DNA from: an uncultured Bacilli bacterium
GTDB taxonomy: Bacteria > Bacillota_I > Bacilli_A > RF39 > UBA660
Direction of reading: 5' to 3'
DNA length: 64,000 bases
NCBI GenBank assembly: GCA_947632115.1
Contig: CANROB010000003.1
Span: 14,919-78,918 of the forward strand
Shown: one piece after another, positions 1 to 64,000 of the stretch
Layout of the letters: every line of letters starts with the position of its first letter
How positions within the stretch are numbered: the stretch's first letter is position 1
Notes under the pieces: generated by a model
The model's input: only the letters and a program-made list of their open reading frames with translations
The model's database searches: none
Told to the model about the DNA's origin: nothing
Translations under genes and position numbers: made by a program

Positions 1-606
1 TAATTTATTCATTTCGGAAACGCAATCTTTGCTTGCTAACTCAAAAGTCATCTCAACGGTCTCATCATGATAAGATTCTGTTTTTAATAAACATTTTTTC
101 TTTTTATCCATTAAGCGATGAAGTTCTTCAGCAAAATCTTTATCGGCTTTAATAACTAAAAGATATTTTTGTTTGCCATGAAAAGAAGTCATATAAGAAA
201 CGGTATAAAGAACTCCTAAAATAAGAGTGGCGCTAAGAGTAACTAGATAAAGACCCGCTCCTGACATAATACCTGCCGTAATTGCCCAGAACATGAAAAC
301 GGTATCTACTGGGTCTTTGATAGCTGTTCTAAAACGAACAATAGAAAGAGCACCAACCATACCTAAAGAAAGCGCTAAATTAGAGTTAATGGTACGAATG
401 ACTAAAGATGTTACCATAGCAAGTAATATTAAAGATAATATAAAAGATTTGGTATAAGAAACACCCGTATAGGTTTTCTTATAAATGTAAGCAATAATAA
501 TGGATGCTAAAAAAGCAATTGCTAAGGAGAAAAAGATATCTCCTGTAGAAAGAGATCCCGTAAATTGTTCTACGACACTCTTCTTAATCATATCTAAAAA
601 GCTCAT
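1..606 (-). CDS. DUF4956-family membrane protein (C-terminus runs off the window edge)
   Basis: Not in the ORF track because no stop lies in the window. Hand translation from the ATG at 606-604 gives MSFLDMIKKSVVEQFTG...MVGALSIVRFRTAIKDPVDTVFMFWAI.... It has hydrophobic helices and the RFRTAIKDP-type motif typical of DUF4956. The start lies 1 nt after the VTC gene stop. Confidence 0.7.
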   Translation of the reverse strand, partial: MSFLDMIKKSVVEQFTGSLSTGDIFFSLAIAFLASIIIAYIYKKTYTGVSYTKSFILSLILLAMVTSLVIRTINSNLALSLGMVGALSIVRFRTAIKDPVDTVFMFWAITAGIMSGAGLYLVTLSATLILGVLYTVSYMTSFHGKQKYLLVIKADKDFAEELHRLMDKKKKCLLKTESYHDETVEMTFELASKDCVSEMNKL

Positions 607-607
607 G

Positions 608-1303
608 TTATACCTCCTTCTTCTCTCTACATAAAGCAAATTTAGAAACCGCCTGACGAATCATCGGTATACTTCCAATCACACTAGCAATGTGACTAGG
701 AATAGCATTGTTGAATTTCACTTCTAAAACTACCTCTTTTGGCTCTAAAACATCAAAGGAAAGAAGATTAGGATCAAAGAGATTTTTAGCATACTTTAAA
801 GAACGAATTTCTTCATCAAAGGTAATTCTTGTATCCTCAACAGGATAGGTATACGCTAGTCTTTTATAGTCTACGATAACGCTAGGTCGAATTTGCTTTA
901 ATTTTTGTTTTATGGCAAATTCCCGAACGAGACTATCCTCTCCTAAATCGACTTCGTCAAAATCTCCATTCATAAATTTTAGACATTGTTCTTTGGTAAT
1001 TTTTGCCTGTTTTTTGTAGGTTAAATCACGATTCTTTTCTTTTCTCTCTAGACGAATAAAAGAATCGTCCTGGTTATAGATGCGAATGCGATATTTTTCT
1101 CGCTCTTCGACTCCGTCTACTTTCTCATAATAAGCAGTATCGTAGACATCATCAAAATAAAGACTGCGAATAAAATAAGTGTGATCCTCATTGACAGAGT
1201 TTTTATCTACATCCATCAAAAGCGATAACCGATATTTTAAAATATTGGCCTCAGTCTCATTTAAAATAAATTTTAGTTCATGACGATATTGTTTCTTATC
1301 CAA
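608..1303 (-). CDS. VTC-domain (polyphosphate-polymerase-like) protein
   Basis: 231-aa ORF with N-terminal YRHELKF motif and a size typical of bacterial VTC-domain proteins. It sits between CotH and DUF4956 genes, which is the usual neighbourhood. Confidence 0.7.
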   Translation of the reverse strand: MDKKQYRHELKFILNETEANILKYRLSLLMDVDKNSVNEDHTYFIRSLYFDDVYDTAYYEKVDGVEEREKYRIRIYNQDDSFIRLERKEKNRDLTYKKQAKITKEQCLKFMNGDFDEVDLGEDSLVREFAIKQKLKQIRPSVIVDYKRLAYTYPVEDTRITFDEEIRSLKYAKNLFDPNLLSFDVLEPKEVVLEVKFNNAIPSHIASVIGSIPMIRQAVSKFALCREKKEV

Positions 1304-4157
1304 AGTATTTTTTCACTTCCTCACTACTCAAATGGAAATAACTTTTAGCGTGATTGACTAAGTAAGATCTTCTTTTTTCTAAATAGTTTTTTAATTCCTC
1401 ACAGTTATCTTGCCATTCTTGATAAGTCATTCCCCATCGTTTTTGATTTCTTTGCATTTCTGGTTTGATTAAATCAACTAATTCTTGATAGCGTGACATC
1501 ACATTCTCATTAGACCAGACATTTTTCATCCCATAAGATAATCTTTCTAAAAAGTGTTGTTTAAACGTACTATTTTGGAAAAGTCCTCGTAAAATGACGT
1601 TGTTAAAGTGATGTTCTCCCATACCATTTGGATCAAGCATCCAATTTTGATAATTTCTAGAATAATTATAAAAGGCATAGTCAAAGTCATAAAATATCAT
1701 TTTTATCTTTCCATTATCTACTTTAGGATTATTGAAAAACCGGGTATTGACGATATCATTATTTGTCGTAAATAATTCTCCTACCCAGTAGTCGATAAAG
1801 TTATCGATATCTAATTTAGAAGCAACATACTGGTAATTGCTGTCAACGGATAAATCATGATTACGAACATAATTCACTAAAGAATTGTAATTGGATGCAC
1901 TACCCGCACTGACGTTGTTATCAATACGAACAATATTAGTTCCCTCCTCAGGAACATCATAGTGATGCGAAACAAACTCTTCATTTACTTTTTCTCTTAA
2001 GAAATAAACGCCCCAGTATTCGCCATTAATATAAAGAACAACAGCTTTATAGGCTTGAACATCAACCGTTCCATAATCATCCATAAGAGAGGTTGCCAGT
2101 TCATCCCGAATCATACTACCAACACTATCCTGGGAACCACTTCGAACAACAAGCGTATCATAAGATACCGCATCTCGGTTATCAAACACTTTATAATTTA
2201 AAGTGGATGGCCCATATTTTTTAGAAAACTTAAGCGCGTAACTTTTCTTAGCAATAAAACGGGTTTGCCCTCCAAATAACTTTAAGCCACAATCAATCGA
2301 AAAGGATTTTTCTTTCTCATAAAGTTCCGCATGAGCATTGACTGTTAAAGTCGTATTATTGGGATTGGTATTAATAAGTCTAAAAGAGTTTTGTGGTAAA
2401 CTAACGGATAAAACCGGTAAAGTGTGATTTTCATTGATAATATAGCTACCCGTTACAACCTCACTGGCTTTTTTTTTATTTTCATACGAAATCGCTTTGA
2501 TAACGGTTGTTTTTTTTAAAAGAATAGGACTATTATATACCTTAGAATTTTTCGTGGGTGTTGAACCATCTAAAGTATAATATATAGTCCCTGATCCTTC
2601 TAGTGTAACCGCTAGTTCTTTAACATCATTATAAATTCCTGGTTTGGTTTTTAAATTTGGTTCATAAGCAATTTCTTGAGTAGTACTTTCTTGATTCTTC
2701 TTCTCTGGAGTTGGCTTAGAAAAATAATAAAATCCATTATTTGTTCCTCTTCCATAACTATATCCATTTGGAATATTGGCAATAAAGATACTGTCTATCA
2801 CTTTTCCATCTTGATATAAGTAAATACTTTCTACAGGAGAAATCTTAAAAGGCGCATGTTGATATTTAGAATTGCTATAAGAAGTATCTCCAGATGCCAT
2901 CACTACGTAATACTCATGACTTTTTAAAGTAACACTAGGTAAGGTATAAAGTGTTGGATTGTTTTTATTATTAGTAAGTGAATAATCGCTTAATGTAATA
3001 TCATGATTGGTATTATTATATAGTTCAATCCAATCATAATATTCTCCTCCGTTTTGCGCTAAATACTCATGGTTAGAACTCATTACCTCGTTAATGATTA
3101 AATCCCCTGGATTTTTTAAGTGGTTTTTCGAAAACTCTTTCATGCCCTCAGGTGTGTTTGGATAACCTGGTGTAATATTCGCTCCTTCTTTAAAACCTTG
3201 AGACTGACGAATGTAGGCAAATCCATCACTGATATCTTCATAATCTATCATATCGACAATCTTATTTTTCTTAGAAAGAATTACGGTTCCCGTTTTTTTC
3301 TTTAACGTGAAATCAGCATGATTATCTTTTCCTAAACCAGAAGTATATACGAGATAAACCTCATTTGGTTTTAATGTAACATCTGGTAGTCGATATAAAA
3401 ATGGTCTTGTTTTATCATTAGAAACAAAGTAATCTTTTAAAGATACTTCTTTATCACCGGTATTTGAAATTTCCATATAACTATAATAACTATTATCAAA
3501 AGAAACATTTCCCTCGTTAGCCGGTAAGAATTCAGAAATGACAAGGGAATCTTCTTCTACTATGCCATCAAGATATTGTTTTCTTCCCTCTTCATTATTT
3601 GCGTATCCGGGAGTAATTTCATCAGTTTTTATCCAAGAACCTTTCTCATCCCTTGCCATAGTAGTATTTTTGTCTAATGAGATAGTTTTAACGGTATCGA
3701 CTACTTTTCCAGATTTCTTCTTTAAAGTAATCGTTTCACTTCCTGCTTTATTTAAAGCAAAATTGGCATACAAACCTTCTTTTGTCTGACCAGATAAATA
3801 AATGACTAAATATTCTTTACTTTTAATAGTAACAGAAGGAAAAATCCATTTGGTACTTCCAGATACTTCATCACTAAGACCATATCCGGATAAATCAATA
3901 TCTTCCGTCGTTCCATTATAAAGTTCTATCCAATCAAAAGTATTTCCTTCTAAATCTGCATAGGCTCCTTTATTCGAGGTCATCAGTTCATTAATAACTA
4001 ATTGATTATACTCTACCTCGCCACTACCTAAACCTTTTGTACCCTCTTCTTTCGGAGAAATCAAGGATTCTAAAACAATTAATAGTAAAATAGCGATGCC
4101 CATAACACATAAGCCAGCAAAGTTATTTTTCAATTTTTTCTTGTCGAATTTTCCCAT
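1296..4157 (-). CDS. CotH-family kinase-like protein with N-terminal TM anchor and three lamin-tail-like domains
   Basis: 953-aa ORF with one N-terminal hydrophobic helix. It has three INE(L/F/V)m..N...DWIELYN...L.gY-type repeats (lamin-tail domain pattern) and a GTIYYTLDGSTPT motif (chitobiase-C-like). The C-terminal ~450 aa is CotH-like (RSGSQD, YINGEYWGVY, FYDFDYAF). Confidence 0.8.
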   Translation of the reverse strand: MGKFDKKKLKNNFAGLCVMGIAILLLIVLESLISPKEEGTKGLGSGEVEYNQLVINELMTSNKGAYADLEGNTFDWIELYNGTTEDIDLSGYGLSDEVSGSTKWIFPSVTIKSKEYLVIYLSGQTKEGLYANFALNKAGSETITLKKKSGKVVDTVKTISLDKNTTMARDEKGSWIKTDEITPGYANNEEGRKQYLDGIVEEDSLVISEFLPANEGNVSFDNSYYSYMEISNTGDKEVSLKDYFVSNDKTRPFLYRLPDVTLKPNEVYLVYTSGLGKDNHADFTLKKKTGTVILSKKNKIVDMIDYEDISDGFAYIRQSQGFKEGANITPGYPNTPEGMKEFSKNHLKNPGDLIINEVMSSNHEYLAQNGGEYYDWIELYNNTNHDITLSDYSLTNNKNNPTLYTLPSVTLKSHEYYVVMASGDTSYSNSKYQHAPFKISPVESIYLYQDGKVIDSIFIANIPNGYSYGRGTNNGFYYFSKPTPEKKNQESTTQEIAYEPNLKTKPGIYNDVKELAVTLEGSGTIYYTLDGSTPTKNSKVYNSPILLKKTTVIKAISYENKKKASEVVTGSYIINENHTLPVLSVSLPQNSFRLINTNPNNTTLTVNAHAELYEKEKSFSIDCGLKLFGGQTRFIAKKSYALKFSKKYGPSTLNYKVFDNRDAVSYDTLVVRSGSQDSVGSMIRDELATSLMDDYGTVDVQAYKAVVLYINGEYWGVYFLREKVNEEFVSHHYDVPEEGTNIVRIDNNVSAGSASNYNSLVNYVRNHDLSVDSNYQYVASKLDIDNFIDYWVGELFTTNNDIVNTRFFNNPKVDNGKIKMIFYDFDYAFYNYSRNYQNWMLDPNGMGEHHFNNVILRGLFQNSTFKQHFLERLSYGMKNVWSNENVMSRYQELVDLIKPEMQRNQKRWGMTYQEWQDNCEELKNYLEKRRSYLVNHAKSYFHLSSEEVKKYFG

Positions 4158-4217
4158 TGCTTCCTCCTATTCCCGTAAATATCATACCACATAAATCGAC
4201 ATTCGTAAAGAAATTGA

Positions 4218-4246
4218 TTGTCTAATTATACAAATTTTGATATAAT
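4218..4246 (+). promoter_or_regulatory. candidate sigma-A promoter (TTGTCT, 17-nt spacer, TGaTATAAT)
   Basis: -35-like TTGTCT at 4218-4223, a 17-nt spacer, and an extended -10 TGATATAAT ending at 4246. It lies ~30 nt upstream of the AGGT RBS and ATG at 4278. Confidence 0.5.
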
Positions 4247-4277
4247 GTAAAAGATTGAGTAATAGAAGTGAGGTATT

Positions 4278-5639
4278 ATGAAAGAAACAAAGAAAAAGAA
4301 AAAATGGCGATTCAAAAAACAATCCCTTTTTAACTTACTTAGTGTCCTATTTGTATTTGGGACAGGGTTTTATTTTCTTGGTAGATTAATCTATTATAAA
4401 ATAGAAAGTGAAAAACCATATATCCCCCCTCTAGATCTAGCAACCAGGGTCATTGAACAAAATGACACCTACGATTTGAGAAAATCATTTATGGAAACAA
4501 ACGGTATTTATCGCTTTGTTGGAGATGTGAATAATAACTATGTAAAATATAAAGGATATCTATGGAGAATCGTTCGTATCAATGAAGATAAAAGTATCAC
4601 CCTAGTAACCGAAGATACCGTTACCTCTTTAGCGTATGGAGGGTCTTTAAACAATTATATTCTTTCTTGGCTCAATCAAGAAGAAGAAAAAAATACAGGA
4701 ATTTTTGAAGCCACTCTAGAGGCAGAGGAAAAAGAACTTCTTGCCACTAAACAATGCTTAGATAGTTTTCCTGATATTGAATCTGCTGGTTGTTTTGAGT
4801 CAAATAGTGACTATAAAATTGGTCTTCTTAGTATCTATGATTACCTAGAAGCCAATGCGAATCAAAGTTATTTAAATAATGGTACCAATTTCTGGACTAC
4901 TAATAGTTATGATGCTAATCATGCTTGGTATGTTTCCGAAGAAGGATTAGTTAGTTATGATGAATATACCAGTAAATATGGTATTCGTCCAACCATTACG
5001 ATTTCTGGTGATACCGCTATTATGAGTGGAAATGGCACAGCAGATGACCCATATCTTTTAAATAATAGAGAAATCAAAACCATTGAGGATATTTATCCAG
5101 GAAGTTACCTTCTTTATAATGATACTTTATGGAAAGTAGTATCTAAGGAAAATCATAAAGTAAAAGTAGTGAGTGAAGAATGTATCAAAGATGGGGAAGA
5201 TTGTCTTCTTATGCGTTTTTCTCTTTACGATAATGATTTTTCTTTAAATCGAGAAGAACTTCTTTATTACCTCAACAATACCTATTACCATTCTTTAAAA
5301 AACAGGGATTATCTTGTAAGCGGAAACTTCTACGCAGGAAATTACTCTTTAAAAGATAATAATTATCGTTCTGCTTTAGAAAAAAGAGTCACTCTTCCTG
5401 TTGGTTTCTTATCTATCGCCGATCCTTTTGCTTTTGAAGTTGAAAATACCTTTCTATTCACAACTAGTATAAGTAATGAGATGAGTATTTATTCCGTTAA
5501 TGAAAATCACGTTTTATTTGAAAATACTGTAACAGAGGAATTAGCTATTCGCCCTGCTATTCATCTAAAAGGAAGTATTCCTGTTGCAAGTGGGACGGGA
5601 GATTATTTAAATCCTTATATTTTAGGAGGAAATGAATGA
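4278..5639 (+). CDS. membrane-anchored extracellular protein, function unknown
   Basis: 453-aa ORF with a Lys-rich N-terminus followed by one TM helix. The motif GIRPTITI / AIRPAIHL recurs. A 4-nt ATGA overlap links it to the next gene. Confidence 0.75.
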   Translation: MKETKKKKKWRFKKQSLFNLLSVLFVFGTGFYFLGRLIYYKIESEKPYIPPLDLATRVIEQNDTYDLRKSFMETNGIYRFVGDVNNNYVKYKGYLWRIVRINEDKSITLVTEDTVTSLAYGGSLNNYILSWLNQEEEKNTGIFEATLEAEEKELLATKQCLDSFPDIESAGCFESNSDYKIGLLSIYDYLEANANQSYLNNGTNFWTTNSYDANHAWYVSEEGLVSYDEYTSKYGIRPTITISGDTAIMSGNGTADDPYLLNNREIKTIEDIYPGSYLLYNDTLWKVVSKENHKVKVVSEECIKDGEDCLLMRFSLYDNDFSLNREELLYYLNNTYYHSLKNRDYLVSGNFYAGNYSLKDNNYRSALEKRVTLPVGFLSIADPFAFEVENTFLFTTSISNEMSIYSVNENHVLFENTVTEELAIRPAIHLKGSIPVASGTGDYLNPYILGGNE

Positions 5640-6745
5640 CCAAGAAAAAGAAAATAGAAAAAATAGACAAAAGGATAGAAAAGGAAGAAAAAAAAGAGTC
5701 TAGGAAAATAGAAAAGAAAGAGGAAACATCAGAGGCAAAAAAGAAAAAAAAGAAACGAAAAATTTCTATCTTTACTTGGATTTGTGGATTCTTTGATATT
5801 TTAGTCCTTCTTTTCTTTCTCGTTGTTTACGGACCAAATCAACAATTTAAGAACTGGTTTATCACAACGGCTTTAGCAACAGGACATCATAAATATTTTG
5901 CCAATGTTCTTTATAGTGAAAAGGATATCGAAAGAGCTCTTAAAAATAATATGGTCATTGAAGCATCCGATAGTACAGATGTATCAGAAATCACCTTTGA
6001 AAATCAAGAAAAAGATACTTATGAATCTATCTATGAAGAGCAAATCCTAAAACGAGATGAAGGAAATGATTTATATAAGGTTATAGAAATTGAAGAAAAA
6101 GACTATAAAGGATTTTTAGTAGTTATCTATGATGCAAAAAGAATCTCCTTAGTGAGTGCTCGTTATGGAGGACAAAAGTTAGTCGATATTGCAAAATATA
6201 ATAATGCCAAAGTAGCCATTAATGCGAGTGGATTTTCTTATGGAACAGGTAGAGAAATCCCTACTGGTACTGTTATTCAAAATGGAAAAGTAGCATCCGT
6301 TGGAGGAAGAAATACCCATGGTGGTGGTCTTATTGGATTTACTAAGGAAGGTGTTTTAATGCTTACTTCAGATAGTGCAACCGAAGCTATTAAAGAAGGC
6401 ATGTGGAATGCGATGACCTTTGGACCATTCTTAATCGTAAATGGTAAATCTGCCGAAGTAAAAGGAAATGGTGGATGGGGAGTCGCGAATAGAACAGCCA
6501 TTGCTCAAAGAAAAGATGGAATTGTCTTGTTCCTCATTATTGATGGAAGAGGCGCTAACGGTAGTGATGGTATTTCTATTAAAGATATGATTACCCTTTT
6601 AGAAAAATATAAAGCCTATAATGCTGCTAACCTAGATGGTGGTGGTTCTTCTACCCTTGTTATTGAAAATAAATTAATTAATAATCCTCGTGGTTATGGC
6701 TATGTAGGAGAAAGAAAAATTCCTAATGGATGGATTGTAAAATAG
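5636..6745 (+). CDS. phosphodiester glycosidase family protein (DUF2233-like), membrane anchored
   Basis: 369-aa ORF with a Lys/Glu-rich cytoplasmic tail, one TM helix, and a C-terminal domain carrying the NLDGGGSS motif characteristic of this family. Confidence 0.65.
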   Translation: MTKKKKIEKIDKRIEKEEKKESRKIEKKEETSEAKKKKKKRKISIFTWICGFFDILVLLFFLVVYGPNQQFKNWFITTALATGHHKYFANVLYSEKDIERALKNNMVIEASDSTDVSEITFENQEKDTYESIYEEQILKRDEGNDLYKVIEIEEKDYKGFLVVIYDAKRISLVSARYGGQKLVDIAKYNNAKVAINASGFSYGTGREIPTGTVIQNGKVASVGGRNTHGGGLIGFTKEGVLMLTSDSATEAIKEGMWNAMTFGPFLIVNGKSAEVKGNGGWGVANRTAIAQRKDGIVLFLIIDGRGANGSDGISIKDMITLLEKYKAYNAANLDGGGSSTLVIENKLINNPRGYGYVGERKIPNGWIVK

Positions 6746-6765
6746 AACTTCGGTTCTATTTTTTT
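6742..6765 (+). terminator. rho-independent terminator
   Basis: ATAGAAC-TTCG-GTTCTAT hairpin followed by a T-run, directly after the stop at 6745. Confidence 0.8.
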
Positions 6766-6796
6766 ATAAAAAAAATCACCAATTGGTGATTTTTAG
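6766..6796 (-). terminator. rho-independent terminator after xseB
   Basis: On the minus strand: AAAATCACC-AATT-GGTGATTTT followed by a T-run, just downstream of the xseB stop at 6803. Confidence 0.8.
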
Positions 6797-6802
6797 ATGT
6801 TT

Positions 6803-7033
6803 TTATTCTTCCTCGTAATGAAACTCTTCTAAAGAGCCATCTTCTTTCACAATTTTATTTACTTGTTCTTCAATACTCTTTAATTTTTCATCACATTCGC
6901 CTACTAATTTCATGGCTCTTGTATATTTTTCTATGGAAGAATCTAGATCAATTTCTCCATTTTCTAATTCCTGAATAATTTCTTCTAGTTCTTTCATTTT
7001 ATCTTCAAATTTTTCTTTCGTCTCTTTTGCCAT
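6803..7033 (-). CDS. xseB: exodeoxyribonuclease VII small subunit
   Basis: 76-aa acidic helical protein (LEEIIQELENGEIDLDSSIEKY) immediately downstream of, and overlapping, xseA. Confidence 0.9.
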   Translation of the reverse strand: MAKETKEKFEDKMKELEEIIQELENGEIDLDSSIEKYTRAMKLVGECDEKLKSIEEQVNKIVKEDGSLEEFHYEEE

Positions 7034-8378
7034 ATTCCCTCTCCTCTATTTTTTCTATTTTGGTATCGACAACGCCATCTACAAACCGAACTTGAAGTGG
7101 CATTCCCTCTTTTAAAGATGTTATATCCCGAACAATTTTTCCCTCTTGCATAGACATACTATATCCTCGTTTTAATACGCCTAGAGGATTTACTAGTTCT
7201 AATTTTTGTAAATCGTGTAACAAGAGAACTTTTTGCTTTGATAATAAGTTTATCATTCCTTTGGTTAACGTTTTTTTATCTTGGCTTAACTCTTCTATTC
7301 TACCTTCATAAAGCAATTTCGGATTTTTTAATAAATAATGTTTTTTCATTTGTTCTAAGATGGTTCTTTTTCCCACTAAATAGGAAGATATCCCTTCTTC
7401 TAATCTCGTATGCAATAAATCTAAAGCTTGTCTTTTATGATCAAATAAAATCATAGGACTTTTAATCACAAAGGAACTTTTAAAAGATTCTAATACCAAT
7501 TTTTGATATTTTACTTTCTTAATAATCGCTTCTTCTAAACGAATCTCTAACTGATGAAGATATTTTTCTAGGTCAACGACATTAGGAACAGCCATTTCAG
7601 CAGCTCCAGTTGGTGTAGGGGCTCTTCTATCAGCAACAAAGTCTGCTATCGTAAAATCTACTTCATGGCCAACAGCACTAATAATAGGAATTTCGGAATC
7701 ATAAATAGCTCTTGCGACTATCTCTTCATTGAATGCCCATAAATCCTCAATAGATCCTCCACCACGTCCAACAATTAAAACATCGATATCATAACTGGCA
7801 GCTCTTTTAATGTTTCGAACAATATCTGGAGCAGCATATTCTCCTTGAACAAGACTAGGAAAAAGAATCGTTTCACAAAGAGGATACCGCCTTTTTATGG
7901 TAGATAAAATATCTCTAATAGCGGCCCCCGTTGGTGCGGTTACAATTCCTATTTTCGTAGGATACTTAGGGATTGGTTTTTTATGTTCTGCTTGAAATAA
8001 TCCTTCTTTAGCTAAATCCTGCTTTAATTTTTCAAAAGCGACATAGAGATTACCAATTCCATCTTCTACCATTTCCTCTACATAAATTTGATAACTACCA
8101 CTTTGCTCATAGACACTAATGCGTCCTGTGACTAATACTTTCATTCCATCAGCTGGTTGAAAAGTTAACTTTGAGGCATTGCGACTAAACATAATGGCAT
8201 TAATCTTACTATTTTCATCTTTTAAAGAAAAGTAGAAGTGTCCACTCGTATGTCCCTTAAAATTAGAGATTTCCCCTTTTAAAAAAACCATACGAAGATG
8301 CTCATTCCGATCAAACTGATCTTTTAAATAGCGGTTAATTGCCGTTACTGTTAGATACTTAGTGGGAGTTTGATTCAT
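7005..8378 (-). CDS. xseA: exodeoxyribonuclease VII large subunit
   Basis: 457-aa ORF with an OB-fold N-terminus ([17 protein letters not shown]) and a catalytic core ([29 protein letters not shown]). Confidence 0.95.
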
Positions 8379-8784
8379 GATCCACCTTATGATGATATAC
8401 TTTATCTAAAACACCATTAATCATTTTTCGAACATCATCATCACTATAATCTTTCGCTAGTTCAATTGCCTCATTAATGGCTACCACTTCAGGAGTATCT
8501 GTATAAAGTAATTCATAGATACCTAACCTTAAAATAGCTTGATCTGTAAATCCTAAACGGTCAATAGTCCACTTATTTAAATATTGATTGGCCGTTTTAT
8601 CAATATCTTCTTGATTTGTAATAACCCCATAAACAGAATTTTTCACAAATTCGTTTTCGATTTCTAGAACACTTGCCATAACAGAATCAACATCATATTC
8701 AATATGATTACTCTGATAAACTTCCATTTGATAGAGAATTGTCATAATCTTTTTTCGTAATTCACTTCTCGTCATTTGTTCCAT
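8359..8784 (-). CDS. nusB: transcription antitermination factor NusB
   Basis: NusB-like sequence (RELALQ-type helix, [28 protein letters not shown]). Start moved to the ATG at 8784, which follows an AGGTGA RBS. The track start is a GTG inside that RBS. Confidence 0.9.
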
Positions 8785-8860
8785 CCCAATCACCTAGTAT
8801 TATTTTAACATAAGAACCTAAAAATGAGAACAGAAAACAAAAAAATAAGAGGATTTCCTC

Positions 8861-9256
8861 TTATTTTAAGATAGAATTTAAATTGTTTCGTAAAGACTCT
8901 AATTCTATATATTTTTTAGAACGAATAGAGGTATATTTGCGCAATGTAAATAAAAGTTTTAGTATCGTCATAACAAACGCTAAAAGGATTAAGATTGTCC
9001 CTAAAAGGATTTGCTCACTAGCTACCAAATAAATACCTAAACCTAATAACAAAAGAGAAATGACAACCGTAATTAAAATGGCAACACTATTTTGATATTC
9101 ACTTTCCATGGTGGATAATTTCGTCTTTAGATATTCAATTTGATCCTCTTTTGGCATTTTTAAATGATCCATCGCATCTACTACATTATTATAAATAATT
9201 TCATTTTTATTTTTTTCTTCTCCACTAATTGCTATATTCAAAATTTCTCTCTCCAT
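8861..9256 (-). CDS. small membrane protein, unknown function
   Basis: ORF with two TM helices. Start set at the ATG at 9256, preceded by a GGGAGG RBS. Confidence 0.6.
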   Translation of the reverse strand: MEREILNIAISGEEKNKNEIIYNNVVDAMDHLKMPKEDQIEYLKTKLSTMESEYQNSVAILITVVISLLLLGLGIYLVASEQILLGTILILLAFVMTILKLLFTLRKYTSIRSKKYIELESLRNNLNSILK

Positions 9257-9309
9257 ATTTACCTCCCTGAATATGTTATTATTGTAACACAAATCTCAGG
9301 ACATGCAAA

Positions 9310-9708
9310 TTATTTTTCTTCTATTTTTAAATATTTTTCCCCTTTACCGCAAGCTAGTTTTACTAAAATAGCGATATTTAGATAAACGATAAGAAGGAAA
9401 AATGCTATCCAACCAACAACAGGAACGATAAAACAAAGAATCCATATAAAAGGCGATAAATAGATTTCTTTGAAAGGAACCTCTAATTTAAAGGCTGCTT
9501 TCGTAGTCATTTCAATAGCAAAGACAAAAGCCATCACCACAACAGGAAAGAAGAAGAAAATCGTTCCTATAATCCAATACTTTGCTTGCATATACCAAGC
9601 ATCTTCTTCATAATTTCCTAAAAGATAAGATAAAAATAACTTGTCAAAACTTCCCATCACAAAAAATAGAACAATCCAGATCCACCAATTCTTTTTCTTT
9701 AATAACAT
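9310..9708 (-). CDS. integral membrane protein, unknown function
   Basis: 132-aa ORF with about four hydrophobic helices. Confidence 0.6.
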   Translation of the reverse strand: MLLKKKNWWIWIVLFFVMGSFDKLFLSYLLGNYEEDAWYMQAKYWIIGTIFFFFPVVVMAFVFAIEMTTKAAFKLEVPFKEIYLSPFIWILCFIVPVVGWIAFFLLIVYLNIAILVKLACGKGEKYLKIEEK

Positions 9709-9736
9709 ATTATCACCACATACATTATATCATACT

Positions 9737-10078
9737 TTACGAAGTAACGAAACTAGAGATTGTTCCAAAAACTTTCATTACCCCCATTTTTACTACTTTA
9801 CTAATTCCTGTGGATACTTTAACACCTACTTTGGTAAAGCCATTTTGATAATCCTTTGTTTGATTTTTTAAATAGTCTTTCACATCTACTTCTTTTCCAT
9901 CTTTCACATCTTGCTCAAACTGTTTAATCTGCTCTTCTGTCATCGTCATTTTTTGATAATTTTGGTATTCATAATATCCTGTTACTCCCGAAAAATAAAG
10001 GGTCAAGAAAATCACAAAGAAAAATAAAAACAGCCACCGGAATACTTTATACCTCTTTTCCATATAAATATTCTCCAA
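9737..10078 (-). CDS. small membrane-anchored protein, unknown function (start uncertain)
   Basis: 113-aa ORF with one N-terminal TM helix. It overlaps the 3' end of spoIIP and may be co-transcribed with it. Confidence 0.55.
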   Translation of the reverse strand: MENIYMEKRYKVFRWLFLFFFVIFLTLYFSGVTGYYEYQNYQKMTMTEEQIKQFEQDVKDGKEVDVKDYLKNQTKDYQNGFTKVGVKVSTGISKVVKMGVMKVFGTISSFVTS

Positions 10079-10910
10079 TCACAGAGGCTAAAATAGATAT
10101 GGTATTTTGAACCTCTTCATAAGTGTTTTGATTTCCCCCTAATTCGATTAAAATCATATTGGGCCCTAAATCCTGATTATAGATACCATTTACATTCGAC
10201 CCTGTTTGAAGAAGAATGCCACGACTCAGTTTTGGAAATTGTTCCTCTAAAAGAGCATTTATCTTTTCTGCCACAGCATAATTGGCTTCGTAGGTAACGT
10301 TTTTCCCGCCAATTACAAATAAGACTTTCGCATAACTTTTGCCATCTCTTTCTATAGTAGAAGATTTTTTACTAACCGCATCTCGATGTAGGTCAATCAC
10401 AAGATCATAAGAAGATTTTTGTAAGGCATCTAAAATAAAGATACGACTTACCTTATAGCTTTCATAATAGGCATAGTTATTCATCCGAACAAACTCCTGA
10501 ATGTTTTGTTCCTCTAAAGTAACATCTACTTGTTTTTCTTTTAAGGATTTTTGAAATGCTAAAGAGGCCTCCGTGATAGATTCTTTTCCCGCATATGTCT
10601 CTTCATTATGGGTACTATAAAGATATACTTTCGGATATTTTGGATTGGTAGATGCAAAAATTACCTTTTTTATCGGTTTTGCGTGTCCCCGATAACTAAG
10701 AAGAACGGTTGGTTGATTAATCGTATTTTCTTTTACTTTTTCATAAAAAGACTTTCCTAAATCCTTCACACTAAAATAAGACGTTGGTGAGGTATCTACT
10801 AGGGTATAAATACAAAACTTAATCAGTAAATACGTAAATAAGAGCAAGAAAAAGTATTCAATAAGCCATTTCTTTTTTAATCTTTTCTTCGATTCAAATC
10901 GTTTTGTCAT
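10047..10910 (-). CDS. spoIIP: stage II sporulation protein P (SpoIIP-family amidase)
   Basis: N-terminal TM helix, then motifs YLYSTHNEETY, DLHRD, VLFVIGGKN, FPKLSRGI, IYNQDL and ILIELGGNQNT, which match the SpoIIP family pattern. Confidence 0.85.
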   Translation of the reverse strand: MTKRFESKKRLKKKWLIEYFFLLLFTYLLIKFCIYTLVDTSPTSYFSVKDLGKSFYEKVKENTINQPTVLLSYRGHAKPIKKVIFASTNPKYPKVYLYSTHNEETYAGKESITEASLAFQKSLKEKQVDVTLEEQNIQEFVRMNNYAYYESYKVSRIFILDALQKSSYDLVIDLHRDAVSKKSSTIERDGKSYAKVLFVIGGKNVTYEANYAVAEKINALLEEQFPKLSRGILLQTGSNVNGIYNQDLGPNMILIELGGNQNTYEEVQNTISILASVIGEYLYGKEV

Positions 10911-10976
10911 AATCCCTCCTCACTATTTATATACTCTATCCTTCCTAAAAAATATGTCACAAAAAAAGAAGAATTA

Positions 10977-11666
10977 CTATTCTTCCTCTATTTGTTCAAT
11001 CAGTTCTTTTATATTTTTAACAGTTCCTTTAGAGACTTTCAATAAATCTTCCGAGCAACCTGGGAAAGTATATCCTTGATAAGCTTCAATCATCGCATAA
11101 TCATTAAAACCATCGCCAATCGTATAAATATCTTTTTTATCATAGTGGTAAGTCTCCGCTAAATAATCAATAGCATTCTTTTTTGAGACAGACTTATCAA
11201 AAAGATTAATCCAATTGGTACTCATATAACCATTGACATCAGGATATTTACGCAAAATAGTATCTAGTGTTTGCAGAGCTTCTTCACGGTTATATGGCCT
11301 TGCAATGATTCCATTTGCACATTTACTCGTATCCGTAACATATCCATGAGAAGTATCAATAAAAGTCTCAATCATATTTTCATCATCTTTTAGGGCATAA
11401 TAAATAGGTCTTACTAGTTCCTGTTTGATATCTTTCCGATATAAGACATTAAAATATTTATCAAAGATGACAGCTCCATCATTACAAATGTAATACTCAC
11501 ATTCGACATCAATCATACTGAGATCTTCCGCTAAATAATTCATAGCCCGTCCTGTTGCAATAATAAATTTATTGCCATGACGAACAAAATCATGAATTGC
11601 TTTTACATTTTCTTCTAAATCTTTTCCATATAAGGTACCATCAAAATCGCTAACAATTACTTTCAT
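10977..11666 (-). CDS. HAD-superfamily (Cof-type, IIB) hydrolase
   Basis: Begins VSDFDGTL (motif I), with TGR (motif II) and GDGFNDYAM (motif IV). Confidence 0.85.
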   Translation of the reverse strand: MKVIVSDFDGTLYGKDLEENVKAIHDFVRHGNKFIIATGRAMNYLAEDLSMIDVECEYYICNDGAVIFDKYFNVLYRKDIKQELVRPIYYALKDDENMIETFIDTSHGYVTDTSKCANGIIARPYNREEALQTLDTILRKYPDVNGYMSTNWINLFDKSVSKKNAIDYLAETYHYDKKDIYTIGDGFNDYAMIEAYQGYTFPGCSEDLLKVSKGTVKNIKELIEQIEEE

Positions 11667-11675
11667 AGATCACCT

Positions 11676-12218
11676 CTAACTAATTAATGCTTGAGAAATC
11701 ATATCTCCTAAATTATGAAATGTATCCACCAAAAGATACCATTTGGCTTTCCAAAAAGAGCCAAAACTCTTTTCGTTATGAATAATAATCAAAAACTCTT
11801 CTCCAATCGTTTCCACAAACGTTTTTGCATGATATCTTTCAAAGCGCTTCGCTAAAACCTTGGAATCAATATATTTTGAACTTCCATAAAGATAGAGTTT
11901 TTTTCGATTGATATAAACACTGTCATAAAGAAAATATTTAAAATAATCATAGATTTCATTGAGGTTACAAACGATGTAATCAACTGATTTCTTTTTAAAT
12001 TTTTTCCGTAATTTTTTCATATTAATTTTCTGGCTGCCATTCAATTTTGCTTTTTTATTTCGAGAGAATAATCCTTTATGGGGATTTCGGTCAATGGAAT
12101 AGAGGCTAATTTTAGAATTTTTCATCAATTGACGAATGATTTTTTGATCCGTCACTCCAATACAAAGAACATTTCCTGTAAAACTCTTTAAATCCTTATT
12201 TAATCTTTCCATAGACAT
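11676..12218 (-). CDS. hypothetical protein
   Basis: 180-aa basic ORF in an operon-like position. I recognise no motif. Confidence 0.6.
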   Translation of the reverse strand: MSMERLNKDLKSFTGNVLCIGVTDQKIIRQLMKNSKISLYSIDRNPHKGLFSRNKKAKLNGSQKINMKKLRKKFKKKSVDYIVCNLNEIYDYFKYFLYDSVYINRKKLYLYGSSKYIDSKVLAKRFERYHAKTFVETIGEEFLIIIHNEKSFGSFWKAKWYLLVDTFHNLGDMISQALIS

Positions 12219-12893
12219 CTAATCCTCTATTTCTTTTCGAACAATATAACTCGCACAAAGCATACCTGCAGTTGCCGGAACAAAAGAGTTAGAAGGAATT
12301 ACTTTCTCATTTTGAACTTGTTTTGCTTCCTTGCTAGAAACTACCATAATCTTCCCTTTTAATTTCGCATCTTTTACCATTTTACGAAGTTTTTTAGCCA
12401 AAGGATCATAGCTTGTTTTTTCAAGTTCTGTTATTTCTAATTGCGAAGGATCTAGTTTATTTCCTGTTCCCATACAAGAGATAAATGGAATATTTCTAGC
12501 TAGACATGATTCGATAAGAGAAAACTTTGTTTTTAAAGTATCACAGGCATCTACCACATAATCGATATTCTCTAGATAGTTATCTAAATTGTTTTGGGTA
12601 AGAAATTCATAAGATACATCTACCCTTGTACCTAATCCCATATCTTCTATTCGTTCTTTTAAAACATCGACTTTATATTTTCCAAGGGTACTTTTTAAAG
12701 CAACAATCTGTCGGTTGATATTTGACTCTTCTACAGTATCATGATCTATTAAATAAAGGTATCCAATGCCAGATCTAGCAAGCGCTTCAACAGCATAACC
12801 GCCTACTCCCCCAACACCAACTACTAAAACGCGAGTGCCATGTAATTTTTCGATTTTATCTTCGCCAACAAGAAGACTTAAACGTTCTAACAT
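12219..12893 (-). CDS. tcdA: tRNA threonylcarbamoyladenosine dehydratase (ThiF/TcdA family)
   Basis: VLVVGVGGVGGYAVEALARSG Rossmann motif, with size and sequence typical of the YgdL/TcdA subgroup of E1-like enzymes. Confidence 0.8.
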   Translation of the reverse strand: MLERLSLLVGEDKIEKLHGTRVLVVGVGGVGGYAVEALARSGIGYLYLIDHDTVEESNINRQIVALKSTLGKYKVDVLKERIEDMGLGTRVDVSYEFLTQNNLDNYLENIDYVVDACDTLKTKFSLIESCLARNIPFISCMGTGNKLDPSQLEITELEKTSYDPLAKKLRKMVKDAKLKGKIMVVSSKEAKQVQNEKVIPSNSFVPATAGMLCASYIVRKEIED

Positions 12894-13252
12894 CCTGTCT
12901 CACTAACTGAAAAATTAGTATATTTTCCGGTACTGGCATTAAACTCGTAACGAATACCCCAATGATCTTCAATATTTTTAGAAGTCTCTTCTGAAGCATT
13001 AGGAATAGGTGCTTCTGTATAGTTATTATCTATTAAGGTACGTACTAAAACACATCCTGTTGCCCCACTAGGCTGCGTATCGTTCACATACGTTTTGGCA
13101 TTGGCAATCAAAAGTTCTTTAGTAGCTTCAGTAATCTCGCTATCTGATTTTTTAATAGCTCCTAAAATACTTGGAAACGCAACTAAGATAATCACACTTA
13201 AAAGAACTAAAACCGCTAACAATTCCACTAAACTAAACCCATTTTCCCGCAT
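12887..13252 (-). CDS. prepilin-type N-terminal cleavage/methylation domain protein (pseudopilin/ComGC-like)
   Basis: The ATG at 13252 follows an AGGAGAG RBS. The N-terminus MRENGFSLVELLAVLVLLSVIIL is the class III signal (G/F-x-x-x-E plus a hydrophobic helix). The track's longer N-terminal extension is rejected. Confidence 0.8.
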   Translation of the reverse strand: MRENGFSLVELLAVLVLLSVIILVAFPSILGAIKKSDSEITEATKELLIANAKTYVNDTQPSGATGCVLVRTLIDNNYTEAPIPNASEETSKNIEDHWGIRYEFNASTGKYTNFSVSETGC

Positions 13253-13313
13253 AAAATCTCTCCTATTCAACACTAATATTGTATCACACTTATAAGCAAA
13301 AAAACAAGTAAAA

Positions 13314-14711
13314 TTACTTGTTTGATTGCCCACTACTCTTTTTTAATTCAAAATAGAAAATAGAGCCATGTGGGGTAGCAGAAATAACTCCATAAGGAAG
13401 ATGATATCCATCTAATATTTTTTTCACAATGGCAAGACCTAATCCAGTCCCAACACGATTCCTTTTATGCTTTTTAGAAGAGTGATAATACTTATTCCAA
13501 ATATTTGGAATTTCTTCATCAGGAATTCCGGGACCTGAATCTTCTATTTCTACTCTTACAGTATCTTCTTTTTCAATGACACGAATACAAACGGTTTTAT
13601 CATCCCCGGTATAATTAATCGCATTATTTAAAAGATTATAAATGACTTGTTCTGTTCTTTTTTTATCGGCTAAGACAGATACTTCCTTTTCCTCATAAAG
13701 GAACTGATACTCTTCTTTTTCTAAAAGAACTTGATACTTCTCTAAAATAGAAAGAATCATGGTATTTAAAGAAAATTCCGTGTTTTCTAATGGGATTGTT
13801 TCTGCTTGCATACTAGAAAGCGTCAAAATATCATCTACTAACGCATTCAAGCGCTCACTTTCCTCAATAATGACATTGAGATTCTCCGTTCTTTTTTTCT
13901 TATCTTTATAAGTTAAATCTCTTACCATCTCCGCATAAGCTTTGATCATTGTTAAAGGGGTTTTTAAATCATGACTGACATTGGCCATTAAATCTCTTCG
14001 TAATTCTTCTGTTTTCAAAAATTCTTGACTCATTTGATCCAAACTATTTTCCAAGTTTTGAATTTCTTTAATATCTGTATTAGATTGGAAGTGCTCATCA
14101 TAATTTCCTTTGGTCATAGAAATAGCTAAAGAACTCATTTTTTCTATGGGTTTAGAAATGTTTTTCGCTAGATAAAAAGAAACTAAAACAGAAAGAGCCA
14201 TGACAAGGACAGAAATAATAGAAAGTTGCTTTTTTAAAAGATGTGTTGCCGAATCTAGGGGTTCCATCGAAACACTAAAATAAGCCTGGGTATAAGAATT
14301 TAGTTTCAAGGCATAAATTAGAACCTCATTATTATATTTTTTGTTTTCAACCCGGTAAGCCTTGATAGTCTCATCACTTTCGACAAAATCTTTCCGGTAA
14401 AGGTCACTTCCTTGAATAATGCAGCCTCGATTAAAACTCATAGAGTGATAGGCCTGATATCCATTTTTCTCAATGGAAATACAAATGCCCTCATCATAGG
14501 CAAGAGAATCTAGTTTTTCATAAAAATCTTCTTGGCCATAAAGTTCTGGGATTTCATCGACAATTGCTTTTAATTCAGAACTTTTATGAAATTCATAATA
14601 GGTATCAAAAAAAAGGACTTCCACTAACCAAAGAGACGCTAAAATAAAAAGGGAAAAGAAAAAGAAGAAAAGCCAAATTTTACTACGAAGAGACTTTTTC
14701 GTCGCTTTCAA
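13314..14711 (-). CDS. sensor histidine kinase (two TM helices, HAMP, HisKA, HATPase_c)
   Basis: H-box VSHDLKTPLT, N-box LLNNAINYT, and G-boxes DSGPGIP / GTGLGLAIV. Confidence 0.9.
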   Translation of the reverse strand: MKATKKSLRSKIWLFFFFFSLFILASLWLVEVLFFDTYYEFHKSSELKAIVDEIPELYGQEDFYEKLDSLAYDEGICISIEKNGYQAYHSMSFNRGCIIQGSDLYRKDFVESDETIKAYRVENKKYNNEVLIYALKLNSYTQAYFSVSMEPLDSATHLLKKQLSIISVLVMALSVLVSFYLAKNISKPIEKMSSLAISMTKGNYDEHFQSNTDIKEIQNLENSLDQMSQEFLKTEELRRDLMANVSHDLKTPLTMIKAYAEMVRDLTYKDKKKRTENLNVIIEESERLNALVDDILTLSSMQAETIPLENTEFSLNTMILSILEKYQVLLEKEEYQFLYEEKEVSVLADKKRTEQVIYNLLNNAINYTGDDKTVCIRVIEKEDTVRVEIEDSGPGIPDEEIPNIWNKYYHSSKKHKRNRVGTGLGLAIVKKILDGYHLPYGVISATPHGSIFYFELKKSSGQSNK

Positions 14712-15354
14712 ATTTATATCCCATTCCTCTTACCGTAACAATCCAATCCCGGTATTTTCCCAAATTATTTCTAAGCATTTTAATATGGGTATCAATGGTT
14801 CTATCATCCCCATAAAAATCATATCCCCATACCTGATTTAAGAGTTGTTCTCTGGATAAAGCGATATGTTCATTTTGGATAAAATAGATAAGTAATTCAT
14901 ACTCTTTAGGGGTTAGTTTTACTTCTTTTCCTTCAATTTTTAAAAGATGTCCTTTAAAGTCAAGACAAAAATCTCCTACTTGATAAATTTCTATCTCGCG
15001 ATTTCTACGCAAAACAGCCTTTACTCTGGCTAGTAATTCCCGTGGAGAGAAAGGTTTGGTTAAATAGTCATCAATTCCTAAATCAAACCCCAATAATTTA
15101 TCGTATTCTTCTTTTCTAGCAGAAAGCATAATCACAGGGATATTTTTATCTTTTCTAATCTCTTTTAAAGTGGTATACCCATCTTTTTTAGGCATCATAA
15201 TATCTAAAATCATGAGATCTACTTTTTTCTTGGAAGTAATCTGAATGGCCTCTTCTCCATCAGATGCTTCTAATACTTCATATTTCTCATTTTCCAAGTA
15301 TTCGCGAATCACGTCACGAATAAGCTCTTCGTCATCCACTACTAAAACAGTCAT
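14683..15354 (-). CDS. OmpR-family response regulator
   Basis: Receiver domain (VLVVDDE ... DLMILDIMMPKKDG ... K) plus a winged-helix C-terminus (RTIDTHIKMLRNNL, VRGMGYKF). Start set at the ATG at 15354, after a GAGGTGG RBS. Confidence 0.9.
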   Translation of the reverse strand: MTVLVVDDEELIRDVIREYLENEKYEVLEASDGEEAIQITSKKKVDLMILDIMMPKKDGYTTLKEIRKDKNIPVIMLSARKEEYDKLLGFDLGIDDYLTKPFSPRELLARVKAVLRRNREIEIYQVGDFCLDFKGHLLKIEGKEVKLTPKEYELLIYFIQNEHIALSREQLLNQVWGYDFYGDDRTIDTHIKMLRNNLGKYRDWIVTVRGMGYKFESDEKVSS

Positions 15355-15400
15355 ATTCCACCTCATTTTTACTGTACTTTATTTTTATGAATATTGCGTG

Positions 15401-15428
15401 AAAAAAGGAATATTTCTATTCCTTTTTT
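15401..15428 (-). terminator. rho-independent terminator (flanked by A- and T-runs, so possibly bidirectional)
   Basis: On the minus strand: AAAAAAGGAATA-GAAA-TATTCC followed by TTTTTT. It lies between the NTPase gene and the response regulator gene. Confidence 0.7.
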
Positions 15429-15565
15429 CGTTAGCTGGAGTATTAACAAGAAATTGTTAATAAGGTTTGTAGTAGAAAAGCAACAAGTGAGAGGAGTATT
15501 TCACACTTATCTCTTTCAGCTAACAAATTCATTATAGAATAGAAATATGAAAAGGATGTGAAATT

Positions 15566-16090
15566 TTACCAATTATTATTAATAATGCGAATAAGGGCCA
15601 TCATAAAAGATTCTTGAATCAACTGTTTTCTTGTGATTTTACCATGCGTTAAAAAGCCAATCCCACCTTTATGATGGGTAGAGTCATCTTCTGCAAATAT
15701 CCTATCCATCACTACTCCTAATCCTTCATTGATAATCTCATCTACATATTTCGTAGGAATAGGATAACTAGGAGAAGTAGCATAACTTTCTATTCCCTCT
15801 TTAGACTCGATACCCGCAACACTCGTAATCATCCAAGATTTAAAATAATTATTAATACCAGATTCTACAGCTACATAATAGTCTATATCTAGGTTTTGTT
15901 CCTTCGCATATTTCTTTAAATTTCGAATACGATTATGGGTTCCCGCCCCAATCTCATCATTTAAAGGCATATCTCCTACCTCAGAAGGAACAAAAACATC
16001 AATTACTTCAACATCCTCAAAATAGGTCTCAAAGGCATTTCTGCAGGCTTCTACTTTTACATTGTTTTCTGTTGCTATTAAAATTTTCAT
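15566..16090 (-). CDS. inosine/xanthosine triphosphatase (YjjX/DUF84 family non-canonical NTPase)
   Basis: 174-aa ORF resembling E. coli YjjX over its whole length, including the VAVESGI and KGGIGFLTHGKITR segments. Confidence 0.75.
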   Translation of the reverse strand: MKILIATENNVKVEACRNAFETYFEDVEVIDVFVPSEVGDMPLNDEIGAGTHNRIRNLKKYAKEQNLDIDYYVAVESGINNYFKSWMITSVAGIESKEGIESYATSPSYPIPTKYVDEIINEGLGVVMDRIFAEDDSTHHKGGIGFLTHGKITRKQLIQESFMMALIRIINNNW

Positions 16091-16191
16091 ATCATCACCA
16101 ATGTTATTATATCAACAAATAGAAAAATGCGCAACGGAACTTTTTTCTTTGACGTTCCCTTAATTTATGGTATAATGAGTATGGTGATGAT

Positions 16192-16710
16192 ATGAAAAAA
16201 AATTGGTTATGGTTAGGAGTTCTTGTTCTCCTTTTATCTGGTTGCGAAGAAAAGAAAGAAAATCTAGAAACTGAGTTATCTAATCAGATTACACTAGATA
16301 CAAGTGGTGCGAAAGTAGTTTGTACAATAGATGATGATACCAACCTAGAACAAGGTTATGTAACGGGCGCAAAATTTGCTATCTTTGGTGATGAAAAGGG
16401 AATAGCCACTAAACTCATGAGTATACAAGTTGCTTCTTCTAACGATAAAAAAATTCTAACAGAATTAGAAGACAACTACGAAGATAACAATGAAAAAATG
16501 GCACAGTATGATGGCTATGACGTTTCGCTAAAAGCAGAAGGAAATAAATTAACAGTTACTACTACCATTGATTATACCGCTTTAGATAGTGAAACCCTTG
16601 CGGGAGATAATGAATCTTTAAAAGTTTACCTAAATGAGGATAATCAATTTACAGTAGAATCTTTAAAAGCCATGTTAGTATCGGTTGGTGTTACTTGCCA
16701 AGATCAATAA
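16192..16710 (+). CDS. lipoprotein, unknown function
   Basis: Signal peptide with a lipobox (LLLSGC) followed by an acidic mature domain. Confidence 0.75.
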   Translation: MKKNWLWLGVLVLLLSGCEEKKENLETELSNQITLDTSGAKVVCTIDDDTNLEQGYVTGAKFAIFGDEKGIATKLMSIQVASSNDKKILTELEDNYEDNNEKMAQYDGYDVSLKAEGNKLTVTTTIDYTALDSETLAGDNESLKVYLNEDNQFTVESLKAMLVSVGVTCQDQ

Positions 16711-16733
16711 AAGAGGATTACTCCTCTTTTTTC
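16709..16733 (+). terminator. rho-independent terminator overlapping the 3' codons of convergent queH
   Basis: AAGAGGA-TTAC-TCCTCTT hairpin followed by TTTTT, immediately after the stop at 16710. Confidence 0.7.
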
Positions 16734-17335
16734 TTGCGCTCTTTTAGCGATGCCTCACATCCACAATATTCTTGTCTATATAGTTGATATTCCCGGGAGA
16801 GTTCTAAAGAACGTTTATAACCATTTTTCTTCTTAAAATCAGCTCTTAGATAAGAAACACCATATTTTTTTTCTAGGGCCTCCCCAATTTCATTAATCCA
16901 ATCACTCTTTTTATAAGGGCTAATAGATAAAGTTGTTGTAAAATAGTCAAAAGAGTGACTAGCGGCATAAGAAGCTGCTTCTTCCATCCGAAGGCGATAG
17001 CATTCGTAACACCTTTTACTTCTTTCCCCTAAATTTTTAAGACCTGAAATAGCCTGCTCGTATTCTTCTGGTTGATATCTTGCCTCTTCTAAATGAACAG
17101 GATGAGGATAATTTACTCTTTCTAGAAAATGTTTTAATTCTTGAAATCTCCTTTGATATTCTTCTAAAGGATAAATATTAGGGTTATAGTAGAGAATTGT
17201 AATTTCAAAATAGTTACTTAAGTATTCCAAAACATAACTACTACAAGGCGCACAGCAAGCATGAAGAAGAAGAGATTTGGTATCTCTTCTATCTAAACTC
17301 TTTAACTGTTCTTCTTGGACCTCTTGATAGTTCAT
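16718..17335 (-). CDS. queH: epoxyqueuosine reductase QueH (DUF208)
   Basis: LLLHACCAPCS motif near the N-terminus and conserved downstream Cys residues (RCYECY, EYCGC). Confidence 0.85.
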   Translation of the reverse strand: MNYQEVQEEQLKSLDRRDTKSLLLHACCAPCSSYVLEYLSNYFEITILYYNPNIYPLEEYQRRFQELKHFLERVNYPHPVHLEEARYQPEEYEQAISGLKNLGERSKRCYECYRLRMEEAASYAASHSFDYFTTTLSISPYKKSDWINEIGEALEKKYGVSYLRADFKKKNGYKRSLELSREYQLYRQEYCGCEASLKERKKKEE

Positions 17336-18063
17336 TATTCACAAGCCTCATCACAAGAAGTATCCCCCGCTACTTCTTTCATATAATCAACATAAATTTT
17401 AGATAATTCTTCTTTTTGAGAAGAAGTAAGAGGGTCATAGGAAGTTTGTCCCTCATTTAAATCAACCGTACTAATATGGGCATCTAAAATTTTTCCCTCT
17501 TTTACGCAGACAACCATTGGAACATAGACTCTTTTTTCTCCTACATCGAAAACATTACCCTCACTATCTGTAATCGTATAGTTCGTAAGGTATTCATCCA
17601 TAGCCTTTAATAGGTCATAATATCCTTCTTTTTCTTCTTTCGATTTTACAACCTTGCCATCTTCTACTTTCCAATCATTTTTAATTTGATCCATATCAAA
17701 ATAATAGATTGTTTTAATGCCTACTTCTTTAGCAGCATCAATTAAAACGGAAACGGCATTTCTACACCATGGACATGTAGGTCTTCCAAAATAAAGAATC
17801 GCCGTCCCATGATCTAAAACATTCATAACCTCTTTTAAACTGGCATATTTCATTGGATTTTCTTCTGGAATATCAAGTTCTAAATAACGAGCCGTTTTAG
17901 AGCTATTTTCTTGGTTGTTGTAAGATTCATATTCTTCTTTAAATTTAAGGGCGTCAGAAGCATTAGGAACTTCTTTTTTTTCTTTTAAAGAAGTAGCAAT
18001 CGCAACAAGACCAATAAGGCCTATGAGCACCACAATAATTACTTTTAACGTACTTTCTTTCAT
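17335..18063 (-). CDS. membrane-anchored thioredoxin-fold protein
   Basis: N-terminal TM helix and a CPWC redox motif in a thioredoxin-like context (ILYFGRPTCPWCR). Confidence 0.7.
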   Translation of the reverse strand: MKESTLKVIIVVLIGLIGLVAIATSLKEKKEVPNASDALKFKEEYESYNNQENSSKTARYLELDIPEENPMKYASLKEVMNVLDHGTAILYFGRPTCPWCRNAVSVLIDAAKEVGIKTIYYFDMDQIKNDWKVEDGKVVKSKEEKEGYYDLLKAMDEYLTNYTITDSEGNVFDVGEKRVYVPMVVCVKEGKILDAHISTVDLNEGQTSYDPLTSSQKEELSKIYVDYMKEVAGDTSCDEACE

Positions 18064-18071
18064 AATTTCTC

Positions 18072-19826
18072 CTATTCTAAGACAGCTTTGATTCGTCTTA
18101 CACCGGCACTAGAAGCCTCTTCCTTGATAATTTTAAAATGACCTAGCTCCCGTGTATTTTTAACATGTGGTCCCCCACATAATTCTTTCGAAACCGTCCC
18201 AATAGAGTAAACGGTTACAATATCTGGATATTTTTCTAGGAACATACACTCTGCTCCACTAGCAATCGCATCTTCCTTTTTCATCTCTTCTACTTGAACT
18301 TCTAGTCCTTCTTCTATCCAAGCATTGACAAGGTCTTCTGCTTTTCTTTTTTCTTCCTCTGTCAATTTATGATCACAACTAAAATCAAACCGCATTCTTT
18401 CTGCTGTAATATTGCTTCCTTTTTGGTGAACGTCTTTTCCAACAACTTCTTTTAAAGCTGCATTTAGTAAATGGGTAGCAGTATGGTATTTCGTCTCAAT
18501 TTCCCCATTTCCAGCTAAACCACCTTTAAATTTACCAGCAGATGCCGTTCTTGATAATTCTTGGTGTTCCTTGAAACGCTTTTCAAATCCCGCTTCATCT
18601 ACCGAAATACCTCTTTCACTAGCGAGTTCCACGGTAAGTTCAATAGGAAATCCATAGGTATCATATAGGTGAAAAGCGGTAAGATCATCAATAGAATGAT
18701 TTCTTTGAAGGGCTTTTTCAAATTCTTTTAATCCCTTTTCAAGTGTTCGATTGAATTTTTCTTTCTCATTCGTTAAGACTTCTAAAACAACTCCACGATT
18801 TTCTTCTAATTCATGATAATAGCTAGCATATTGGTCTAGGATAACGGAAGCAAGTTCCACTTCCCAATTAGAGTCCATTGGAATATTTAATTTTTTGGCA
18901 TGACGGATAGCTCTTCTAATTAATCTTCTTAAGATATATCCCTGATCGGTATTGCTTGGTTTAATCCCCGCTGGGTCAGCACTGATAAAAACAGCCGTCC
19001 TAATATGATCCGCAATAATCCGCATTGACTTTTGATATTCTCCCTCGTAAGGAAGACCAGAAATAGAAGAGATTTTCTCTATCACTTTTTTCCAAATACT
19101 AGATAAATAGTTATCGTTTACTCCCTCCAAGATAGCTGTTGTTCTTTCAACGCCCATTCCGGTATCGACATTCTTATGAGGAAGATTCGTTACTTTTCCA
19201 TCTTGATTCTTATGATATTGCATGAATACATTGTTCCAAATTTCTACCCAGCGGCTATCTTCTGGATCAAAAACTTCTGGAATTTCTTCCTCACTACGGA
19301 AATAAAAAATCTCCGTATCTGGTCCACAAGGTCCTGATTCTCCTGCTATCCAAAAGTTATCAGAAACAGTTTTCGCAATTCTTTCTTTAGGAATTCCTAA
19401 ACTTAACCATTTCTCGTAACTTTCCTCGTCAAATGGAATTGTATCATCCCCAGCAAATACCGTAACCGCTAAACGATTAACCGGAATATTCAAGTCTTTT
19501 GTTAAAAATTCGAAACTCCAACTAATACTTTCTTCTTTGAAATAATCCCCTAAACTCCAGTTTCCTAACATTTCAAAGAATGTATGATGAGTCGTATCTC
19601 CAACAGAATCTAGGTCATTGGTACGGATACATTTTTGATAGTCACATAATCTCGTACCATAAGGATGAGGTTGTCCCATCAAATAAGGAATTAAAGGCTG
19701 CATACCAGCCGTATTAAATAAAACACTAGGGTCATTTTCTGGAACAACAGGCGCAGAAGGAATCTGCTTATGACCATGTCTTACAAAAAAATCTATATAG
19801 TAATCTTTTAAATTCAAATTCATCAC
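18072..19826 (-). CDS. alaS: alanine--tRNA ligase, unusually compact form (584 aa)
   Basis: Class II AlaRS motifs (FNTAGMQP, HHTFFEMLGNWS, GPCGPDTEIF, DTGMGVERT), then an editing-core HTATHLL ... CGGPHV. No sequence follows the editing core. Confidence 0.8.
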   Translation of the reverse strand: MMNLNLKDYYIDFFVRHGHKQIPSAPVVPENDPSVLFNTAGMQPLIPYLMGQPHPYGTRLCDYQKCIRTNDLDSVGDTTHHTFFEMLGNWSLGDYFKEESISWSFEFLTKDLNIPVNRLAVTVFAGDDTIPFDEESYEKWLSLGIPKERIAKTVSDNFWIAGESGPCGPDTEIFYFRSEEEIPEVFDPEDSRWVEIWNNVFMQYHKNQDGKVTNLPHKNVDTGMGVERTTAILEGVNDNYLSSIWKKVIEKISSISGLPYEGEYQKSMRIIADHIRTAVFISADPAGIKPSNTDQGYILRRLIRRAIRHAKKLNIPMDSNWEVELASVILDQYASYYHELEENRGVVLEVLTNEKEKFNRTLEKGLKEFEKALQRNHSIDDLTAFHLYDTYGFPIELTVELASERGISVDEAGFEKRFKEHQELSRTASAGKFKGGLAGNGEIETKYHTATHLLNAALKEVVGKDVHQKGSNITAERMRFDFSCDHKLTEEEKRKAEDLVNAWIEEGLEVQVEEMKKEDAIASGAECMFLEKYPDIVTVYSIGTVSKELCGGPHVKNTRELGHFKIIKEEASSAGVRRIKAVLE

Positions 19827-19829
19827 CCT

Positions 19830-20372
19830 CTATATTTGTTCTAAGATGGATAGCAATCTTTTGTGATAGGCATCAATATCATGATTGTTATCGATATAAT
19901 AATCCGCATAAGCGATAGGTCCTCCCTTAGCGGAATTTTCAATTTCGGCGATATCTCTTGCTATCGCTTGTTCTCTTGTTAGTGGTCTAACCTCCCGGCA
20001 AGCAAGACGACTATACCGTAATTCTTTATCGGCAATAACAGCAATCACCTTTAATTGATCTCCTAATTCGTCTTTTAGAATTTTTAGTTCATCCCAAGAA
20101 TAAAGGCCATCTAAAACCGTATTTTCTTCTTCACTATATTCCTTAATTCGAGGAAGTAAGATTTTCGCATAAGCACCCATACCGAGTTCCTTGCGAAGTC
20201 CTTCCCGCATCATTTTCTCATTTTCCGGAGTAACCTCTAGGTTCGCTTCTTTTAATTTTTCCATGGTCACTCCACCAAAGTAAACTTTCTTCCATCCTAA
20301 AGATTCTAATAAAGAGGAAGCTACTGATTTACCGCTTCCACACATTCCTACAATCGCTACTACTTTTTTCAT
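19830..20372 (-). CDS. P-loop nucleotide/nucleoside kinase-like protein (dephospho-CoA-kinase-related)
   Basis: The start at 20372 (MKKVVAIVGMCGSGKS, Walker A) forms an ATGA overlap with the upstream gene's stop. The track's 40-aa N-terminal extension is rejected. Confidence 0.7.
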   Translation of the reverse strand: MKKVVAIVGMCGSGKSVASSLLESLGWKKVYFGGVTMEKLKEANLEVTPENEKMMREGLRKELGMGAYAKILLPRIKEYSEEENTVLDGLYSWDELKILKDELGDQLKVIAVIADKELRYSRLACREVRPLTREQAIARDIAEIENSAKGGPIAYADYYIDNNHDIDAYHKRLLSILEQI

Positions 20373-21571
20373 TCTTCCTCCTCTAATCTTTCCTGTTCTT
20401 GAAAGAGACGATATTTTTCTCCTACAAAATTCCATAAAATTTTTAAAACAGCAATAATTGGTACGGAAAGGGCCATACCGATAATTCCCCATAAATGCTC
20501 AAAAATCAATAATCCAATAATAATGGTAACGGGGTGTAATTTTGTCGATTTACTCATGATATATTCCTGTAAGAAGTTTCCCTCAAAGAATTGAATAACG
20601 ACAATAGAAACAAGCGTTAAAAGACCAATCGTAGGGTTCATAGAAAATCCAACAATTAAAGCAGGTACTGCTCCAATATAAGGTCCAATATAAGGAATAA
20701 CATTCGTAATCGCACAGAAAATAGCAAAGAGTAATGGTGCTCTTAGACCAACAAAACTAAAAGCTATAGAGCAGATAATGAAAACGACAAATGCATCGAT
20801 AAGTACTCCCCGAATATAATTTTTTAAGGTTTGATTAATTTTTCCAAAAAGATAATCGGCATCTTTACGCCAGTTTTGAGGAAAAAGATAGATAAATGTC
20901 TCTTCTACATTATCAAAACTAAGGAGTAAAAAGAAACCAATGACAAGTCCTACTACTAAAACACTAAAGACGGAAATAATAGAACTTCCCACATTGACAA
21001 TAAGATCTGGTAAAGACTCATATAAACCATTCCCGAATGTCTCAAGCTGTGAGAATAACGTACTTTTAAAATTCTCAATATCAATAGCATCAATTACTTC
21101 AAAGCGAGCAAAAAGATGATTAATCCACTCTTCAATCGTATTAAAAAGCGATGGAATGGTTCCTACAAAATCGATAATCTGTTCATATAAAACAGGAATC
21201 AAAGTTCCCATAAAAAGTGCAATTCCGCCAAGCAATAGGAAATAGGAAATCAGAACACCAAAGAACCGTTTTACGCCGTGTTTCTGCATCCATTTTACAA
21301 ACGGATGGAAAAGCCAAGCAATGACAATTCCTATAAAAAGTGGGCTTAATATTTCTAATACAGTTACGATTAAACTGACCACTTTTAATTCTCGTAAGAT
21401 AACAATTCCTACCCAAGAAATTAAAATGATTAATAAAATTAAAAGAACTTTTAATATTTTTTTTGTTAGATTTAAAACCTCGTTTAGGGTTTTATTATCC
21501 ACCTGTTTTTTATTATCTCTAAACACTTTTCTCACCATACCCATTATACCAAATATAGTAGGATAGTGCAA
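20369..21571 (-). CDS. AI-2E family transporter (PerM-like permease); start uncertain
   Basis: 400-aa polytopic membrane protein with the family-typical length and C-terminal PYIGP...HPV segments. Confidence 0.75.
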   Translation of the reverse strand: MHYPTIFGIMGMVRKVFRDNKKQVDNKTLNEVLNLTKKILKVLLILLIILISWVGIVILRELKVVSLIVTVLEILSPLFIGIVIAWLFHPFVKWMQKHGVKRFFGVLISYFLLLGGIALFMGTLIPVLYEQIIDFVGTIPSLFNTIEEWINHLFARFEVIDAIDIENFKSTLFSQLETFGNGLYESLPDLIVNVGSSIISVFSVLVVGLVIGFFLLLSFDNVEETFIYLFPQNWRKDADYLFGKINQTLKNYIRGVLIDAFVVFIICSIAFSFVGLRAPLLFAIFCAITNVIPYIGPYIGAVPALIVGFSMNPTIGLLTLVSIVVIQFFEGNFLQEYIMSKSTKLHPVTIIIGLLIFEHLWGIIGMALSVPIIAVLKILWNFVGEKYRLFQEQERLEEEE

Positions 21572-21594
21572 ACAAAATTGTATGGTCTTACTTC

Positions 21595-22458
21595 CTAAGA
21601 AGAAATTTTGTTATTTGTAAAAATTGCCATTTTCGCTTTTTCTAAAGCAACTTCTTGTTTGATTTTTTCCGATTCTAAAAAAGCTTCTGGGAAGTGTTTT
21701 TTACTCTCTTCTAACTCAAAGAGAAATTCTTCCATATCTGGTATCGCTTTAAAAGCATCAAAGAAAGAAGCGGTAAAAGCAAGAAAATCTGGATAGTGAG
21801 TATTATCCCTTGCTATCATCTCTTGATATTGTTTTTGCTGTTCTTTTGAAAATTCTTGGTTAGAGATACTATTTTCTATCGTAACATGATAGCGCATTAA
21901 AAACTCATCATAGGAAAATACTCTCTTCGTAAGAAGATCAAATAGATAGAACACACCCTCTAAATCCGCTTTTAAAAAAGGACGTTTATTCGCTCTTTTT
22001 CCCTCTCTTGTTGGAGAATCATAAGAACAAGTGATAAAAGAAAACTCGGAAAATAAAAAACTAAGGGCAGTATTAGCATCATAAATACAAAAATGTACTT
22101 GTGATGCAGGTCTTGCTGCATGAAGAGAAATCGGTATTCCACCAGTAATCGTAAGAGAAGAATGTCTCATTTTTTCTTTTAAAGCAAGAGGAATCCCCAT
22201 AACAAAAGGATGCTTTTGATAACAAATCGTCTCATCGCCTAAAGGAGCAATCGCAAGTTTTGAAAAAAGAAGTCCCTCTTTTTTAGGATCTAACTCTCCT
22301 GTATCGACAAGAGCATGGAGAATCGTTTGAGCGATAGCTTCTTGATCTAATGGGTCTAACGTCTCCCCTCTTTTCATTCTGCGCTCAAGATAGAATAAAA
22401 TTTTTTCGGAACGATAAAAAACACAATTTAAAACTTCATATTCATATAAACTTTTCAT
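21595..22458 (-). CDS. hypothetical protein
   Basis: ORF with its start set at the ATG at 22458, after a GGGAGGG RBS. I recognise no motif. Confidence 0.6.
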   Translation of the reverse strand: MKSLYEYEVLNCVFYRSEKILFYLERRMKRGETLDPLDQEAIAQTILHALVDTGELDPKKEGLLFSKLAIAPLGDETICYQKHPFVMGIPLALKEKMRHSSLTITGGIPISLHAARPASQVHFCIYDANTALSFLFSEFSFITCSYDSPTREGKRANKRPFLKADLEGVFYLFDLLTKRVFSYDEFLMRYHVTIENSISNQEFSKEQQKQYQEMIARDNTHYPDFLAFTASFFDAFKAIPDMEEFLFELEESKKHFPEAFLESEKIKQEVALEKAKMAIFTNNKISS

Positions 22459-22521
22459 AGTGCCCTCCCACAAATATTTGTATTTTATCACAAAGAGCAC
22501 TAGCAGTCAAAAAAAGAGGCA

Positions 22522-23157
22522 TTAGCCTACTTTCTTAATCACGCCCTGATCAACACGGTAAAGAACGTCTGTCACTTTTTCAATATCTTCTTTGATATGC
22601 GTTGATAGAATAATCAATTTTCCTTCCTCTTTAAGCTTTAACAAGTAGTTTCTTAATCGCTCTACCGTCTCTTCTTCAATCCCGTTAAATGGTTCATCCA
22701 AAATAAGAATATCCGGATTTTCCATAAATGCTTGCGCTAAACCTAACTTTTGCTTCGTTCCCAAAGAGTATTTATAATAAAGTTTATTGCGTTCTTCATA
22801 AAGCCCTACTAATTTTAACGTCTCTAAAATTTCTTGCTTACCAATCTTTTTATTGATTTTAGCAAGCATTTCCAAATTTTCTAAACCAGTCATCGAATCG
22901 ATAAAAGAAGGATTTTCAATTAAAGCTCCTAAACTTTTAGGAAAACCGCCCTCTTTTAAATAATTGACTCCATCAAATAAAATCTCTCCCTCTGTCGGAT
23001 AATAAAGGCCGCATAAAAGCTTCAAAAGAACCGTTTTTCCACTTCCATTTCGACCAACTAAACTATAAATTTTACCACTTTCAAAAACGATATTCGTCTC
23101 TTTTAAAACTTCATTTTTTTGAAACTTTTTCGATACATTTTTTACTTCAATTTTCAT
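22522..23157 (-). CDS. ABC transporter ATP-binding protein
   Basis: Walker A GRNGSGKT, signature LGTKQKL (degenerate LSGGQ), Walker B ILILDEP. Confidence 0.9.
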   Translation of the reverse strand: MKIEVKNVSKKFQKNEVLKETNIVFESGKIYSLVGRNGSGKTVLLKLLCGLYYPTEGEILFDGVNYLKEGGFPKSLGALIENPSFIDSMTGLENLEMLAKINKKIGKQEILETLKLVGLYEERNKLYYKYSLGTKQKLGLAQAFMENPDILILDEPFNGIEEETVERLRNYLLKLKEEGKLIILSTHIKEDIEKVTDVLYRVDQGVIKKVG

Positions 23158-23165
23158 AAATCCTC

Positions 23166-23912
23166 CTATCCAATATCAAACTTTCGATGACGTAAAAGTC
23201 TATATAACAAGATAACTAGAAAACCTAAAAAGATGAAATAGATAATACTTAGTTCTATTTGTAATAAAAAGCTAGAAAAACGCTGCTGGTAAAAATATCC
23301 ATTGGGGGTTAAAATGATATCTTTTATGCTATGGATTGGTACATTTTCAAGAGGTGAAAAACTCAAAAACAAAATAACCAACAGTGACAAATAAGAAATA
23401 ATCTTCGGCAAGTATTTTAATAAAAGGACAAATATACTAAGTAATAATTGCATTAAGAGAAAATATTCTATCGTTTGAAATAGACAATACCAAATTCCTA
23501 AACCCTGTAAATACGTCTTCACGAAAAGAGAATTATTTGATCCCGCCATTAGAAAAGTGATATAGGAAATAAGACAAGTAATCAGGATGATAAAAAAGTA
23601 AACAATACTATTATGAATCCAGAACTTTTTAAAAAGTCTTCCTATATAATGCCGACGGTTTTGATATCGCAAAATCCATACCGTATCTAAATCATGATAT
23701 CTACATACCTGAATCGTCATATAAATCATGATTAAAAAAACAGGAAACTGAATCGAATCGAGATTCAAAGAAAGGAAACTTGCTAAATCATAATGAATCT
23801 TATTATCGATAACACTTAGTAAATTCAAAATCTCAAAAGCTACAATAGAAAGTAATGTCAAAAGAAACCCAGTATCATTTTTTGTATAAAGTCTAATTTC
23901 TTTCACTATCAA
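23166..23912 (-). CDS. polytopic membrane protein (probable ABC-2-type permease partner)
   Basis: 248-aa ORF with about six hydrophobic helices, adjacent to the ABC ATPase. Confidence 0.6.
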   Translation of the reverse strand: MIVKEIRLYTKNDTGFLLTLLSIVAFEILNLLSVIDNKIHYDLASFLSLNLDSIQFPVFLIMIYMTIQVCRYHDLDTVWILRYQNRRHYIGRLFKKFWIHNSIVYFFIILITCLISYITFLMAGSNNSLFVKTYLQGLGIWYCLFQTIEYFLLMQLLLSIFVLLLKYLPKIISYLSLLVILFLSFSPLENVPIHSIKDIILTPNGYFYQQRFSSFLLQIELSIIYFIFLGFLVILLYRLLRHRKFDIG

Positions 23913-24801
23913 TCAACAACCTCTCTTTATTTTTATAACAGAAATAAACCAGACCAAATGTTAGTAAGGCAAAGAACATACTCATGAGAAGAGGATAATA
24001 AAAATCCGTAGTTTGAAAATAGTTGAAAGAAAATACATCTAATAATTCTGGGTAGTTTTTCCATCCTATATACGACGAAACGCATCTTTGAACTATGGAA
24101 TGGCCACTATCAAATAACAAAAGTAAAGCATAAAAGATAATCATAGTAAGAAACAAGTTTTTGCTTTTTCTATCAGCTATTAATGCTAAATGGTATATAC
24201 CTAAAGAAAACAAGAAAAGCGATAAAAAATGAATCATATAAGGAAAAAATTCCGAAGATGGTAATGTTTTCGTAAATACATAACAGAAAAAATAGGCAAT
24301 TACCAAAAATGTTACAGGTAGTATCGCGATCAAAGTTCCCATTAGGTAATTGTTCCGAAACCATTTTTGATACGAAATCCGTACGAGTTCGTTTTTTAAT
24401 CTTCCTTTTTTCTTTTTCGTATGCCATAAATAAATCGATGAAAAGGCAATCAAGAAAATGAGCACCATACAAAATTCGGAGTAGAAAACAACCGTCACCT
24501 CTTCTGGTGAAGGAATTCCTTCTTCTGCTAATAATCGGTAGAAACTCCCTCCATCATAGTCATCTAAAAAATGAGCACCAGAAACATCTTTTAAATTTTG
24601 CTCTAAAGTAGCACAATAGTCTTCAAACCCTTCCTGAACAGGAGAACAATTAGCTTCGATTAGTTCCGTCAGATCCGTAGTTACATTTTCCTCATAATCT
24701 TGATCATATTTTAAAACAGAATAGAATGTCGATATAAAAAACATAAGAAGAATGAGAGAAGTTACAATAACACCAAAATATTTCTTTAAAAAGAGATTCA
24801 T
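23893..24801 (-). CDS. polytopic membrane protein, unknown function
   Basis: 302-aa ORF with an N-terminal TM helix, an extracytoplasmic loop and about five further helices. It overlaps the next gene by 20 nt. Confidence 0.6.
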   Translation of the reverse strand: MNLFLKKYFGVIVTSLILLMFFISTFYSVLKYDQDYEENVTTDLTELIEANCSPVQEGFEDYCATLEQNLKDVSGAHFLDDYDGGSFYRLLAEEGIPSPEEVTVVFYSEFCMVLIFLIAFSSIYLWHTKKKKGRLKNELVRISYQKWFRNNYLMGTLIAILPVTFLVIAYFFCYVFTKTLPSSEFFPYMIHFLSLFLFSLGIYHLALIADRKSKNLFLTMIIFYALLLLFDSGHSIVQRCVSSYIGWKNYPELLDVFSFNYFQTTDFYYPLLMSMFFALLTFGLVYFCYKNKERLLIDSERN

Positions 24802-24835
24802 ATCCTCACCATTTTCATTATAGCATATTTTGTCA

Positions 24836-24868
24836 AAAAAAAAGAAAAAGATGAGTTAAACACTCATC
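24836..24868 (-). terminator. rho-independent terminator after frr
   Basis: On the minus strand: GATGAGT-GTTTA-ACTCATC followed by TTTTTCTTTTTTTTT. The hairpin overlaps the frr stop codon. Confidence 0.8.
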
Positions 24869-25401
24869 AATTCTGTTTCTTTTGCCTTACATTTCTCGTC
24901 TACTTCTTTATTGTACTTTTGAATTAACTCTTGAACATCCTCTTCAGCTCCCTTTGCATCATCTTCAGGGATTTCTAATTTAGCAATCTCTTTATTGGCT
25001 TCCTGACGGATATTTCTTAGAACGATACGGCAGTCTTCTGCATAAGACTTTGCTTGTTTTACGTATTCTCTTCTCGTGTCTTCGGTAAGAGCGGGAATAT
25101 TTAGAATAATAATCTCACCATTATTATTTGGCGTAAGACCAATATTAGCTTCATAAATTCCTTTTTCAATCGCACTGATAGAACTTCTATCATAAGGTTT
25201 AATCGCTAATTGTCTTGCCTCAGGAATAGAAATTGTCGCTAACTGCTTTAAAGGAGTCTCAGCTCCATAATAATTTACCATAACGCCATCTAAAATAGCG
25301 GGATTCGCTCTTCCTGCCCGAATATTCGTGAATCTTTTTTCCATATTTTGAATGGCTTCTACCATTTCTAATTCTGTATTTTCTAATATCTCTTCTATCA
25401 T
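24856..25401 (-). CDS. frr: ribosome recycling factor
   Basis: 181-aa ORF with typical RRF sequence (FTNIRAGRANPAILD, IKPYD, LTEDTRREYVK). Confidence 0.95.
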   Translation of the reverse strand: MIEEILENTELEMVEAIQNMEKRFTNIRAGRANPAILDGVMVNYYGAETPLKQLATISIPEARQLAIKPYDRSSISAIEKGIYEANIGLTPNNNGEIIILNIPALTEDTRREYVKQAKSYAEDCRIVLRNIRQEANKEIAKLEIPEDDAKGAEEDVQELIQKYNKEVDEKCKAKETELMSV

Positions 25402-25409
25402 ATTTCCTC

Positions 25410-26825
25410 CTAATATTGTTTTCCAAAATAGATTTCATACTTAGCCCTAGCGCCACAACAGACGCATTTACCGTCCTCTACCTCGCGAATAATACATCTT
25501 GATTTATAAGTCGTATCTTCCTTAATTTTATCCTCACAAGTTTCTTTCCCACACCATCTGGTTTTAATAAATCCATTATGCTTTTTCGTGTGATCAAGAA
25601 ATTCTTCATAAGTAGAAGCTTCATAGATCATCTGATCTCGTCTTTCTTTTGCCCTATCAAACATATCTTTTTGAATTTTTGGTAAAAGTTCTAAAACGGT
25701 CGAGATCACTTCTTCTTTTTTTACTTTTATCTTTTCTAAAGTATCTCTTCTTACAACGGTAATAATGCCTTCTTTTAAGTCTCTTTCACCTACTTCTAAA
25801 CGAATAGGATATCCTTTTACCTCGGCCTCAGCAAACTTAAATCCTGGAGATTTCTCACTATTATCTACCATATAGGTAATATCCTTGGCTTTTAAGTCAC
25901 AAACGATTTCACTCACTACCTCATCTACTTTCCCAATGGGAATAATAGCTACCTTAGTAGGCGCAATATTAGGTGGAAGTACAAGCCCATAGTCATCTCC
26001 ATGTACCATAATAATAGAACCAATCATTCTAGTCGTTACTCCCCAAGAAGTTTGATAAGGGGTTTCTAACTCATTATTCTTATTTAAAAATTGAATTCCA
26101 AAGGCTTTCGCAAAACCATTTCCAAAATAATGACTTGTTCCATTTTGAAGAGCAATACCATCCCACATCATTGCTTCAATTGTATAGGATGCTTCTGCTC
26201 CTGCAAATTTTTCTTTTTCGGTTTTCTTTCCCGTAATCACAGGAAGGGCTAGATAATTTTCTTGTAGGTCTTGATAAACCCCTAGCATTCTTAGGGTTTC
26301 TTCTTTTGCTTCTTCTTCGGTTGCATGCATCGTATGGCCTTCTTGCCATAAAATTTCACGGCTTCTTAAGAAGGGTCTTGTTTCTTTTTCCCATCTTACA
26401 ATCGTACACCACTGATTATAAAGAAGTGGTAAATCCCGGTAAGACTTAATAATCTTTTTAAAGTGCTCACAGAACAATACTTCACTCGTTGGTCTTACAA
26501 TCATCTTCTCTTCTAATGGTTCTTTTCCTCCCTGAGTAACCCAAGCTACCTCAGGCGCAAAACCTTCGACATGTTCTTTTTCAATATTAAATAAACTTTC
26601 GGGAATAAACATCGGCATTTGGACATTGACATGACCAGTTTCTTTAAATTTCTGATCTAAAATTGCAACAATCCTTTCCCAAATAGCGTATCCGTAAGGT
26701 CTGATAATCATACTTCCTTTGACAGAAGAATAATCTACTAAATCTGCGGCTTTACAAACGTCTGTATACCATTTAGCGAAATCTACCTCACGCGATGTAA
26801 TTTTTTCATTTTTTTTCTCACTCAT
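25410..26825 (-). CDS. proS: proline--tRNA ligase, archaeal/eukaryote-like type (no INS editing domain)
   Basis: 471-aa class II synthetase (IRPYGYAIWE, WCTIVRWE, motif 3 region). It has a Cys-rich C-terminal domain and the terminal Tyr characteristic of this ProRS type. Confidence 0.9.
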   Translation of the reverse strand: MSEKKNEKITSREVDFAKWYTDVCKAADLVDYSSVKGSMIIRPYGYAIWERIVAILDQKFKETGHVNVQMPMFIPESLFNIEKEHVEGFAPEVAWVTQGGKEPLEEKMIVRPTSEVLFCEHFKKIIKSYRDLPLLYNQWCTIVRWEKETRPFLRSREILWQEGHTMHATEEEAKEETLRMLGVYQDLQENYLALPVITGKKTEKEKFAGAEASYTIEAMMWDGIALQNGTSHYFGNGFAKAFGIQFLNKNNELETPYQTSWGVTTRMIGSIIMVHGDDYGLVLPPNIAPTKVAIIPIGKVDEVVSEIVCDLKAKDITYMVDNSEKSPGFKFAEAEVKGYPIRLEVGERDLKEGIITVVRRDTLEKIKVKKEEVISTVLELLPKIQKDMFDRAKERRDQMIYEASTYEEFLDHTKKHNGFIKTRWCGKETCEDKIKEDTTYKSRCIIREVEDGKCVCCGARAKYEIYFGKQY

Positions 26826-26880
26826 TTTATTCCCTCCATTAAAATTATATCATAAACTATCTTTTTCGAATAGAGAAAAA

Positions 26881-26903
26881 AAGGAAAATTTCTATCTTCC
26901 TTA
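26881..26903 (-). terminator. possible terminator after mutL
   Basis: On the minus strand: AAGGAA...TTCC TT stem followed by TTTTTTCTC. The stem is short, so this is a weak call. Confidence 0.4.
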
Positions 26904-28631
26904 AAATCCGCTTCGCTTAAATAAATGCTCTAAATCTTGCTTAGAATAATAAATAATGGTTGGTCTTCCATGTGGACAGTTAAATGGATTTTCACAAGCC
27001 CTTAAGTCATTAATTAACTCTTCCATTTCTTCTAAGGTAATATTGGTATTTGCTTTAATACTCATCTTACAAGCAGCAGTTGCTGCTACATGGTCATATA
27101 GTTCCGGAAGACTAAACTTTTTTTCTTTAGAAATAACGGCCTCTAAAATTTTCTTGATATTTTCTTCTTCATAATCGGTCGGAATCCAAACGGGATGGGC
27201 TTTAATGATAACGGAAGATACGCCAAATTCATCGATTTCAAAATTCATCGTTCGAAGTAAATCGAAATTTTCTTTTAAAATCATAAATTCATTATTAGGA
27301 TATTCTATCGTAATTGGAAAAAGTAGAGAAATACTTTCTTTCGTTGGATGAAAGAGTTTTTCTTTTACTTTTTCATAATTAATTCGCTCTTTTGCAGCAT
27401 GTTGATCCATCAAATACATGCCTTTTTCGTTTTGGGCAACAATATAGGTTCCATGAACAAGCCCAACCGGATAAAGAGGAGGCAGTTTTTCTTTAATATC
27501 TTCATGGACAGTTACTTCTTCTTCCTTAAAAAGGTCTTCATTTATAAGAAGTGGTTCATCCGGCTCTTTTACTTCATCAAAAGAAAGTACCGGAATTTCA
27601 TATTCTACCTTTTTTACTACTTTTTCTTCTTCAATATGAGGAATTAATGTTTTCTTTTTTAAAGCAGAAGTAATCATGGAAGAAACTAACTCATTTAATT
27701 CTTCTGGTTTTCCAAACTTGATATCCATTTTGGTTGGATGAATATTTACATCAACAATACTAGTATCGACTAAAATACTTAAAACGACAATGGGATAGCG
27801 ATTATCTGGCTGATAAGAGTGATAGGCCTCTTTGATCACTCTATTTAAATCCATATTTCGGACAATTCTTCCATTTACAATGGTAACCATGCCACTTCTA
27901 GAAGCCCTATGGACCTCGGGAAGACTAATATATCCCGTTATCTCATAGTCACTGTTTTCTGCATTTATCTCTATCATTTTTTTTGCTAAAGAAGCCCCGT
28001 AAATATAGTGAATGACTTTTAATAAATTGCCACTGCCATCAGTTCTCAATAGTTCTTTTCCATCATTACTAAAAAAGAAACGAATCTCTGGATGGGAAAG
28101 CGCTACCCTATTCATATATTCTGTTACATTGGCGAGCTCGGTATAAAGACTTTTTAAATTCTTTAAGCGGGCTGGTGTATTATAAAAAAGGTCAGTTACT
28201 TTGATATCCGTTCCTTTTCTAGCATCCCCTTTTCCTTCAAAGGTAAGTTTTCCCCCTTCCATTTTAACAACCGTTCCAACACTCCCAGTAGAGGTGGAAA
28301 GTTCTACTTTAGAAACAGCGGCAATCGAAGCAAGAGCCTCTCCGCGAAACCCTAAAGTCGCAATTCGATAAAGGTCTTCTTCTCTTTTAATTTTACTAGT
28401 CGCATGACGAGAAAAACATAAAATGGCATCTTCCTTTTCCATTCCTTTTCCATTATCAATTACCCGAATTTCTTTCGTACCAGATTCTAGTAGTTCTACT
28501 TTAATTTCACTACTACCGGCATCAATACTATTTTCTACTAATTCTTTCACAACCGAAGAAACTCTCTCGACAACTTCTCCGGCAGCAATTTTATTTGCTA
28601 AAATTTCATCTAATACTTTTATTACTGCCAT
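26901..28631 (-). CDS. mutL: DNA mismatch repair endonuclease MutL
   Basis: GHKL ATPase N-terminus (IAAGEVVERVSSVVKELVENSIDAG, DNGKGM, LGFRGEAL). The C-terminus carries the endonuclease motif DQHAAKERINYE and CPHGRP. Confidence 0.95.
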   Translation of the reverse strand: MAVIKVLDEILANKIAAGEVVERVSSVVKELVENSIDAGSSEIKVELLESGTKEIRVIDNGKGMEKEDAILCFSRHATSKIKREEDLYRIATLGFRGEALASIAAVSKVELSTSTGSVGTVVKMEGGKLTFEGKGDARKGTDIKVTDLFYNTPARLKNLKSLYTELANVTEYMNRVALSHPEIRFFFSNDGKELLRTDGSGNLLKVIHYIYGASLAKKMIEINAENSDYEITGYISLPEVHRASRSGMVTIVNGRIVRNMDLNRVIKEAYHSYQPDNRYPIVVLSILVDTSIVDVNIHPTKMDIKFGKPEELNELVSSMITSALKKKTLIPHIEEEKVVKKVEYEIPVLSFDEVKEPDEPLLINEDLFKEEEVTVHEDIKEKLPPLYPVGLVHGTYIVAQNEKGMYLMDQHAAKERINYEKVKEKLFHPTKESISLLFPITIEYPNNEFMILKENFDLLRTMNFEIDEFGVSSVIIKAHPVWIPTDYEEENIKKILEAVISKEKKFSLPELYDHVAATAACKMSIKANTNITLEEMEELINDLRACENPFNCPHGRPTIIYYSKQDLEHLFKRSGF

Positions 28632-28670
28632 GGTATCACCATTTCAATTATACCAAAAAAGGAAGAAACT

Positions 28671-29864
28671 TTAAATGATTTCTTCCATTAAGTGCGGATT
28701 TTTAAGGGCTCTAACTAAAGCATCAATTTCCTCTTTCGTATTATAAAAATAAAGACTAACCCGACAAGTATTTTTAATACCTAAATCTTCTTTTAAAATC
28801 TTCGCACAATGATTTCCGGCCCGAACACAAATATGATATTTATTTAAATAAATAGCTAAATCTTGGGAGAAGACATCTTGAATATTAAAGGTAATAATTC
28901 CAGATTCACTTTTTTCATTATAAAGAATGATTTTAGGAACTTCTTTTAGACGACGAATTGCATAGTCTCTTAATTCTTTTTCATACGCTTGAATCCTATC
29001 CATACCAATTTCTTCTAGATATTCCACTACTTTTCCAAAACCAATCACCCCCGCAATATTAGGCGTACCGGCTTCTAGAAAATGGGGAATCTCATTATAA
29101 ATAACGGTTCCATCAAATTCAAAAGAGGCATTCATTCCGCCACCTACAATTAAAGGGCGAAACTGACGTAAATACTCTTCTTTCCCATAAAGAACGCCAA
29201 GACCAGTAGGGCCACACATCTTATGGGCAGAAAAAGCAAGGAAATCAATATCAAGTTCTTTAACATCAACAGGCATATGGGGAACACTTTGCGCGCCATC
29301 TACCACAACAAGAATGCCATTTTGATGGGCAAAAGAAGTAATTTCTTTGATTGGTCTTACATCTCCTACAACATTGGTGATTTGCGCAAGCGAGATAACT
29401 TTCGTTTTTTGTGTAACAGTCTTTCTTACATTTTCCATTGTTACTTTTAAATCAGAATCAAGCGGGATATAGCGAACGACAATTCCTTTTCTTTTCGCTA
29501 GTTCAAACCAAGGCAATACATTAGAAGCATGTTCACTTTTCGTAATCAAAACTTCTTCTCCAGGATTTAAGTAATCTTCAAAAAATCCCCATACTATTTT
29601 TGATAGAGAATCGGTTGCATTATTGGTGAAAGCTACTTCATTAGTATTCGCATGAATAAAATTGCTAACAAGATATCTAGTTTTTTCAAAAAGTGTATCT
29701 ACTTTTAAACTAATATCATAATCTCCCCGATGAGCATTCGCACTATAATGATTATAATATTCACTAATTGCGTCCGCTAATACTTTTGGTTTTAAGGTAG
29801 TCGCTCCACTATCTAAATAAATAAGATTTGGGTCTTCATAAATTAAAAAATCTTCCCTTTTCAT
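28671..29864 (-). CDS. sufS: cysteine desulfurase (class V aminotransferase, SufS-like)
   Basis: PLP-lysine motif SAHKMCGPTGLG and catalytic-Cys motif RAGNHCA. It lies directly downstream of sufC and a sufD-like gene. Confidence 0.85.
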   Translation of the reverse strand: MKREDFLIYEDPNLIYLDSGATTLKPKVLADAISEYYNHYSANAHRGDYDISLKVDTLFEKTRYLVSNFIHANTNEVAFTNNATDSLSKIVWGFFEDYLNPGEEVLITKSEHASNVLPWFELAKRKGIVVRYIPLDSDLKVTMENVRKTVTQKTKVISLAQITNVVGDVRPIKEITSFAHQNGILVVVDGAQSVPHMPVDVKELDIDFLAFSAHKMCGPTGLGVLYGKEEYLRQFRPLIVGGGMNASFEFDGTVIYNEIPHFLEAGTPNIAGVIGFGKVVEYLEEIGMDRIQAYEKELRDYAIRRLKEVPKIILYNEKSESGIITFNIQDVFSQDLAIYLNKYHICVRAGNHCAKILKEDLGIKNTCRVSLYFYNTKEEIDALVRALKNPHLMEEII

Positions 29865-29867
29865 AAC

Positions 29868-30662
29868 TCACCTCCACTCATTTTTAGTAGATTGTTCTAT
29901 TTTCTTTCGCATCTTTTTATCCGAAATATCACTCAATAAAAAACCTTTTAAAAGTAATCTAGAGGCCTCTAATTCAGGAATGCCACGACTCATCAAATAA
30001 AAGAGTTCTTCTTCTTTAAATCTTCCAATAAAAGCGGAGTGAGAAGCGGAAACGTCATATTCTTCAATATAAAGATTAGGACGAATCTCACTTTTCTTAT
30101 CAGAAAGATTAATAATGCGATTATTTTGATTCGCTATACATCCTGACATCGCCTTAGGAATAAAGGTAGATACTTGTAAAGTAACTTTTCCTTTTTTAGT
30201 CGTGACAATATTGTTATGAATATCACTAACCGTTTTTGGAGCATCATGATATATATAATAGTCTAGAGATTCTTTTTCTTTCGAAATGTCTTTTAAATAG
30301 TAGTAAATAGAAGCCCCTTCTCCCATAAGGTGAGCATCTACCATTTCTCTAGTAGAGGCAATCTCTTGAAATTTATAAAATTGAACGGTACTATTTTTAG
30401 GAATTTGAAAACTATACTGAATTTTTCCATTCTCTAAATTTTGATAACAAAAGATACTAGCCTTTACTCCCTCTTTTGGTTCAATGAAAATTTTCCATTT
30501 TTTAGCTTGAGAAGTAAAGAAAAGTTCCAAAGAACAACTCTTTTCGATTTGAATCGTTAATTCGGCAATTTCAAACTCACTATGAGAAGGGTTTACTTGA
30601 AAAGATATTTTACTGCTGATTTTAGATTCAACTTGATCATCTACCACTGTTATTCTATTCAT
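29868..30662 (-). CDS. short SufB/SufD-family Fe-S assembly protein
   Basis: 264-aa ORF overlapping sufC. The C-terminal region (SHSAFIGRFKEEELFYLMSRGIPELEASRLL) matches the SufBD fold C-terminus. Confidence 0.65.
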   Translation of the reverse strand: MNRITVVDDQVESKISSKISFQVNPSHSEFEIAELTIQIEKSCSLELFFTSQAKKWKIFIEPKEGVKASIFCYQNLENGKIQYSFQIPKNSTVQFYKFQEIASTREMVDAHLMGEGASIYYYLKDISKEKESLDYYIYHDAPKTVSDIHNNIVTTKKGKVTLQVSTFIPKAMSGCIANQNNRIINLSDKKSEIRPNLYIEEYDVSASHSAFIGRFKEEELFYLMSRGIPELEASRLLLKGFLLSDISDKKMRKKIEQSTKNEWR

Positions 30663-31443
30663 GATGCTTAAGTTCCTTCACGATACAAGCACTACCTTTT
30701 GCTTGTTTTTTTTCCATTTTTTCATAACCGTTCTTTTCAACGTAATCCACAAGCGAAAAATCCCCACTTTTCACAATTCTACCGTTCATCATAATGTGGA
30801 CATGGGTCGGATGAATATATTCTAATAACCGGCGATAATGCGTAATTAGTAATAAAGAACAACCCGACTCCTTTTGATAAGCAGTCACGTTTTCTCCTAC
30901 GATTTTTAGACTATCGACATCCAAACCAGAATCAATTTCATCTAATAATACAACAGATGGTTTTAGTAAATACATCTGTAAAATCTCATTTTTCTTTCTC
31001 TCTCCGCCACTAAAGCCTTGATTGACATCTCGGTCAATCATATCATGGTCCATTTCTAATTTATCAATTGCTTGATCTAGTTCTTTGATAAAAGGAAATA
31101 ATTTAAAATCTTTTCCTTTCTTAGAAGAGACAATGGTTCTCAAGAAATCTGCATTGCTTACCCCTTCAATGGCTAAAGGAGACTGCATTCCTAAAAAAAG
31201 ACCTAGATGAGCTCTTTCATCGACAGATAATTTTGTTAAATCTTGATTATCAAAAAGGATGGTTCCTTTTTCTATTTGATAGCTAGGATCTCCCATGATT
31301 ACTTTCGTAAGAGTGCTTTTTCCTGTTCCATTAGGACCCATGATCGCATGAATCTCGCCACTTTTGATAGTAAGATTAAAAGAAGATAAAATTTCTTTTC
31401 CATCGATACTTACCGTTAAATCTTTGATTTCTAGTGTATGCAT
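30655..31443 (-). CDS. sufC: Fe-S cluster assembly ATPase SufC
   Basis: Walker A GPNGTGKST, signature FSGGERKK, Walker B VVLLDEIDSGLD, and H-loop ITHY. Confidence 0.95.
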   Translation of the reverse strand: MHTLEIKDLTVSIDGKEILSSFNLTIKSGEIHAIMGPNGTGKSTLTKVIMGDPSYQIEKGTILFDNQDLTKLSVDERAHLGLFLGMQSPLAIEGVSNADFLRTIVSSKKGKDFKLFPFIKELDQAIDKLEMDHDMIDRDVNQGFSGGERKKNEILQMYLLKPSVVLLDEIDSGLDVDSLKIVGENVTAYQKESGCSLLLITHYRRLLEYIHPTHVHIMMNGRIVKSGDFSLVDYVEKNGYEKMEKKQAKGSACIVKELKHHE

Positions 31444-31582
31444 ATAATCATCTCCAAAAGTATTATACTAAAAAACCAATAAAAACAAAAGAGCTTGTAT
31501 AATTTTTAAAATACTTTCTCATTATAACAATGAATATCCGCAAGTATTCACGTAAAAAGCGAGCAATCGCTTTTTTTGGATG

Positions 31583-31612
31583 AAAAAGGATATACTATTT
31601 ACAAGTATATCC
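31583..31612 (-). terminator. rho-independent terminator overlapping the gene's 3' end
   Basis: On the minus strand: GGATATAC-TTGTAAATA-GTATATCC followed by TTTTT. Confidence 0.65.
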
Positions 31613-32317
31613 TGAATCTTCTGCTGATTTTTTCAAATCATCATATGTAGAATCTTTATAATCCTCTGGGTCAAATCCAGCATCTTTAGCCTTATCTTTA
31701 TCTACCTTACTAAGATTAAAATTCATTTCTTGAGTAATGCTTCTTCCACTCTTTTTTACAGAACAAGAAATTCCACCAACATCCTTGTAATCATCACATT
31801 CTTCTTTGGCACTATTATAAGATTTTTCTATTTCATCTTCATCATAGTCAGAAGGGAATTCTGCACTAACTTTCATACCAATTTTCTTAACTTCTTTTCC
31901 AGCTTTATCAAAAACAGCGGATTCTGTCATAGATACTTTCATTCCCATAGAAGAATTTTCCATCGTACATTCTAGTTTCTTACCATTATCTTTCAATAAG
32001 AAAACAGCAACAACGATAACAATTACCACTACTAAAGCAATAATTCCTATAATAAGTGGCATCATATTTTTCTTCTTTGCTGGTTGATTAGCTACCATTC
32101 CATTTGCCATTGGTTGACCATAAGCCATTGGCTGTGGTTGACCATATCCCATAGGTTGTTGTGGTGGCATTGGTGGTTGTACTGGTGGAACAGGTGCTGG
32201 TTGTGGAGGTACCGGTGTTGGATTAACTGGTGGCACTGGTGCTCCCATTGGAGTTTGTGGTACTCCTGGATTTGCTTGTGGATTCGGATTCATATTTGGA
32301 TTCATATTATTATTCAT
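31595..32317 (-). CDS. Pro/Gln-rich N-terminal tail, single-TM, Cys-containing ectodomain protein
   Basis: 240-aa ORF with ~80 aa of low-complexity P/Q/N/M sequence, one TM helix (LIIGIIALVVVIVIVVAVFLL), and an extracellular domain with four Cys. Confidence 0.75.
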   Translation of the reverse strand: MNNNMNPNMNPNPQANPGVPQTPMGAPVPPVNPTPVPPQPAPVPPVQPPMPPQQPMGYGQPQPMAYGQPMANGMVANQPAKKKNMMPLIIGIIALVVVIVIVVAVFLLKDNGKKLECTMENSSMGMKVSMTESAVFDKAGKEVKKIGMKVSAEFPSDYDEDEIEKSYNSAKEECDDYKDVGGISCSVKKSGRSITQEMNFNLSKVDKDKAKDAGFDPEDYKDSTYDDLKKSAEDSGYTCK

Positions 32318-32461
32318 AGTCTCCTTACCTTTCTACACTACCAATATATCATAAATTGTCGAAAAAGGAAACCTTATTTGTTTTTGCTTGTCACTTTTTT
32401 AAAAAAGAGTTTCTATCTATCCTGTCATTTTTATGATATAATGGCTTTAGGAGAGTGAAAT

Positions 32462-32830
32462 ATGAACGATTGCTTATTTTGTAAAATTGAAAAAGGAGAA
32501 ATTCCATCCTTCAAAATTTATGAGGACGATTTCGTATTTGCCTTTTTAGATATTGATCCTAAAAGTGAAGGACATACTTTAATCATTCCGAAAAAACATA
32601 CATTAGATTTGCAGTCAATTGAAAAGGATTCCCTATTAGCCATTCTAGAAGCCGCTAAAAAAGTGATGAATTTATTATCGCAAAAATTACCAGTTGATGG
32701 ATTTACCATTATGCAAAATAATGGGGCTGCACAAGAGGTAAAACACTTCCATCTACACGTTATCCCTTATTACACAAATACAAAAGAAAAAAGAACGCCA
32801 GAAGAGATACATGCATTAATTACCAAGTAA
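32462..32830 (+). CDS. HIT-family (histidine triad) protein
   Basis: CLFCKI N-terminus and the HFHLHVIP histidine triad. Confidence 0.9.
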   Translation: MNDCLFCKIEKGEIPSFKIYEDDFVFAFLDIDPKSEGHTLIIPKKHTLDLQSIEKDSLLAILEAAKKVMNLLSQKLPVDGFTIMQNNGAAQEVKHFHLHVIPYYTNTKEKRTPEEIHALITK

Positions 32831-32856
32831 AAAGAAGCTATTTAATAGCTTCTTTT
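32831..32856. terminator. shared hairpin between the convergent HIT gene and pnp (weak T tails)
   Basis: AAAGAAGCTA-TTTAA-TAGCTTCTTT perfect 10-bp stem, immediately after the HIT stop and overlapping the pnp 3' codons. Confidence 0.5.
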
Positions 32857-34970
32857 CTTGATAGATTAAGTCTTCCCTTATTGTCATAGCCAAGACATTT
32901 AACGATAATTTCATCGCCTTCTTTAACAACATCCTCTACTTTAGCAACTCTTTCCATGGCAAGTTGCCCGATATGTACCATTCCTTCACATCCTGGCCAT
33001 AATTCTACAAAGCATCCTTTATCGCTTAAAATTTTCACTACTTTTCCGGTATAAATTTTATCTACCTCAGGTTCTCTTACAATATCTTTAATACGATTAG
33101 CGGTTGCTTCAATAATTTCTTTATTAGTGTGATAGATAATAACCCGTCCATCATCTTCAAGGTCTACCTTAACAGCATTGATATCATTAACAGCATCAAC
33201 ATGACTACACTCTAAGATAATCTTTGTAATGGTTTCTCCCCCTTTACCAATTACTTCTTTAATCTTATCTGGATTAATCATGAATGTCATCATCTTTGGT
33301 GCATATGGAGAAACTTCTTTACGAGGTTCTGGAATTTGTTCATGGATAACATCCAAAATTTGCATACGTGCTACTTTGGCTTGGGCTAAAGCTTTCTCTA
33401 AGATTTCTTTGGTGATTCCACGAATCTTAATATCCATTTGTAAAGCACAAATACCATCCCTAGTACCAGCTACTTTAAAGTCCATATCTCCTAAATGATC
33501 TTCCATACCTTGAATATCTGTTAAAATAGTATAATCATCCCCATAGGTAATAAGTCCCATCGCAATACCAGCAACTGGAGCCTTAATTGGTACACCAGCG
33601 GCCATCAAACTCATACATCCAGCACAAATACTTGCTTGCGAAGAAGAACCATTACTTTCTAGAATTTCACTAACAACCCGAATGGTATATGGGAAAGTAT
33701 CTTCATCAGGAATGACTTGGGCAAGGGCTCTTTCACCTAAGGCTCCATGACCAATCTCTCTTCTTCCTGGAGAACCATAACGTCCAGTTTCTCCTACACT
33801 AAATTGTGGGAAGTTATAGTGAAGCATAAATCTTTTTTCAGTCTCTAAATCAAGACCATCTAAGATTTGATGTTCACCAAGAGCTCCCAAAGTCGTAACA
33901 CTTAAACTCTGTGTCTCACCACGGGTAAATAAAGCAGATCCATGCGTTCTTGGAAGTAAATCAATATCCGTTGAAAGAGGACGAATTTCCGTCATGGCTC
34001 TTCCATCAGCCCGAACATGTTCTTTTACAACAATAGCTCTAAATAAATCGTATTCGACATCTTCTAAAATTAATTTTACTTTGGTTAAAAGTTCCGTTAG
34101 AGCATCTTCTTCTAAATCTTGATTTTCTTCTTCATATTTTTGAACTACACGTTCTTTAATCTCATCAATAGCATTATATTTTTCTAGTTTTTCTTTAATG
34201 CGAAGAGCCTTATCTAAGTCTTTCTCACAAAGGCTTCTTACTTCTTCCCGAAGTTGGTCGGTAATCTCAAGGACATCATAGGTCATCTTCTCTTCGCCAA
34301 TTTCCGCAATGATTTTCTCTTCAAAAGCAACTAGTTCCTTAATCGCTTCATGACCAAACATCAAGGCTTCTAACATATCTTCCTCTGATACTTCTTTGGC
34401 ACCAGCTTCTACCATGTTAATTGCTTCTTTGGTACCAGCAACAGTAAGGTCAATATCGGATTTATCGGCCTCTTCCACAGTTGGATTGATGATGAATTTT
34501 CCATCTACTCGTCCTACTTTTACCCCTGCAATTGGTCCATCAAAAGGGATTTTAGAAATACAAGTAGCAAGAGAGGAAGCAAACATCGCTGTCATCTCTG
34601 GAGAGTTATCAGGATCAACACTAAGAACGGTATTGACAACCTGAACCTCATTTCGGAAGTTTTCAGGGAAAAGTGGTCGCATTGGACGATCAATCATACG
34701 AGCAGCTAACGTAGCAGACTCGGTAGGTCTTCCCTCTCTTTTAATAAATCCTCCTGGAATCTTTCCAACAGAATATAATTTCTCTTGATATAAAACGGTT
34801 AATGGGAAAAAGTCAGATAGAACATTAGCGGTTTTACTAACGACAACAGCACTTAAAATAACCGTATCGCCATAACGAACCAAAACAGAACCGTGTGCTT
34901 GTTTCGCTAATTCCCCATGTTCTACTACTAATTTTCTTCCTCTAAAATCTAATTCATATACTTTCTTCAT
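32838..34970 (-). CDS. pnp: polyribonucleotide nucleotidyltransferase (PNPase)
   Basis: Two RNase PH domains, then KH and S1 domains ([29 protein letters not shown]). Start set at the ATG at 34970 (MKKVYELDF), after a GGAGGAG RBS. Confidence 0.95.
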
Positions 34971-34991
34971 AAACTCCTCCATTATCAATAG

Positions 34992-35017
34992 AAAGACACT
35001 CAAAAAAGAGTGTCTTT
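34992..35017 (-). promoter_or_regulatory. 10-bp stem-loop in the rpsO-pnp spacer (processing or attenuation hairpin candidate)
   Basis: On the minus strand: AAAGACACTC-TTTTTT-GAGTGTCTTT, with no T-tail after it. It lies between the rpsO stop (35036) and the pnp RBS. Confidence 0.5.
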
Positions 35018-35035
35018 GTTTTTTTCCTTAAATTG

Positions 35036-35305
35036 TTATTTTCTTAAGCCTAACTCTTTAACAACTGCACGATATCTTGTAACATCATTTTTAATTAAAT
35101 AGTTAAGTAGGCTTCTTCTTTGACCAACTTTTCTAAGAAGTCCTCTCTTAGAATGATGATCTCCCTTATGTTCTTTAAAGTGTTCTGTTAAAGCATTAAT
35201 TTCTTCTGTTAAAATAGCGATTTGTACTTCAATAGAACCAGTATCGTTCTCATCTTTTCCAAATTTCTTAACAATTTCTGCCTTTTTTTCTTTTGTTAAA
35301 GCCAT
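35036..35305 (-). CDS. rpsO: 30S ribosomal protein S15
   Basis: [16 protein letters not shown]... with HLKEHKKDHHSRRGLL-type motif. Start at 35305, after an AAGGAGAA RBS. Confidence 0.95.
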
Positions 35306-35440
35306 ACGTATTCTCCTTTCCAATGATACGCTTCAGCCTAGAAGAAGTCGGAGACTCTTCCACCAAGGTGAAGTACGAATATAATATACACTATTTTTAG
35401 GGAAAGTTCAAGACTATTTCTGAATTCCCTAAAATTTTCA

Positions 35441-35797
35441 TCAAGAAAGAAGGAATTTCTTCCACTCTTCTTCCCTAAAGCCAACTAATACTTGATTTTC
35501 AGTAATAGCAATAGGACGTTTGATTAGCATTCCATTAGAAGAAAGAAGTTGAATCTTTTCTTCTAAAGAATAGGAAGATAACTTTTCCTTTAAGTTCCAC
35601 TCCTTATAAAGAAGACCACTTGTATTAAAAAGTTTTTGAATATCTACATAACGTAACCAAGATTTTATCTCTTCTTCTTTTGGTGGACATTCTTTGATAT
35701 TGACGGTTTCATAAGAAATATGGTTCTCGTCTAAAAAGGCAAGGGCCTTCTTACAAGTTGTGCATTTTGGATAACAATATACGATCACTTTTCTCAC
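35441..35797 (-). CDS. ArsC/Spx-family thioredoxin-fold protein (GTG start, uncertain)
   Basis: 118-aa ORF with an N-terminal CxxC (YPKCTTCKKA) and the LIKRPI motif typical of the ArsC/Spx/YffB family. Confidence 0.75.
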   Translation of the reverse strand: MRKVIVYCYPKCTTCKKALAFLDENHISYETVNIKECPPKEEEIKSWLRYVDIQKLFNTSGLLYKEWNLKEKLSSYSLEEKIQLLSSNGMLIKRPIAITENQVLVGFREEEWKKFLLS

Positions 35798-36542
35798 TGC
35801 TTCTTTCTATTTCATGCATAAATTTTTCTAAATATTTTTGAGAGTCTCTTAAAGGTTCAATTCCTCCAAAAGAAGAGGCAACATCGCAATAATTTAAAAA
35901 GTCTTTACTATTTACTTTTAAGTAGCCATCATGAATCATTTGATAGGCTGTAGACTCTTTCCCCTCTAGCATTCTTCCCCCTATCTCACACGTTCTAAGA
36001 TAAGTAGGATGCGGATAATAGCGATTTTTAAAGTTATATCCTAACAAAAAGAATTCTTGATACGTAGGATCTGCTATATAAAATTCTTCTAAATAACAAA
36101 GTACAATATAATGAGAATAAGGAAAATGAAAAAGAGACCCCATATCTATCATGGTAGCAGGTACTTCTAGTCCCTTTGCAATCTCTAAAAAAAGAAGACA
36201 AAAATCCTTACTACGTGTTCTTAGACTATCTATTTCAAGATTACAGTGATATAACTCTTCAGCCTGGTTACGCATATAGAATAAAATTTTCTCTAATACA
36301 TATTCTTTTTTCTCTTTATTAGAAGGAGGCATTCTATTTTGAGAGGCTTTTAAAATTCTATCAGTTAGTTTATTTTCTAGTTGCGATAGTTTTAAAAGCG
36401 ATGGGATATCTTCGAAAGAATTATCATGAAATGCCTCATAAACGGTATCAAAATAAGGTTCTAAATAAGCTCTTTTTTTATATACTTCATACGATTCTGA
36501 CTTTATAATAGCTTCTTCTAGACGTTTTAAATTCTCTTGCAT
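35751..36542 (-). CDS. putative transglutaminase-like (Cys-His-Asp) domain protein
   Basis: 263-aa ORF. The segment DFCLLFLEIAKGLEVPATMIDMG ... SHYIVLCYL ... ADPT follows the C...G-(I/V)-P-A...G...H...D-P-T order of the transglutaminase-like core. This is a motif-level match only. Confidence 0.45.
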   Translation of the reverse strand: MQENLKRLEEAIIKSESYEVYKKRAYLEPYFDTVYEAFHDNSFEDIPSLLKLSQLENKLTDRILKASQNRMPPSNKEKKEYVLEKILFYMRNQAEELYHCNLEIDSLRTRSKDFCLLFLEIAKGLEVPATMIDMGSLFHFPYSHYIVLCYLEEFYIADPTYQEFFLLGYNFKNRYYPHPTYLRTCEIGGRMLEGKESTAYQMIHDGYLKVNSKDFLNYCDVASSFGGIEPLRDSQKYLEKFMHEIERSSEKSDRILLSKMHNL

Positions 36543-36550
36543 AACTCCCC

Positions 36551-37714
36551 CTAAAATTTTACTTTTTCTTTCGTTTCAATATGGATTCTTTGAACCATGG
36601 CCAAAGAGGCAATTAAAGTAAGAGTAAAACTTCCTCCATAACTTAAGAATGGTAAAGGTACTCCCGTTAAAGGAATTAACCCAAACATACCGCCTAGGTT
36701 AATAAAAATATGTGCGAATAAATAAGTAGCAACGCCTAAACAGATATATTTTCCCCGTATCGTACTCGCTTTACTTGAAAGCATCAAAATGTGATAGATA
36801 ATAACGCCATAAAGAAGAATGACTAAAGCCCCTGCTAAAAAGCCATATTCCTCTGCAAAAATAGCAAAAACCATATCGGTATGAGCTTCTGGGATATAAG
36901 AATATTTCTGAGTACTCTTTCCTATTCCCACACCATCTAATCCTCCTAGATTAATCGCAATATAAGCATTACAAACTTGATATCCCTTTTTCTTATATTT
37001 TTCAGGAGAACAAGGATTTAGATAGTTGAATCTGGCAAGTTGTTCTTCTGATAAGATATAGCCTTGTCTTGCGTATAACACCATTCCTAGGAAAAGAGCA
37101 ATGACCGCTAAATAGCCAACTACTTTCCACTTTTCTTTCCATAAAATAGGGCTTAAAAGATACATAACTCCAAAAATAGCTAGCTGAATCGCCATTGTTC
37201 CTACATCTTTTTGGAAGAATACCAAAGCTGGTATAAGAAGTCCTAACGCACAAAAACAAACGATAAGAGGAGCATGTTTTACTTTCTTGTTATGAAGTCG
37301 TTTTCCAAACTTTTCTAAATAAAGCGCTAAAGCGACCACAATAATAGGTTTGGCAAATTCACTTGGCTGTAAATTAAAGAATCCTAAATCTAACCAGTTT
37401 AAGGCACCTCTAGTTAATTTTCCATTAATAATAACATAGATATTTAATCCTAAGATACCAAGATAAAGAAGTGGTATCCATCGATAATACTTTTCTGTTT
37501 CTACATGAATGATAATGAAAAAGGCAACTAATCCGGCAATTAAAACAATTAAATGGCGGTAAAAATAATAGTAGACAGATTGATCCATCCCTACTACTGC
37601 TTCTCTAGAGGAAGCGGTTACAATATTAAAAAGCCCAAAAACACTAAGTGCAACTGTCAAAAACAATAACCATTTATCCATGAGTTGAAATTTTGTTTTT
37701 AAACTCTTCAACAT
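36551..37714 (-). CDS. FtsW/RodA/SpoVE-family peptidoglycan glycosyltransferase (SEDS)
   Basis: 387-aa ORF with about ten TM helices and SEDS motifs (LQPSEFAKP, PEAHTDMVFA, GLIPLTGVPLPFLSYGGS). Confidence 0.9.
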   Translation of the reverse strand: MLKSLKTKFQLMDKWLLFLTVALSVFGLFNIVTASSREAVVGMDQSVYYYFYRHLIVLIAGLVAFFIIIHVETEKYYRWIPLLYLGILGLNIYVIINGKLTRGALNWLDLGFFNLQPSEFAKPIIVVALALYLEKFGKRLHNKKVKHAPLIVCFCALGLLIPALVFFQKDVGTMAIQLAIFGVMYLLSPILWKEKWKVVGYLAVIALFLGMVLYARQGYILSEEQLARFNYLNPCSPEKYKKKGYQVCNAYIAINLGGLDGVGIGKSTQKYSYIPEAHTDMVFAIFAEEYGFLAGALVILLYGVIIYHILMLSSKASTIRGKYICLGVATYLFAHIFINLGGMFGLIPLTGVPLPFLSYGGSFTLTLIASLAMVQRIHIETKEKVKF

Positions 37715-37866
37715 GTTATCACCTTTTCTATCTTATTTCATATATTATAATATCATATTATCCCCTCTTTGACAAACGAAATTTCCTACTTTCCAAAAAT
37801 AGGGTGATAGTCATGAACAAATGAGAACGGTTGCAATATGATATAGTGAATAGTTAGGAGGTTTAT

Positions 37867-38055
37867 ATGTATTACTACGGTGGATACCAAGGATACGGCG
37901 GATACCCTGCTAATAACGGATGTGGTTCCGGCGGATATGGTTACGGAGCTGGATATGGAGCTGCTATCCTTTTAGTATTATTTATTCTTTTAGTAATTAT
38001 TATTGGCGCTCGTGCTTTTGATGGTGGCAATAATAATCAAGGTCCTAGAAGATAG
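37867..38055 (+). CDS. YjcZ-like tiny Gly/Tyr-rich transmembrane (sporulation-associated) protein
   Basis: Strong RBS (AGGAGG). G/Y-rich N-terminus followed by ILLVLFILLVIIIGA, the hallmark hydrophobic core of the YjcZ / tiny-TM family. Confidence 0.65.
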   Translation: MYYYGGYQGYGGYPANNGCGSGGYGYGAGYGAAILLVLFILLVIIIGARAFDGGNNNQGPRR

Positions 38056-38127
38056 AAGGTTACTTCTATTTTCTTTTTGCTTTTTCTTCGTTTCTTTGTT
38101 ATAATAAAAGTGCTTGGAAGTGAAACA

Positions 38128-38676
38128 ATGTTTGAAAAATTAAATATTTTGGATGAAAAAGAAAAAATTCTTCATCAAACGGCTTCTGAAGTTACGTTTC
38201 CGATTCCACAAGAATATAAAGATTATATTCAAAGAGCAATTCAAGAACTTACTTACAGTCAAATCGAAGAATATGCAAATAAATATGATTTACGCCCAGG
38301 AATGGGACTAGCTTTCCCCCAACTTGGGATTTCTAAGAGAATCATTATTATCGTTCACGAATACGAAGAAGGAAAATTTCATAACTACGTTGTGATTAAT
38401 CCTAAAATTGTAAGTTACTCTGATGAAATGATTGCTGCGGAAGAAGGAGAAGGATGCTTGAGTGTCAATAGAGAGGTCGAAGGACATATCAAAAGATACG
38501 CAAGAGTAACGGTTGAGGGATTTGATGAAGAGGGAAAGAAAATAAAATATCGGGCAAGAGAAGAATTATCCATTGCCTTTCAACATGAAATTGATCACTT
38601 AAACGGAATTTTATTTTATGAAAGAATTGATCCTAATCATCCATTCTATACCGAAGAAGAACTTCGTTTAATTTAG
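38128..38676 (+). CDS. def: peptide deformylase
   Basis: Motifs GLAFPQLG, EGCLS and QHEIDHLNG. Start set at the ATG at 38128 rather than the TTG at 38077. Confidence 0.9.
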   Translation: MFEKLNILDEKEKILHQTASEVTFPIPQEYKDYIQRAIQELTYSQIEEYANKYDLRPGMGLAFPQLGISKRIIIIVHEYEEGKFHNYVVINPKIVSYSDEMIAAEEGEGCLSVNREVEGHIKRYARVTVEGFDEEGKKIKYRAREELSIAFQHEIDHLNGILFYERIDPNHPFYTEEELRLI

Positions 38677-38684
38677 GAGGAAAT

Positions 38685-38810
38685 ATGAAAGGTGCCTTAA
38701 AATACATATTACTATTTTTAGTTGCTTGTATTTGTTCGTTTGGTATTTACTATCTTTTTGGACCAGACGAAGAACACACCATTGGTATTGAACAGACTGT
38801 GAATAACTAA
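38685..38810 (+). CDS. 41-aa single-TM peptide (not in the ORF track)
   Basis: AGGAGG RBS 5 nt upstream of the ATG at 38685. Hand translation gives MKGALKYILLFLVACICSFGIYYLFGPDEEHTIGIEQTVNN. A terminator follows directly. Confidence 0.45.
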   Translation: MKGALKYILLFLVACICSFGIYYLFGPDEEHTIGIEQTVNN

Positions 38811-38843
38811 AAAATCATATAGTAGATGCTATATGATTTTTTT
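38811..38843. terminator. bidirectional rho-independent terminator
   Basis: ATCATATAG-TAGATG-CTATATGAT stem flanked by an A-run and a T-run, between convergent genes. Confidence 0.8.
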
Positions 38844-39555
38844 AACGGTATTGATGAATTTCTAAATCCATATTCCCTTTTTTATTTTGATAAACGATAT
38901 CACGAAATATATATTTTCCATATCCACGGATAGAAAATACATCCCCTACTTTTAAAAGGGTTTCTCTTTTCATACACTCTTCATAATTTAAGAAAACTTC
39001 GTGGGATTCTATTTTTTCCAATACTTGTTTCCTACTTACTTTTAAAAGTTTGGCTAAAATGGCATCAAAGCGAAGACTAGGAACATGGAGAAAAATCGTT
39101 TCATATTTAGGTTCAAAATTTTCTATCACAGAAAGATCTTTAGTATGCCAACAAACAGGAATTTTTCCAATCGTCAAAATTTGGTCTTGCATATATTTAG
39201 AAATCGGTTTTAGAGCAACGACATAAGCACTATCCCGAATCATAATATCACTATAAAAATAAGGTAAAATCTGGTGAGCAAAAAAGGTTCCTAAAATAAA
39301 GCGATGGAAAAGAGGCTCCTTGGAGGTTATTTCTAAAAGTTCCATATCCGGTAAAGAATCTCGGTAAATAAGGACCTTCTCCGCCATCGGATAAGGTTTA
39401 AAAACTTGATAAGGAACTTTTTGTTTTCTTAAAAGAGAACTGACATAAAGAAATTCCTTAGGATCTAGAAAAAAACTACTTTCCCCTCTTTTTATTTTTT
39501 CTACGGCATTCGTTAAGAAGAATTTATTTTCCATATTTTTCGATATATTCCTCAT
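38842..39555 (-). CDS. YlmH-like RNA-binding protein with C-terminal S4 domain (start 39555 or 39534)
   Basis: 237-aa ORF. The C-terminal RFDAILAKLLKVSRKQVLEKIESHEVFLNYE...GDVFSIRGYGK follows the S4-domain pattern. Confidence 0.6.
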   Translation of the reverse strand: MRNISKNMENKFFLTNAVEKIKRGESSFFLDPKEFLYVSSLLRKQKVPYQVFKPYPMAEKVLIYRDSLPDMELLEITSKEPLFHRFILGTFFAHQILPYFYSDIMIRDSAYVVALKPISKYMQDQILTIGKIPVCWHTKDLSVIENFEPKYETIFLHVPSLRFDAILAKLLKVSRKQVLEKIESHEVFLNYEECMKRETLLKVGDVFSIRGYGKYIFRDIVYQNKKGNMDLEIHQYR

Positions 39556-41113
39556 ATGTCATTTCTTTATCACGATAAGTTCCATCGTCATAAATTTCAA
39601 CAATCCGTGTAGCAAGAGTAGTAATTAGGTGTTGATCATAGGTTGCAAACACGATGCATCCTGTAAATTTACTTAATCCCTCATCTAAAGAAGTAATTGC
39701 TTCCATATCAAGGTGATTTGTCGGTTCATCTAAAAGAAGAACGTTACCGTATTCTAACATCATCTTAGATAACATACAACGTACTTTTTCTCCTCCTGAT
39801 AATACCGTTACTTTTTTTAAGGCCTCTTCTCCACTAAATAACATTCTTCCTAAGAATCCTCTTACGAAGGTTTCTTCTTTATCAATAGAAAATTTTCGTA
39901 ACCATTCCACCATATTGACATCTTCTTTAAAATATTCCTCATTATTTTTAGGATAATAGGAAGTTTTTACTGTAGAACCTACTTTAATCGTTCCTTCATC
40001 TGGTGTGATGACACCTGCTAGAAGTTCTAAAAGGGCTGTTTTTCCGGCCTCGTTATCCCCTATCAAAGCAATTTTATCACCTGGTTTTAATGTCATTCTA
40101 AGATTTTTTAAAACCTCTTTTCCATCTACTATTTTACTTACATGGTCTAGATGAATTACTTCTTTTCCTAAATATCGTTCTTGATCAAACTGAATATATG
40201 GGTATTTTCGACTAGATGGTTTAATATCTTCTAGGACAATCTTCTCTAAAGATTTCTTTCTACTGGTTGCCTGTTTTGATTTGGAAGCATTCGCACTAAA
40301 CCGTCTAATAAAATCCTCTAACTCTGCTATTTTTTCTTCTTTTTTCTTGTTAGATTCCCGCATCTGTTTTTGAATCAATTGGCTAGACTGATACCAAAAA
40401 TCATAGTTTCCCGCAAAAAGAGTCATTTTCTCATAATCGATATCGACCATATGGGTACATACTTTATTTAAAAAGTAGCGGTCATGAGAAACAACAATAA
40501 TGGTATTTTTAAATTCAATTAAAAATTCTTCTAGCCAGCTTTTACTTTCTAGGTCTAATCCATTCGTCGGTTCATCTAAAAGAAGAATATCTGGGTCGCC
40601 AAAAAGGGACCGAGCCAACATGACTTTTACTTTTTCAGATTCTTTTAATTCATACATCATTTTATTCTGTAAAAAGGTGGGTATTCCAAGTCCACTTAAT
40701 AGAATAGCCGCATCACTTTCTGCTTGCCATCCGTTTTTCTTTAAAAATAAATCTTCTAAAATACCAGCTCGAATACCATCTTCATTCGTAAAATCCTCTT
40801 TGCTATAAAGAGCTTCTTTTTCTTCTTTAATATCATAAAGTTCTTGATCTCCCATAATCACCGTATCTAAGACACTATAGGTATCATAGGCATTATGGTT
40901 TTGGACTAATGTAGAAATTCTTTCTCCCTTTCCAATAATAATTTCACCACTTGTAGAGTCAACCTCGCCACTTAAGATTTTTAAGAAGGTCGTCTTACCG
41001 GCTCCATTCGCTCCAATTAATCCATAACAATTATTATTTTCAAATTTTAAATTGACGTTTTCAAAAAGGATTCGCTTTCCATATCGTAATCCAATATTTT
41101 GAGCTATTAACAT
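39524..41113 (-). CDS. ABC-F family ATPase (two ABC domains, no TM)
   Basis: Two Walker A motifs (GANGAGKTT, GDNEAGKTA), two signature/Walker B sets (LLLDEPTN twice), and a charged inter-domain linker. Start set at MLIAQNI (41113). Confidence 0.9.
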   Translation of the reverse strand: MLIAQNIGLRYGKRILFENVNLKFENNNCYGLIGANGAGKTTFLKILSGEVDSTSGEIIIGKGERISTLVQNHNAYDTYSVLDTVIMGDQELYDIKEEKEALYSKEDFTNEDGIRAGILEDLFLKKNGWQAESDAAILLSGLGIPTFLQNKMMYELKESEKVKVMLARSLFGDPDILLLDEPTNGLDLESKSWLEEFLIEFKNTIIVVSHDRYFLNKVCTHMVDIDYEKMTLFAGNYDFWYQSSQLIQKQMRESNKKKEEKIAELEDFIRRFSANASKSKQATSRKKSLEKIVLEDIKPSSRKYPYIQFDQERYLGKEVIHLDHVSKIVDGKEVLKNLRMTLKPGDKIALIGDNEAGKTALLELLAGVITPDEGTIKVGSTVKTSYYPKNNEEYFKEDVNMVEWLRKFSIDKEETFVRGFLGRMLFSGEEALKKVTVLSGGEKVRCMLSKMMLEYGNVLLLDEPTNHLDMEAITSLDEGLSKFTGCIVFATYDQHLITTLATRIVEIYDDGTYRDKEMTYEEYIEKYGK

Positions 41114-41182
41114 GCCATCACATCCTAGGTAAATGATAACATAAAAAAAATAGTATGGCAAACAAAAAAAAGGAGATAGGTC

Positions 41183-41923
41183 CTATGAAGAGATTTTTTC
41201 TAAAGATTCTCTTTTAAAATAACCTGTCGTTCCTTTTTTATTTCCAACTCTATAGGGATATTCTTCCCCTTCATAAATTTCTAAAATAATACGTTTCCAA
41301 CCAATCGCTTTTTGGTGGAAGGAAGAAGTAGCGGTGGCACTACTGGCGTATTCCCCAATTATTTTTACTCTATCTCCTACTTTTAATTCCTCTGGATTCT
41401 CTTTAGAAGAATCATCCTCTTTCTTCCAACGAGCTTCTAAGCTAATATCTTTAGAAATTCCTTTTGTAAAATCAAAGACTTCATCCCCGATATACCAGCC
41501 TAAAAAAACATATCCTTCTTTCACAGGATAAACAGGTTCAATCGCTTTTTCCCCTGCCATAATAAATTCTTCCTCTACTGGTGATCCACCGTTTGATTGA
41601 AAAGTAACCGTATAAGTTAAATCCGATACAGAAACTTTCTTTTCCCATTTGGCGACTAACTCAAAGCGACCTTTTACTTTAGAGTTAAAATCATATTTTT
41701 CGCCATCTTTTTGCCAGTATAGAAAGTTGTATCCTTCTTTTACTGGTTCTACTGGTTCTTCTACTAAATTTCCTACTTTGATAAGTTCGCTTTCTACGGG
41801 AGTTCCTCCATCAGAATCAAAAGTGATTAGGTATTGATTGCCCAAAAATAAAGAATAAAGAACCACAGCCACCGTAATAAAAATGACTACAGCTAAAACA
41901 ATAAAAACATTTTGTTTTTTCAT
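41183..41923 (-). CDS. membrane-anchored protein with two InlB B-repeat (Listeria-Bacteroides repeat) domains
   Basis: N-terminal TM helix, then two copies of TF.S.GG(T/S)PVE...V.EP..P.KEGY.F.GW. Start at 41923, after an AGGAGGG RBS. Confidence 0.8.
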   Translation of the reverse strand: MKKQNVFIVLAVVIFITVAVVLYSLFLGNQYLITFDSDGGTPVESELIKVGNLVEEPVEPVKEGYNFLYWQKDGEKYDFNSKVKGRFELVAKWEKKVSVSDLTYTVTFQSNGGSPVEEEFIMAGEKAIEPVYPVKEGYVFLGWYIGDEVFDFTKGISKDISLEARWKKEDDSSKENPEELKVGDRVKIIGEYASSATATSSFHQKAIGWKRIILEIYEGEEYPYRVGNKKGTTGYFKRESLEKISS

Positions 41924-41999
41924 AGAAAACCCTCCTGATACTACCCTTATTAGCTCCATTATACAAACATTTAAAATTCTTTGTCAAGAAAACTTTTTA

Positions 42000-42671
42000 T
42001 TATTTATAAAGTATTTTTAGGCGATTAATTACTTTCTTTTCAATGCGAGAAATATAAGATTGACTAATACCTAAAGTGGCCGCTACTTCCTTTTGGGTCA
42101 TTTCTTCTTGATTGTTTAAACCATAACGCAAAATCATAATTTCTTTATCCCGTTTATTTAGTTTTTCAATCTCTTCATACATTAATTTTTTTTCTGTTTC
42201 TTTTTCTAGACCTCGTGTCACTAAATCTTCTTCGGTTCCTAGAATATCTTCTAGGCGAAGTTCATTTCCTTCACTATCAAAACTTAAACTATCTTCAAAA
42301 CTAACCTCACTACGCCGTTTTTTGTTTTTTCTTAAGAACATCAAGATTTCATTATCAATACAGCGGGAAGCATACGTGGCAAGTTTAATATTCTTATCTT
42401 GATTATAGGTATTAATGCCTTTAATTAATCCAATGGTTCCAATGCTTACTAAATCCTCTAAATCAATTCCCGTATTTTCATATTTTTTAGCAAGAAAGAC
42501 AACAAGACGAAGATTATGTTCAATTAGTTTTTCTTTACCAGCATCCCCTAGACCTAAATAATAAAGCTCTTCTTCCTTGGATAACGGTTCTGGTAATTTA
42601 TCTAAACTTCCTACAAAATAAACCGGTTTACGAAAAAAGCGTAATAAGAACTGCCATATTTTTTTAATCAT
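42000..42671 (-). CDS. sigE: sporulation sigma factor SigE (pro-sigma-E)
   Basis: Pro-sequence, then YFVGSLDKLPEPLSKEEE, HNLRLVVFLAKKYENTGI..EDLVSIGTIGLIKGINTY and KLATYASRCIDNEILM, closely like B. subtilis SigE. It lies directly downstream of spoIIGA. Confidence 0.9.
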   Translation of the reverse strand: MIKKIWQFLLRFFRKPVYFVGSLDKLPEPLSKEEELYYLGLGDAGKEKLIEHNLRLVVFLAKKYENTGIDLEDLVSIGTIGLIKGINTYNQDKNIKLATYASRCIDNEILMFLRKNKKRRSEVSFEDSLSFDSEGNELRLEDILGTEEDLVTRGLEKETEKKLMYEEIEKLNKRDKEIMILRYGLNNQEEMTQKEVAATLGISQSYISRIEKKVINRLKILYK

Positions 42672-43428
42672 CGGATCCTCCCATCATCGAATGATGCAAT
42701 AAAAAGTCTACCCCATCTAGAGCAATTTCTTCTTCCATAATTCCTAGATAAACATTTCTCCATAACTCTTTTTCTATCCAAATTTCTTTTAGAAAAATTC
42801 CTTTTAAAATTCCTATCCCTGAAGCAGTCTGATAAGGAATTAAGATATTTTCGTCCCCTTTTAACTCTTCTTTTTTAGAAACTAAAATAACAGGTCTTCT
42901 TTTATAAGTAAGACAGTTCCCACTATCAAAATATCCAACTCCCTTTATTTTTCGTTTGAAAAGCGTAAAAGAAACTTCCTGGTAAAGATTATATTGTTCC
43001 TTTAAACTTTTCATCTTTCGAACGTAATAAGCAATCGCAATCGGCGCTAAAAAAAGAAGAAGGAAAAAATTCATGGCATAACTATTGCCAAAAAGAGTAG
43101 TTGGAAAACTGATATTCCAAAGGTAGATTACGCCTCCTAAGACAATACTGACAAAATAAAAATACGTAATATTTTTCCAAAAATAGCGGAAATTGTGATA
43201 CGAAAAAGCAATTAAGATAAGAACCATACTTACTCCAATTTTTAAAAGGAAAAGAAAGAAATTTGAAAGTGGGAAAAAGAGGAAAAAAACACTAAAACTT
43301 CCTAGAAAGGATGAAGCAACAATGCGATAAAAAGAGATTTTTCTCTTTAATAAATACCCCACACTTAAAAGGAGAAAGCAATCGATTAGGAAATTAAAGA
43401 AAAGGAGTAGATCTAAATAAACTTTCAA
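42664..43428 (-). CDS. spoIIGA: sigma-E processing peptidase SpoIIGA
   Basis: Five N-terminal TM helices and a C-terminal aspartic protease domain with the FDSGN motif. It overlaps sigE by 8 nt. Confidence 0.85.
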   Translation of the reverse strand: MKVYLDLLLFFNFLIDCFLLLSVGYLLKRKISFYRIVASSFLGSFSVFFLFFPLSNFFLFLLKIGVSMVLILIAFSYHNFRYFWKNITYFYFVSIVLGGVIYLWNISFPTTLFGNSYAMNFFLLLFLAPIAIAYYVRKMKSLKEQYNLYQEVSFTLFKRKIKGVGYFDSGNCLTYKRRPVILVSKKEELKGDENILIPYQTASGIGILKGIFLKEIWIEKELWRNVYLGIMEEEIALDGVDFLLHHSMMGGSDD

Positions 43429-43500
43429 ATCGCATCACCAAAAACAGTATAGAAGAAAGAAAAACGAAATTTTGTCGTTTTATCGTCAAAAAAAAGAGGA

Positions 43501-44583
43501 TTAAAATCCTCCTCGTTTTTTTAAGAATGATGGAATAATATCATCGTCTCCACCGTTTGCATCATCCGTATCATCATTTCTACGATTATTGATTGGTGCC
43601 TCTGGTTTTTCATAAGAATGATAAAGTGGTTCTGTATCATCTTCAAAACCTGTTGCAATAACCGTTACAATAATTTCATCGGATAAATTTTCATTGATAA
43701 CAGCACCAAAGATAGTATTCATATCTGTATTGGCACTAGAACGAATGACTTCATTGGCTTCCTCTACTTCAAATAACGTTAAGTTATTACCACCCGTTAC
43801 ATTGATAATAGCATCCGTCGCTCCACTAATACTAGTCTCTAAAAGAGGACTAGATACAGCTTGACGAGCAGCCTCGGTTGCTCTATTTTCACCTACACCA
43901 ATACCAATTCCAATTAAAGCACTACCACGCTTTTCCATAACAGTTTTAACATCTGCGAAATCTAGGTTGATAAGACCTGCTACCGCAATCAAATCAGAAA
44001 TAGATTGAACACCTCTTCTTAAAACATTATCAACTTCTTTAAAAGAATCTAAAAGTGGTGTCTGCTTATCGATAATTTCTCTTAACCGATCATTTGGAAT
44101 AACGATTAAGGTATCCACGTTTTTCTTTAACTCTTCTAGTCCGGCAATAGCCTGTTCCATTCTTTTCTTTCCTTCAAAAGAGAATGGTTTCGTAACAATA
44201 CCAACCGTTAGGGCACCTAATTCTTGAGCAATTTGAGCAACAACAGGAGCAGCACCAGTACCAGTTCCGCCACCCATACCACAAGTGACAAAAACCATAT
44301 CTGCGCCTTTTAGAGCTTCCTCAATTTCTTTTTTACTTTCCAAGGCAGCTTCTCTACCAATATCCGGTTTAGCACCAGCACCACGTCCACCAGTTAAGCT
44401 TTCTCCAATTTGTATCTTAATAGGGGCTTTTGAGACATTTAATACTTGCAAATCTGTATTAGCAACAATAAACTCTACTCCCTTTACCCCTGAATCTATC
44501 ATCCGGTTAACAGCATTATTTCCGCCACCACCGATTCCTATGACTTTAATTTTCGCGATTTGATCCATTTCTAATCCATTCAT
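43501..44583 (-). CDS. ftsZ: cell division protein FtsZ
   Basis: [13 protein letters not shown] and [12 protein letters not shown] tubulin signature, plus a C-terminal IPSFLK peptide. Confidence 0.98.
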
Positions 44584-44595
44584 ATCTCTATCCTC

Positions 44596-45846
44596 CTATT
44601 GTTCGTTAAAAAAATATCCAAATAATTTTCCTAACATGCTATCACGTGTTGCTTCAACCGGTACTTTTTGAACGTCTGCCAATCGAGAGGCATCCTCATT
44701 TCCTACCATTGAATAATTCTTGCCTTGTAATTTTAACTTACTAATAAAGTAAACAATATTTCCTACGCAAGATGAAAATTTGTTATCTCGGATACCTAAT
44801 AATTTGATATTTCCAATACTGACATTCTTTCCTAAAACAAAAGAAGCCGTGTACTCAATATCCACCATATTACTAGTACCACCTGTTATTATCATATAAT
44901 CAATTTTCTTCGTTGTCAATATATTCATCTCTTTTTTTGCTAGATTTAAAATCTCTTCTAGCCTAGAAGAAACAATTTCTGAAACCTCAAATTGATTCAC
45001 TTTTAAAGCACTATCTAGAGAAGTAGAAATCTCATACATATCCCCTGTAGAAGCATTTCTTTTATTCGCTAAAGCAAAGTGATGTTTTAATTCTCTAGAG
45101 GTAGTTAAATCGGTTTTATACATATAAGCGATATCATTATCAATATTTTTACCACCCATAGGAACTACAGAACTTTTTACAATCACACCTCGATTATAAA
45201 GAGAAATACTTGTTGTTTCACTACCAATATTTAAAATTATTCCTACTTTTTCTTCCATCTCTTTATTTTTAAAGGCATATAAATCACCAATATTATTTAA
45301 AGTGATATCGACAACTTCAATACCAAGAGACTCTAAAAGGCTGATAACCGAATAGACATTCTTCTCAGGAGTACTTACCAAAACTCCTCTTACACTTAAT
45401 TTCTCACCTTTTTGATTTGTTGGATTCTTAAGAGGAAGAGAATCATCTACCTTAAAATCCACTGGTAACATAGTTACAAATTCTCGTTTTTCTAGCTTTT
45501 TAGAAGCAACCGCTGCTTGTATAACAGAAGTAATTTCTAAAGAACTAACAATTCCTGTTTCTTCTGGAATATCTACTGTTGCTTTTACAATCGAATATTC
45601 TGAAAAATAAGAAGGAACTGAAACGATTACGCGGCGTATCGGAATACCAATTTTAGATTCGATATCAAAAAGAGCTCCTCTAACAGATTTTCCTGCCTCT
45701 TCGACATCCGTAATCAGTCCTTTTTTTATTCCTTTTGAAGGAAAAGATGATGCTGCAAGCAAATTGAGTTTATTTTGATAAAGCTCACAAACTACCACTT
45801 TTATACTATCAGAACCAATATCCATGCTAGTATAAATATGCTTCAT
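44596..45846 (-). CDS. ftsA: cell division protein FtsA
   Basis: Actin-fold ATPase (DIGSDSIKVVV, NIGSETTSISL, ITGGTS) immediately upstream of ftsZ. Confidence 0.95.
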   Translation of the reverse strand: MKHIYTSMDIGSDSIKVVVCELYQNKLNLLAASSFPSKGIKKGLITDVEEAGKSVRGALFDIESKIGIPIRRVIVSVPSYFSEYSIVKATVDIPEETGIVSSLEITSVIQAAVASKKLEKREFVTMLPVDFKVDDSLPLKNPTNQKGEKLSVRGVLVSTPEKNVYSVISLLESLGIEVVDITLNNIGDLYAFKNKEMEEKVGIILNIGSETTSISLYNRGVIVKSSVVPMGGKNIDNDIAYMYKTDLTTSRELKHHFALANKRNASTGDMYEISTSLDSALKVNQFEVSEIVSSRLEEILNLAKKEMNILTTKKIDYMIITGGTSNMVDIEYTASFVLGKNVSIGNIKLLGIRDNKFSSCVGNIVYFISKLKLQGKNYSMVGNEDASRLADVQKVPVEATRDSMLGKLFGYFFNEQ

Positions 45847-45878
45847 AGTATCATCTCCTACAGTCTAACAATATTATA
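45847..45878 (-). promoter_or_regulatory. ftsA -10 box plus leader, homologous to the leaders of the array's small genes
   Basis: On the minus strand: GTATAATATTGTTAGACTGTAGGAGATGATACT-ATG. The first 15 nt are identical to the region upstream of the small gene at 53798. Confidence 0.5.
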
Positions 45879-45910
45879 CTATAATTTTTGTAAATAGAAA
45901 AGTTTTTTCC

Positions 45911-45965
45911 AAGGAAAAAAGAAAAGAGTCCTTATTTTTTAAGTATTTTTAAGATAGACTCTTTT
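45911..45965 (-). terminator. candidate terminator between the array and ftsA (long loop)
   Basis: On the minus strand: AAAAGAGTC-(26 nt)-GACTCTTTT followed by CTTTTTTCC. The 9-bp stem has an unusually large AT-rich loop, so confidence is moderate. Confidence 0.4.
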
Positions 45966-46001
45966 AAAATATTAACTAAGACCTGCCTCATCTTTTACCT
46001 A

Positions 46002-48101
46002 TTAAACAGCATTTTCTGAAACATTTGGTTCCTCCTGATTAAAAATAATATCTCTTGAAACAATCATTTTATAATCAGCAGAAGATATATCCACAATCAT
46101 TTTTTCTCCCCACGTACTAACAACCAAATCGTCTTTGCTGGTAAAACCAGTAATCGTCATAGCATGACTTTCGCCATTTTTCATGTAGCAATCTCCTCGT
46201 TCCCCAGTAACTGGATCAACAGTATATAAATCATATCCGAAAGAATTCAGCTCGATAGTTTTCCCACTCTTCAAGTTTTCTTTTATTTTATCAATATCTA
46301 TTGGAGGCTCTGGTGGTTTTTCCGCCATTGTTTTTGAATCATAGTAATAATCATATAACGTTTCAGCATCAAATTGATAATCCTCAGCTGGTATTTTTTC
46401 TTCTAAAAATTTTCTTAGAGAACTGGTTCTCGCAAGAGAATAGGATACAGAGAAAAAGTTAAAACTTTCTAAAGGAGAAATGGTGTCGCGTTTTTTTTCT
46501 AAATAATTCTCCACTGTTAAATCTGCAAATTTTTCCTCTTCTGTTTCCTTGTCTCTTTCCTCATCTGTTTTTTTCAAAAAATCATAAATTTCAGTAATAT
46601 CATGTCCAGACCAATAATAAGAAAAGAGTTCCATTGTCAAATAGGTATAATTATATTTTTTTACCCCGTTCGAATTAACGGTATACATATCGTATCCAAA
46701 ATATTTTCTGAATAAGTCTTCTTTTCCTTCAAACTGATCAAAAATAAAGTTAGACATCGCAACATATCCGCAACCACAGTTAGTCAATTGCTGAAAAAAT
46801 AAGCAATAGTCTAATTCATCCGCATCGGGATATTTCTCTTTTAAAAAATTACTAACCCATTCATCTTCTAGAAGTTCATCGGTATGAAAATCAAAATAGT
46901 CTTGATTCCCGCCATAAGTTCCTGTGTAAATATTGAATTTAGAAAAAATTCCTCCCTTTTGCTCTTCGCTCCAATCTCCTACACATCTAATCAAATCTCC
47001 ATAACCCTCATAAGTTAAAGAACGACCATCTTTAAAGTGAACAATCATAAATTTATCATAAACAGTCACACGAGAAATCGTAGAAAGATTCATACTATCA
47101 GCGGTATAAAGAGATAAAAATTTATCCGTTTGTTCATCTTTAAAGGAAACATCATAACTATTTCCATGAAATCGAATATTAGAGATAGCATCTTTTGGAA
47201 CTTCAAAATCTCCAACAACCACAAAATTATCCCCCTGAATATAAAGAGGAGCATCAAAACCAGGAAGATACAAACTCAGCGACTCTCTTTCTCCATCTGA
47301 GTTTAACCACTCCGTACTCAAATCACAAAGGGCATCCAAATTTGACAGTTGAATTCCCTCTTTTTCCCAGATAGTTTCTGTTATTTTTTGACTAAAATAA
47401 TTTGTAACTGTACCATCGAAATAACTAGATCTAAGTATTACAGGTTGAAGAACCTCATCCCAAGAAAAGAAAACACTTCTTATATAATCCTCAATTTTTT
47501 GTAAAATGGGATTTTCTTGAGTAGAAACATGACAAACAGGATTTTTTCGTTTTACAATTCGATTCGTTTTATCATAAACAAGATATCCATTACCAGTCAA
47601 ATGAACGGTTACCGTATTTTTTTCTACCCGAACGTTTTCAACTAACTTACTATCAATATATAATCCATCGGGTAAAAAAACTTGTCCTAATTGATTAGGG
47701 TATAAAGAAATGGTATATCCCTTTTTATCGGTAGAAATATCAGCAACTTCTTCAGCAAGTATTTGCATTCCGTTATCTAAAACAAAACAATTTCCGTCAT
47801 CTGATAGTTTAGGAAGTCTTTCATTAAAATCTGAATTTTCATGGTCAAAAATTCCCGCCTTAAAATCCTCAAGCGTAATACCAAATTTCTCTAAAATTTT
47901 ATTAACTCTTTCTTCTGCATTAGTAACATTTTCTTTCACAAAAGAAAGTGTTTCTTCTATAGGATTATTCCCTGCTTTTTCATGGTCGGTTTTTTCACTG
48001 GAGGTAGCATTTGTCTGTTGATAAGAACCAATACTACTATTTTTTAATCCGTTATAGTCACTATTGAATGTTACTTTCGCCCTTTCAAATCCTTCTGCCA
48101 T
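46002..48101 (-). CDS. array large protein, copy 4 in transcription order (699 aa); putative papain-fold Cys/His C-terminal domain
   Basis: Intact ORF with a GAGGTGA RBS, 10 nt after the small gene's stop. Conserved MAEGFE.. N-terminus. GCGY (Cys444, nt 46770-46772) and SHAMTITG (His646, nt 46164-46166) followed by VSTWG. Confidence 0.85.
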   Translation of the reverse strand: MAEGFERAKVTFNSDYNGLKNSSIGSYQQTNATSSEKTDHEKAGNNPIEETLSFVKENVTNAEERVNKILEKFGITLEDFKAGIFDHENSDFNERLPKLSDDGNCFVLDNGMQILAEEVADISTDKKGYTISLYPNQLGQVFLPDGLYIDSKLVENVRVEKNTVTVHLTGNGYLVYDKTNRIVKRKNPVCHVSTQENPILQKIEDYIRSVFFSWDEVLQPVILRSSYFDGTVTNYFSQKITETIWEKEGIQLSNLDALCDLSTEWLNSDGERESLSLYLPGFDAPLYIQGDNFVVVGDFEVPKDAISNIRFHGNSYDVSFKDEQTDKFLSLYTADSMNLSTISRVTVYDKFMIVHFKDGRSLTYEGYGDLIRCVGDWSEEQKGGIFSKFNIYTGTYGGNQDYFDFHTDELLEDEWVSNFLKEKYPDADELDYCLFFQQLTNCGCGYVAMSNFIFDQFEGKEDLFRKYFGYDMYTVNSNGVKKYNYTYLTMELFSYYWSGHDITEIYDFLKKTDEERDKETEEEKFADLTVENYLEKKRDTISPLESFNFFSVSYSLARTSSLRKFLEEKIPAEDYQFDAETLYDYYYDSKTMAEKPPEPPIDIDKIKENLKSGKTIELNSFGYDLYTVDPVTGERGDCYMKNGESHAMTITGFTSKDDLVVSTWGEKMIVDISSADYKMIVSRDIIFNQEEPNVSENAV

Positions 48102-48111
48102 ATTTCACCTC

Positions 48112-48765
48112 TTATAAATAATCTACATATGTTTTTTCTAATATCGTGACTAAAACAGGAAGTTTTCCTATCAATTTTCTTTCGAAAGTTCTAGAAAATT
48201 CTTGAATAAAGAATTTTTGAACTTTCAAGTTTTCAATAAATTCTTTTCCTCTAACAATATTTTCATTCTTTCCACAGTGAAAAGCAATCACTAGGTTTTT
48301 ACTATCGACAATATTTTTTGGTATCATTGCCCCATAACAGGTAGTTGTGGCTTCTTCATAAACTCCTCTTCTATAGTTATCACGAATTACTTCTGGGTAA
48401 GTTTTTTTCACAACTTCAAGAACAGCCTCATCTACCTTTTCTTTTTCCTTTAAAAGGTCAATATCTTCTGTTTCTAGTTTTTCGATAAATAAAAAATTAC
48501 GAATATAAAAATACTTAGAAGGAGATACTTTTTGATAAGGATTTTTTCTTTCTTCTGGTACTACACCAAAATCTAGATGGATTTCTTCTACCACTTTATC
48601 GCATTGTAATAGGTCAAAATAATGAGCTAAAACTTGATATAAACCTTCTCGATAAATACGCTCTATCTTCTCATAAAGGGTATAATCCTCTTTCCTAATA
48701 AGTCCTTTTTCTTCGGTCATTTGTTGATTGATGAAATCTTTTTGTCTTTTTATTTCTTCTATCAT
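48112..48765 (-). CDS. array small partner protein, copy 3 (217 aa), unknown function
   Basis: Intact ORF with an AGGAGA RBS. No TM helix or signal peptide. 11 of 217 residues differ from the copy at 53145..53798 (hand count). Confidence 0.85.
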   Translation of the reverse strand: MIEEIKRQKDFINQQMTEEKGLIRKEDYTLYEKIERIYREGLYQVLAHYFDLLQCDKVVEEIHLDFGVVPEERKNPYQKVSPSKYFYIRNFLFIEKLETEDIDLLKEKEKVDEAVLEVVKKTYPEVIRDNYRRGVYEEATTTCYGAMIPKNIVDSKNLVIAFHCGKNENIVRGKEFIENLKVQKFFIQEFSRTFERKLIGKLPVLVTILEKTYVDYL

Positions 48766-48794
48766 AAGGATTTCTCCTATCTTTTATTAATATT

Positions 48795-48823
48795 ATTATA
48801 TCAATCCATAACAAAGTCGGTAA
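48795..48823 (-). promoter_or_regulatory. sigma-A-type promoter of array unit (TTACCG, 17-nt spacer, TGaTATAAT)
   Basis: -10 TATAAT at 48800-48795 with TG at -15/-14, and -35 at 48823-48818. The same architecture sits upstream of all three small genes. Confidence 0.6.
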
Positions 48824-48862
48824 TCAAAAGAAATATTAACCAAGGTCTGCCTCATCCTTTAT

Positions 48863-50977
48863 CTATTGAATAGCCTCATCTAAAACGTTTGGTTCCTCTG
48901 TATTTAAAGTAATATCTCTTGAAACAATGGATTTATAAGTCGCGGAAGATATATCCGCAATCCATTTTTGACCCCACGTACTAACAATTAAGTCTCCTTC
49001 TTTGGTAATATCAGTAATCGTCATAACGTGACTTTCGCCTTTTTCCATGTAGCAATCTCCACGTTCCCTAGTAACTGGATCAACAGTATATAAGTCATAT
49101 TCAAAAGCACTCAACTCGACAGTTTTCCCACTTTTCAACTCTTCTCTTATTTTATCAATATCTATTGGAGGTTCTGGTGGTTTTTCCGCCATTGTGTCTT
49201 TATCGTAGTAATAATCATATAATTCTTCTACATCAAATTGATAATCCTCAGAGGGTATTTTTTCTTTTAAAAAGTCACTTAAGCAATTTGTACGTGTAGA
49301 TACGTCTGATCCATTAAAAGGCACAAATCCTACTAAAGAAGTATAGATATCGGTCCTTTTTTCAAAATGATTTCCCACTGTTAAATCTGCAAATTTTTCC
49401 TCTTCTTTTTCTTTATCTCTTTCCTCGTCCGTTTTTTTCAAAAAATCATAAATTTCAGTAATATCATATCCAGACCAATAGTAGGAGAAAAGTTCCGTTG
49501 TCAAATACTTATAGTTATATGTTTTCACTCCACTAGAATCAATGGTATACATATCGTACCCAAAATATTTTTTAAATAAATCTTCTTTGCCTTCAAACTG
49601 GTCAAAAATACAATTGGCTAATGAAATATATCCACAACCACGATCAGTCAATCGCTCAAAAAATAAATAATAGTCTAACTCATCCGCATCGGGATATTTC
49701 TCTTTTAAAAAATTCGTAATCCATTCATCTTCTAAAAGTTCGTTGGTATGGGAAGAAAAGTAGCCTTGATCTCCGCCATAATATTTTACATAACTATTGA
49801 ACTCAGAAAAAATTCCTCCTTTTTGCTCTTTTTTCCAATTTCCCTCACAGTTCATAAAGTCACCATAAAGTTCATAAGTCAAAGACCTGCCATCCTTAAA
49901 ATGAACAACCATAGAATCATTATTCATCGTAATATGAGAAAGGGAGGAAGTATCAAATTCTGTCATGGAAGGATTAGAAAGAGTTAACGTCTCATGCTTC
50001 CAGTTATCTTTAAAGAATACATCATAACTATTTTCATGAAGACAAATCTCAGAAACAGCATCTTCTGAAATCTCAAAAGCCCCATAAGTCCAAAGTTTAT
50101 TATCGCGAATGAGAATAGGATTAGTTAAATTACGGGCATATAAAAATAAACTTCCCTCATCACCCTTCCACTCTATGGTTTTTCCACTATATCCATAAAA
50201 TTGATCTAAATTTGATAATTGGATTCCCTTTTCAGCCCATAGAGCTTCTGTTGTTTTTTGGCTAAAATAATTCCATGTTGTTCCCTCAACATCATCCTTA
50301 AATGTTTCCGTTATTATCGGATGAAGAACCTCATCCCAAGAAAAGAAAACACTTCTTATATAATCATCAATTTTTTGCAAAATAGGATTTTCTTGGGTAG
50401 AAACATGATAAACAGGATTTTTTCGTTTTACAATTCGATTCGTTTTATCATAAACAAGATATCCATCATCAATCAAATGAACGGTGGTTGTATCTTTCTC
50501 TACCCGAATATCTTCAACTAACTTACTATCAATATATAATCCATCGGGTAAAAAAACTTGTCCTAATTGATTAGGGTATAAAGAGATGGTATATCCCTTT
50601 TTATCAGTAGAAATATCAGCTACTTCTTCAGCAAGTATTTGCATTCCATTATCTAAAGTGAAACAATTTCCATCATCTGATAGTTTAGGGATTCTTTCAT
50701 TAAAATCTAATTTGTCATGACTAAGAATTCCTTCCTTAAGTTCATTTAGTGTAATGCCTAATTTTTCTATAATCCGATTGATATTTTCTTTGGCATTAGT
50801 AACATTTTCTTTTACAAAAGAAAGCGTTTCTTCTATAGGATTATTCCCTGTTTTTTCATAGTCAGTTTTTTCACTGGAGGTAGCATTTGTCTGTTGATAA
50901 GAGCCAATACTACTATTTTTTAATCCACTATAGTCACTATTTAATGTTACTTTCGTTTTTTCAAATCCTTCTGCCAT
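48863..50977 (-). CDS. array large protein, copy 3 (704 aa from the homologous ATG); no intact small gene upstream
   Basis: Start placed at the ATG at 50977 (MAEGFEK), by homology with the other copies. The track uses an upstream GTG. It carries the GCGY and SHVMTITD...VSTWG motifs. Confidence 0.85.
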   Translation of the reverse strand: MAEGFEKTKVTLNSDYSGLKNSSIGSYQQTNATSSEKTDYEKTGNNPIEETLSFVKENVTNAKENINRIIEKLGITLNELKEGILSHDKLDFNERIPKLSDDGNCFTLDNGMQILAEEVADISTDKKGYTISLYPNQLGQVFLPDGLYIDSKLVEDIRVEKDTTTVHLIDDGYLVYDKTNRIVKRKNPVYHVSTQENPILQKIDDYIRSVFFSWDEVLHPIITETFKDDVEGTTWNYFSQKTTEALWAEKGIQLSNLDQFYGYSGKTIEWKGDEGSLFLYARNLTNPILIRDNKLWTYGAFEISEDAVSEICLHENSYDVFFKDNWKHETLTLSNPSMTEFDTSSLSHITMNNDSMVVHFKDGRSLTYELYGDFMNCEGNWKKEQKGGIFSEFNSYVKYYGGDQGYFSSHTNELLEDEWITNFLKEKYPDADELDYYLFFERLTDRGCGYISLANCIFDQFEGKEDLFKKYFGYDMYTIDSSGVKTYNYKYLTTELFSYYWSGYDITEIYDFLKKTDEERDKEKEEEKFADLTVGNHFEKRTDIYTSLVGFVPFNGSDVSTRTNCLSDFLKEKIPSEDYQFDVEELYDYYYDKDTMAEKPPEPPIDIDKIREELKSGKTVELSAFEYDLYTVDPVTRERGDCYMEKGESHVMTITDITKEGDLIVSTWGQKWIADISSATYKSIVSRDITLNTEEPNVLDEAIQ

Positions 50978-51020
50978 AAACACCTCTTATAAATATCTAT
51001 AAAAATATCTTTTTTCTTTG
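50978..51020 (-). pseudogene. probable relic of the 3' end of a deleted small partner gene
   Basis: CACCTCTTATAAATA (plus strand) is identical to the stop/RBS junction of the intact small-large pairs. It is followed by degenerate similarity (TCTA.A...TTTTTTCT) to the last codons of the small genes. Confidence 0.5.
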
Positions 51021-51046
51021 ATAAGAAAATTATCTTACCTAATCCA

Positions 51047-53134
51047 TTACTTGGCACTACCTTCACTAATCGTTTCAGAAATAATAGTAGCTCTTTTTGC
51101 ATCCGATACATCTACAATCAGTTTTTTACCCCAAGTACTAACAATTAAATCTCCTGATTTAGTTACACCGGTAATCGTCATGGCGTGACCTCCTCCATTT
51201 TTATGAACCCTTTTTCCTCGTTCTCCAGTAGTGGAGTCAATTAGATATAAATCATATCCAGATGCACTTAACTCAAGAAATCTTCCTTGCTCTAATTCTT
51301 TCTTTATGTTATTAAGAGTCATATCGTAGACTATTTTATCAGCGCCGATTAAAGCATCAGCTTTCTCATAAGGAAAATACAATTCTTCATAAGAATACTC
51401 GAAATTGCTTGGAAGTTTTTCTTTTAAAAATTTTTCTAAGCATTCTGCTCTTTCTAAAATCGTAGATCCATCAAAGTCATCATATTCATCTAAACATTCA
51501 TCTATTTTCTTTTCTTTTTCATCAAAATTCTCTACCGTTAAATTTGGTATTTCCTTGCCTAAATAATCATAAATTTCTGTGATATCATGTCCAGACCAAT
51601 AATAAGAGAATAGTTCTAATGTCAAGTATTTATAATTATAATTTTTAAGTCCATTTTCATTAACGGTATACATATCATATCCAAAATACTCTTTAAACAA
51701 GTCTTCTTTTCCTTCGAACTGTTCAAAGATAAAATTAGACATGGCAACATATCCGCAACCACAGTTAGTCAATTGTTGAAAAAATAAATAATAGTCTAGT
51801 TCATTCGCATCGGGATATTTCTCTTTTAAAAAATCAGTAACCCATTCATCTTCTAGAAGTTCCTCAACATTGTAAGCAAAGTAATGTTGATCCCCACCAT
51901 ATTGATACGCATAATAGTTTAAATCAGAAAAAATACCATTTATTTCCTCTTCTTTCCAATCCCCACTATATCCTGATAATTCTCCATACTCTTTATAAGT
52001 CAATGTTCTACCATCCTTAAAGTGTACTTCTATATAGTCTTTATAAACAACAACACGAGAAATATCACAAAGATCAATACTCACATCAGAATAGGAGCAG
52101 GTAAAAGCGTCATTCTTTCCTCGATCGCGGAAAGAGATCTCATAACTATCACTATTAAAATGAATATCAGAAATGGCCTTTGTAGGAAGCGTGAAAAATC
52201 TCATAACAGAAAAATCTTTTTCCTTGATATTAATAGAAGAGTCAAAATCGAGAAGAGAAAGTTTTAAGTAAGAATTTTTACCAGATTTATCTGAAATTTC
52301 ATAACTTTCGTCATAATGTTGATCTAACCCTGATATCGTAATGCCTTCTCTTTCACATAAGGATTCAAACGTTTCCTGACTGAAATATTTTTTTTCATTT
52401 TTAGAATCTGTGGTAGTGGAAATGACAACAGGATGAATGATATCTTCCCAAGAAAAGAAAACATTTTTTAGATAATATTGAACGATTCCAACCATGTTTT
52501 TTTTATCTGGAGGTATTTGATAACAAGGTTTTCTACGGTCAAGTACCTTACCATCTTTATCTAAAACAAGATAGCCATCTCCAGCTAAAGTAAGCGTTAT
52601 CTTATCTTCTGTTACTGTAATTTTTTTTACTTCACCAGAATCGATATATAATCCTCCTGGTAATAGAGTTTGACCATTTTGACTAGAATCAATAGAAATG
52701 GTATATTCCTCTTGACCAAAAGAAATATCAGTTACTATCTTAGTAGGTATCTGTAGATTATTCTCAAAGTGAAAATAACTGTCGTGAATAGAAAAAGGTA
52801 ACATCTTCCCAGTAAAATTTACATCCGCACCGAAAACGTTTCCTTTCGCATCTACAGTTTGATAGCCACCATCGATATAGGAGCAATCCTCACTATCATT
52901 GATATCTATTCCTAACCCTCTAAAGACCTTACCTAAGTCAGAATTTGAAAAAGGGACACTTTCCGTAGTGTTACTTTGACTCATCCTTACTGAATTAGGA
53001 TTCTCGCCAGAATAGCAATCAGTTTCAGAAAAGGATTCTATCCCATTTTGCCCTGAAGATTGAGGATGAGTCGTTTTAAGGCCATTATAGTCATTATTTA
53101 ATGTTATTTTCGTTTTTTCAAATCCTTCGGCCAT
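51047..53134 (-). CDS. array large protein, copy 2 (695 aa), the most divergent paralogue
   Basis: Same first 20 aa and the same C-terminal motifs (NCGCGYVAMSN, GGGHAMTITG, VSTWG). Residues ~20-220 and the linker are strongly diverged. Confidence 0.85.
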   Translation of the reverse strand: MAEGFEKTKITLNNDYNGLKTTHPQSSGQNGIESFSETDCYSGENPNSVRMSQSNTTESVPFSNSDLGKVFRGLGIDINDSEDCSYIDGGYQTVDAKGNVFGADVNFTGKMLPFSIHDSYFHFENNLQIPTKIVTDISFGQEEYTISIDSSQNGQTLLPGGLYIDSGEVKKITVTEDKITLTLAGDGYLVLDKDGKVLDRRKPCYQIPPDKKNMVGIVQYYLKNVFFSWEDIIHPVVISTTTDSKNEKKYFSQETFESLCEREGITISGLDQHYDESYEISDKSGKNSYLKLSLLDFDSSINIKEKDFSVMRFFTLPTKAISDIHFNSDSYEISFRDRGKNDAFTCSYSDVSIDLCDISRVVVYKDYIEVHFKDGRTLTYKEYGELSGYSGDWKEEEINGIFSDLNYYAYQYGGDQHYFAYNVEELLEDEWVTDFLKEKYPDANELDYYLFFQQLTNCGCGYVAMSNFIFEQFEGKEDLFKEYFGYDMYTVNENGLKNYNYKYLTLELFSYYWSGHDITEIYDYLGKEIPNLTVENFDEKEKKIDECLDEYDDFDGSTILERAECLEKFLKEKLPSNFEYSYEELYFPYEKADALIGADKIVYDMTLNNIKKELEQGRFLELSASGYDLYLIDSTTGERGKRVHKNGGGHAMTITGVTKSGDLIVSTWGKKLIVDVSDAKRATIISETISEGSAK

Positions 53135-53144
53135 ATTTCACCTC

Positions 53145-53798
53145 TTATAAATAATCTACATATGTTTTTTCTAATACCGTGACTAAAACAGGTAGTTTTC
53201 CTACTAATTTTCTTTCGAAAGTTCTAGAAAATTCTTGAATAAAGAATTTTTGAGCTTTTAAGTTTTCCATAAATTCTTTTCCCCTAACAATATTCTCGTT
53301 TTTTCCACAGTGAAAAGCAATTACTAAATTTTTACTATCGATAATATTTTTAGGTATCATCGCCCCATAACAGGTGGTTGTGGCATCTTCATAAACACCT
53401 CTTCTATAGTTATCACGAATCACTTCAGGGTAAGTTTTTTTAACAACTTCAAGAACAGCCTCATCCACTTCTTCTTTTTCTTTTAAAAGGTCAATATCTT
53501 CTTTTTCTAGTTTTTCGATAAATAAAAAATTACGAATATAAAAATATTTAGAAGGAGATACTTTTTGATAAGGGTTTTTTCTTTCTTCTGGTACTACACC
53601 AAAATCTAGATGAATCTCTTCTACCACTTTATCGCATTGTAATAAATCAAAATAATGAGCTAAAACTTGATATAAACCTTCTCGATAAATACGTTCTATC
53701 TTCTCATAAAGAGTATAATCACCTTTCCTAATAAGCCCTTTTTCTTCAGCCATTTTTTGATTGATGAAATCTTTTTGTCTTTTAATTTCTTCTATCAT
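53145..53798 (-). CDS. array small partner protein, copy 2 (217 aa)
   Basis: Intact ORF whose stop lies 10 nt upstream of the large gene's ATG (TAA-GAGGTGAAAT-ATG). Confidence 0.85.
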   Translation of the reverse strand: MIEEIKRQKDFINQKMAEEKGLIRKGDYTLYEKIERIYREGLYQVLAHYFDLLQCDKVVEEIHLDFGVVPEERKNPYQKVSPSKYFYIRNFLFIEKLEKEDIDLLKEKEEVDEAVLEVVKKTYPEVIRDNYRRGVYEDATTTCYGAMIPKNIIDSKNLVIAFHCGKNENIVRGKEFMENLKAQKFFIQEFSRTFERKLVGKLPVLVTVLEKTYVDYL

Positions 53799-53827
53799 AA
53801 AGTATTCTCCTATCTTTTACTAACAAT

Positions 53828-53856
53828 ATTATACCAATCCATCATAAAATCGGCAA
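53828..53856 (-). promoter_or_regulatory. sigma-A-type promoter of array unit (TTGCCG, 17-nt spacer, TGgTATAAT)
   Basis: -10 at 53833-53828, TG at -15/-14, and -35 at 53856-53851. Confidence 0.6.
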
Positions 53857-53868
53857 TCAAAGGAAATA

Positions 53869-56007
53869 TTAAGGAAGACCTACCTCATCTTTTACCCATT
53901 GAATAGCCTCATCTAAAACATTTGGTTCTTCCGTACCTAAAGTAATATCTCTTGAAACAATTGTTTTATAAGTAGCTGAAGATATATCCACAATCAATTT
54001 GTTTCCCCAAGTACTAACAACCAAATCTCCTTTTTTGGTAACACCCGTAATCGTCATAGCGTGGCCTCCACCATCTTCTATATAGCAAAATCCTCGTTCC
54101 CCAGTAACTGGATTAACAGTATATAAATCGTATCCAGAAGAAGCCAATTCAATCGTTTTTCCGCTTTTCAACTCTTCCCTTATTTTATCAATATCTATTG
54201 GAGGTTCTGGTGGTTTTTCCGCCATTGTCTCTTTATCATAGTAATAATCATATAACGTTTCAGCATCAAATTGATAATCCTCAGCTGGAATTTTTTCTTC
54301 TAAAAATTTTTTTAAACATTCCGTTCTAGGAGCAGGAACTGGTCCCCGAAAGGCTTCAAATTGATCCAAATCATCTTTGATATACTCCCTTAACAAAGAA
54401 TAATTTTCTGCTGATAAATTTGAATTTTTGTACTTTTCCTGTTTGATTAAATAATCATAAATGGAGGTAATATCATAATCAGACCAATAGTAAGAGAAAA
54501 ATTCCGTTACCAAATATTCATAATTATATTTTTTTGCTCCATCAGAATCAACGGTATACATATCGTATCCAAAATATTTTTTGAATAATTCTTCTTTTCC
54601 TTCAAACTGTTCAAAAATACAATTGGCTATCGCAATATATCCACAACCATGGTTAGTTAATTCATCAAAAAACAAGTAATAGTCTAGTTCATCCGCATCG
54701 GGGTATTTTTCCTTTAAAAAATTCGTAATCCATTCATCTTCTAAAAGTTCATCAATATGAGGGAAAAAATTGTGATGATTTCCTCCATAAGTTCCTGTGT
54801 AACTATTAAATTCAGAAAAAATTCCTCCCTTTTGCTCTTCGCTCCAATCCCCAGTAGAACTGACAGATTCATCAGAACTATTATAAGTCAAGGAACGACC
54901 ATCCTTAAAATGAATGATCATAGAATCATTATAAACAGTAACATAAGAAATCGAAGAAAGGCTAAAACTAGCAGAAAGGCTACAAAGTTCAGAACTATAA
55001 ACGGTGAAAGGTTTATCTATTAATCCCTCTTTGAAATAAACATCATAACTATTTTCATGAAAGCGAATATCAGAAATAGCATCTTTTGAGATTTTAAATG
55101 CTCCATCAACTAGGAAAGTATCCCTTTGAACAAGAAGAGGAGTATCAAAATCACGGAGAAATAAACTCATCGACTCTCTTTCTCCATCTGGGTTTAACGT
55201 CTCCATGCCGGTATCACAAAGGACGTCTAAATTTGATAGTTTAATTCCTTCATTTTCCCATAAGGTTGTTGTTGTTTTCGAATCAAAGTAATGATATGTC
55301 GTAGCTTCACCATTAAGATCATGCGATGTAAAAATACTAGTTACGACAGGATGAAGGATATCTTCCCAAGAAACAAAGACACTTTTTATATAATCATCAA
55401 TTTTTTGCAAAATGGGATTTTCTTGGGTAGAAACATGACAAACAGGCTTTTTTCGTTTTACAATTCGATTCGTTTTATCATAAACAAGATATCCATCACC
55501 AGTCAAATGAAGGGTTGCCGTATTTTTTTCTACCCGAATATCTTCGACTAGGTTACTATCAATGTATAATCCATCCGGTAAAATAATCTTCCTTGTTCGA
55601 TCAGGCTTTAAAGAAATAGTATATCCCTTTTTATCAGGAGAAATATCATCTACTTCTAAATAAGAAATCTGCATTCCATTATCTAAAATGAAAAAGGCAT
55701 AATCATCCGAAAGTTGAGGGAGTCTTTCGTTAAGATCTGAATTTTCATGGTCAAAAATTCCCGCCTTAAAATCCTCAAGCGTAATACCAAATTTCTCTAA
55801 CATTTTATTAATTCTTTCTTCTGCATTAGTAACATTTTCTTTCACAAAAGAAACTGTATCTTCTATAGGATTATTCCCTGCTTTTTCATGGTCGTTTTTT
55901 TCACCGGAGGTAGCATTTGTCTGTTGATAAGAACCAATACTACTATTTTTTAAGCCACTATAGTCACTATTGAATGTTACTTTTGCTTTTTCAAATCCTT
56001 CTGCCAT
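53869..56007 (-). CDS. array large protein, copy 1 (712 aa)
   Basis: Intact ORF with the same N-terminus and C-terminal motifs (HGCGYIA, GGGHAMTITG, VSTWG). It carries a 9-aa C-terminal extension relative to copy 3 (TGG where copy 3 has TAG). Confidence 0.85.
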   Translation of the reverse strand: MAEGFEKAKVTFNSDYSGLKNSSIGSYQQTNATSGEKNDHEKAGNNPIEDTVSFVKENVTNAEERINKMLEKFGITLEDFKAGIFDHENSDLNERLPQLSDDYAFFILDNGMQISYLEVDDISPDKKGYTISLKPDRTRKIILPDGLYIDSNLVEDIRVEKNTATLHLTGDGYLVYDKTNRIVKRKKPVCHVSTQENPILQKIDDYIKSVFVSWEDILHPVVTSIFTSHDLNGEATTYHYFDSKTTTTLWENEGIKLSNLDVLCDTGMETLNPDGERESMSLFLRDFDTPLLVQRDTFLVDGAFKISKDAISDIRFHENSYDVYFKEGLIDKPFTVYSSELCSLSASFSLSSISYVTVYNDSMIIHFKDGRSLTYNSSDESVSSTGDWSEEQKGGIFSEFNSYTGTYGGNHHNFFPHIDELLEDEWITNFLKEKYPDADELDYYLFFDELTNHGCGYIAIANCIFEQFEGKEELFKKYFGYDMYTVDSDGAKKYNYEYLVTEFFSYYWSDYDITSIYDYLIKQEKYKNSNLSAENYSLLREYIKDDLDQFEAFRGPVPAPRTECLKKFLEEKIPAEDYQFDAETLYDYYYDKETMAEKPPEPPIDIDKIREELKSGKTIELASSGYDLYTVNPVTGERGFCYIEDGGGHAMTITGVTKKGDLVVSTWGNKLIVDISSATYKTIVSRDITLGTEEPNVLDEAIQWVKDEVGLP

Positions 56008-56017
56008 ATTTCACCTC

Positions 56018-56671
56018 TTATAAATAATCTACATAGGTTTTTTCTAATACTGTGACTAAAACAGGTAGTTTTCCTACTAATTTTCTTTCGAAGGTTCTAG
56101 AAAATTCTTGAATAAAGAATTTTTGAGCTTTTAAGTTTTCAATAAATTCTTTTCCCCGAACAATATTCTCATTTTTTCCACAATGAAAAACAATTACTAA
56201 ATTTCTACTATCAATAATATTTTTAGGTATCATCGCCCCATAACAGGTGGTTGAAGTTTCTTCATAAACGCCTCTTCTATAGTTATCGCGAATGATTTCT
56301 GGGTAGGTCTTTTTCACAACTTCAAGAACAGAATCATCTACCTCTTCTTTTTCTTTTAAAAGGTCAATATCTTCTTTTTCTAGTTTTTCGATAAATAAAA
56401 AATTACGAATATAAAAATACTTAGAAGGAGATACTTTTTGATAAGGGTTTTGTCTTTCTTCTGGTACTACACCAAAATCTAGATGGATTTGTTCTACCAC
56501 TTTATCGCATTGTAATAAATCAAAATAGTGGGATAAAACTTGATATAAACCCTTTCGATAAAGGCACTCTACCTTTTCATAAAGAGTATAATCCTCTTTC
56601 CTAATAAGTCCTTTTTCTTCTGCTAATTGTTGATTAATGAAATCCTTTTGTCTTTTTATTTCTTCTATCAT
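56018..56671 (-). CDS. array small partner protein, copy 1 (217 aa)
   Basis: Intact ORF. About 19 of 217 residues differ from the copy at 53145..53798 (hand count). Confidence 0.85.
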   Translation of the reverse strand: MIEEIKRQKDFINQQLAEEKGLIRKEDYTLYEKVECLYRKGLYQVLSHYFDLLQCDKVVEQIHLDFGVVPEERQNPYQKVSPSKYFYIRNFLFIEKLEKEDIDLLKEKEEVDDSVLEVVKKTYPEIIRDNYRRGVYEETSTTCYGAMIPKNIIDSRNLVIVFHCGKNENIVRGKEFIENLKAQKFFIQEFSRTFERKLVGKLPVLVTVLEKTYVDYL

Positions 56672-56701
56672 AAAGTATCTCTCCTATCTTTTACTACTAA
56701 T

Positions 56702-56730
56702 ATTATACCAATCTGTGATAAAATCGGCAA
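56702..56730 (-). promoter_or_regulatory. sigma-A-type promoter of the first array unit (TTGCCG, 17-nt spacer, TGgTATAAT)
   Basis: -10 at 56707-56702 and -35 at 56730-56725, just downstream of the ftsQ stop (56747). Confidence 0.6.
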
Positions 56731-56746
56731 TAAAAAAGAAAAGAAA

Positions 56747-57526
56747 TTACTTTTTCTTTTCTTTCTCATAAGGATCTAGGTATTCCCCACCTTCTAAGTG
56801 TAGAACGCCTTTTTTTTCATTCGAACCTTCTAAATATTCAATATAATTATAAATTCTTTGAAACTTGGATTTTCCATTTTCTGTTTCTAAAGTTGCATAA
56901 ACATAATTGCCATCATTCATAGAAATCAAAAACAACTGCGTATCCTCTTCATCTGGAGTATATCGTATTTCAGACATTCTACTTAAGATATCAAGAGGTA
57001 CTCCTCCCATTTCTTGAATAAAGTTTTCTAAGACATCCGAAGGGACTTGATTTAAAAGCGTTGGAACAGCAAAAGTATCCTCTACTTCTTCTCCACTTTC
57101 TAAAACTGTTTTTCCTGTTGTTTCATAATAGAAAAGAGGTCTATTTTCATCTACCGTAATCACAACTTTCGTAAACCAATTTTTCTTCTCTACTTTCGCA
57201 GATTGGATATAGATATTTTTCTCAATATTTTTACGAATCAAATAACTTGGAGTCTTTAAAGTACTAGGATAATCTCGAATAAGAGCCATATCAATAATCT
57301 CTTGATCTCGAAAAAACTCATTATCCTTAACAATAATAGATTGGATAGGTACTTGAAAAAGTAACCACCCCACTAAGGCAATGATAAGAAGAAAAATGAA
57401 AAAGAAAAGAATTTTCACATACTGAATCTTACGTTTTTTCTTTTTCTTTTCTCTTTCTTTTTCTTTTTGAAGAGCAATCCTTGATTTATCGGAATGCTTT
57501 AATTCTTGCCTTTTTTCTTTTTTCAT
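56747..57526 (-). CDS. ftsQ: cell division protein FtsQ/DivIB
   Basis: Basic N-terminal tail, one TM helix, and a POTRA-like domain (IQSIIVKDNEFFRDQEI). It sits downstream of murB in the dcw cluster. Confidence 0.8.
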   Translation of the reverse strand: MKKEKRQELKHSDKSRIALQKEKEREKKKKKRKIQYVKILFFFIFLLIIALVGWLLFQVPIQSIIVKDNEFFRDQEIIDMALIRDYPSTLKTPSYLIRKNIEKNIYIQSAKVEKKNWFTKVVITVDENRPLFYYETTGKTVLESGEEVEDTFAVPTLLNQVPSDVLENFIQEMGGVPLDILSRMSEIRYTPDEEDTQLFLISMNDGNYVYATLETENGKSKFQRIYNYIEYLEGSNEKKGVLHLEGGEYLDPYEKEKKK

Positions 57527-57535
57527 ATGTCACAC

Positions 57536-58432
57536 CTATTCTACAAATTCTTGTTCGATTTTTAGCTCAATCCCATATTTTTCTTTTACTTTTGATTGGA
57601 TTTCTAAAATGAGTTTTTTAATGTCATTTCCAGAAGCATTGCCTTTATTAATAATAAAATTGGCATGCTTACTGCTCACTTCGGCTCCACCAATCGAATA
57701 CCCTTTATATCCACATTCTTCAATCAATCTACCAGCATAATCTCCTTCTGGATTACGAAAAACGCTTCCCGCAGAAGGATATTCTAGTGGTTGAGATTCG
57801 ATTCTTCTTCTTTTTCGATCTTCTATTAATTGCATGATTTCATCTGGGTCCCCTCGTTGTAAAATGAGGGTTGCCCCTAGACAAATATAGTCTTTATTTT
57901 GTTGTAAAAAAGAACTACGGTAGTGAAAATGCATATCATAGTTATTCATTTCCATGACGCGATAGCGAGGTGTTAAAACCTTCACACTTTTTACGATATA
58001 CCCCATATCACTTTTATAGGCACCCGCATTCATATAAATAGCGCCTCCTACCGTTCCTGGGATACCAGTTGCAAATTCTAATCCTGTATACCCTAAACGA
58101 GAAAGACGAACCGCTAATTTGGTAAGAGGATAACCTGCTCCCACATAAACTTCTCTTCCTTTCACTTCTAAATCATTTAAGGCATCTAACTTGATAAGAA
58201 TACCATCATATTTTTCATCACTGAAAATAAGATTGGAACCTTTTCCTAAAATTTTATGTTTCACATGATTCTCCCTTAGGTACTTTAAGAGAATAATTAA
58301 GCCCTCAACGTCAAAAGGAATGACAAGTCCTAAAGCGTGTCCCCCAGCATGGTAAGTTGTATATTCACGAATGTCGACATCAGCAAGGACTTCGCCTACG
58401 TTTAAATCACGAATGTCTTTTAATATTTCCAT
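57536..58432 (-). CDS. murB: UDP-N-acetylenolpyruvoylglucosamine reductase
   Basis: FAD-binding and catalytic motifs (GKGSNLI, GIPGTVGGAIYMNAGAY, PSAGSVFRNP). Confidence 0.95.
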   Translation of the reverse strand: MEILKDIRDLNVGEVLADVDIREYTTYHAGGHALGLVIPFDVEGLIILLKYLRENHVKHKILGKGSNLIFSDEKYDGILIKLDALNDLEVKGREVYVGAGYPLTKLAVRLSRLGYTGLEFATGIPGTVGGAIYMNAGAYKSDMGYIVKSVKVLTPRYRVMEMNNYDMHFHYRSSFLQQNKDYICLGATLILQRGDPDEIMQLIEDRKRRRIESQPLEYPSAGSVFRNPEGDYAGRLIEECGYKGYSIGGAEVSSKHANFIINKGNASGNDIKKLILEIQSKVKEKYGIELKIEQEFVE

Positions 58433-59519
58433 CTTTTTTTCTTCCCTCTATTAATTTTTGAATTTCTTCGTAAATCACAGTTGCACTATTCGTAACACCC
58501 ATTTGTTTGAGGTTTATCTTCATCTCTTCTTGGGTTTTTTGTGAAAGCAAGATTTCATCTACTTTTTCAAGTAATTTATCGCTTGTCAACTCTTTTTCTT
58601 CTATCATAACAGCCGCTTTTTTCAAAACAAAATCCATGGCATTTTTATATTGATGATTATTTGGTACATAAGGACTAGGAATTAAAATAGAAGGAATTCC
58701 TAAAACAGTAATCTCACTTAAAGTAGATGCTCCCGCCCTAGTAATCATCAAAGAGGTCTCTTTCATAATACGAGTCATATGGTCAATATAAGGAACTACT
58801 TTCACATTGCTTGGAAACTTTTTTTTAGAAATTTCTTCATAATCTGCTGATCCCGTTACAAATAAATATTGATAAGGTTTCCTCTCTACTTTCCCTAGCA
58901 TATCTACTAAAACCTCATTCACAGTACTAGCGCCTAGTGACCCCATAACCATCAAAACCAGTTTTTTATGAGGATCAAGTCCTAGTTCTTCCTTTTTCAT
59001 AGGAATGGCTTTTAGGGCATTTTCACTACAAGGATTTCCCGTAAAAACCGTTTTTCCTTTTGGAAATTGTGACATGCTAGAAGCAAAAGAAACCCCGATT
59101 AAATCCGTTTTCTTAGCAAGCATTAAGTTTGCTTTCCCGGCAATACTATTTTGCTCATGCAAAAACGTTTTGACACCCAATTCTTGTGCCGCTTTTAAAA
59201 CGGGTACCGTAACGTACCCACCAACGCCAACAACTACATCTGGGCGAAATTCTCTTATCCATTTTTTACAAATTCTTTTCGCTACTAATAAGCGATAAAG
59301 GACATTTGCATTTTTCCATAATTGTTTCCGGTTAAATCCATAGACTTTAATCATTCGAAAAGGGATTCCCTCTTTGGGAATAATATCTTTTTCCATCCGA
59401 TTATGAGTACCAATATATAAGAATTCACTGTTAGGTTCTTTTTCTTCTATTTTACGGATGATAGCTAGAGCTGGATAAATATGTCCTCCTGTCCCACCCG
59501 CACTGATGATTACTCTCAT
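58407..59519 (-). CDS. murG: undecaprenyldiphospho-muramoylpentapeptide beta-N-acetylglucosaminyltransferase
   Basis: GGTGGHIYPALA motif and the C-terminal glycosyltransferase region (RAGASTLSEI). Start set at the ATG at 59519, after an AAGGAAGTGAG RBS. Confidence 0.95.
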   Translation of the reverse strand: MRVIISAGGTGGHIYPALAIIRKIEEKEPNSEFLYIGTHNRMEKDIIPKEGIPFRMIKVYGFNRKQLWKNANVLYRLLVAKRICKKWIREFRPDVVVGVGGYVTVPVLKAAQELGVKTFLHEQNSIAGKANLMLAKKTDLIGVSFASSMSQFPKGKTVFTGNPCSENALKAIPMKKEELGLDPHKKLVLMVMGSLGASTVNEVLVDMLGKVERKPYQYLFVTGSADYEEISKKKFPSNVKVVPYIDHMTRIMKETSLMITRAGASTLSEITVLGIPSILIPSPYVPNNHQYKNAMDFVLKKAAVMIEEKELTSDKLLEKVDEILLSQKTQEEMKINLKQMGVTNSATVIYEEIQKLIEGRKKDGNIKRHS

Positions 59520-59606
59520 TGGACTCACTTCCTTATGGTTATTATATCATAATTATATGCAAAAGCCTAGGAGAAATATATCAAAAAAAAAGGATAAATC
59601 CTTCTT

Positions 59607-60416
59607 TTAAATTTGATATATTTTTGGTTTTACCTGGCTATCCTCTTCTGGAAGAAGAGAATCAAGATGACTAGGCATCTCCCCACGGCGAAGGAAAAAG
59701 TTGACATCCTCTGTCACCATTGGTTTTCTTTTTCTTCTTCTTTTAAAGAAACAGTCTATCTGTTCGTTTTGCGAACAAAGTTTCCGGCTCTCCTTAGAAA
59801 TTTTGGTAAGTTGTTCTTTAGAAATCTCTTCAGGAGTTAATCCTAACGCCTCTAAAACGCCATATAAAGCGATACACGTTTGATGATTTAAATATTCCTC
59901 TAAACGATATTCTTCTAATTTCTCTTTTCTAAAAACCTCTAAAGAAGAACTAAGGAACTGTTTCTCATCACTTTTGATAGGAAGTAAAAGAGCGTAGACT
60001 CCTTCCCGATTTCTTCGTTTGTTAATTCTTCTAATATTGGCTTTTATTTCTGCCCGTAAGCCTAAGCGTTCCTCTAAAAACCAAGAAAAGGTTCCATACA
60101 TCATCATCATTTCAGAAAGTAAAAGATTTTCATTTAATCTTTCTTCTCCATTAGAAGTTACTCTACGATTTTTGTAAAAGCATTGAAATACATCTTGAAC
60201 AGAAGCATCTCCTAGAAATAAATAATTACTTTTCAAACCTCTTTTATGAATGATTTCTTTTTCTCTTCTTAAAAGATGTACTACTTCTCCCATATCGGAA
60301 GTTATTTGGGTTACCAATACCGATAAAGTATTAGAGATATCTTCCCTTTCTATTTCACTCAATTGATTTTTTTCTAATTCTAATAAATGAGCACTAATTG
60401 CCCTGTTTTTCAGCAT
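59607..60416 (-). CDS. hypothetical protein
   Basis: 269-aa basic/helical ORF with a GGAGGA RBS. I recognise no motif. Confidence 0.6.
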   Translation of the reverse strand: MLKNRAISAHLLELEKNQLSEIEREDISNTLSVLVTQITSDMGEVVHLLRREKEIIHKRGLKSNYLFLGDASVQDVFQCFYKNRRVTSNGEERLNENLLLSEMMMMYGTFSWFLEERLGLRAEIKANIRRINKRRNREGVYALLLPIKSDEKQFLSSSLEVFRKEKLEEYRLEEYLNHQTCIALYGVLEALGLTPEEISKEQLTKISKESRKLCSQNEQIDCFFKRRRKRKPMVTEDVNFFLRRGEMPSHLDSLLPEEDSQVKPKIYQI

Positions 60417-60476
60417 AACTGATAAATCCTCCTCACAGTAGGATAGTATTATACCACATTTTATGAAAAAGGAAAA

Positions 60477-62249
60477 CTATTTAGAAGTTTTTTCATAATC
60501 TTGTAAATATTGATATAAATCCTCGGCTACTTTTTCTGGAAGTACTTCTTTTAATTCTTCTACTGTTAATTTTTTCATTTGACTAACAGTCTTATATTTT
60601 TTAATAAGCTGCTTTTTTCTTTTCGCACCAATTCCTGAAACGGGGTCTAAAACACTTTCCAAGGTCCCTTTACTTCTAATCTGTTTATGATAGTTAATCG
60701 TAAATTCATGGACCTCATCTTGCATTCTTTCTAATAAATAAAAGACATTACTTTTTTTATCGATATCATAAGCTTCATAAGCTGTTAATAACTGATTCGT
60801 CGTATGCTTATCATCTTTTTTTAATCCCACTACAGGAATAGATAACCCAAGACTTTCCACAATTTCTAAAGCAGCATGAATTTGTCCTAGTCCACCATCG
60901 ACAATGATTAAATCAGGACGTTCTAGATTATCTTTTAATACTCTAAAATATCTTCGATAGATAACTTCTCGCATCGTATTATAATCATCATTCTTATCGA
61001 CTGATATCTTAAATTTACGATACTCATTTTTAGCTGGTTTCCCACCACGAAAAACAACCATACCTGATACATTATAGGTACCAAAAAGATGGGCATTATC
61101 AAAAATTTCAATACGGTCTAAGGTTTTAAGATTTAAAATTTTCCTTAATTCTTCATTGGCCTCTTGTGTCCTTGCCTCATCCCGTTCAATTAACTCAAAC
61201 TGTTCATCTAAGGCAATTTTCGCGTTATCACTTGCCATTTCGACTAGTTTTAGTTTCTCTCCTTTTTGTGGTTTTCTAACATTTGTCTCAAGATAAGTAG
61301 AAAGTAACTCACTATCCACCTCTTCTGGAACTAGAATCTCTTTAGGAACTAAAATGTTATGATAAAAGTCCCCGATATACCTCTCTAATTCTTCTGCAAG
61401 GGAATCAATCATTGGTAAAATTTTAGAGTGTCTTCCAATAATTTTAGACCCACGAATAAAAAATACTTGAATACTTAAATAGCCTTTGTCCTCATAATAA
61501 CCAAAGATATCTCGGTCAATCCCGTCTTTTACCTCTACCTGTTGATGGGTAAGGGTTACCTCGATATAATTAAGAAGTTGTTTCATCTCAAGAGCTTTTT
61601 CATACTTCATCTCTTCACTATAGGCCTGCATTTCTTCTTCAATCCGTTTGGTAATAAAAGAATGGTCCCCCTTTAAAAAGCGAATAATTTCTTCTTTCAT
61701 TTCTTCTATTTTTTCATTTGGAACCTCTAACGTACAATAACCTAGGCACTGATGAATGTGGTAATAAAGACAAGGTTTTAAAGGATACGTATTACATTTA
61801 CGAATAGGATACATCCGATTTAAAAGATTGACCACCCCTCTTGCTGCTGTCACATTAGGATAAGGACCATATAAATATTTTTGACTTTTTTTACGAGTTA
61901 AAGAACGAACAACTTTTAGTCTAGGAACGGTCTCATTGGTAAGTTCAATATAAGGATAACTTTTATCATCTTTTAGTAAAATATTATATTTTGGATTATA
62001 TTTCTTAATTAGATTATTTTCTAAAATAAAAGACTCTACTTCACTACCAACCGCAATATATTCAAAATCAACAATCTCACTTACTAATCTAGCTGTCTTA
62101 CCCGTATGTTTCCCACGAAAATACGAACTTACCCGATTTTTTAAATTTTTAGCTTTCCCAACATAGATAATAATGCCATCTTTATTTTTCATAAGATAAC
62201 ATCCAGGAGAAGTTGTCAAAAGGGATAACTTTTGTTTAATATAATCCAT
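60477..62249 (-). CDS. uvrC: excinuclease ABC subunit C
   Basis: GIY-YIG N-terminus (GCYLMKNKDGIIIYVGKAKNLKNRV), UVR domain, endonuclease V-like domain and a C-terminal (HhH)2. Confidence 0.95.
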   Translation of the reverse strand: MDYIKQKLSLLTTSPGCYLMKNKDGIIIYVGKAKNLKNRVSSYFRGKHTGKTARLVSEIVDFEYIAVGSEVESFILENNLIKKYNPKYNILLKDDKSYPYIELTNETVPRLKVVRSLTRKKSQKYLYGPYPNVTAARGVVNLLNRMYPIRKCNTYPLKPCLYYHIHQCLGYCTLEVPNEKIEEMKEEIIRFLKGDHSFITKRIEEEMQAYSEEMKYEKALEMKQLLNYIEVTLTHQQVEVKDGIDRDIFGYYEDKGYLSIQVFFIRGSKIIGRHSKILPMIDSLAEELERYIGDFYHNILVPKEILVPEEVDSELLSTYLETNVRKPQKGEKLKLVEMASDNAKIALDEQFELIERDEARTQEANEELRKILNLKTLDRIEIFDNAHLFGTYNVSGMVVFRGGKPAKNEYRKFKISVDKNDDYNTMREVIYRRYFRVLKDNLERPDLIIVDGGLGQIHAALEIVESLGLSIPVVGLKKDDKHTTNQLLTAYEAYDIDKKSNVFYLLERMQDEVHEFTINYHKQIRSKGTLESVLDPVSGIGAKRKKQLIKKYKTVSQMKKLTVEELKEVLPEKVAEDLYQYLQDYEKTSK

Positions 62250-63261
62250 GTTCTTCCTCCTTTAATAATTCGTAAATACGTTTATTATACTCTTTTCTTC
62301 GCTCAAAAAATAGCTTATTTTCTCTTGTTGGATAAACGCGATTAGAAAGAATGATTAAAATGAGTTTTTGCTCTTGATCAATTAGAAATTCACATCCCGT
62401 AAATCCGGTATGGAAAATTGCTTTTTTGCTTGCAAACTCTTTGGTATCCGGGTAAGTACTAGCAAGCATCCAACTATAACTTCTTGCTACTTTAGAAGAA
62501 GAGATAATGGTTTTCTTAAAAAGGCAGTTGATACTTTTTTTCGTTAAAAATGTACCATCATTAAAAAGTAGTTTTTTTCCAAATTGTAGTAAATCAGATG
62601 GTGTACTAAAAACCCCTGCGTGGCCTGCTACTCCGTTTAAAAAGTAGGCTTTCTCATCATGAACTATCCCCCACAAAAGACCCCTTTCTTTCGTATCTTC
62701 CGTAGGAGCACATTCTTCTTTTTTGGGATGAAATGTGGTTTTATCCATAGAAAGAGGTTTAAAAATCTTTTGTTCTGCTAGAACATCTAAAGGCGTATCA
62801 TAAATTTTTTCCATTAAAAAGCCTAAAAGAATATAATTTAAATCCGAATAGATGACATCCGCTCCAGGTTCATTCTTTTGAGATATTTTGGTAAAGAATT
62901 CTTCTTTACTTGTTAAATGATACTTATCATAAGTAGGAACTAAACCAGAAGAATGATTGAGTAAATGGATGAGTTTTATATCAGGATAAGGAAATGTCGG
63001 AAAATATTGGCAAAAAAAGTCAGAAGAAGAAACCATTCCCTTTTCTTCTGCCATTAAAAATAAAGTATTAGTCACAACGACCTTAGTAAGGGATGCAATA
63101 TCATAAAGGGTATCCTTGGTTGTCTTTTTATTCTCTAAAGAAGAAATCATTCCAGCTGAATCAATGATAGTTTTATCTTGATAATAAATGGCATAACTAA
63201 CCCCCGGAAAAATTCCTTCTTTGACTAATTCTTCAAAATAATCATGTAACTTCTCTTTCAT
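62236..63261 (-). CDS. serine hydrolase (beta-lactamase/PBP4*-like family)
   Basis: SxxK motif (ASLTKV), a YSD motif (similar to YxN), and a HTGFTG (KTG-like) motif. Confidence 0.8.
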   Translation of the reverse strand: MKEKLHDYFEELVKEGIFPGVSYAIYYQDKTIIDSAGMISSLENKKTTKDTLYDIASLTKVVVTNTLFLMAEEKGMVSSSDFFCQYFPTFPYPDIKLIHLLNHSSGLVPTYDKYHLTSKEEFFTKISQKNEPGADVIYSDLNYILLGFLMEKIYDTPLDVLAEQKIFKPLSMDKTTFHPKKEECAPTEDTKERGLLWGIVHDEKAYFLNGVAGHAGVFSTPSDLLQFGKKLLFNDGTFLTKKSINCLFKKTIISSSKVARSYSWMLASTYPDTKEFASKKAIFHTGFTGCEFLIDQEQKLILIILSNRVYPTRENKLFFERRKEYNKRIYELLKEEEHGLY

Positions 63262-63316
63262 ACTATCACGATATCATTGTAACACAAATTCCCTATCAAA
63301 AAAAGAGGAACGAAAA

Positions 63317-63952
63317 GTGGCATTTGAAAAGGAAAGAGAAACTTGCTATAATGAAATCGGTGATTTTATGATTTCCATTGCCGAAAAAACAAAAAGTACG
63401 ATTTCGATTCAAAAATCCAAATTTATCTGTGAAATCATTCCTCTTACTAGTCTTCAAGATATTCCTATTCTTTTAAAGAAGGCAGAGGAAGAATATCCAG
63501 GAGCGACACACTACTGTTATGCCTACTTATTTGATCAACAAAAAAGATTTTCCGATGATGGAGAACCTAGCGGAACAGCAGGTATGCCTCTTTTAAACGT
63601 GATAGAGGCAAAAGGACTAGACCACATTCTTATTTTAGTCATTCGCTATTTTGGAGGAATTAAATTAGGAGCAGGAGGACTTGTTCGTGCCTATACCAAA
63701 GCGGCTACAACCGCGATAGAACAAGCAAAAATGATATCTCTCATTTCTGGAAATCTTTTAAAAATCTCTTTTCCCTATAGGGAAGAAAAAAGAGTATTAA
63801 ATCTACTATTTCCCTATCCTATCTTAGAAAAAGATTACCAAGAACAAGTATCTTATATACTTTTTCTTCCAAAAGAATATCTATTAAAACTTAAAAATTA
63901 CTCTTATCAAATCTTAGAAGAAAATATTTTAGGACAAGAAAAAAAGGCTTAG
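63317..63952 (+). CDS. YigZ/IMPACT-family protein (start GTG 63317 or ATG 63368)
   Basis: Motifs KSKFI, DDGEPSGTAGMPLL and IRYFGGIKLGAGGLVRAY are typical of the UPF0029/IMPACT N-terminal domain. Confidence 0.8.
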   Translation: MAFEKERETCYNEIGDFMISIAEKTKSTISIQKSKFICEIIPLTSLQDIPILLKKAEEEYPGATHYCYAYLFDQQKRFSDDGEPSGTAGMPLLNVIEAKGLDHILILVIRYFGGIKLGAGGLVRAYTKAATTAIEQAKMISLISGNLLKISFPYREEKRVLNLLFPYPILEKDYQEQVSYILFLPKEYLLKLKNYSYQILEENILGQEKKA

Positions 63953-64000
63953 CCTTTTATTTTGAACTTTTTTTCGGAACGAGCAAGTGTAATAGAAGCA

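What the first reader, a model, noticed from the sequence alone, without database searches (positions are those of the whole stretch)
46002..56671. A 10.7-kb tandem array of unrecognised paralogous gene pairs splits ftsQ/divIB from ftsA
Seen in sequence: seven consecutive minus-strand genes lie between ftsQ (56747..57526) and ftsA (44596..45846). In transcription order they are small(217 aa)-large(712), small(217)-large(695), large(704), small(217)-large(699). I cannot place either protein in a named family by eye. Neither has a signal peptide or a TM segment. No transposase, integrase or phage gene flanks the array, and its AT-richness looks like that of the flanks. Established knowledge: the ftsQ-ftsA-ftsZ junction is one of the most conserved gene orders in bacteria. 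B. subtilis tolerates a few small lineage-specific genes here, but I know of no multi-copy diversifying family at this site. Inference: a locally amplified two-gene module whose transcription can read toward ftsA-ftsZ-spoIIGA-sigE. It may be linked to septation, sporulation or envelope remodelling, or it may be a conflict system parked in an essential operon.
Basis: partly seen in the sequence, partly recalled or inferred. Interest (0 to 1): 0.85.

Follow-up and report, generated by a model that had tools for sequence, protein, structure and literature searches.

The report
Toxin–immunity gene array splitting ftsQ/ftsA
The seven genes wedged between the cell-division genes ftsQ and ftsA are most likely three-and-a-half copies of a bacterial-warfare cassette, a secreted cysteine-hydrolase toxin plus its small protective partner; both proteins belong to undescribed families, but the kind of system is already known.

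Summary
Seven intact minus-strand ORFs lie at 46002-56671, between a POTRA/FtsQ gene and ftsA. The order is S1-L1, S2-L2, L3, S3-L4. The copies are 80-94% identical in DNA. Short-read assemblies from four other samples reproduce every junction except L3-to-S3. Five related loci have ftsQ directly next to ftsA, so the array is a lineage-specific insertion.

Neither protein matches Pfam, NCBIfam, PADLOC or PDB. The last ~300 residues of the large protein are a widespread domain (682 clusters at 50% identity). It has invariant Cys444, His646 and an SSWG motif, and a papain-like predicted topology. The domain sits behind very different N-termini: LXG-like helices, Sec signals, repeats.

The small protein is always the immediate neighbour of this domain (9 of 9 independent loci). 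Relatives lie in type VII secretion loci containing WXG100, DUF4176, DUF3958 or EssC. In two cultured species the small partner is membrane-anchored or a lipoprotein.

Best reading (confidence 0.62): amplified, recombining polymorphic-toxin/immunity cassettes. There is no support for a role in septation or sporulation. The window proteins lack an LXG domain, and their export route and target are unknown. Novelty: new member of a known kind. Interest is moderate.

The parts
56018..56671 (-). S1, small partner protein (217 aa), predicted cytoplasmic immunity/inhibitor
   Evidence: ORF. S-family HMM E = 4.5e-80. AF2 model of the family has pLDDT 88 and no PDB fold match.
53869..56007 (-). L1, large protein (712 aa): disordered leader, beta-hairpin repeats, C-terminal Cys/His hydrolase domain
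   Evidence: C-domain HMM E = 3e-130. Starts 10 nt after the S1 stop.
53145..53798 (-). S2, small partner (217 aa)
   Evidence: 95% identical to S3.
51047..53134 (-). L2, large protein (695 aa). Most divergent paralogue (45% identical to L4), but its catalytic core is conserved.
   Evidence: Faint Peptidase_C39_2 match over the His region, residues 604-665.
48863..50977 (-). L3, large protein (704 aa from ATG). It has no S gene of its own.
   Evidence: own RBS, 63-nt gap after L2.
48112..48765 (-). S3, small partner (217 aa)
46002..48101 (-). L4, large protein (699 aa). This is the copy modelled: residues 1-47 disordered, helix 47-71, beta repeats 105-375, alpha+beta domain 385-690 with Cys444, His646 and Ser662-x-Trp664-Gly665.
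   Evidence: AF2 mean pLDDT 81, C-domain above 90. Invariant residues across 75 homologues.
56702..56730 (-). Promoter-like element upstream of S1 (TTGCCG, 17-nt spacer, TG-extended TATAAT), followed by an AGGAGA RBS
   Evidence: Part of the conserved 64-nt repeat D12.
53828..53856 (-). Same promoter-like element upstream of S2
48795..48823 (-). Third copy of the promoter-like element upstream of S3 (TTACCG ... TGATATAAT)
   Evidence: Alignment and repeat D12. Coordinates inferred by register with the other two copies.
45847..46001 (-). L4-ftsA spacer. Its first ~50 nt are the end of the repeat unit. A weak hairpin plus T-run follows (about 45916-45965), then a TATAAT and the ftsA RBS.
   Evidence: (fold z = -0.45, not significant).

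Best explanation
The array is a tandemly amplified, recombining set of polymorphic-toxin-type effector/immunity cassettes that inserted between ftsQ and ftsA in this lineage of an uncultured Bacilli bacterium.

Each L protein is modular. It has a disordered N-terminal leader of about 47 residues, one helix, a beta-hairpin repeat stalk (residues ~105-375), and a C-terminal alpha+beta domain of about 300 residues. That domain is predicted to be a papain-like thiol hydrolase. Its nucleophile is Cys444 at the start of a helix. His646 lies at the start of a strand, and Ser662-x-Trp664-Gly665 lies on the next strand.

Each S protein is the cognate inhibitor or immunity protein. It would bind this domain and keep the producer, and sister cells, safe. 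S and L are co-transcribed from a promoter in front of S, with a 10-nt S-L gap suggesting translational coupling.

Shown here: the anatomy, the domain family, strict S/C-domain adjacency, relatives inside T7SS loci, and absence of the array in relatives.

Inferred: catalysis, neutralisation by S, export (probably type VII secretion, by analogy with relatives), and the target. The target is possibly in the cell envelope, because S is exported in two cultured species.
For: 1. Domain family. The C-terminal domain is a large family: 682 clusters with E <= 1e-3 and 367 with E <= 1e-10. It sits at the C-terminus of proteins 230-1500 aa long with unrelated N-termini. These include LXG-like or WXG-like helical regions, Sec signal peptides, YD-like repeats and N/S-rich leaders.

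2. Catalytic signature. G397, C444, F464, H646, S662 and G665 are invariant in 75 homologues, and Q400 and W664 nearly so. In the AF2 model Cys444 starts helix 444-456, His646 starts strand 646-653, and Ser662 is on strand 659-663. Peptidase_C39_2 is the only recurrent Pfam family (4 of 75 members, best E = 0.0048). In L2 the match covers the His region.

3. Adjacency. In all 9 independent loci where the neighbour can be read, the S-family gene is immediately next to a C-domain gene on the same strand, whatever that gene's N-terminus (365, 409, 416, 466, 493, 363, 711, 715 aa and the window's).

4. T7SS context in relatives. In L006 and L007 the pair follows four WXG100 genes and precedes DUF4176 plus giant-protein cassettes. 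In L021 the pair lies directly upstream of a 1522-aa FtsK_SpoIIIE (EssC-like) protein. In Enterococcus larvae the order is a DUF3958 gene, a protein that UniRef names 'LXG domain-containing', then the S homologue.

5. Exported partners. S homologues carry a TM anchor in E. larvae and a lipoprotein signal in Anaeromicropila herbilytica. That fits immunity and does not fit a cytoplasmic secretion chaperone.

6. Recombination and selection. Block-wise identity among L1-L4 is mosaic, which indicates recombination. L evolves faster (dN/dS 0.3-0.7) than S (0.07-0.13), and all seven ORFs are intact.

7. Lineage-specific insertion. The array is absent from five related ftsQ-ftsA junctions.
Against: - The window's L proteins have no LXG domain or signal peptide. 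No WXG100, DUF4176 or EssC gene lies in the 64-kb window (no ORF of EssC size). Export of these particular proteins is therefore unproven.
- The papain-like fold was not confirmed by structure comparison. Both Foldseek runs on the full-length model were dominated by low-TM beta-repeat hits. Sequence profiles found no papain-like chain in the PDB.
- S is much more conserved than L, and S precedes L. Both are unusual for co-diversifying toxin/immunity pairs.
- One L gene (L3) has no S gene of its own.
- Short Sec-type family members in two Clostridia MAGs have no S neighbour. The domain is therefore not always a toxin needing immunity.
- S here is cytoplasmic, whereas it is exported in the two isolates.
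Confidence: 0.62

Rival explanations
1. Self-directed envelope enzyme with a safety inhibitor. On this reading the L proteins are the cell's own papain-like peptidoglycan or envelope hydrolases. They would be used at the septum or during sporulation, and S would be a cytoplasmic inhibitor that prevents premature activity. The logic resembles staphopain/staphostatin or a regulated autolysin.
For: The array lies in the dcw cluster next to murG, murB, ftsQ and ftsA, upstream of spoIIGA and a sigma-70-family gene. Other pairs lie near femAB, a murD-like gene and murI and near yceG. Sec-secreted or lipoprotein family members without any S partner exist and look like ordinary secreted enzymes. S in the window is cytoplasmic. 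The S copies are under strong purifying selection.
Against: Relatives with 80-83% identical FtsZ lack the array entirely, so it is not a conserved part of the division or sporulation programme. The L proteins have no export signal of a housekeeping type. Relatives are embedded in T7SS toxin islands. Mosaic recombination and multi-copy amplification are typical of conflict genes. Other insertion sites are unrelated to the envelope (hsp20/prfA).
Confidence: 0.13
2. Intracellular toxin-antitoxin or abortive-infection module. On this reading L is never exported. S (the antitoxin, encoded first and with its own promoter) restrains L until phage infection or stress releases it.
For: The S-first gene order with a promoter in front of S resembles type II TA operons. 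Neither protein has a signal peptide or TM segment. No secretion genes lie in the window.
Against: No PADLOC defence model matches the window proteins. S has no recognisable DNA-binding domain. L is about 700 aa with a long repeat stalk, unlike TA toxins. The same domain occurs with Sec signals, LXG-like regions and T7SS neighbours, and S is exported in two species. All of that argues for action outside the producer's cytoplasm. In 6 of 9 loci the order is L then S.
Confidence: 0.1
3. Assembly or binning artefact. On this reading the repeat copy number or the position between ftsQ and ftsA is a mis-join in a metagenome-assembled contig.
For: The source appears to be a MAG contig of 79.6 kb. 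The supporting contigs have only about 2-3x coverage and show small indels relative to the window. The L3/S3 junction has no independent support.
Against: The copies are 6-20% divergent in DNA, so they do not collapse or expand in assembly. Six contigs from four other samples reproduce seven of the eight junctions at 98.6-100% identity, including ftsQ/S1 and L4/ftsA.
Confidence: 0.03

Closest known systems
T7SSb LXG-type polymorphic toxin/immunity systems (for example Streptococcus intermedius TelC-TipC, Staphylococcus aureus EsaD-EsaG with tandem EsaG copies, Bacillus subtilis LXG toxins)
   Same: A C-terminal toxin domain is shuffled onto different N-terminal regions. A small cognate partner gene lies adjacent. 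The genes occur as multi-copy arrays that recombine. Relatives of this family sit beside WXG100, DUF4176, DUF3958 and EssC genes. The partner can be exported, as TipC is.
   Different: The window proteins have no LXG domain and no Lap, WXG or DUF4176 helper genes nearby. The partner gene comes first and has its own promoter. The partner is more conserved than the toxin. The toxin domain and the partner are not in Pfam or NCBIfam.
Papain-fold toxin domains of polymorphic toxins (Tox-PL1, Tox-PL2, Tox-PL3, Tox-PL-C39, Tox-TGase; Zhang et al. 2012, PMC3482391)
   Same: A predicted Cys-His thiol-hydrolase domain lies at the extreme C-terminus of secreted multi-domain proteins. Its weak similarity is to the C39-like branch.
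   Different: No member reaches the threshold of any Pfam papain-like model. The signature is distinct (YGGxQ ... GCGY ... G-x-HAM-x-x-TG ... VSSWG), with Ser where papain has Asn175 and most Tox-PL families have Asp. The partner is not Imm35 or Imm73.
Staphopain/staphostatin operons (scpAB, sspBC) of Staphylococcus aureus
   Same: A papain-like cysteine protease is co-transcribed with a dedicated cytoplasmic inhibitor that has no signal peptide. The inhibitor protects the producer's cytoplasm.
   Different: Staphopains have a Sec signal and a prodomain, and staphostatins are beta-barrels of about 108 aa. S is a 217-aa alpha/beta protein with no PDB fold match. Staphopain operons are single-copy and are not found in T7SS islands.
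T6SS Tae/Tai amidase effector-immunity pairs, and the T7SS-associated CHAP hydrolase EssH
   Same: Papain-like (NlpC/P60 or CHAP) hydrolases are used by secretion systems on the cell wall. The immunity proteins are located outside the membrane, as the S homologues are in E. larvae and A. herbilytica.
   Different: No sequence match to NlpC/P60 or CHAP models. Peptidoglycan activity has not been tested. S is cytoplasmic in the window.

Membership tests
Polymorphic toxin system (sensu Zhang/Aravind 2012) | The same C-terminal domain is attached to different N-terminal trafficking or stalk regions in different proteins | tested here: met
   682 clusters share the domain. The N-termini are unrelated: SP, LXG-like, repeats, N-rich leaders.
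Polymorphic toxin system (sensu Zhang/Aravind 2012) | A small cognate immunity gene lies immediately adjacent and tracks the toxin domain rather than the N-terminus | tested here: met
   In 9 of 9 independent loci S is next to a C-domain gene on the same strand. hhalign of the E. larvae partner against the S family gives probability 99%.
Polymorphic toxin system (sensu Zhang/Aravind 2012) | A recognisable N-terminal secretion or trafficking domain on the protein in question | tested here: not met
   L1-L4 have no Pfam or NCBIfam domain and no signal peptide or TM segment. They carry only a variant of an uncharacterised N-terminal motif.
Polymorphic toxin system (sensu Zhang/Aravind 2012) | Toxicity of the C-terminal domain and its neutralisation by the partner | not testable with these tools
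   This needs expression and rescue experiments.
T7SSb LXG toxin | An N-terminal LXG domain | tested here: not met
   No LXG hit for L1-L4. The AF2 model shows a disordered leader, one helix and beta repeats rather than a helical LXG bundle.
T7SSb LXG toxin | Genomic association with T7SS genes (essC, WXG100, Lap/DUF3130/DUF3958, DUF4176) | tested here: inconclusive
   Not met in the 64-kb window. Met for homologous pairs in L006, L007, L009 and L021. The rest of the source genome could not be read.
Papain-like cysteine peptidase (clan CA, C39-like) | A conserved nucleophile Cys at the N-terminus of a helix, with His and a third polar residue on adjacent beta strands | tested here: met
   C444, H646 and S662 are invariant in 75 sequences. 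Their positions in the AF2 secondary structure fit this arrangement.
Papain-like cysteine peptidase (clan CA, C39-like) | A significant profile or structural match to a clan member | tested here: inconclusive
   Peptidase_C39_2 matches only 4 of 75 members, best E = 0.0048, below the gathering score. Foldseek on the full-length model was swamped by the beta-repeat region. PDB profile searches were negative.
Type II toxin-antitoxin or known anti-phage defence system | A match to known TA or defence protein models; a small antitoxin with a DNA-binding domain | tested here: not met
   PADLOC gave no hit for the window proteins. Pfam found no HTH, RHH or AbrB domain in S.
Conserved dcw (division/cell wall) cluster gene | Present at the same position in related genomes | tested here: not met
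   In five related loci ftsQ and ftsA are about 80-220 nt apart with no intervening gene.

The most novel reading that the evidence does not exclude
The L proteins may represent a non-LXG class of secreted effectors. On this reading they are targeted by a short, positionally fixed N-terminal linear motif, [VIY]-E-[EDT]-h-[DSN]-h at residues ~31-50. This motif is found on 23 of 134 family members, on the toxin directly upstream of EssC, and on an RHS-repeat protein in the same T7SS locus. The effectors would carry a previously undescribed papain-like hydrolase domain that acts on an envelope target reachable from either side of the membrane. That would explain why one new-fold immunity family is cytoplasmic in some lineages and a lipoprotein or membrane-anchored protein in others.
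Probability: 0.22. Interest if true: 0.65.

Novelty: new member of a known kind. Interest (0 to 1): 0.45.

Why it matters
The finding adds an unannotated but widespread toxin domain (hundreds of sequence clusters, mostly in AT-rich gut Firmicutes) to the repertoire of Gram-positive interbacterial weapons. It also adds a partner family with no detectable structural relative. It shows that such cassettes can settle and amplify inside the division/cell-wall cluster, directly upstream of ftsA-ftsZ, without disrupting it. Three questions become testable. What does this Cys/His domain cleave? Why does its immunity protein sit on different sides of the membrane in different species? Is the short N-terminal motif a secretion signal? 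For annotation, the practical point is that these 'hypothetical proteins' should be flagged as candidate effector/immunity pairs.

Tried and rejected
- Pfam, NCBIfam, PHROGs and PADLOC scans of the window proteins gave nothing above noise. Pfam and NCBIfam scans of 41 or 75 homologues were also at noise level.
- PDB sequence searches found only spurious hits to designed repeat proteins. The queries were the paralogue profile, the C-domain profile, a His-region profile and a Cys-region profile.
- Foldseek on the full-length L4 model, against PDB and BFVD, was dominated by beta-propeller, TCP10 and OspA-like matches to the N-terminal repeats at TM below 0.12. It says nothing about the catalytic domain.
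- The Foldseek search with the S model found nothing (best E = 0.2).
- hhalign of the C-domain profile against a C1-like peptidase that happens to lie in L021 aligned only SSWG to NSWG, at probability 0.35%. I do not count this as evidence.
- tblastn against the plasmid and phage collections found no match.
- The genome-contig scan did not recover the source genome. An exact look-up of the window's FtsA found nothing. I therefore could not check the rest of the genome for a T7SS.
- The terminator idea for the L4-ftsA spacer was rejected as unproven. The hairpin energy is no better than shuffled sequence.
- Promoter and terminator consensus counts in the region equal shuffled expectation. Only the three conserved copies upstream of the S genes are worth noting.
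- I considered S as a secretion chaperone and rejected it. S tracks the C-domain rather than the N-terminus, and it is exported in two species.
Full report
**Observation**

In transcription order they are:

| Gene | Coordinates | Length (aa) |
|---|---|---|
| S1 | 56018-56671 | 217 |
| L1 | 53869-56007 | 712 |
| S2 | 53145-53798 | 217 |
| L2 | 51047-53134 | 695 |
| L3 | 48863-50977/50983 | 704 from ATG, 706 from GTG |
| S3 | 48112-48765 | 217 |
| L4 | 46002-48101 | 699 |

- **Flanks.** Pfam confirms them. Upstream lie uvrC, a 269-aa gene with no Pfam match, murG, murB and a POTRA_1 FtsQ-type gene. Downstream lie ftsA, ftsZ, spoIIGA and a sigma-70-family factor.
- **Spacing.** Each S-to-L gap is 10 nt. 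The L-to-S gaps are 70-97 nt and the L2-to-L3 gap is 63 nt.
- **Composition.** Neither protein has a hydrophobic segment. G+C matches the flanks. No tRNA or Rfam element occurs in the window.

**Is the array real?**

- The repeat copies are 80-94% identical in DNA, and dS between S copies is 0.30-0.37. The duplications are therefore old and would not be created or collapsed by an assembler.
- Six short contigs from four other metagenome samples align to the window at 98.6-100% identity. Between them they cover murB-ftsQ-S1, S1-L1, L1-S2-L2, L2-L3 and S3-L4-ftsA. Only the L3-to-S3 junction lacks independent support.

**Is it conserved at this site?**

No. A metagenome scan with the window's FtsA returned five loci whose FtsZ is 80-83% identical. 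In all of them ftsQ and ftsA are adjacent, with gaps of roughly 80-220 nt and no intervening gene; the four loci that extend far enough show the whole murG-murB-ftsQ-ftsA-ftsZ run. The array is a lineage-specific insertion into an otherwise compact junction. The 90%-identity cluster of the window's FtsZ includes a protein that NCBI names 'MAG: Bacilli bacterium'.

**What the proteins are**

Neither protein matches Pfam, NCBIfam, PHROGs, PADLOC or PDB sequences above noise. The word-indexed search of 5.8 billion proteins found essentially only the same organism.

An exhaustive HMMER search with the four paralogues showed that profile positions ~380-670 form a large family: 682 clusters with E <= 1e-3 and 367 with E <= 1e-10. 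In these proteins the domain is C-terminal, and the N-terminal parts are unrelated to one another. They include LXG-like or WXG-like helical regions, Sec signal peptides or lipoprotein signals, YD-like repeats and N/S-rich leaders.

Across 75 members, G397, C444, F464, H646, S662 and G665 are invariant, and Q400 and W664 nearly so.

The AlphaFold model of L4, built with this alignment, has mean pLDDT 81 and above 90 in the C-domain:
- Residues 1-47 are disordered and a helix spans 47-71.
- Beta-hairpin repeats span 105-375.
- An alpha+beta domain follows. Cys444 opens helix 444-456, His646 opens strand 646-653, and Ser662 lies on the next strand.

From my own recollection of the papain sequence, H159-AVAAVGY...IKN175-SW177-G has the same His-to-Gly (6) and His-to-Trp (18) spacings as H646-AMTITGF...VVS662-TW664-G. 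This is a lead, not a test.

The tested evidence for the fold is weak. Peptidase_C39_2 is the only Pfam family that recurs among members (4 of 75, best E = 0.0048). In L2 the match covers the His region. Structural confirmation failed. Foldseek on the full-length model returned only low-TM beta-repeat matches, and profile searches of PDB sequences were negative. I therefore call the domain a predicted papain-like Cys/His hydrolase and treat clan membership as inconclusive.

**The small protein**

A profile search found about 20 further S-family clusters, none with a Pfam domain. The AF2 model is confident (pLDDT 88) but has no PDB fold match (best E = 0.2).

The decisive evidence is genomic. 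HMMs for the C-domain and the S family were run over all ORFs of every locus fetched. In all nine independent loci where the neighbour is readable, the S gene is immediately adjacent to a C-domain gene on the same strand. The C-domain proteins in those loci have quite different N-termini (365, 409, 416, 466, 363, 493, 711, 715 aa and the window's ~700). The order is L-then-S in six loci and S-then-L in three. S therefore follows the C-terminal domain and not the N-terminal region. An immunity or inhibitor protein would behave this way. A secretion chaperone would not.

**Context in relatives**

- In L006 and L007 the pair follows four WXG100 genes and a 167-aa gene. DUF4176 genes, giant proteins and further small genes come after it.
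- In L021 the pair lies directly upstream of a 1522-aa FtsK_SpoIIIE protein of EssC size. Further downstream in that locus are helical proteins and an RHS-repeat protein.
- In Enterococcus larvae BWM-S5 the order is a 92-aa helical protein, a DUF3958 protein (E = 1.2e-10), a 493-aa protein that UniRef names 'LXG domain-containing protein' and that carries the C-domain, and then an overlapping 267-aa gene. That last gene encodes an N-terminal TM helix plus an S-family domain (hhalign probability 99%, E = 4.5e-18).
- In Anaeromicropila herbilytica a 363-aa helical-N/C-domain protein is followed by a 265-aa S homologue with a lipoprotein-type signal, which UniRef names 'Lipoprotein'.

These are the hallmarks of type VIIb polymorphic toxin loci.

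Other pairs sit as isolated islets between housekeeping genes: after secG, between yceG/O-methyltransferase and comEA, and between hsp20 and prfA. Landing between ftsQ and ftsA therefore fits the family's habit. It does not imply a functional link to division.

**Array dynamics**

- Block-wise identity among L1-L4 is mosaic. In alignment columns 121-160, L4/L3 is 98% identical and L4/L1 is 58%. In columns 81-120, L4/L1 is 92% and L4/L3 is 60%. In columns 441-480, L4/L2 is 90%. The nearest relative changes from block to block, so the copies recombine.
- Hypervariable stretches lie in the second half of the repeat stalk and in an insert within the catalytic domain.
- dN/dS is 0.07-0.13 for S. 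For L it is 0.32-0.40 in the catalytic domain and 0.45-0.69 in the repeat stalk.
- All copies are intact.
- Each S gene is preceded by a conserved 64-nt element. It contains TTGCCG, a 17-nt spacer, a TG-extended TATAAT and an AGGAGA RBS. The transcription unit therefore appears to be S-L.
- L3 lacks an S gene and has only an RBS.
- The L4-ftsA spacer holds a hairpin that is no more stable than shuffled sequence, so read-through into ftsA is possible but untested.

**Interpretation**

The best-supported reading (confidence about 0.62) is an amplified set of polymorphic-toxin-type effector/immunity cassettes, with L as the effector and S as its inhibitor.

- Shown: the anatomy, the domain family, the S/C-domain linkage, the T7SS context of relatives, and absence of the array from related junctions.
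- Inferred: catalysis by Cys444/His646, neutralisation by S, export of the window's L proteins, and the target.

Exported S homologues in two cultured species suggest an extracytoplasmic (envelope) site of action. The cytoplasmic S in the window, and in all 20 metagenomic homologues, suggests protection inside the producer. I cannot reconcile the two.

Rival readings:
- A self-directed envelope enzyme with a staphostatin-like safety inhibitor (0.13).
- An intracellular TA or abortive-infection module (0.10).
- An assembly artefact (0.03).

**Points against the preferred reading**

- The window proteins have no LXG domain and no signal peptide.
- No T7SS gene lies in the window.
- S is much more conserved than L.
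- S is encoded first.
- L3 has no S gene.
- Sec-type family members in two Clostridia MAGs have no S neighbour.

**Side observation**

A positionally fixed motif, [VIYLM]-E-[EDTNS]-h-[DSNE]-h, occurs at residues 31-50 in 23 of 134 family members, against 1.9 +/- 1.4 sequences with a hit anywhere in positions 25-75 after shuffling the N-terminal 100 residues. It also occurs on the toxin next to EssC (VEEFSLEAF) and on an RHS-repeat protein in the same locus (VEDFDLSEF). L1, L3 and L4 carry a looser version (IEETLSF, residues 49-55). It may be a trafficking signal.

**Novelty and score**

Polymorphic toxin/immunity systems, T7SS toxins and papain-fold toxin domains are all established (PMC3482391). 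New here are a toxin-domain family and an immunity family that no curated library covers, and the position and amplification of the cassettes inside the dcw cluster. I rate it a new member of a known kind, with interest 0.45.

Noticed in passing
Family-wide, N-terminal residues 31-50. Window L4 residues 49-55 (about nt 47937-47957). L021:4188-5285 and L021:12912-13949.: A short motif, [VIY]-E-[EDT]-h-[DSN]-h, sits at a fixed distance from the N-terminus in 23 of 134 C-domain proteins (shuffled control 1.9 +/- 1.4). It is also on an RHS-repeat protein in a T7SS locus. It may be a trafficking signal distinct from LXG.
   Followed up: partly
L009:10785-11588 (Enterococcus larvae) and L010:10972-11769 (Anaeromicropila herbilytica), compared with window S1-S3: The same partner family is TM-anchored or a lipoprotein in the two cultured species. 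It is a plain cytoplasmic protein in the window and in all 20 metagenomic homologues. The compartment where the toxin acts is therefore unclear.
   Followed up: partly
L011:3109-4206 and L012:9944-10921 (Clostridia MAGs): Short Sec-signal or lipoprotein versions of the C-domain (365 and 325 aa) lie among ribosomal and housekeeping genes with no S-family neighbour. These may be ordinary secreted enzymes from which the toxin versions derive.
   Followed up: partly
L006:11714-16246 and L007:17080-20648: Giant proteins (1510 aa, and more than 1189 aa) in DUF4176-headed cassettes carry the same Cys/His domain internally rather than at the C-terminus. The complete one (L006) is followed by a different small gene (about 172 aa); the L007 protein runs off the end of its locus. 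In these proteins the domain may act as a processing peptidase or as a second toxin module.
   Followed up: no
L021:2-2440: An 812-aa protein two genes upstream of the toxin/S/EssC cluster carries a papain C1-type motif (NQSGRGLCWDFAS ... NSWG). This is a second, unrelated cysteine peptidase close to a T7SS locus.
   Followed up: no
window 1296-4157 (-): A 953-aa protein combines three Lamin Tail Domains, Fn3-associated and CHB_HEX_C modules and a C-terminal CotH kinase domain. This is a large spore-coat-kinase-like surface protein.
   Followed up: no
window 41183-41959 (-): The gene after the sigE-like sigma factor is a Listeria-Bacteroides repeat (Flg_new) protein, not a second sigma factor. 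The spoIIGA-sigE-sigG order of Bacillus is therefore not kept here.
   Followed up: no
L022 and L023 compared with window ~54810-54993; L003 compared with window 45092-45145: The independent low-coverage assemblies differ from the window by indels of 50-85 nt inside L1 and inside ftsA. These could be strain polymorphism in the hypervariable stalk or low-coverage assembly errors.
   Followed up: no

Follow-up and report, generated by a model that had tools for sequence, protein, structure and literature searches.

The window analysed here, a 64-kb stretch (64,000 nt) of the genome of an uncultured Bacilli bacterium, contains an array of four large paralogous genes, whose products have 699, 706, 695 and 712 aa, and three small genes coding for 217-aa proteins (Table 1). 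The array occupies the interval between divIB and ftsA, upstream of ftsZ-spoIIGA-sigE; it is co-directional and sits inside the dcw (cell-division) cluster, and on its strand no terminator-like site occurs until after ftsZ. The four large proteins end in the same type of domain, unlike the varied toxin ends of classic polymorphic arrays, and these domains are 55-72% identical in pairwise comparisons over their whole length, with the 695-aa paralogue (protein P0002 in public data) being the most divergent copy. No signal peptide or transmembrane segment was detected in the large proteins (the N-terminal part of the 699-aa protein has a maximal 19-residue Kyte-Doolittle hydropathy of 0.78), and Pfam identified no LysM, SH3 or other cell-wall-binding domain in the window proteins. 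Residues 1-383 of the 699-aa protein have no match in Pfam or NCBIfam; a marginal internal repeat in this part scores 45, where shuffled sequences give 29.9 ± 4.8 and reach 46. Scans of the window with NCBIfam, PADLOC and PHROGs returned nothing usable.

Table 1. Features of the array, by position in the window.
Feature	Coordinates (nt)	Strand	Basis or remarks
699-aa ORF	46002-48101	-	member of the four-paralogue alignment
Predicted papain-like (C39-like) peptidase domain, residues 384-699	46002..46952	-	AF2 and family HMM
S662-T-W-G665	46107..46118	-	homologue conservation and hhalign to papain
His646 codon, predicted general base	46164..46166	-	kept in 209/212 homologues; strand start in model
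Cys444 codon, predicted nucleophile	46770..46772	-	kept in 212/212 homologues; helix N-cap in model
Y396-G-G-N-Q400 loop	46902..46916	-	homologue conservation
N-terminal part of 699-aa protein, residues 1-383	46953..48101	-	lineage-specific, acidic
217-aa partner, copy 3	48112..48765	-	predicted immunity protein/inhibitor; soluble
706-aa paralogue	48863..50983	-	Cys450 nt 49634-49636, His652 nt 49028-49030
695-aa paralogue	51047..53134	-	Cys460 nt 51755-51757, His650 nt 51185-51187
217-aa partner, copy 2	53145..53798	-	94.9% identical to copy 3
712-aa paralogue	53869..56007	-	Cys455 nt 54643-54645, His649 nt 54061-54063
217-aa partner, copy 1	56018..56671	-	90-91% identical to copies 2 and 3

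The initial annotation had recognised in the last 300 residues or so of these proteins a papain-like Cys...His...(S/T)-W-G arrangement. Its coordinates for Cys444, His646 and STWG were correct when recomputed from the 699-aa ORF, and G443-C444-G445-Y446, H646-x-M-T-I-T and V661-S-T-W-G665 are indeed invariant in an alignment of the 699-, 706-, 695- and 712-aa proteins. It had also rightly described an acidic insert, KKTDEERDKE(T/K)EEEKF, as variable (it is present in two paralogues only) and a Gln six residues ahead of the Cys as restricted to two copies. Its reading of the papain Asn position as Ser/Thr has to be amended: this position is an invariant Ser662, and the S/T variation affects the next residue, which corresponds to papain Ser176. 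Because the copies are so similar over the entire domain, conservation among the paralogues is on its own little proof, and the wider family offers a stronger test.

We therefore rely on 212 full-domain homologues, mostly 20-40% identical. The three that lack His646 have gaps at this position. Ser662 is Ser in 202 and Thr in 4 of the 212, and Trp664 and Gly665 are found in 197 and 207, respectively. A second conserved element, missed by the initial annotation, is the YGGxQ loop, with Tyr396 in 180 homologues, Gly397 in 207, Gly (174) or Ala (28) at position 398, and Gln400 in 205; the 712-aa paralogue has YGGNH instead of YGGxQ. Gln400 precedes Cys444 by 44 residues and is a candidate oxyanion-hole residue. 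Asn451 (Asn in 198 and Asp in 13 of 212) and Asn484 (206 of 212) are also well conserved. Apart from these two catalytic candidates, the 212 homologues share no conserved Cys or His, nor any conserved Asp or Asn following His646, the position 16 residues further on being that of Ser662. Some clan CA enzymes function as catalytic dyads.

Our AF2 model of the domain (mf15640ffd2be) was built from a 94-sequence alignment and reached a pLDDT of 91 and a pTM of 0.90; it replaced a first model made from four sequences (pLDDT 67), together with the Foldseek run based on it. Cys444 (model residue 61, local pLDDT about 98) is the first residue of helix 61-73, His646 (model residue 263) is the first of strand 263-270, and Ser-x-Trp-Gly lies on the strand after the His strand. 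As modelled, these positions of the Cys (a helix N-cap), the His and the Ser-x-Trp-Gly segment match the arrangement in papain. The family HMM spans residues 386-686 of the 699-aa protein.

Profile searches point in the same direction. Pfam Peptidase_C39_2 is weakly matched by 30 of 94 family members (E up to 1, best E 5e-4), with 12.7 bits for a window paralogue and 19.3 bits for P0047, the best among the matches listed, against a gathering threshold of 24. These matches always take the His-to-SWG half, corresponding to profile positions of about 44-139 of 143. Peptidase_C70 is weakly matched by seven of the 94 members and Amidase_6 by two; no match reached a Pfam gathering score, and the only families matched repeatedly are the peptidases C39_2 and C70. 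An hhalign comparison with papain selects the His...N-S-W-G segment (H646=H159, S662=N175, W664=W177), and at a probability of just 1.3% it is not evidence of C1 membership.

The Foldseek search that the initial annotation had proposed returned clan CA structures as its highest-probability matches, none of them significant. In the PDB these were IdeS/Mac-1 (probability 0.75), procerain B (0.47), 9l5u (0.38) and calpains (0.28-0.38), and in BFVD a calpain-family protease and a C1A peptidase; the best E over both libraries was 0.045, with TM-scores of 0.15-0.26 (0.19 or below in the PDB). Single-sequence and profile searches of PDB sequences revealed no relatives of the domain. Their hits to designed helical repeats and coiled coils were discarded as noise, with the exception of weak EsxA/EsxB hits obtained with the N-terminal part of profile A4. 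The papain-like arrangement first noted from the paralogues is supported by residue invariance across the family and by several weak but agreeing lines, namely faint clan CA matches in Pfam, AF2 topology and Foldseek ranking, with no match significant alone.

An exhaustive search placed the family at 682 representative clusters at 50% identity, mostly from metagenome assemblies, human-gut samples included, and no Pfam or NCBIfam model or solved structure exists for it. Closely related proteins are scarce: of 5.8 billion, just 2 exceed 40% identity, and a scan of genome contigs returned 4 loci only. In 226 homologues the domain is always C-terminal, followed by a tail of 1 aa at the median and 33 aa at most, and preceded by a variable N-terminal extension of 0-614 aa. 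The N-terminal profile of the homologues of roughly 400 aa weakly matches EsxA/EsxB, and T7SS_ESX_EspC is matched by 3 of 94 members; Pfam LXG has no match in the family or in the window proteins.

The genomic neighbourhoods of the homologues are unrelated to one another, and comprise type VII loci, polysaccharide loci and a prophage-like region. Among 11 independent loci, five (L004, L006, L010, L011, L015) have EssC, YukD and WXG100 genes at most 10 kb from the family member, and six have no secretion genes within that distance. The 64-kb window contains no type VII secretion genes. We found no recognisable secretion domain in the window copies, whose N-terminal 385 aa have no similarity to the WXG-like N-termini of the homologues (hhalign probability 1.7%).

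The 217-aa protein is the second member of the gene pair. Its homologues, of about 180-230 aa, are encoded directly downstream of the putative protease gene in seven independent loci (L003, L006, L007, L008/9, L010, L012, L015). The window has the opposite order: the 217-aa gene precedes a large gene at a distance of 10 nt and has a promoter-like site of its own, and the 706-aa paralogue has no such gene in front. The three partner copies are 90-95% identical, versus 55-72% for the four domains. No Pfam match, signal peptide or transmembrane segment was found in the 217-aa protein, and it matches phrog_24487 (E 4.8e-4), which has no known function. A beta-lactamase-like ORF (62239-63273) that joined a late jackhmmer iteration was rejected as profile drift.

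The nearest characterised system is Cpe1/Cpi1 of E. coli, a C39-like papain-fold protease toxin with its immunity protein, delivered by T6SS or CDI (PDB 9l5u; PMC12136450); Cpe1 cuts GyrB and ParE (PMC12136450). The 9l5u structure was among the Foldseek matches of both AF2 models. As predicted for the window domain, Cpe1 is a C-terminal papain-fold cysteine protease toxin related to the C39 peptidases ComA and LahT, and the adjacent gene encodes its small, soluble cognate partner. The two differ in that Cpe1 has about 140 aa and a Cys-His-Asp triad, whereas the window domain has about 300 aa, long helical inserts and Ser in third place, and in that Cpe1 occurs in Gram-negatives on PAAR, VgrG, Rhs or CdiA carriers, whereas the window family belongs to Firmicutes, with linkage to type VIIb loci. 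PDB profile searches detected no sequence-level similarity between Cpe1 and the family, and Cpi1 belongs to a family unrelated to the 217-aa partner.

Likeness to the C39/C39_2 peptidases (PF13529; ComA, LahT) consists of the Cys-then-His order and the repeated weak matches; the Cys half of the window family, however, does not align with them, and the Gln and Cys are separated by about 44 residues of helices here compared with about 6 in C39 and papain. Unlike C39 bacteriocin-processing peptidases, the window protein has no ABC exporter domain in it or beside it, and the Gln-x5-Cys motif is absent. With papain and C1 peptidases the family shares the order Cys, His, x-S-W-G, but it has Ser for Asn175 and lacks the Gln 6 residues before the Cys, the propeptide and the disulfides.

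Papain-like domains of polymorphic toxins have been described as Tox-PL1, Tox-PL2, Tox-PL3 and Tox-PLC39 (Zhang et al. 2012, PMC3482391), with the signatures NC-H-DxQ, C-NxxH-DN, C-[DE]H-[DE]-R and C-H-D, respectively; Tox-PLC39 is listed with T2SS, T6SS and PVC export, and Tox-PL1 is linked to type VII (WXG) export (PMC3482391). As proposed for the window family, a papain-like domain there forms the very C-terminal end of secreted toxins that have several domains, variable N-termini and dedicated immunity proteins. The signature of the window family is YGGxQ...GCGY...H...SSWG and its linkage is to type VII; going by the published signature it may be distinct from Tox-PLC39, and no Tox-PL model was among the 25 Pfam families listed. 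The type VIIb LXG toxins (TelA-E, EsaD, YeeF) resemble the family in that its relatives adjoin EssC, YukD and WXG100 genes and have a downstream partner gene, and differ in their LXG domain, which no family member matches. EssH is described as a cell wall hydrolase whose recruitment enables the secretion of effectors. No cysteine protease emerged among characterised type VIIb toxins in a full-text literature search.

We consider it fairly probable that the array encodes a new family of C39-like protease toxins with cognate immunity proteins, and the ends of the four tandem genes would then probably serve as a bacterial weapon of a type already known in general. Each large protein would end in a papain-fold domain of ~300 residues nearest the C39/C39_2 branch of clan CA, with Cys444 as nucleophile, His646 as general base and Ser662-x-Trp664 replacing papain Asn175-Ser-Trp177; Gln400 of the Y-G-G-x-Q loop probably supplies the oxyanion hole. 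This domain may be the toxin end behind interchangeable N-termini, many relatives being encoded in type VIIb loci, and we infer export for the window copies as well. The 217-aa partner would act as its cognate immunity protein and keep the producer's own protease blocked, and the protease may kill or arrest a rival by cutting a cytoplasmic protein, in the manner of Cpe1. The polymorphic-toxin peptidases, which the initial annotation had mentioned among other options, provide the best functional frame in view of the C-terminal placement and of the type VII and partner linkage. Several points stand against this reading: no match to a known peptidase is significant by itself; the third triad position has Ser instead of Asp or Asn; the window has neither type VII secretion genes nor WXG/LXG-like N-termini; its partner order is reversed, with a separate promoter-like site; three nearly identical partners face four far more diverged protease domains; all four paralogues have one domain type; and six of the 11 loci have no secretion genes within 10 kb.

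The same fold and partner might instead serve inside the cell, as a cytoplasmic housekeeping or developmental protease-inhibitor pair for division or sporulation. The co-directional position of the array in the dcw cluster, with no terminator-like site before the end of ftsZ, would fit such a role, and so would window proteins devoid of signal peptide, transmembrane segment or recognisable secretion domain in 64 kb devoid of type VII genes. We nevertheless judge it unlikely: the homologues lie in unrelated neighbourhoods, a fixed C-terminal domain behind a variable N-terminus is typical of toxins, four diverged tandem copies would be odd for a housekeeping gene, and close homologues are scarce. 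The location in the dcw cluster is also compatible with an NlpC/P60- or CHAP-like enzyme that cleaves peptidoglycan as an amidase or endopeptidase, acting as a cell-wall toxin or division-site hydrolase. The first model, the poorer of the two, had NlpC structures among its Foldseek matches, and two members weakly match Amidase_6. With the better model, however, NlpC/P60 no longer ranks near the top, NlpC/P60 and CHAP are absent among the 25 Pfam families listed, and the window proteins have no LysM or SH3 domain. The lack of export signals and membrane anchors in both partner and enzyme speaks for neutralisation and action in the cytoplasm, and we regard a peptidoglycan hydrolase as very improbable.

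The initial annotation offered a thiol peptidase, a transglutaminase or an acyltransferase as alternatives. Clan CA members include deamidases, transglutaminases and acyltransferases. The Cys-His pair could deamidate or transglutaminate protein glutamines, transfer acyl groups, or strip off a ubiquitin-like or lipid modification; Tox-TGase offers a toxin example (PMC3482391), Ser takes the third triad place in which Asp or Asn would be expected, and the conserved Gln400, Asn451 and Asn484 have no assigned role. Such chemistry seems rather unlikely to us, given that the families matched repeatedly are both peptidases and that Cpe1, the nearest characterised toxin, is a true endopeptidase. The papain likeness itself could be coincidental, in which case the fold would be a different one and the conserved Cys and His might, for instance, bind a metal; none of the similarities reaches statistical significance alone, and the TM-scores are low. 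Against this, independent weak signals point to one clan, the layout of Cys, His and Ser-x-Trp-Gly in the model is papain-like, and metal coordination would normally call for further Cys or His residues besides these two, none of which is conserved. Coincidence thus appears highly unlikely.

If the protease-toxin reading is correct, it would explain the four large unannotatable genes of the window together with the three small ones. The inter-bacterial protease toxins characterised so far come mainly from T6SS and CDI systems of Gram-negatives, Cpe1 being an example. Since the family is large, has no model or structure and comes with its own partner family, the two would form a gene pair ready for testing Gram-positive protease antagonism and for finding the cellular target, and two new domain models could be justified.

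C39 peptidases and Cpe1 cut after Gly-Gly. The G-G/A pair of the YGGxQ loop resembles a double-glycine site, and by analogy Y-G-(G/A)-x-Q could be a built-in site of this kind, self-cleaved or held as a pseudo-substrate until delivery; we put this forward as a doubtful extension of the protease-toxin reading. Self-cleavage would set a protease of ~300 aa free from its carrier, and the family would then represent a self-releasing type VII protease toxin with Cys-His-Ser and a new immunity fold, transcribed here with the cell-division operon. Our promoter scan overall found 63 sites versus 64.8 expected in shuffles, and the duplicated site ahead of two of the 217-aa genes is alone noteworthy.

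The four large proteins of the window can be aligned over their full length, with 45-70% identity to the 699-aa copy, whose residue numbering is used throughout. The initial annotation had described a papain-like Cys...His...(S/T)-W-G arrangement in their C-terminal ~300 residues. Both G-C-G-Y (Cys444) and H-x-M-T-I-T (His646) lie at the nucleotides it had assigned to them and are, like V-S-T-W-G (Ser662 to Gly665), invariant in all four paralogues. The acidic insert is variable, as had been noted, and is found in only two of the four copies; the Gln six residues N-terminal of the Cys is likewise present in only two. Invariance among the paralogues is weak evidence alone, because their protease domains are 55-72% identical across the whole domain.

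Word-indexed searches with the whole 699-aa protein returned the protein itself and one paralogue only. Profiles of the C-terminal domain recovered 9 and then 90 homologues, and no protein listed by any of these word-indexed searches carried a precomputed Pfam domain. An HMM run exhaustively against 1.84 billion representatives gave 682 clusters (E-values up to 1e-3), nearly all restricted to profile positions ~380-670. Among 212 full-domain homologues, mostly 20-40% identical, Cys444 is present in every sequence and His646 in 209, the remaining three being gaps. Ser662 is found in 202 (plus four with Thr), Trp664 in 197, Gly665 in 207, Asn451 in 198 (plus 13 with Asp) and Asn484 in 206, while Gly397 (207) and Gln400 (205) lie in a Y-G-(G/A)-x-Q loop located 44 residues N-terminal of the Cys. 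Conservation across these homologues is far beyond chance and marks the Cys and the His as functional.

The papain-like fold proposed earlier is supported by four independent lines that concur, each weak alone. No family member reached a Pfam gathering score, but sub-threshold matches among 94 members fell on Peptidase_C39_2 (30/94, best E 5e-4), Peptidase_C70 (7/94) and Amidase_6 (2/94), which are all papain-like families, whereas unrelated Pfam families each recurred at most four times; the C39_2 matches consistently placed the His-to-SWG half at profile positions ~44-139 of 143. An AlphaFold2 model built from a 94-sequence alignment (mean pLDDT 91, pTM 0.90; protein residue = model residue n+383) has low confidence only in the acidic insert. 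In this model, Cys444 opens helix 61-73, His646 opens strand 263-270, Ser662 lies on the following strand (276-280), immediately beyond which come Trp664 and Gly665, and Gln400 sits in a well-ordered loop. In the Foldseek searches (PDB, BFVD), none of the matches was significant (best E-value 0.045, TM-scores ≤0.26) and unrelated folds led the ranking by E-value, but clan CA enzymes ranked highest by probability. In the PDB these were IdeS/Mac-1 (0.75), calpains 8, 9 and 3, procerain B and 9l5u, a "papain-like cysteine protease toxin/immunity pair", and those in BFVD included a calpain-family protease and a C1A peptidase (each 0.75). Finally, hhalign of the family profile against papain paired H646 with H159, S662 with N175 and W664 with W177 in a single alignment, with a probability of only 1.3%. 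PDB sequence-profile searches gave no relative, and the family therefore has no solved structure. The domain is very probably a clan CA-type Cys-His enzyme, with catalysis predicted.

Papain-like toxin domains of polymorphic toxins have been catalogued as Tox-PL1, -PL2, -PL3 and -PLC39 (Zhang et al.; PMC3482391). One C39-like example, Cpe1, is known from experiment: it uses T6SS or CDI for delivery and cuts behind a Gly-Gly motif in GyrB and ParE, and its immunity protein acts by competing for substrate binding (PMC12136450). The window family differs from these in its signature (YGGxQ...GCGY...H...SSWG, against the published C-H-D of Tox-PLC39), in having Ser in place of the expected Asp or Asn, in the ~44 helical residues between Gln and Cys, in its domain of ~300 aa, in its association with type VII secretion and in its new partner family. 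It is probably a new protease family without an existing model, belonging to a known general kind. Full-text literature searches found no characterised cysteine protease toxin of type VIIb.

In seven loci other than the window (L003, L006, L007, L008/9, L010, L012 and L015), the gene directly downstream of the protease gene encodes a homologue of the window's 217-aa partner protein. The homologues in L003, L006 and L007 were detected by tblastn (E-values 2e-13 to 5e-20), jackhmmer seeded with the 217-aa protein also recovered the L010 and L012 copies, and the derived profile matches those of L008/L009 and L015; a second jackhmmer search, seeded with the L008 protein, ended with this set as well. 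Taken with the C-terminal position of the domain and the secretion genes described below, this pattern is, in our view, probably that of an effector-immunity pair, in which a C39-like papain-fold protease would be the effector. Signal peptides and transmembrane segments are absent from both the partner and the large proteins, so neutralisation, and hence the target, would be cytoplasmic. Residues 91-150 of one 217-aa protein (48112-48765) weakly match phrog_24487 (E 4.8e-4), a PHROG of unknown function.

In the homologues, the protease domain invariably forms the C-terminal end (median tail 1 aa), behind N-terminal extensions of 0 to 614 aa. A type VII secretion system takes up about 20 kb of genome by our estimate, and EssC-like ATPases and WXG100 genes, sometimes with YukD, occur within 10 kb of the protease gene in five independent loci (L004, L006, L010, L011, L015) and in none of six others, the window included; five of eleven is a large excess. 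In L010 and L015 the WXG100 gene run stops immediately before the protease gene. The N-terminal profile of ~400-aa homologues weakly matches EsxA/EsxB structures, and three family members match T7SS_ESX_EspC. Among Bacilli MAGs, L006 shows a type VII locus most clearly: directly behind EssC, a YukD-like gene and a gene for 93 aa, a 1123-aa protein (5460-8831) ends in the same protease domain. Next come a 230-aa protein homologous to the 217-aa one and then WXG-like genes. L008 (11232-15020) and L015 (11224-15400), on unrelated contigs, have common genes downstream of protease and partner (~260 aa, ~270-290 aa, Mbeg1-like ~550 aa), with a type VII locus adjacent in only one, which suggests a larger conserved island.

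Features of the window around the array, in order along the minus strand
Feature	Position	Strand	Remark
269-aa ORF	59607-60416	-	between uvrC-like gene and murG; no Pfam match
murG		-	
murB		-	
divIB/ftsQ-like gene	56747-57526	-	POTRA_1
Promoter-like site	56730-56702	-	TTGCCG-17-TATAAT
217-aa gene	56018-56671	-	next gene 712-aa
712-aa large gene	53869-56007	-	
Residues 407-411 of 712-aa copy	54775-54789	-	YGGNH
Promoter-like site	53856-53828	-	TTGCCG-17-TATAAT
217-aa gene	53145-53798	-	next gene 695-aa
695-aa large gene	51047-53134	-	next gene 706-aa
706-aa large gene	48863-50983	-	
217-aa gene	48112-48765	-	next gene 699-aa
699-aa large gene	46002-48101	-	next gene ftsA
N-terminal ~385 residues	46953-48101	-	acidic
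Cys444	46770-46772	-	
His646	46164-46166	-	
Ser662 to Gly665	46107-46118	-	
ftsA	44596-45846	-	
ftsZ		-	
Terminator-like site	43514-43493	-	first on array strand
spoIIGA	42664-43428	-	
sigE-like sigma factor gene	42000-42671	-	
Flg_new protein gene	41183-41959	-	Listeria-Bacteroides repeat; in this place, not sigG

The window is low in GC (~32%) and comes from a Bacilli-type metagenome-assembled genome; its FtsZ belongs to a 90% cluster with a "MAG: Bacilli bacterium" protein among the members. Each of its 217-aa genes ends 10 nt upstream of a large gene, and two of the three are preceded by an identical TG-extended promoter-like site, in a scan that overall did no better than on shuffled sequence; the repeat unit therefore looks like promoter, 217-aa gene, large gene. 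Downstream of ftsZ, spoIIGA and the sigE-like gene are arranged as in spore formers.

Export of the window copies via a type VII system is possible but somewhat doubtful, and several of their peculiarities keep alive a minority explanation, namely that these proteins are not secreted and have a division-linked role. Their N-terminal ~385 residues, acidic in all four, have no library match and do not resemble the WXG-like N-termini of homologues, and no type VII gene lies within the 64 kb. The order of partner and protease appears to be the reverse of that in the other loci, and identity among the 217-aa genes is 90-95%, compared with 55-72% for the protease domains. The 10.7-kb array (46002-56671) is also co-directional with the dcw cluster in which it lies, between the divIB/ftsQ-like gene and ftsA, with no terminator-like site before the end of ftsZ, and the same junctions occur in two further metagenome assemblies (L001, L002). 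All four paralogues retain the catalytic residues; in the 712-aa copy, His replaces Gln400, as in 2/212 homologues, and the activity of this copy may be reduced or changed.

An internal repeat in the N-terminal part, marginal at most, pairs residues ~58-185 with ~230-372, each starting with a helix and a "GI(T/Q)L" motif. By eye, the Bacilli-MAG homologues L003 and P0006 (a public protein) apparently have similar repeated helix-plus-beta modules, and P0006 gave one weak PepSY match. In L001 (323-1264), the paralogue that precedes the 217-aa gene is apparently split: its protease domain stands alone in a 314-aa ORF, and the N-terminal fragment before it lies in a different frame. A pseudogene or a misassembly could account for this.

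Follow-up and report, generated by a model that had tools for sequence, protein, structure and literature searches.

The window analysed in this study, a 64,000-nt stretch of the genome of an uncultured member of the Bacilli, contains an array in which three small genes, each specifying a protein of 217 amino acid (aa) residues, are situated directly ahead of genes that encode large proteins of approximately 700 aa. The small proteins are almost invariant while their large neighbours differ extensively, which raises the question as to which part of the large protein the small protein belongs with, and in what capacity. Based on sequence comparison, structure prediction and an analysis of selection, we consider it probable, at roughly two chances in three (0.68), that the 217-aa protein serves in the cytoplasm as the cognate immunity protein, i.e. 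an inhibitor, of the C-terminal papain-like Cys/His domain of approximately 320 aa that is carried by its neighbour.

Organisation of the array

The genes of the array all reside on the minus strand and are transcribed in the order S3-L3, S2-L2, L1b and S1-L1 (Table 1). The array is bordered by two genes of the dcw cluster, with ftsQ/divIB (56747–57526) on one side and ftsA (44596–45846) on the other. It is absent from all of the same-genus relatives that were compared (n = 11), and in nine of these eleven the gap from the end of ftsQ to ftsA amounts to approximately 90–190 nt; the 10.7-kb array is a lineage-specific insertion into the dcw cluster which was amplified afterwards.

Table 1. Coordinates of the array features within the window, in the order of transcription.
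Feature	Position	Strand	Remarks
Promoter-like site before S3	56702..56730	minus	TTGCCG, 17 nt, TG-n-TATAAT; 10/12 matches, extended -10
S3	56018..56671	minus	Small protein, 217 aa; proposed immunity protein/inhibitor
S3/L3 spacer	56008..56017	minus	GAGGTGAAAT, 10 nt; Shine-Dalgarno overlapping TAA
L3	53869..56007	minus	Large protein, 712 aa: disordered N-terminus, beta-rich middle, C-terminal Cys/His domain
Promoter-like site before S2	53828..53856	minus	Architecture as at S3; promoter scan
S2	53145..53798	minus	Small protein, 217 aa
S2/L2 spacer	53135..53144	minus	10 nt
L2	51047..53134	minus	Large protein, 695 aa; divergent copy
Remnant ahead of L1b	50978..51046	minus	3' end of lost small gene, ...ATTTATAAGAGGTG...; compared with the three intact junctions
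L1b	48863..50977	minus	Large protein, 704 aa (from ATG at 50977); no small gene of its own
Weaker promoter-like site before S1	48795..48823	minus	TTACCG variant; upstream alignment, missed by promoter scan
S1	48112..48765	minus	Small protein, 217 aa; AF2 model alpha/beta
S1/L1 spacer	48102..48111	minus	10 nt
L1	46002..48101	minus	Large protein, 699 aa
L1 C-terminal Cys/His (papain-like) domain	46002..46961	minus	Residues 381-699; proposed target of the small protein

In the approximately 45 nt ahead of L1b a resemblance to the 3' end of a small gene persists, with ATTTATAAGAGGTG among the retained sequence; a fourth small gene has therefore been deleted from this position. Such a loss of one small gene in four fits the notion that the copies of the small protein may be interchangeable. 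Tandem repetition was also observed elsewhere: on a contig of a rabbit-gut metagenome-assembled genome (MAG) a second small gene begins after the large gene (L008:2731–2910), while an ENA contig displays the gene order large, small, large (L001:5201–7537).

The spacer of 10 nt between the TAA of the small gene and the ATG of the large gene, which the original prediction had described as identical, was found to be so in each of the three pairs, the arrangement TAA-GAGGTGAAAT-ATG being exact at all three junctions. Similarly, TAAGAGGTGAAATATG was encountered exactly three times, and only at the three small/large junctions, a frequency that was reached in none of 100 shuffles. The spacer consists essentially of AAGAGGTG, a Shine-Dalgarno site that overlaps the stop codon, followed by 4 nt, and it is contained within a block of 33 nt (-28 to +5 relative to the ATG of the large gene) that is identical across all three copies; the final 150 nt of the small genes exhibit a three-way identity of 93%. 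Because the Shine-Dalgarno site falls within a block that is identical in recent paralogues, the identity of the spacer is not remarkable, amounting to no more than recent paralogy gives. In 16 other loci the small/large spacer ranges from -4 to 27 nt and TAGGAGG often overlaps the stop codon, and these spacer lengths would suggest that tight coupling of the small and large gene is a trait of the family as a whole. A conserved promoter-like site with an extended -10 precedes each of the three small genes; across the region such sites are no commoner than in shuffled sequence, the calls resting on their position and on their conservation between units.

Association of the small protein with the Cys/His domain

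Close homologues of the small and large proteins are very rare, though profiles reach further. In approximately 20 loci, the small-family gene invariably adjoins a gene whose product carries the same C-terminal Cys/His domain (hereafter C-domain), irrespective of the N-terminus of that product. HMM searches of the 1.45-Mb genome identified exactly six ORFs of the small family and exactly seven with the C-domain, and each of the six small genes adjoins a C-domain gene. The three pairs located outside the array (on contigs C29, C23 and C1, with partners of 1,139, 352 and 1,024 aa, respectively) have partners with unrelated N-termini and are arranged in the order large then small. The same adjacency was observed on two ENA contigs and on two contigs of the rabbit-gut Bacilli MAG, and in seven of nine loci of further relatives the C-domain gene is directly followed by the small gene. 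The small-first order was found only in the window, in the rabbit MAG and in locus L002, the large gene being first elsewhere. Altogether, the small family accompanies the C-domain beneath at least five unrelated N-termini, in partners that range in length from 352 to 1,528 aa.

Contig C29 provides a direct comparison, as it encodes two adjacent 1,000-aa proteins which have a common N-terminus of 600 aa and which end in an HExxH domain and in the Cys/His domain, respectively. The small-family gene follows only the protein that ends in the Cys/His domain and not its HExxH twin.

It had previously been proposed that the small protein recognises a conserved part of the large protein, being either the N-terminal 20 aa or the Cys/His domain, rather than the variable middle. 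The co-occurrence described above speaks for the Cys/His domain, and the dismissal of the variable middle is substantiated by the manner in which the small family follows the C-domain across unrelated architectures. For the N-terminal 20 aa as the recognised part, on the other hand, no support was obtained, given the number of unrelated N-termini that are found beside the small family and the predicted disorder of residues 1–46 of L1, which include these 20 aa. The favoured reading of the small protein is not that of an N-terminal adaptor.

Across 19 pairs, the identity between small proteins tracks that between the corresponding C-domains (Pearson 0.885; Mantel p = 2e-4), a correlation that is confounded by the shared ancestry of neighbouring genes. 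Since adjacent genes share their history, this co-variation is regarded as supportive rather than decisive. The original prediction had further considered the small protein to be a poor fit with a classical, co-diversifying immunity protein, an opinion that has to be revised: the small protein does co-diversify with the C-domain over these 19 pairs, while its gene is mostly located directly downstream of that of the putative toxin, in some cases within type VIIb secretion system (T7SSb) loci.

Predicted structures and family searches

The AF2 model of the small protein is a compact alpha/beta structure (pLDDT 88, pTM 0.86), and inspection of its sequence revealed neither a signal peptide nor a transmembrane segment, a combination which fits a cytoplasmic binder. 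A Foldseek search with this model against the PDB (best E = 0.15, TM < 0.2) and BFVD yielded no match. When the small-family profile was compared to PDB sequences, a weak match was noted to the TIR domains of TLR10 and TLR1 (E = 0.004–0.06); the fold search lends no support to a TIR reading, and the match is probably due to chance. The possibility that the small protein is a propeptide mimic of the large one was also rejected, as the two share no similarity (blastp E > 4).

The model of L1 has a pLDDT of 78 overall, with most of the C-domain exceeding 90. Beyond the disordered N-terminus, residues ~100–375 (window positions 46962–47800) are predicted to form repeated beta-rich modules. In the corresponding variable half of a rabbit homologue (L007:821–1630) a sub-threshold match to PepSY (E = 0.0067) hints at a propeptide- or inhibitor-like module.

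According to the predicted topology of the C-domain, a helix begins at C444 and a strand at H646, and S662-x-W664-G665, which resembles the N-S-W-G of papain, is found on the strand that comes next. Across 50 sequences no variation was seen at C444, H646, W664 and G665, and almost none at Q400 and S662; the third catalytic position is occupied by Ser, or by Asp in one paralogue. Judged by this motif and by the predicted topology, the C-domain appears to be papain-like. At 50% identity the family to which it belongs amounts to 1,413 representative clusters (E ≤ 1e-3); it is not represented by a Pfam model, and mostly occupies the C-terminus of proteins of 300–2,500 aa. The Cys/His domain was also encountered internally, in three to five copies, in the giant proteins P0041 (5,914 aa), P0043 (7,686 aa) and P0045 (5,597 aa), where it could represent a processing peptidase instead of a terminal toxin.

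Searches of the small and large proteins against Pfam, NCBIfam and PADLOC returned nothing above threshold, the only Pfam matches being sub-threshold ones to L31, FtsH_ext and Peptidase_C39_2, with no Tox-PL or Imm model among them. Sequence and profile searches of the PDB with both families produced nothing meaningful, while alignment of the C-domain with 14 classical C39 domains from relatives by means of hhalign gave a probability of 0.7%. Foldseek analysis of the full-length L1 model retrieved spurious beta-propeller matches only (TM ~0.1), which were driven by the beta-rich half.

Secretion context and alternative roles of the small protein

Two distant small homologues, P0032 and P0024, are encoded directly after proteins of 1,528 and 1,411 aa, respectively, the last 300 aa of which constitute the same Cys/His domain (E ~1e-55). 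The corresponding loci, on two metagenome contigs, are of type VIIb and carry WXG100 genes, DUF4176 and genes for FHA-FtsK EssC proteins. In loci L012–L015 DUF4176, members of which are chaperones of T7SSb toxins (PMC12478183), is encoded apart from the small gene, and small helical proteins are also present in the T7SSb loci.

A type VII-like locus is present in the 1.45-Mb genome itself (C29:3866–18026; L009 covers positions 1–12000 of this contig). Beside the putative toxins of contig C29 lies a gene for an EssC-like protein of 1,515 aa that is 36–38% identical to the EssC proteins of the P0032 and P0024 loci, and next to it is encoded a protein of 211 aa with a sub-threshold, full-length match to WXG100 (E = 0.048). 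Just upstream of the toxins, an 88-aa protein is similar to unnamed proteins of 83–85 aa from the T7SSb loci L013 and L014 and, by our reading, may be ubiquitin-like. The first of the C29 toxins, that with the HExxH C-terminus, is separated from the next toxin by no gene, so that it has no obvious immunity gene. Directly after the pair on contig C1 comes a gene for a DUF4176 protein (E = 6e-28). The Pfam models for WXG100 and YukC/EssB found no match anywhere in the genome, secretion genes were not found near the array, and the large proteins of the window possess no LXG/WXG or other recognised export domain and no signal peptide.

It is at this point that the main rival to the immunity reading has to be considered, namely that the units act inside the cell as toxin-antitoxin or abortive-infection modules. 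On this view the large protein would never be exported, and the small protein would serve as a type II-like antitoxin which is produced first from a shared transcript and neutralises the Cys/His domain. The role of a neutraliser is common to both readings. An antitoxin-first order with tight coupling and a promoter of its own is typical of such modules and not of most polymorphic toxin loci; this order is, however, restricted to the window, the rabbit MAG and L002, and in T7SSb loci both families are found as the C-terminal module and the downstream gene of proteins of 1,000–1,500 aa. While the lack of an export domain, a signal peptide and secretion genes at the array agrees with an intracellular role, as does the common occurrence in the family of short C-domain proteins (300–500 aa) without long N-termini, the beta-rich N-terminal half of ~380 aa would have no obvious role in such a module, PADLOC yielded no match and Pfam detected no DNA-binding domain in the small protein. 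Overall, we deem the toxin-antitoxin reading unlikely.

A second alternative holds that the small protein is not an inhibitor and acts instead as a chaperone, adaptor or activator which the large protein needs in order to fold, remain stable, be exported or mature, and to this we attach a low likelihood. Dedicated partner proteins are indeed needed by T7SSb toxins (PMC12478183, PMC9600955), and a gene that comes first, is tightly coupled and remains conserved while its partner varies would suit such a function. Nevertheless, the small protein follows the C-terminal toxin domain, whereas known targeting factors and the Ltc/DUF4176 chaperones bind N-terminal or middle regions (PMC12478183). Furthermore, the T7SSb loci carry DUF4176 and small helical proteins besides the small-family gene, whose position right after the toxin in most loci is typical of immunity genes, and no Pfam match of the small protein to DUF4176 or to the small helical Lap families was obtained.

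Selection and gene conversion

Pairwise comparison of the small proteins revealed differences at 11, 19 and 22 of 217 residues; the near-invariance that had been reported for them is accordingly upheld, although the range of 11 to 19 given at the time was too narrow. The genes differ at 43, 52 and 60 of 654 nt, chiefly at third codon positions. The large proteins are 43–71% identical to each other, in line with the strong divergence ascribed to them in the original prediction. Values of dN and dS were calculated by the Nei-Gojobori method with bootstrap. For the small genes, dN was 0.022–0.044 and dS 0.30–0.37, with a dN/dS of 0.07–0.13 (bootstrap upper bound 0.23), as compared to a dN of 0.18–0.49, a dS of 0.41–1.07 and a dN/dS of 0.36–0.51 for the large genes, with no overlap between the confidence intervals obtained for the dN/dS of the two groups. 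In units 1 and 3 the dS values of the small (0.37) and large genes (0.41) are similar while their dN values differ four-fold, and in these units both genes are of the same age, with the small gene being under approximately four-fold stronger constraint.

Unit 2 is discordant in this respect, as the dS of S2 to S1 and S3 is 0.30 and that of L2 to the other large genes is ~1.0. In the small genes a max-chi2 scan located a mosaic breakpoint after nt 418 (permutation p = 0.002), with S3 being the outlier 5' of the breakpoint and S1 the outlier 3' of it. The suggestion that gene conversion contributes to the uniformity of the small genes is substantiated by this breakpoint and by the discordance of unit 2. 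The large genes are mosaic as well: L1 and L3 have a dS of 0 across residues 26–84, and L1 and L1b are 96% identical across residues 110–159. L1 and L2 reach an identity of 78–90% only near the catalytic Cys (residues ~400–520; dN/dS 0.06–0.27), the sole segment of the large genes that is as constrained as the small gene. Since a sliding-window scan of the large genes revealed no 50-codon window with a dN/dS convincingly above 1, positive selection is not supported, and the 'diversification' of the large genes is attributable to relaxed constraint and mosaicism.

The same asymmetry is apparent in the independent rabbit-gut MAG, in which the small proteins are 87% and the large proteins 70% identical. 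Purifying selection is the main cause of the uniformity of the small genes, to which gene conversion or recombination between units adds. The notion that this uniformity results solely from very recent duplication or from gene conversion, the small protein being functionally unconstrained, may draw on the small-gene mosaic, the discordance of unit 2 and the 33-nt block at the junctions, yet it is hardly credible and is largely refuted by the dN/dS analysis, as a dS of 0.30–0.37 is substantial against a dN of 0.02–0.04 (dN/dS ~0.1), the small and large genes of units 1 and 3 agree in dS and not in dN, and the asymmetry recurs in another lineage.

A model for the function of the pair

Returning to the immunity reading, each unit would constitute an operon with its own promoter, composed of the small gene, the 10-nt spacer with its Shine-Dalgarno site and the large gene. 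Owing to this order, the neutraliser would be translated before, and together with, the putative protease. The small protein would bind the conserved protease domain, its most plausible target being the Cys-bearing helical lobe (residues ~400–520), as this is the only part of the large protein under comparably strong constraint, and by neutralising this domain it would keep the producer safe. All four large paralogues retain the domain, for which reason one immunity specificity could serve all of them, and because the warhead that is recognised does not diversify within the array, the small protein need not do so either. The near-invariance of the small genes would be maintained by purifying selection, aided now and then by gene conversion from one unit to another, and the array could persist although one small gene in four had been lost. 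Of the roles considered in the original prediction, that of a pre-emptive cytoplasmic inhibitor is thus retained, with the conserved Cys/His domain as its partner, inhibition being what we infer from the evidence above.

A more speculative extension of the immunity reading, which we consider doubtful, is that the array represents an 'inverted' polymorphic toxin system, in which the immunity specificity and the protease warhead are held constant while the tandem copies come to differ through shuffling and diversification of their non-catalytic N-terminal and middle beta-modules, for instance for different receptors or substrates. The immunity gene, the junction and the promoter might in that case function as a conserved homology arm for recombination, and export might proceed independently of both LXG and a signal peptide; both of these elements form part of the same extension.

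The analysis provides a working annotation for two unnamed families, one being a papain-like C-terminal domain and the other its partner of ~200 aa, whose fold is predicted with confidence and finds no counterpart in the PDB. The two families probably represent a toxin-immunity module of gut Bacilli with small genomes that is partly linked to type VII secretion. In the literature searched, no papain-like protease toxin linked to a T7SS was found to have been characterised experimentally. With four natural variants of the putative toxin and three near-identical immunity proteins, the array would be convenient for studying protease recognition and the reach of cross-protection.

Comparison with known systems

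There is established precedent for papain-like protease toxins that are accompanied by an adjacent immunity protein, examples being Cpe1/Cpi1 (bioRxiv 10.1101/2024.12.30.630690) and Tox-PL1/Imm35 (PMC3482391). The kind of weapon system is known, while both protein families are unnamed and the arrangement of their genes is unusual. Cpe1/Cpi1 may be regarded as the nearest analogue that has been studied experimentally, by way of analogy and not of homology. As in the Cpe1/Cpi1-type PLCP pairs of T6SS and CDI systems, a papain-like domain (here predicted) is located at the C-terminus of a delivery protein (here putative), with a small cytoplasmic immunity protein (here proposed) encoded adjacent to it. 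Like immunity proteins of the Cpi1 type, the small protein lacks an enzymatic domain as well as a structural homologue, and co-varies with its putative toxin. In contrast to Cpe1/Cpi1, neither protein of the window is similar to any PDB chain by sequence or profile, and the C-domain has no detectable relation to C39/ComA-like domains. Moreover, the third catalytic position is Asp or Asn in Cpe1/Cpi1 as opposed to Ser in the window family (Asp in one paralogue), the immunity gene comes first in the window, and Cpe1/Cpi1 belongs to Gram-negative T6SS/CDI systems whereas the window families are those of Bacillota with a T7SSb context.

The LXG toxins of T7SSb (TelA-C/TipA-C and EsaD/EsaG; PMC10765036, PMC9600955) are resembled in three respects, these being the location of distant members beside EssC, WXG100 and DUF4176, the succession of a C-terminal toxin module and a small gene in those members, and the occurrence in the genome of two toxins with a common N-terminus and different C-termini. 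The large proteins of the window differ in that they are devoid of LXG or a recognised export domain. In addition, their N-terminal and middle parts vary while the toxin domain and its immunity protein are constant, which is the reverse of the usual polymorphism, the immunity gene precedes that of the toxin, and the array is embedded in the dcw cluster.

With the staphostatin-staphopain and Spi-SpeB pairs the units would have in common that a papain-like protease is pre-empted within its own cell by a cytoplasmic protein encoded on the same transcript, as is proposed here. Staphostatins adopt a small beta-barrel fold, and Spi is similar to the propeptide of SpeB. From these inhibitors the small protein of the window differs in its 217-aa alpha/beta model, which has no fold match in the PDB, and in its lack of resemblance to any part of the large protein (blastp E > 4); its gene lies upstream of that of the protease, unlike those of staphostatin and Spi, which are encoded downstream.

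Finally, Tox-PL1/Imm35 (Zhang et al. 2012, PMC3482391) likewise combines a papain-like toxin domain with an immunity family that is specific to one toxin type. The Tox-PL1 signature is NC-H-DxQ, as against GGNQ…GCGY…GGGHAM…VSSWG in the C-domain of the window. Imm35-type immunity has been read as a peptidase inhibitor (PMC3482391), and the small protein of the window would appear to correspond to what Zhang et al. (2012) understand by an immunity protein that is specific to one toxin domain.
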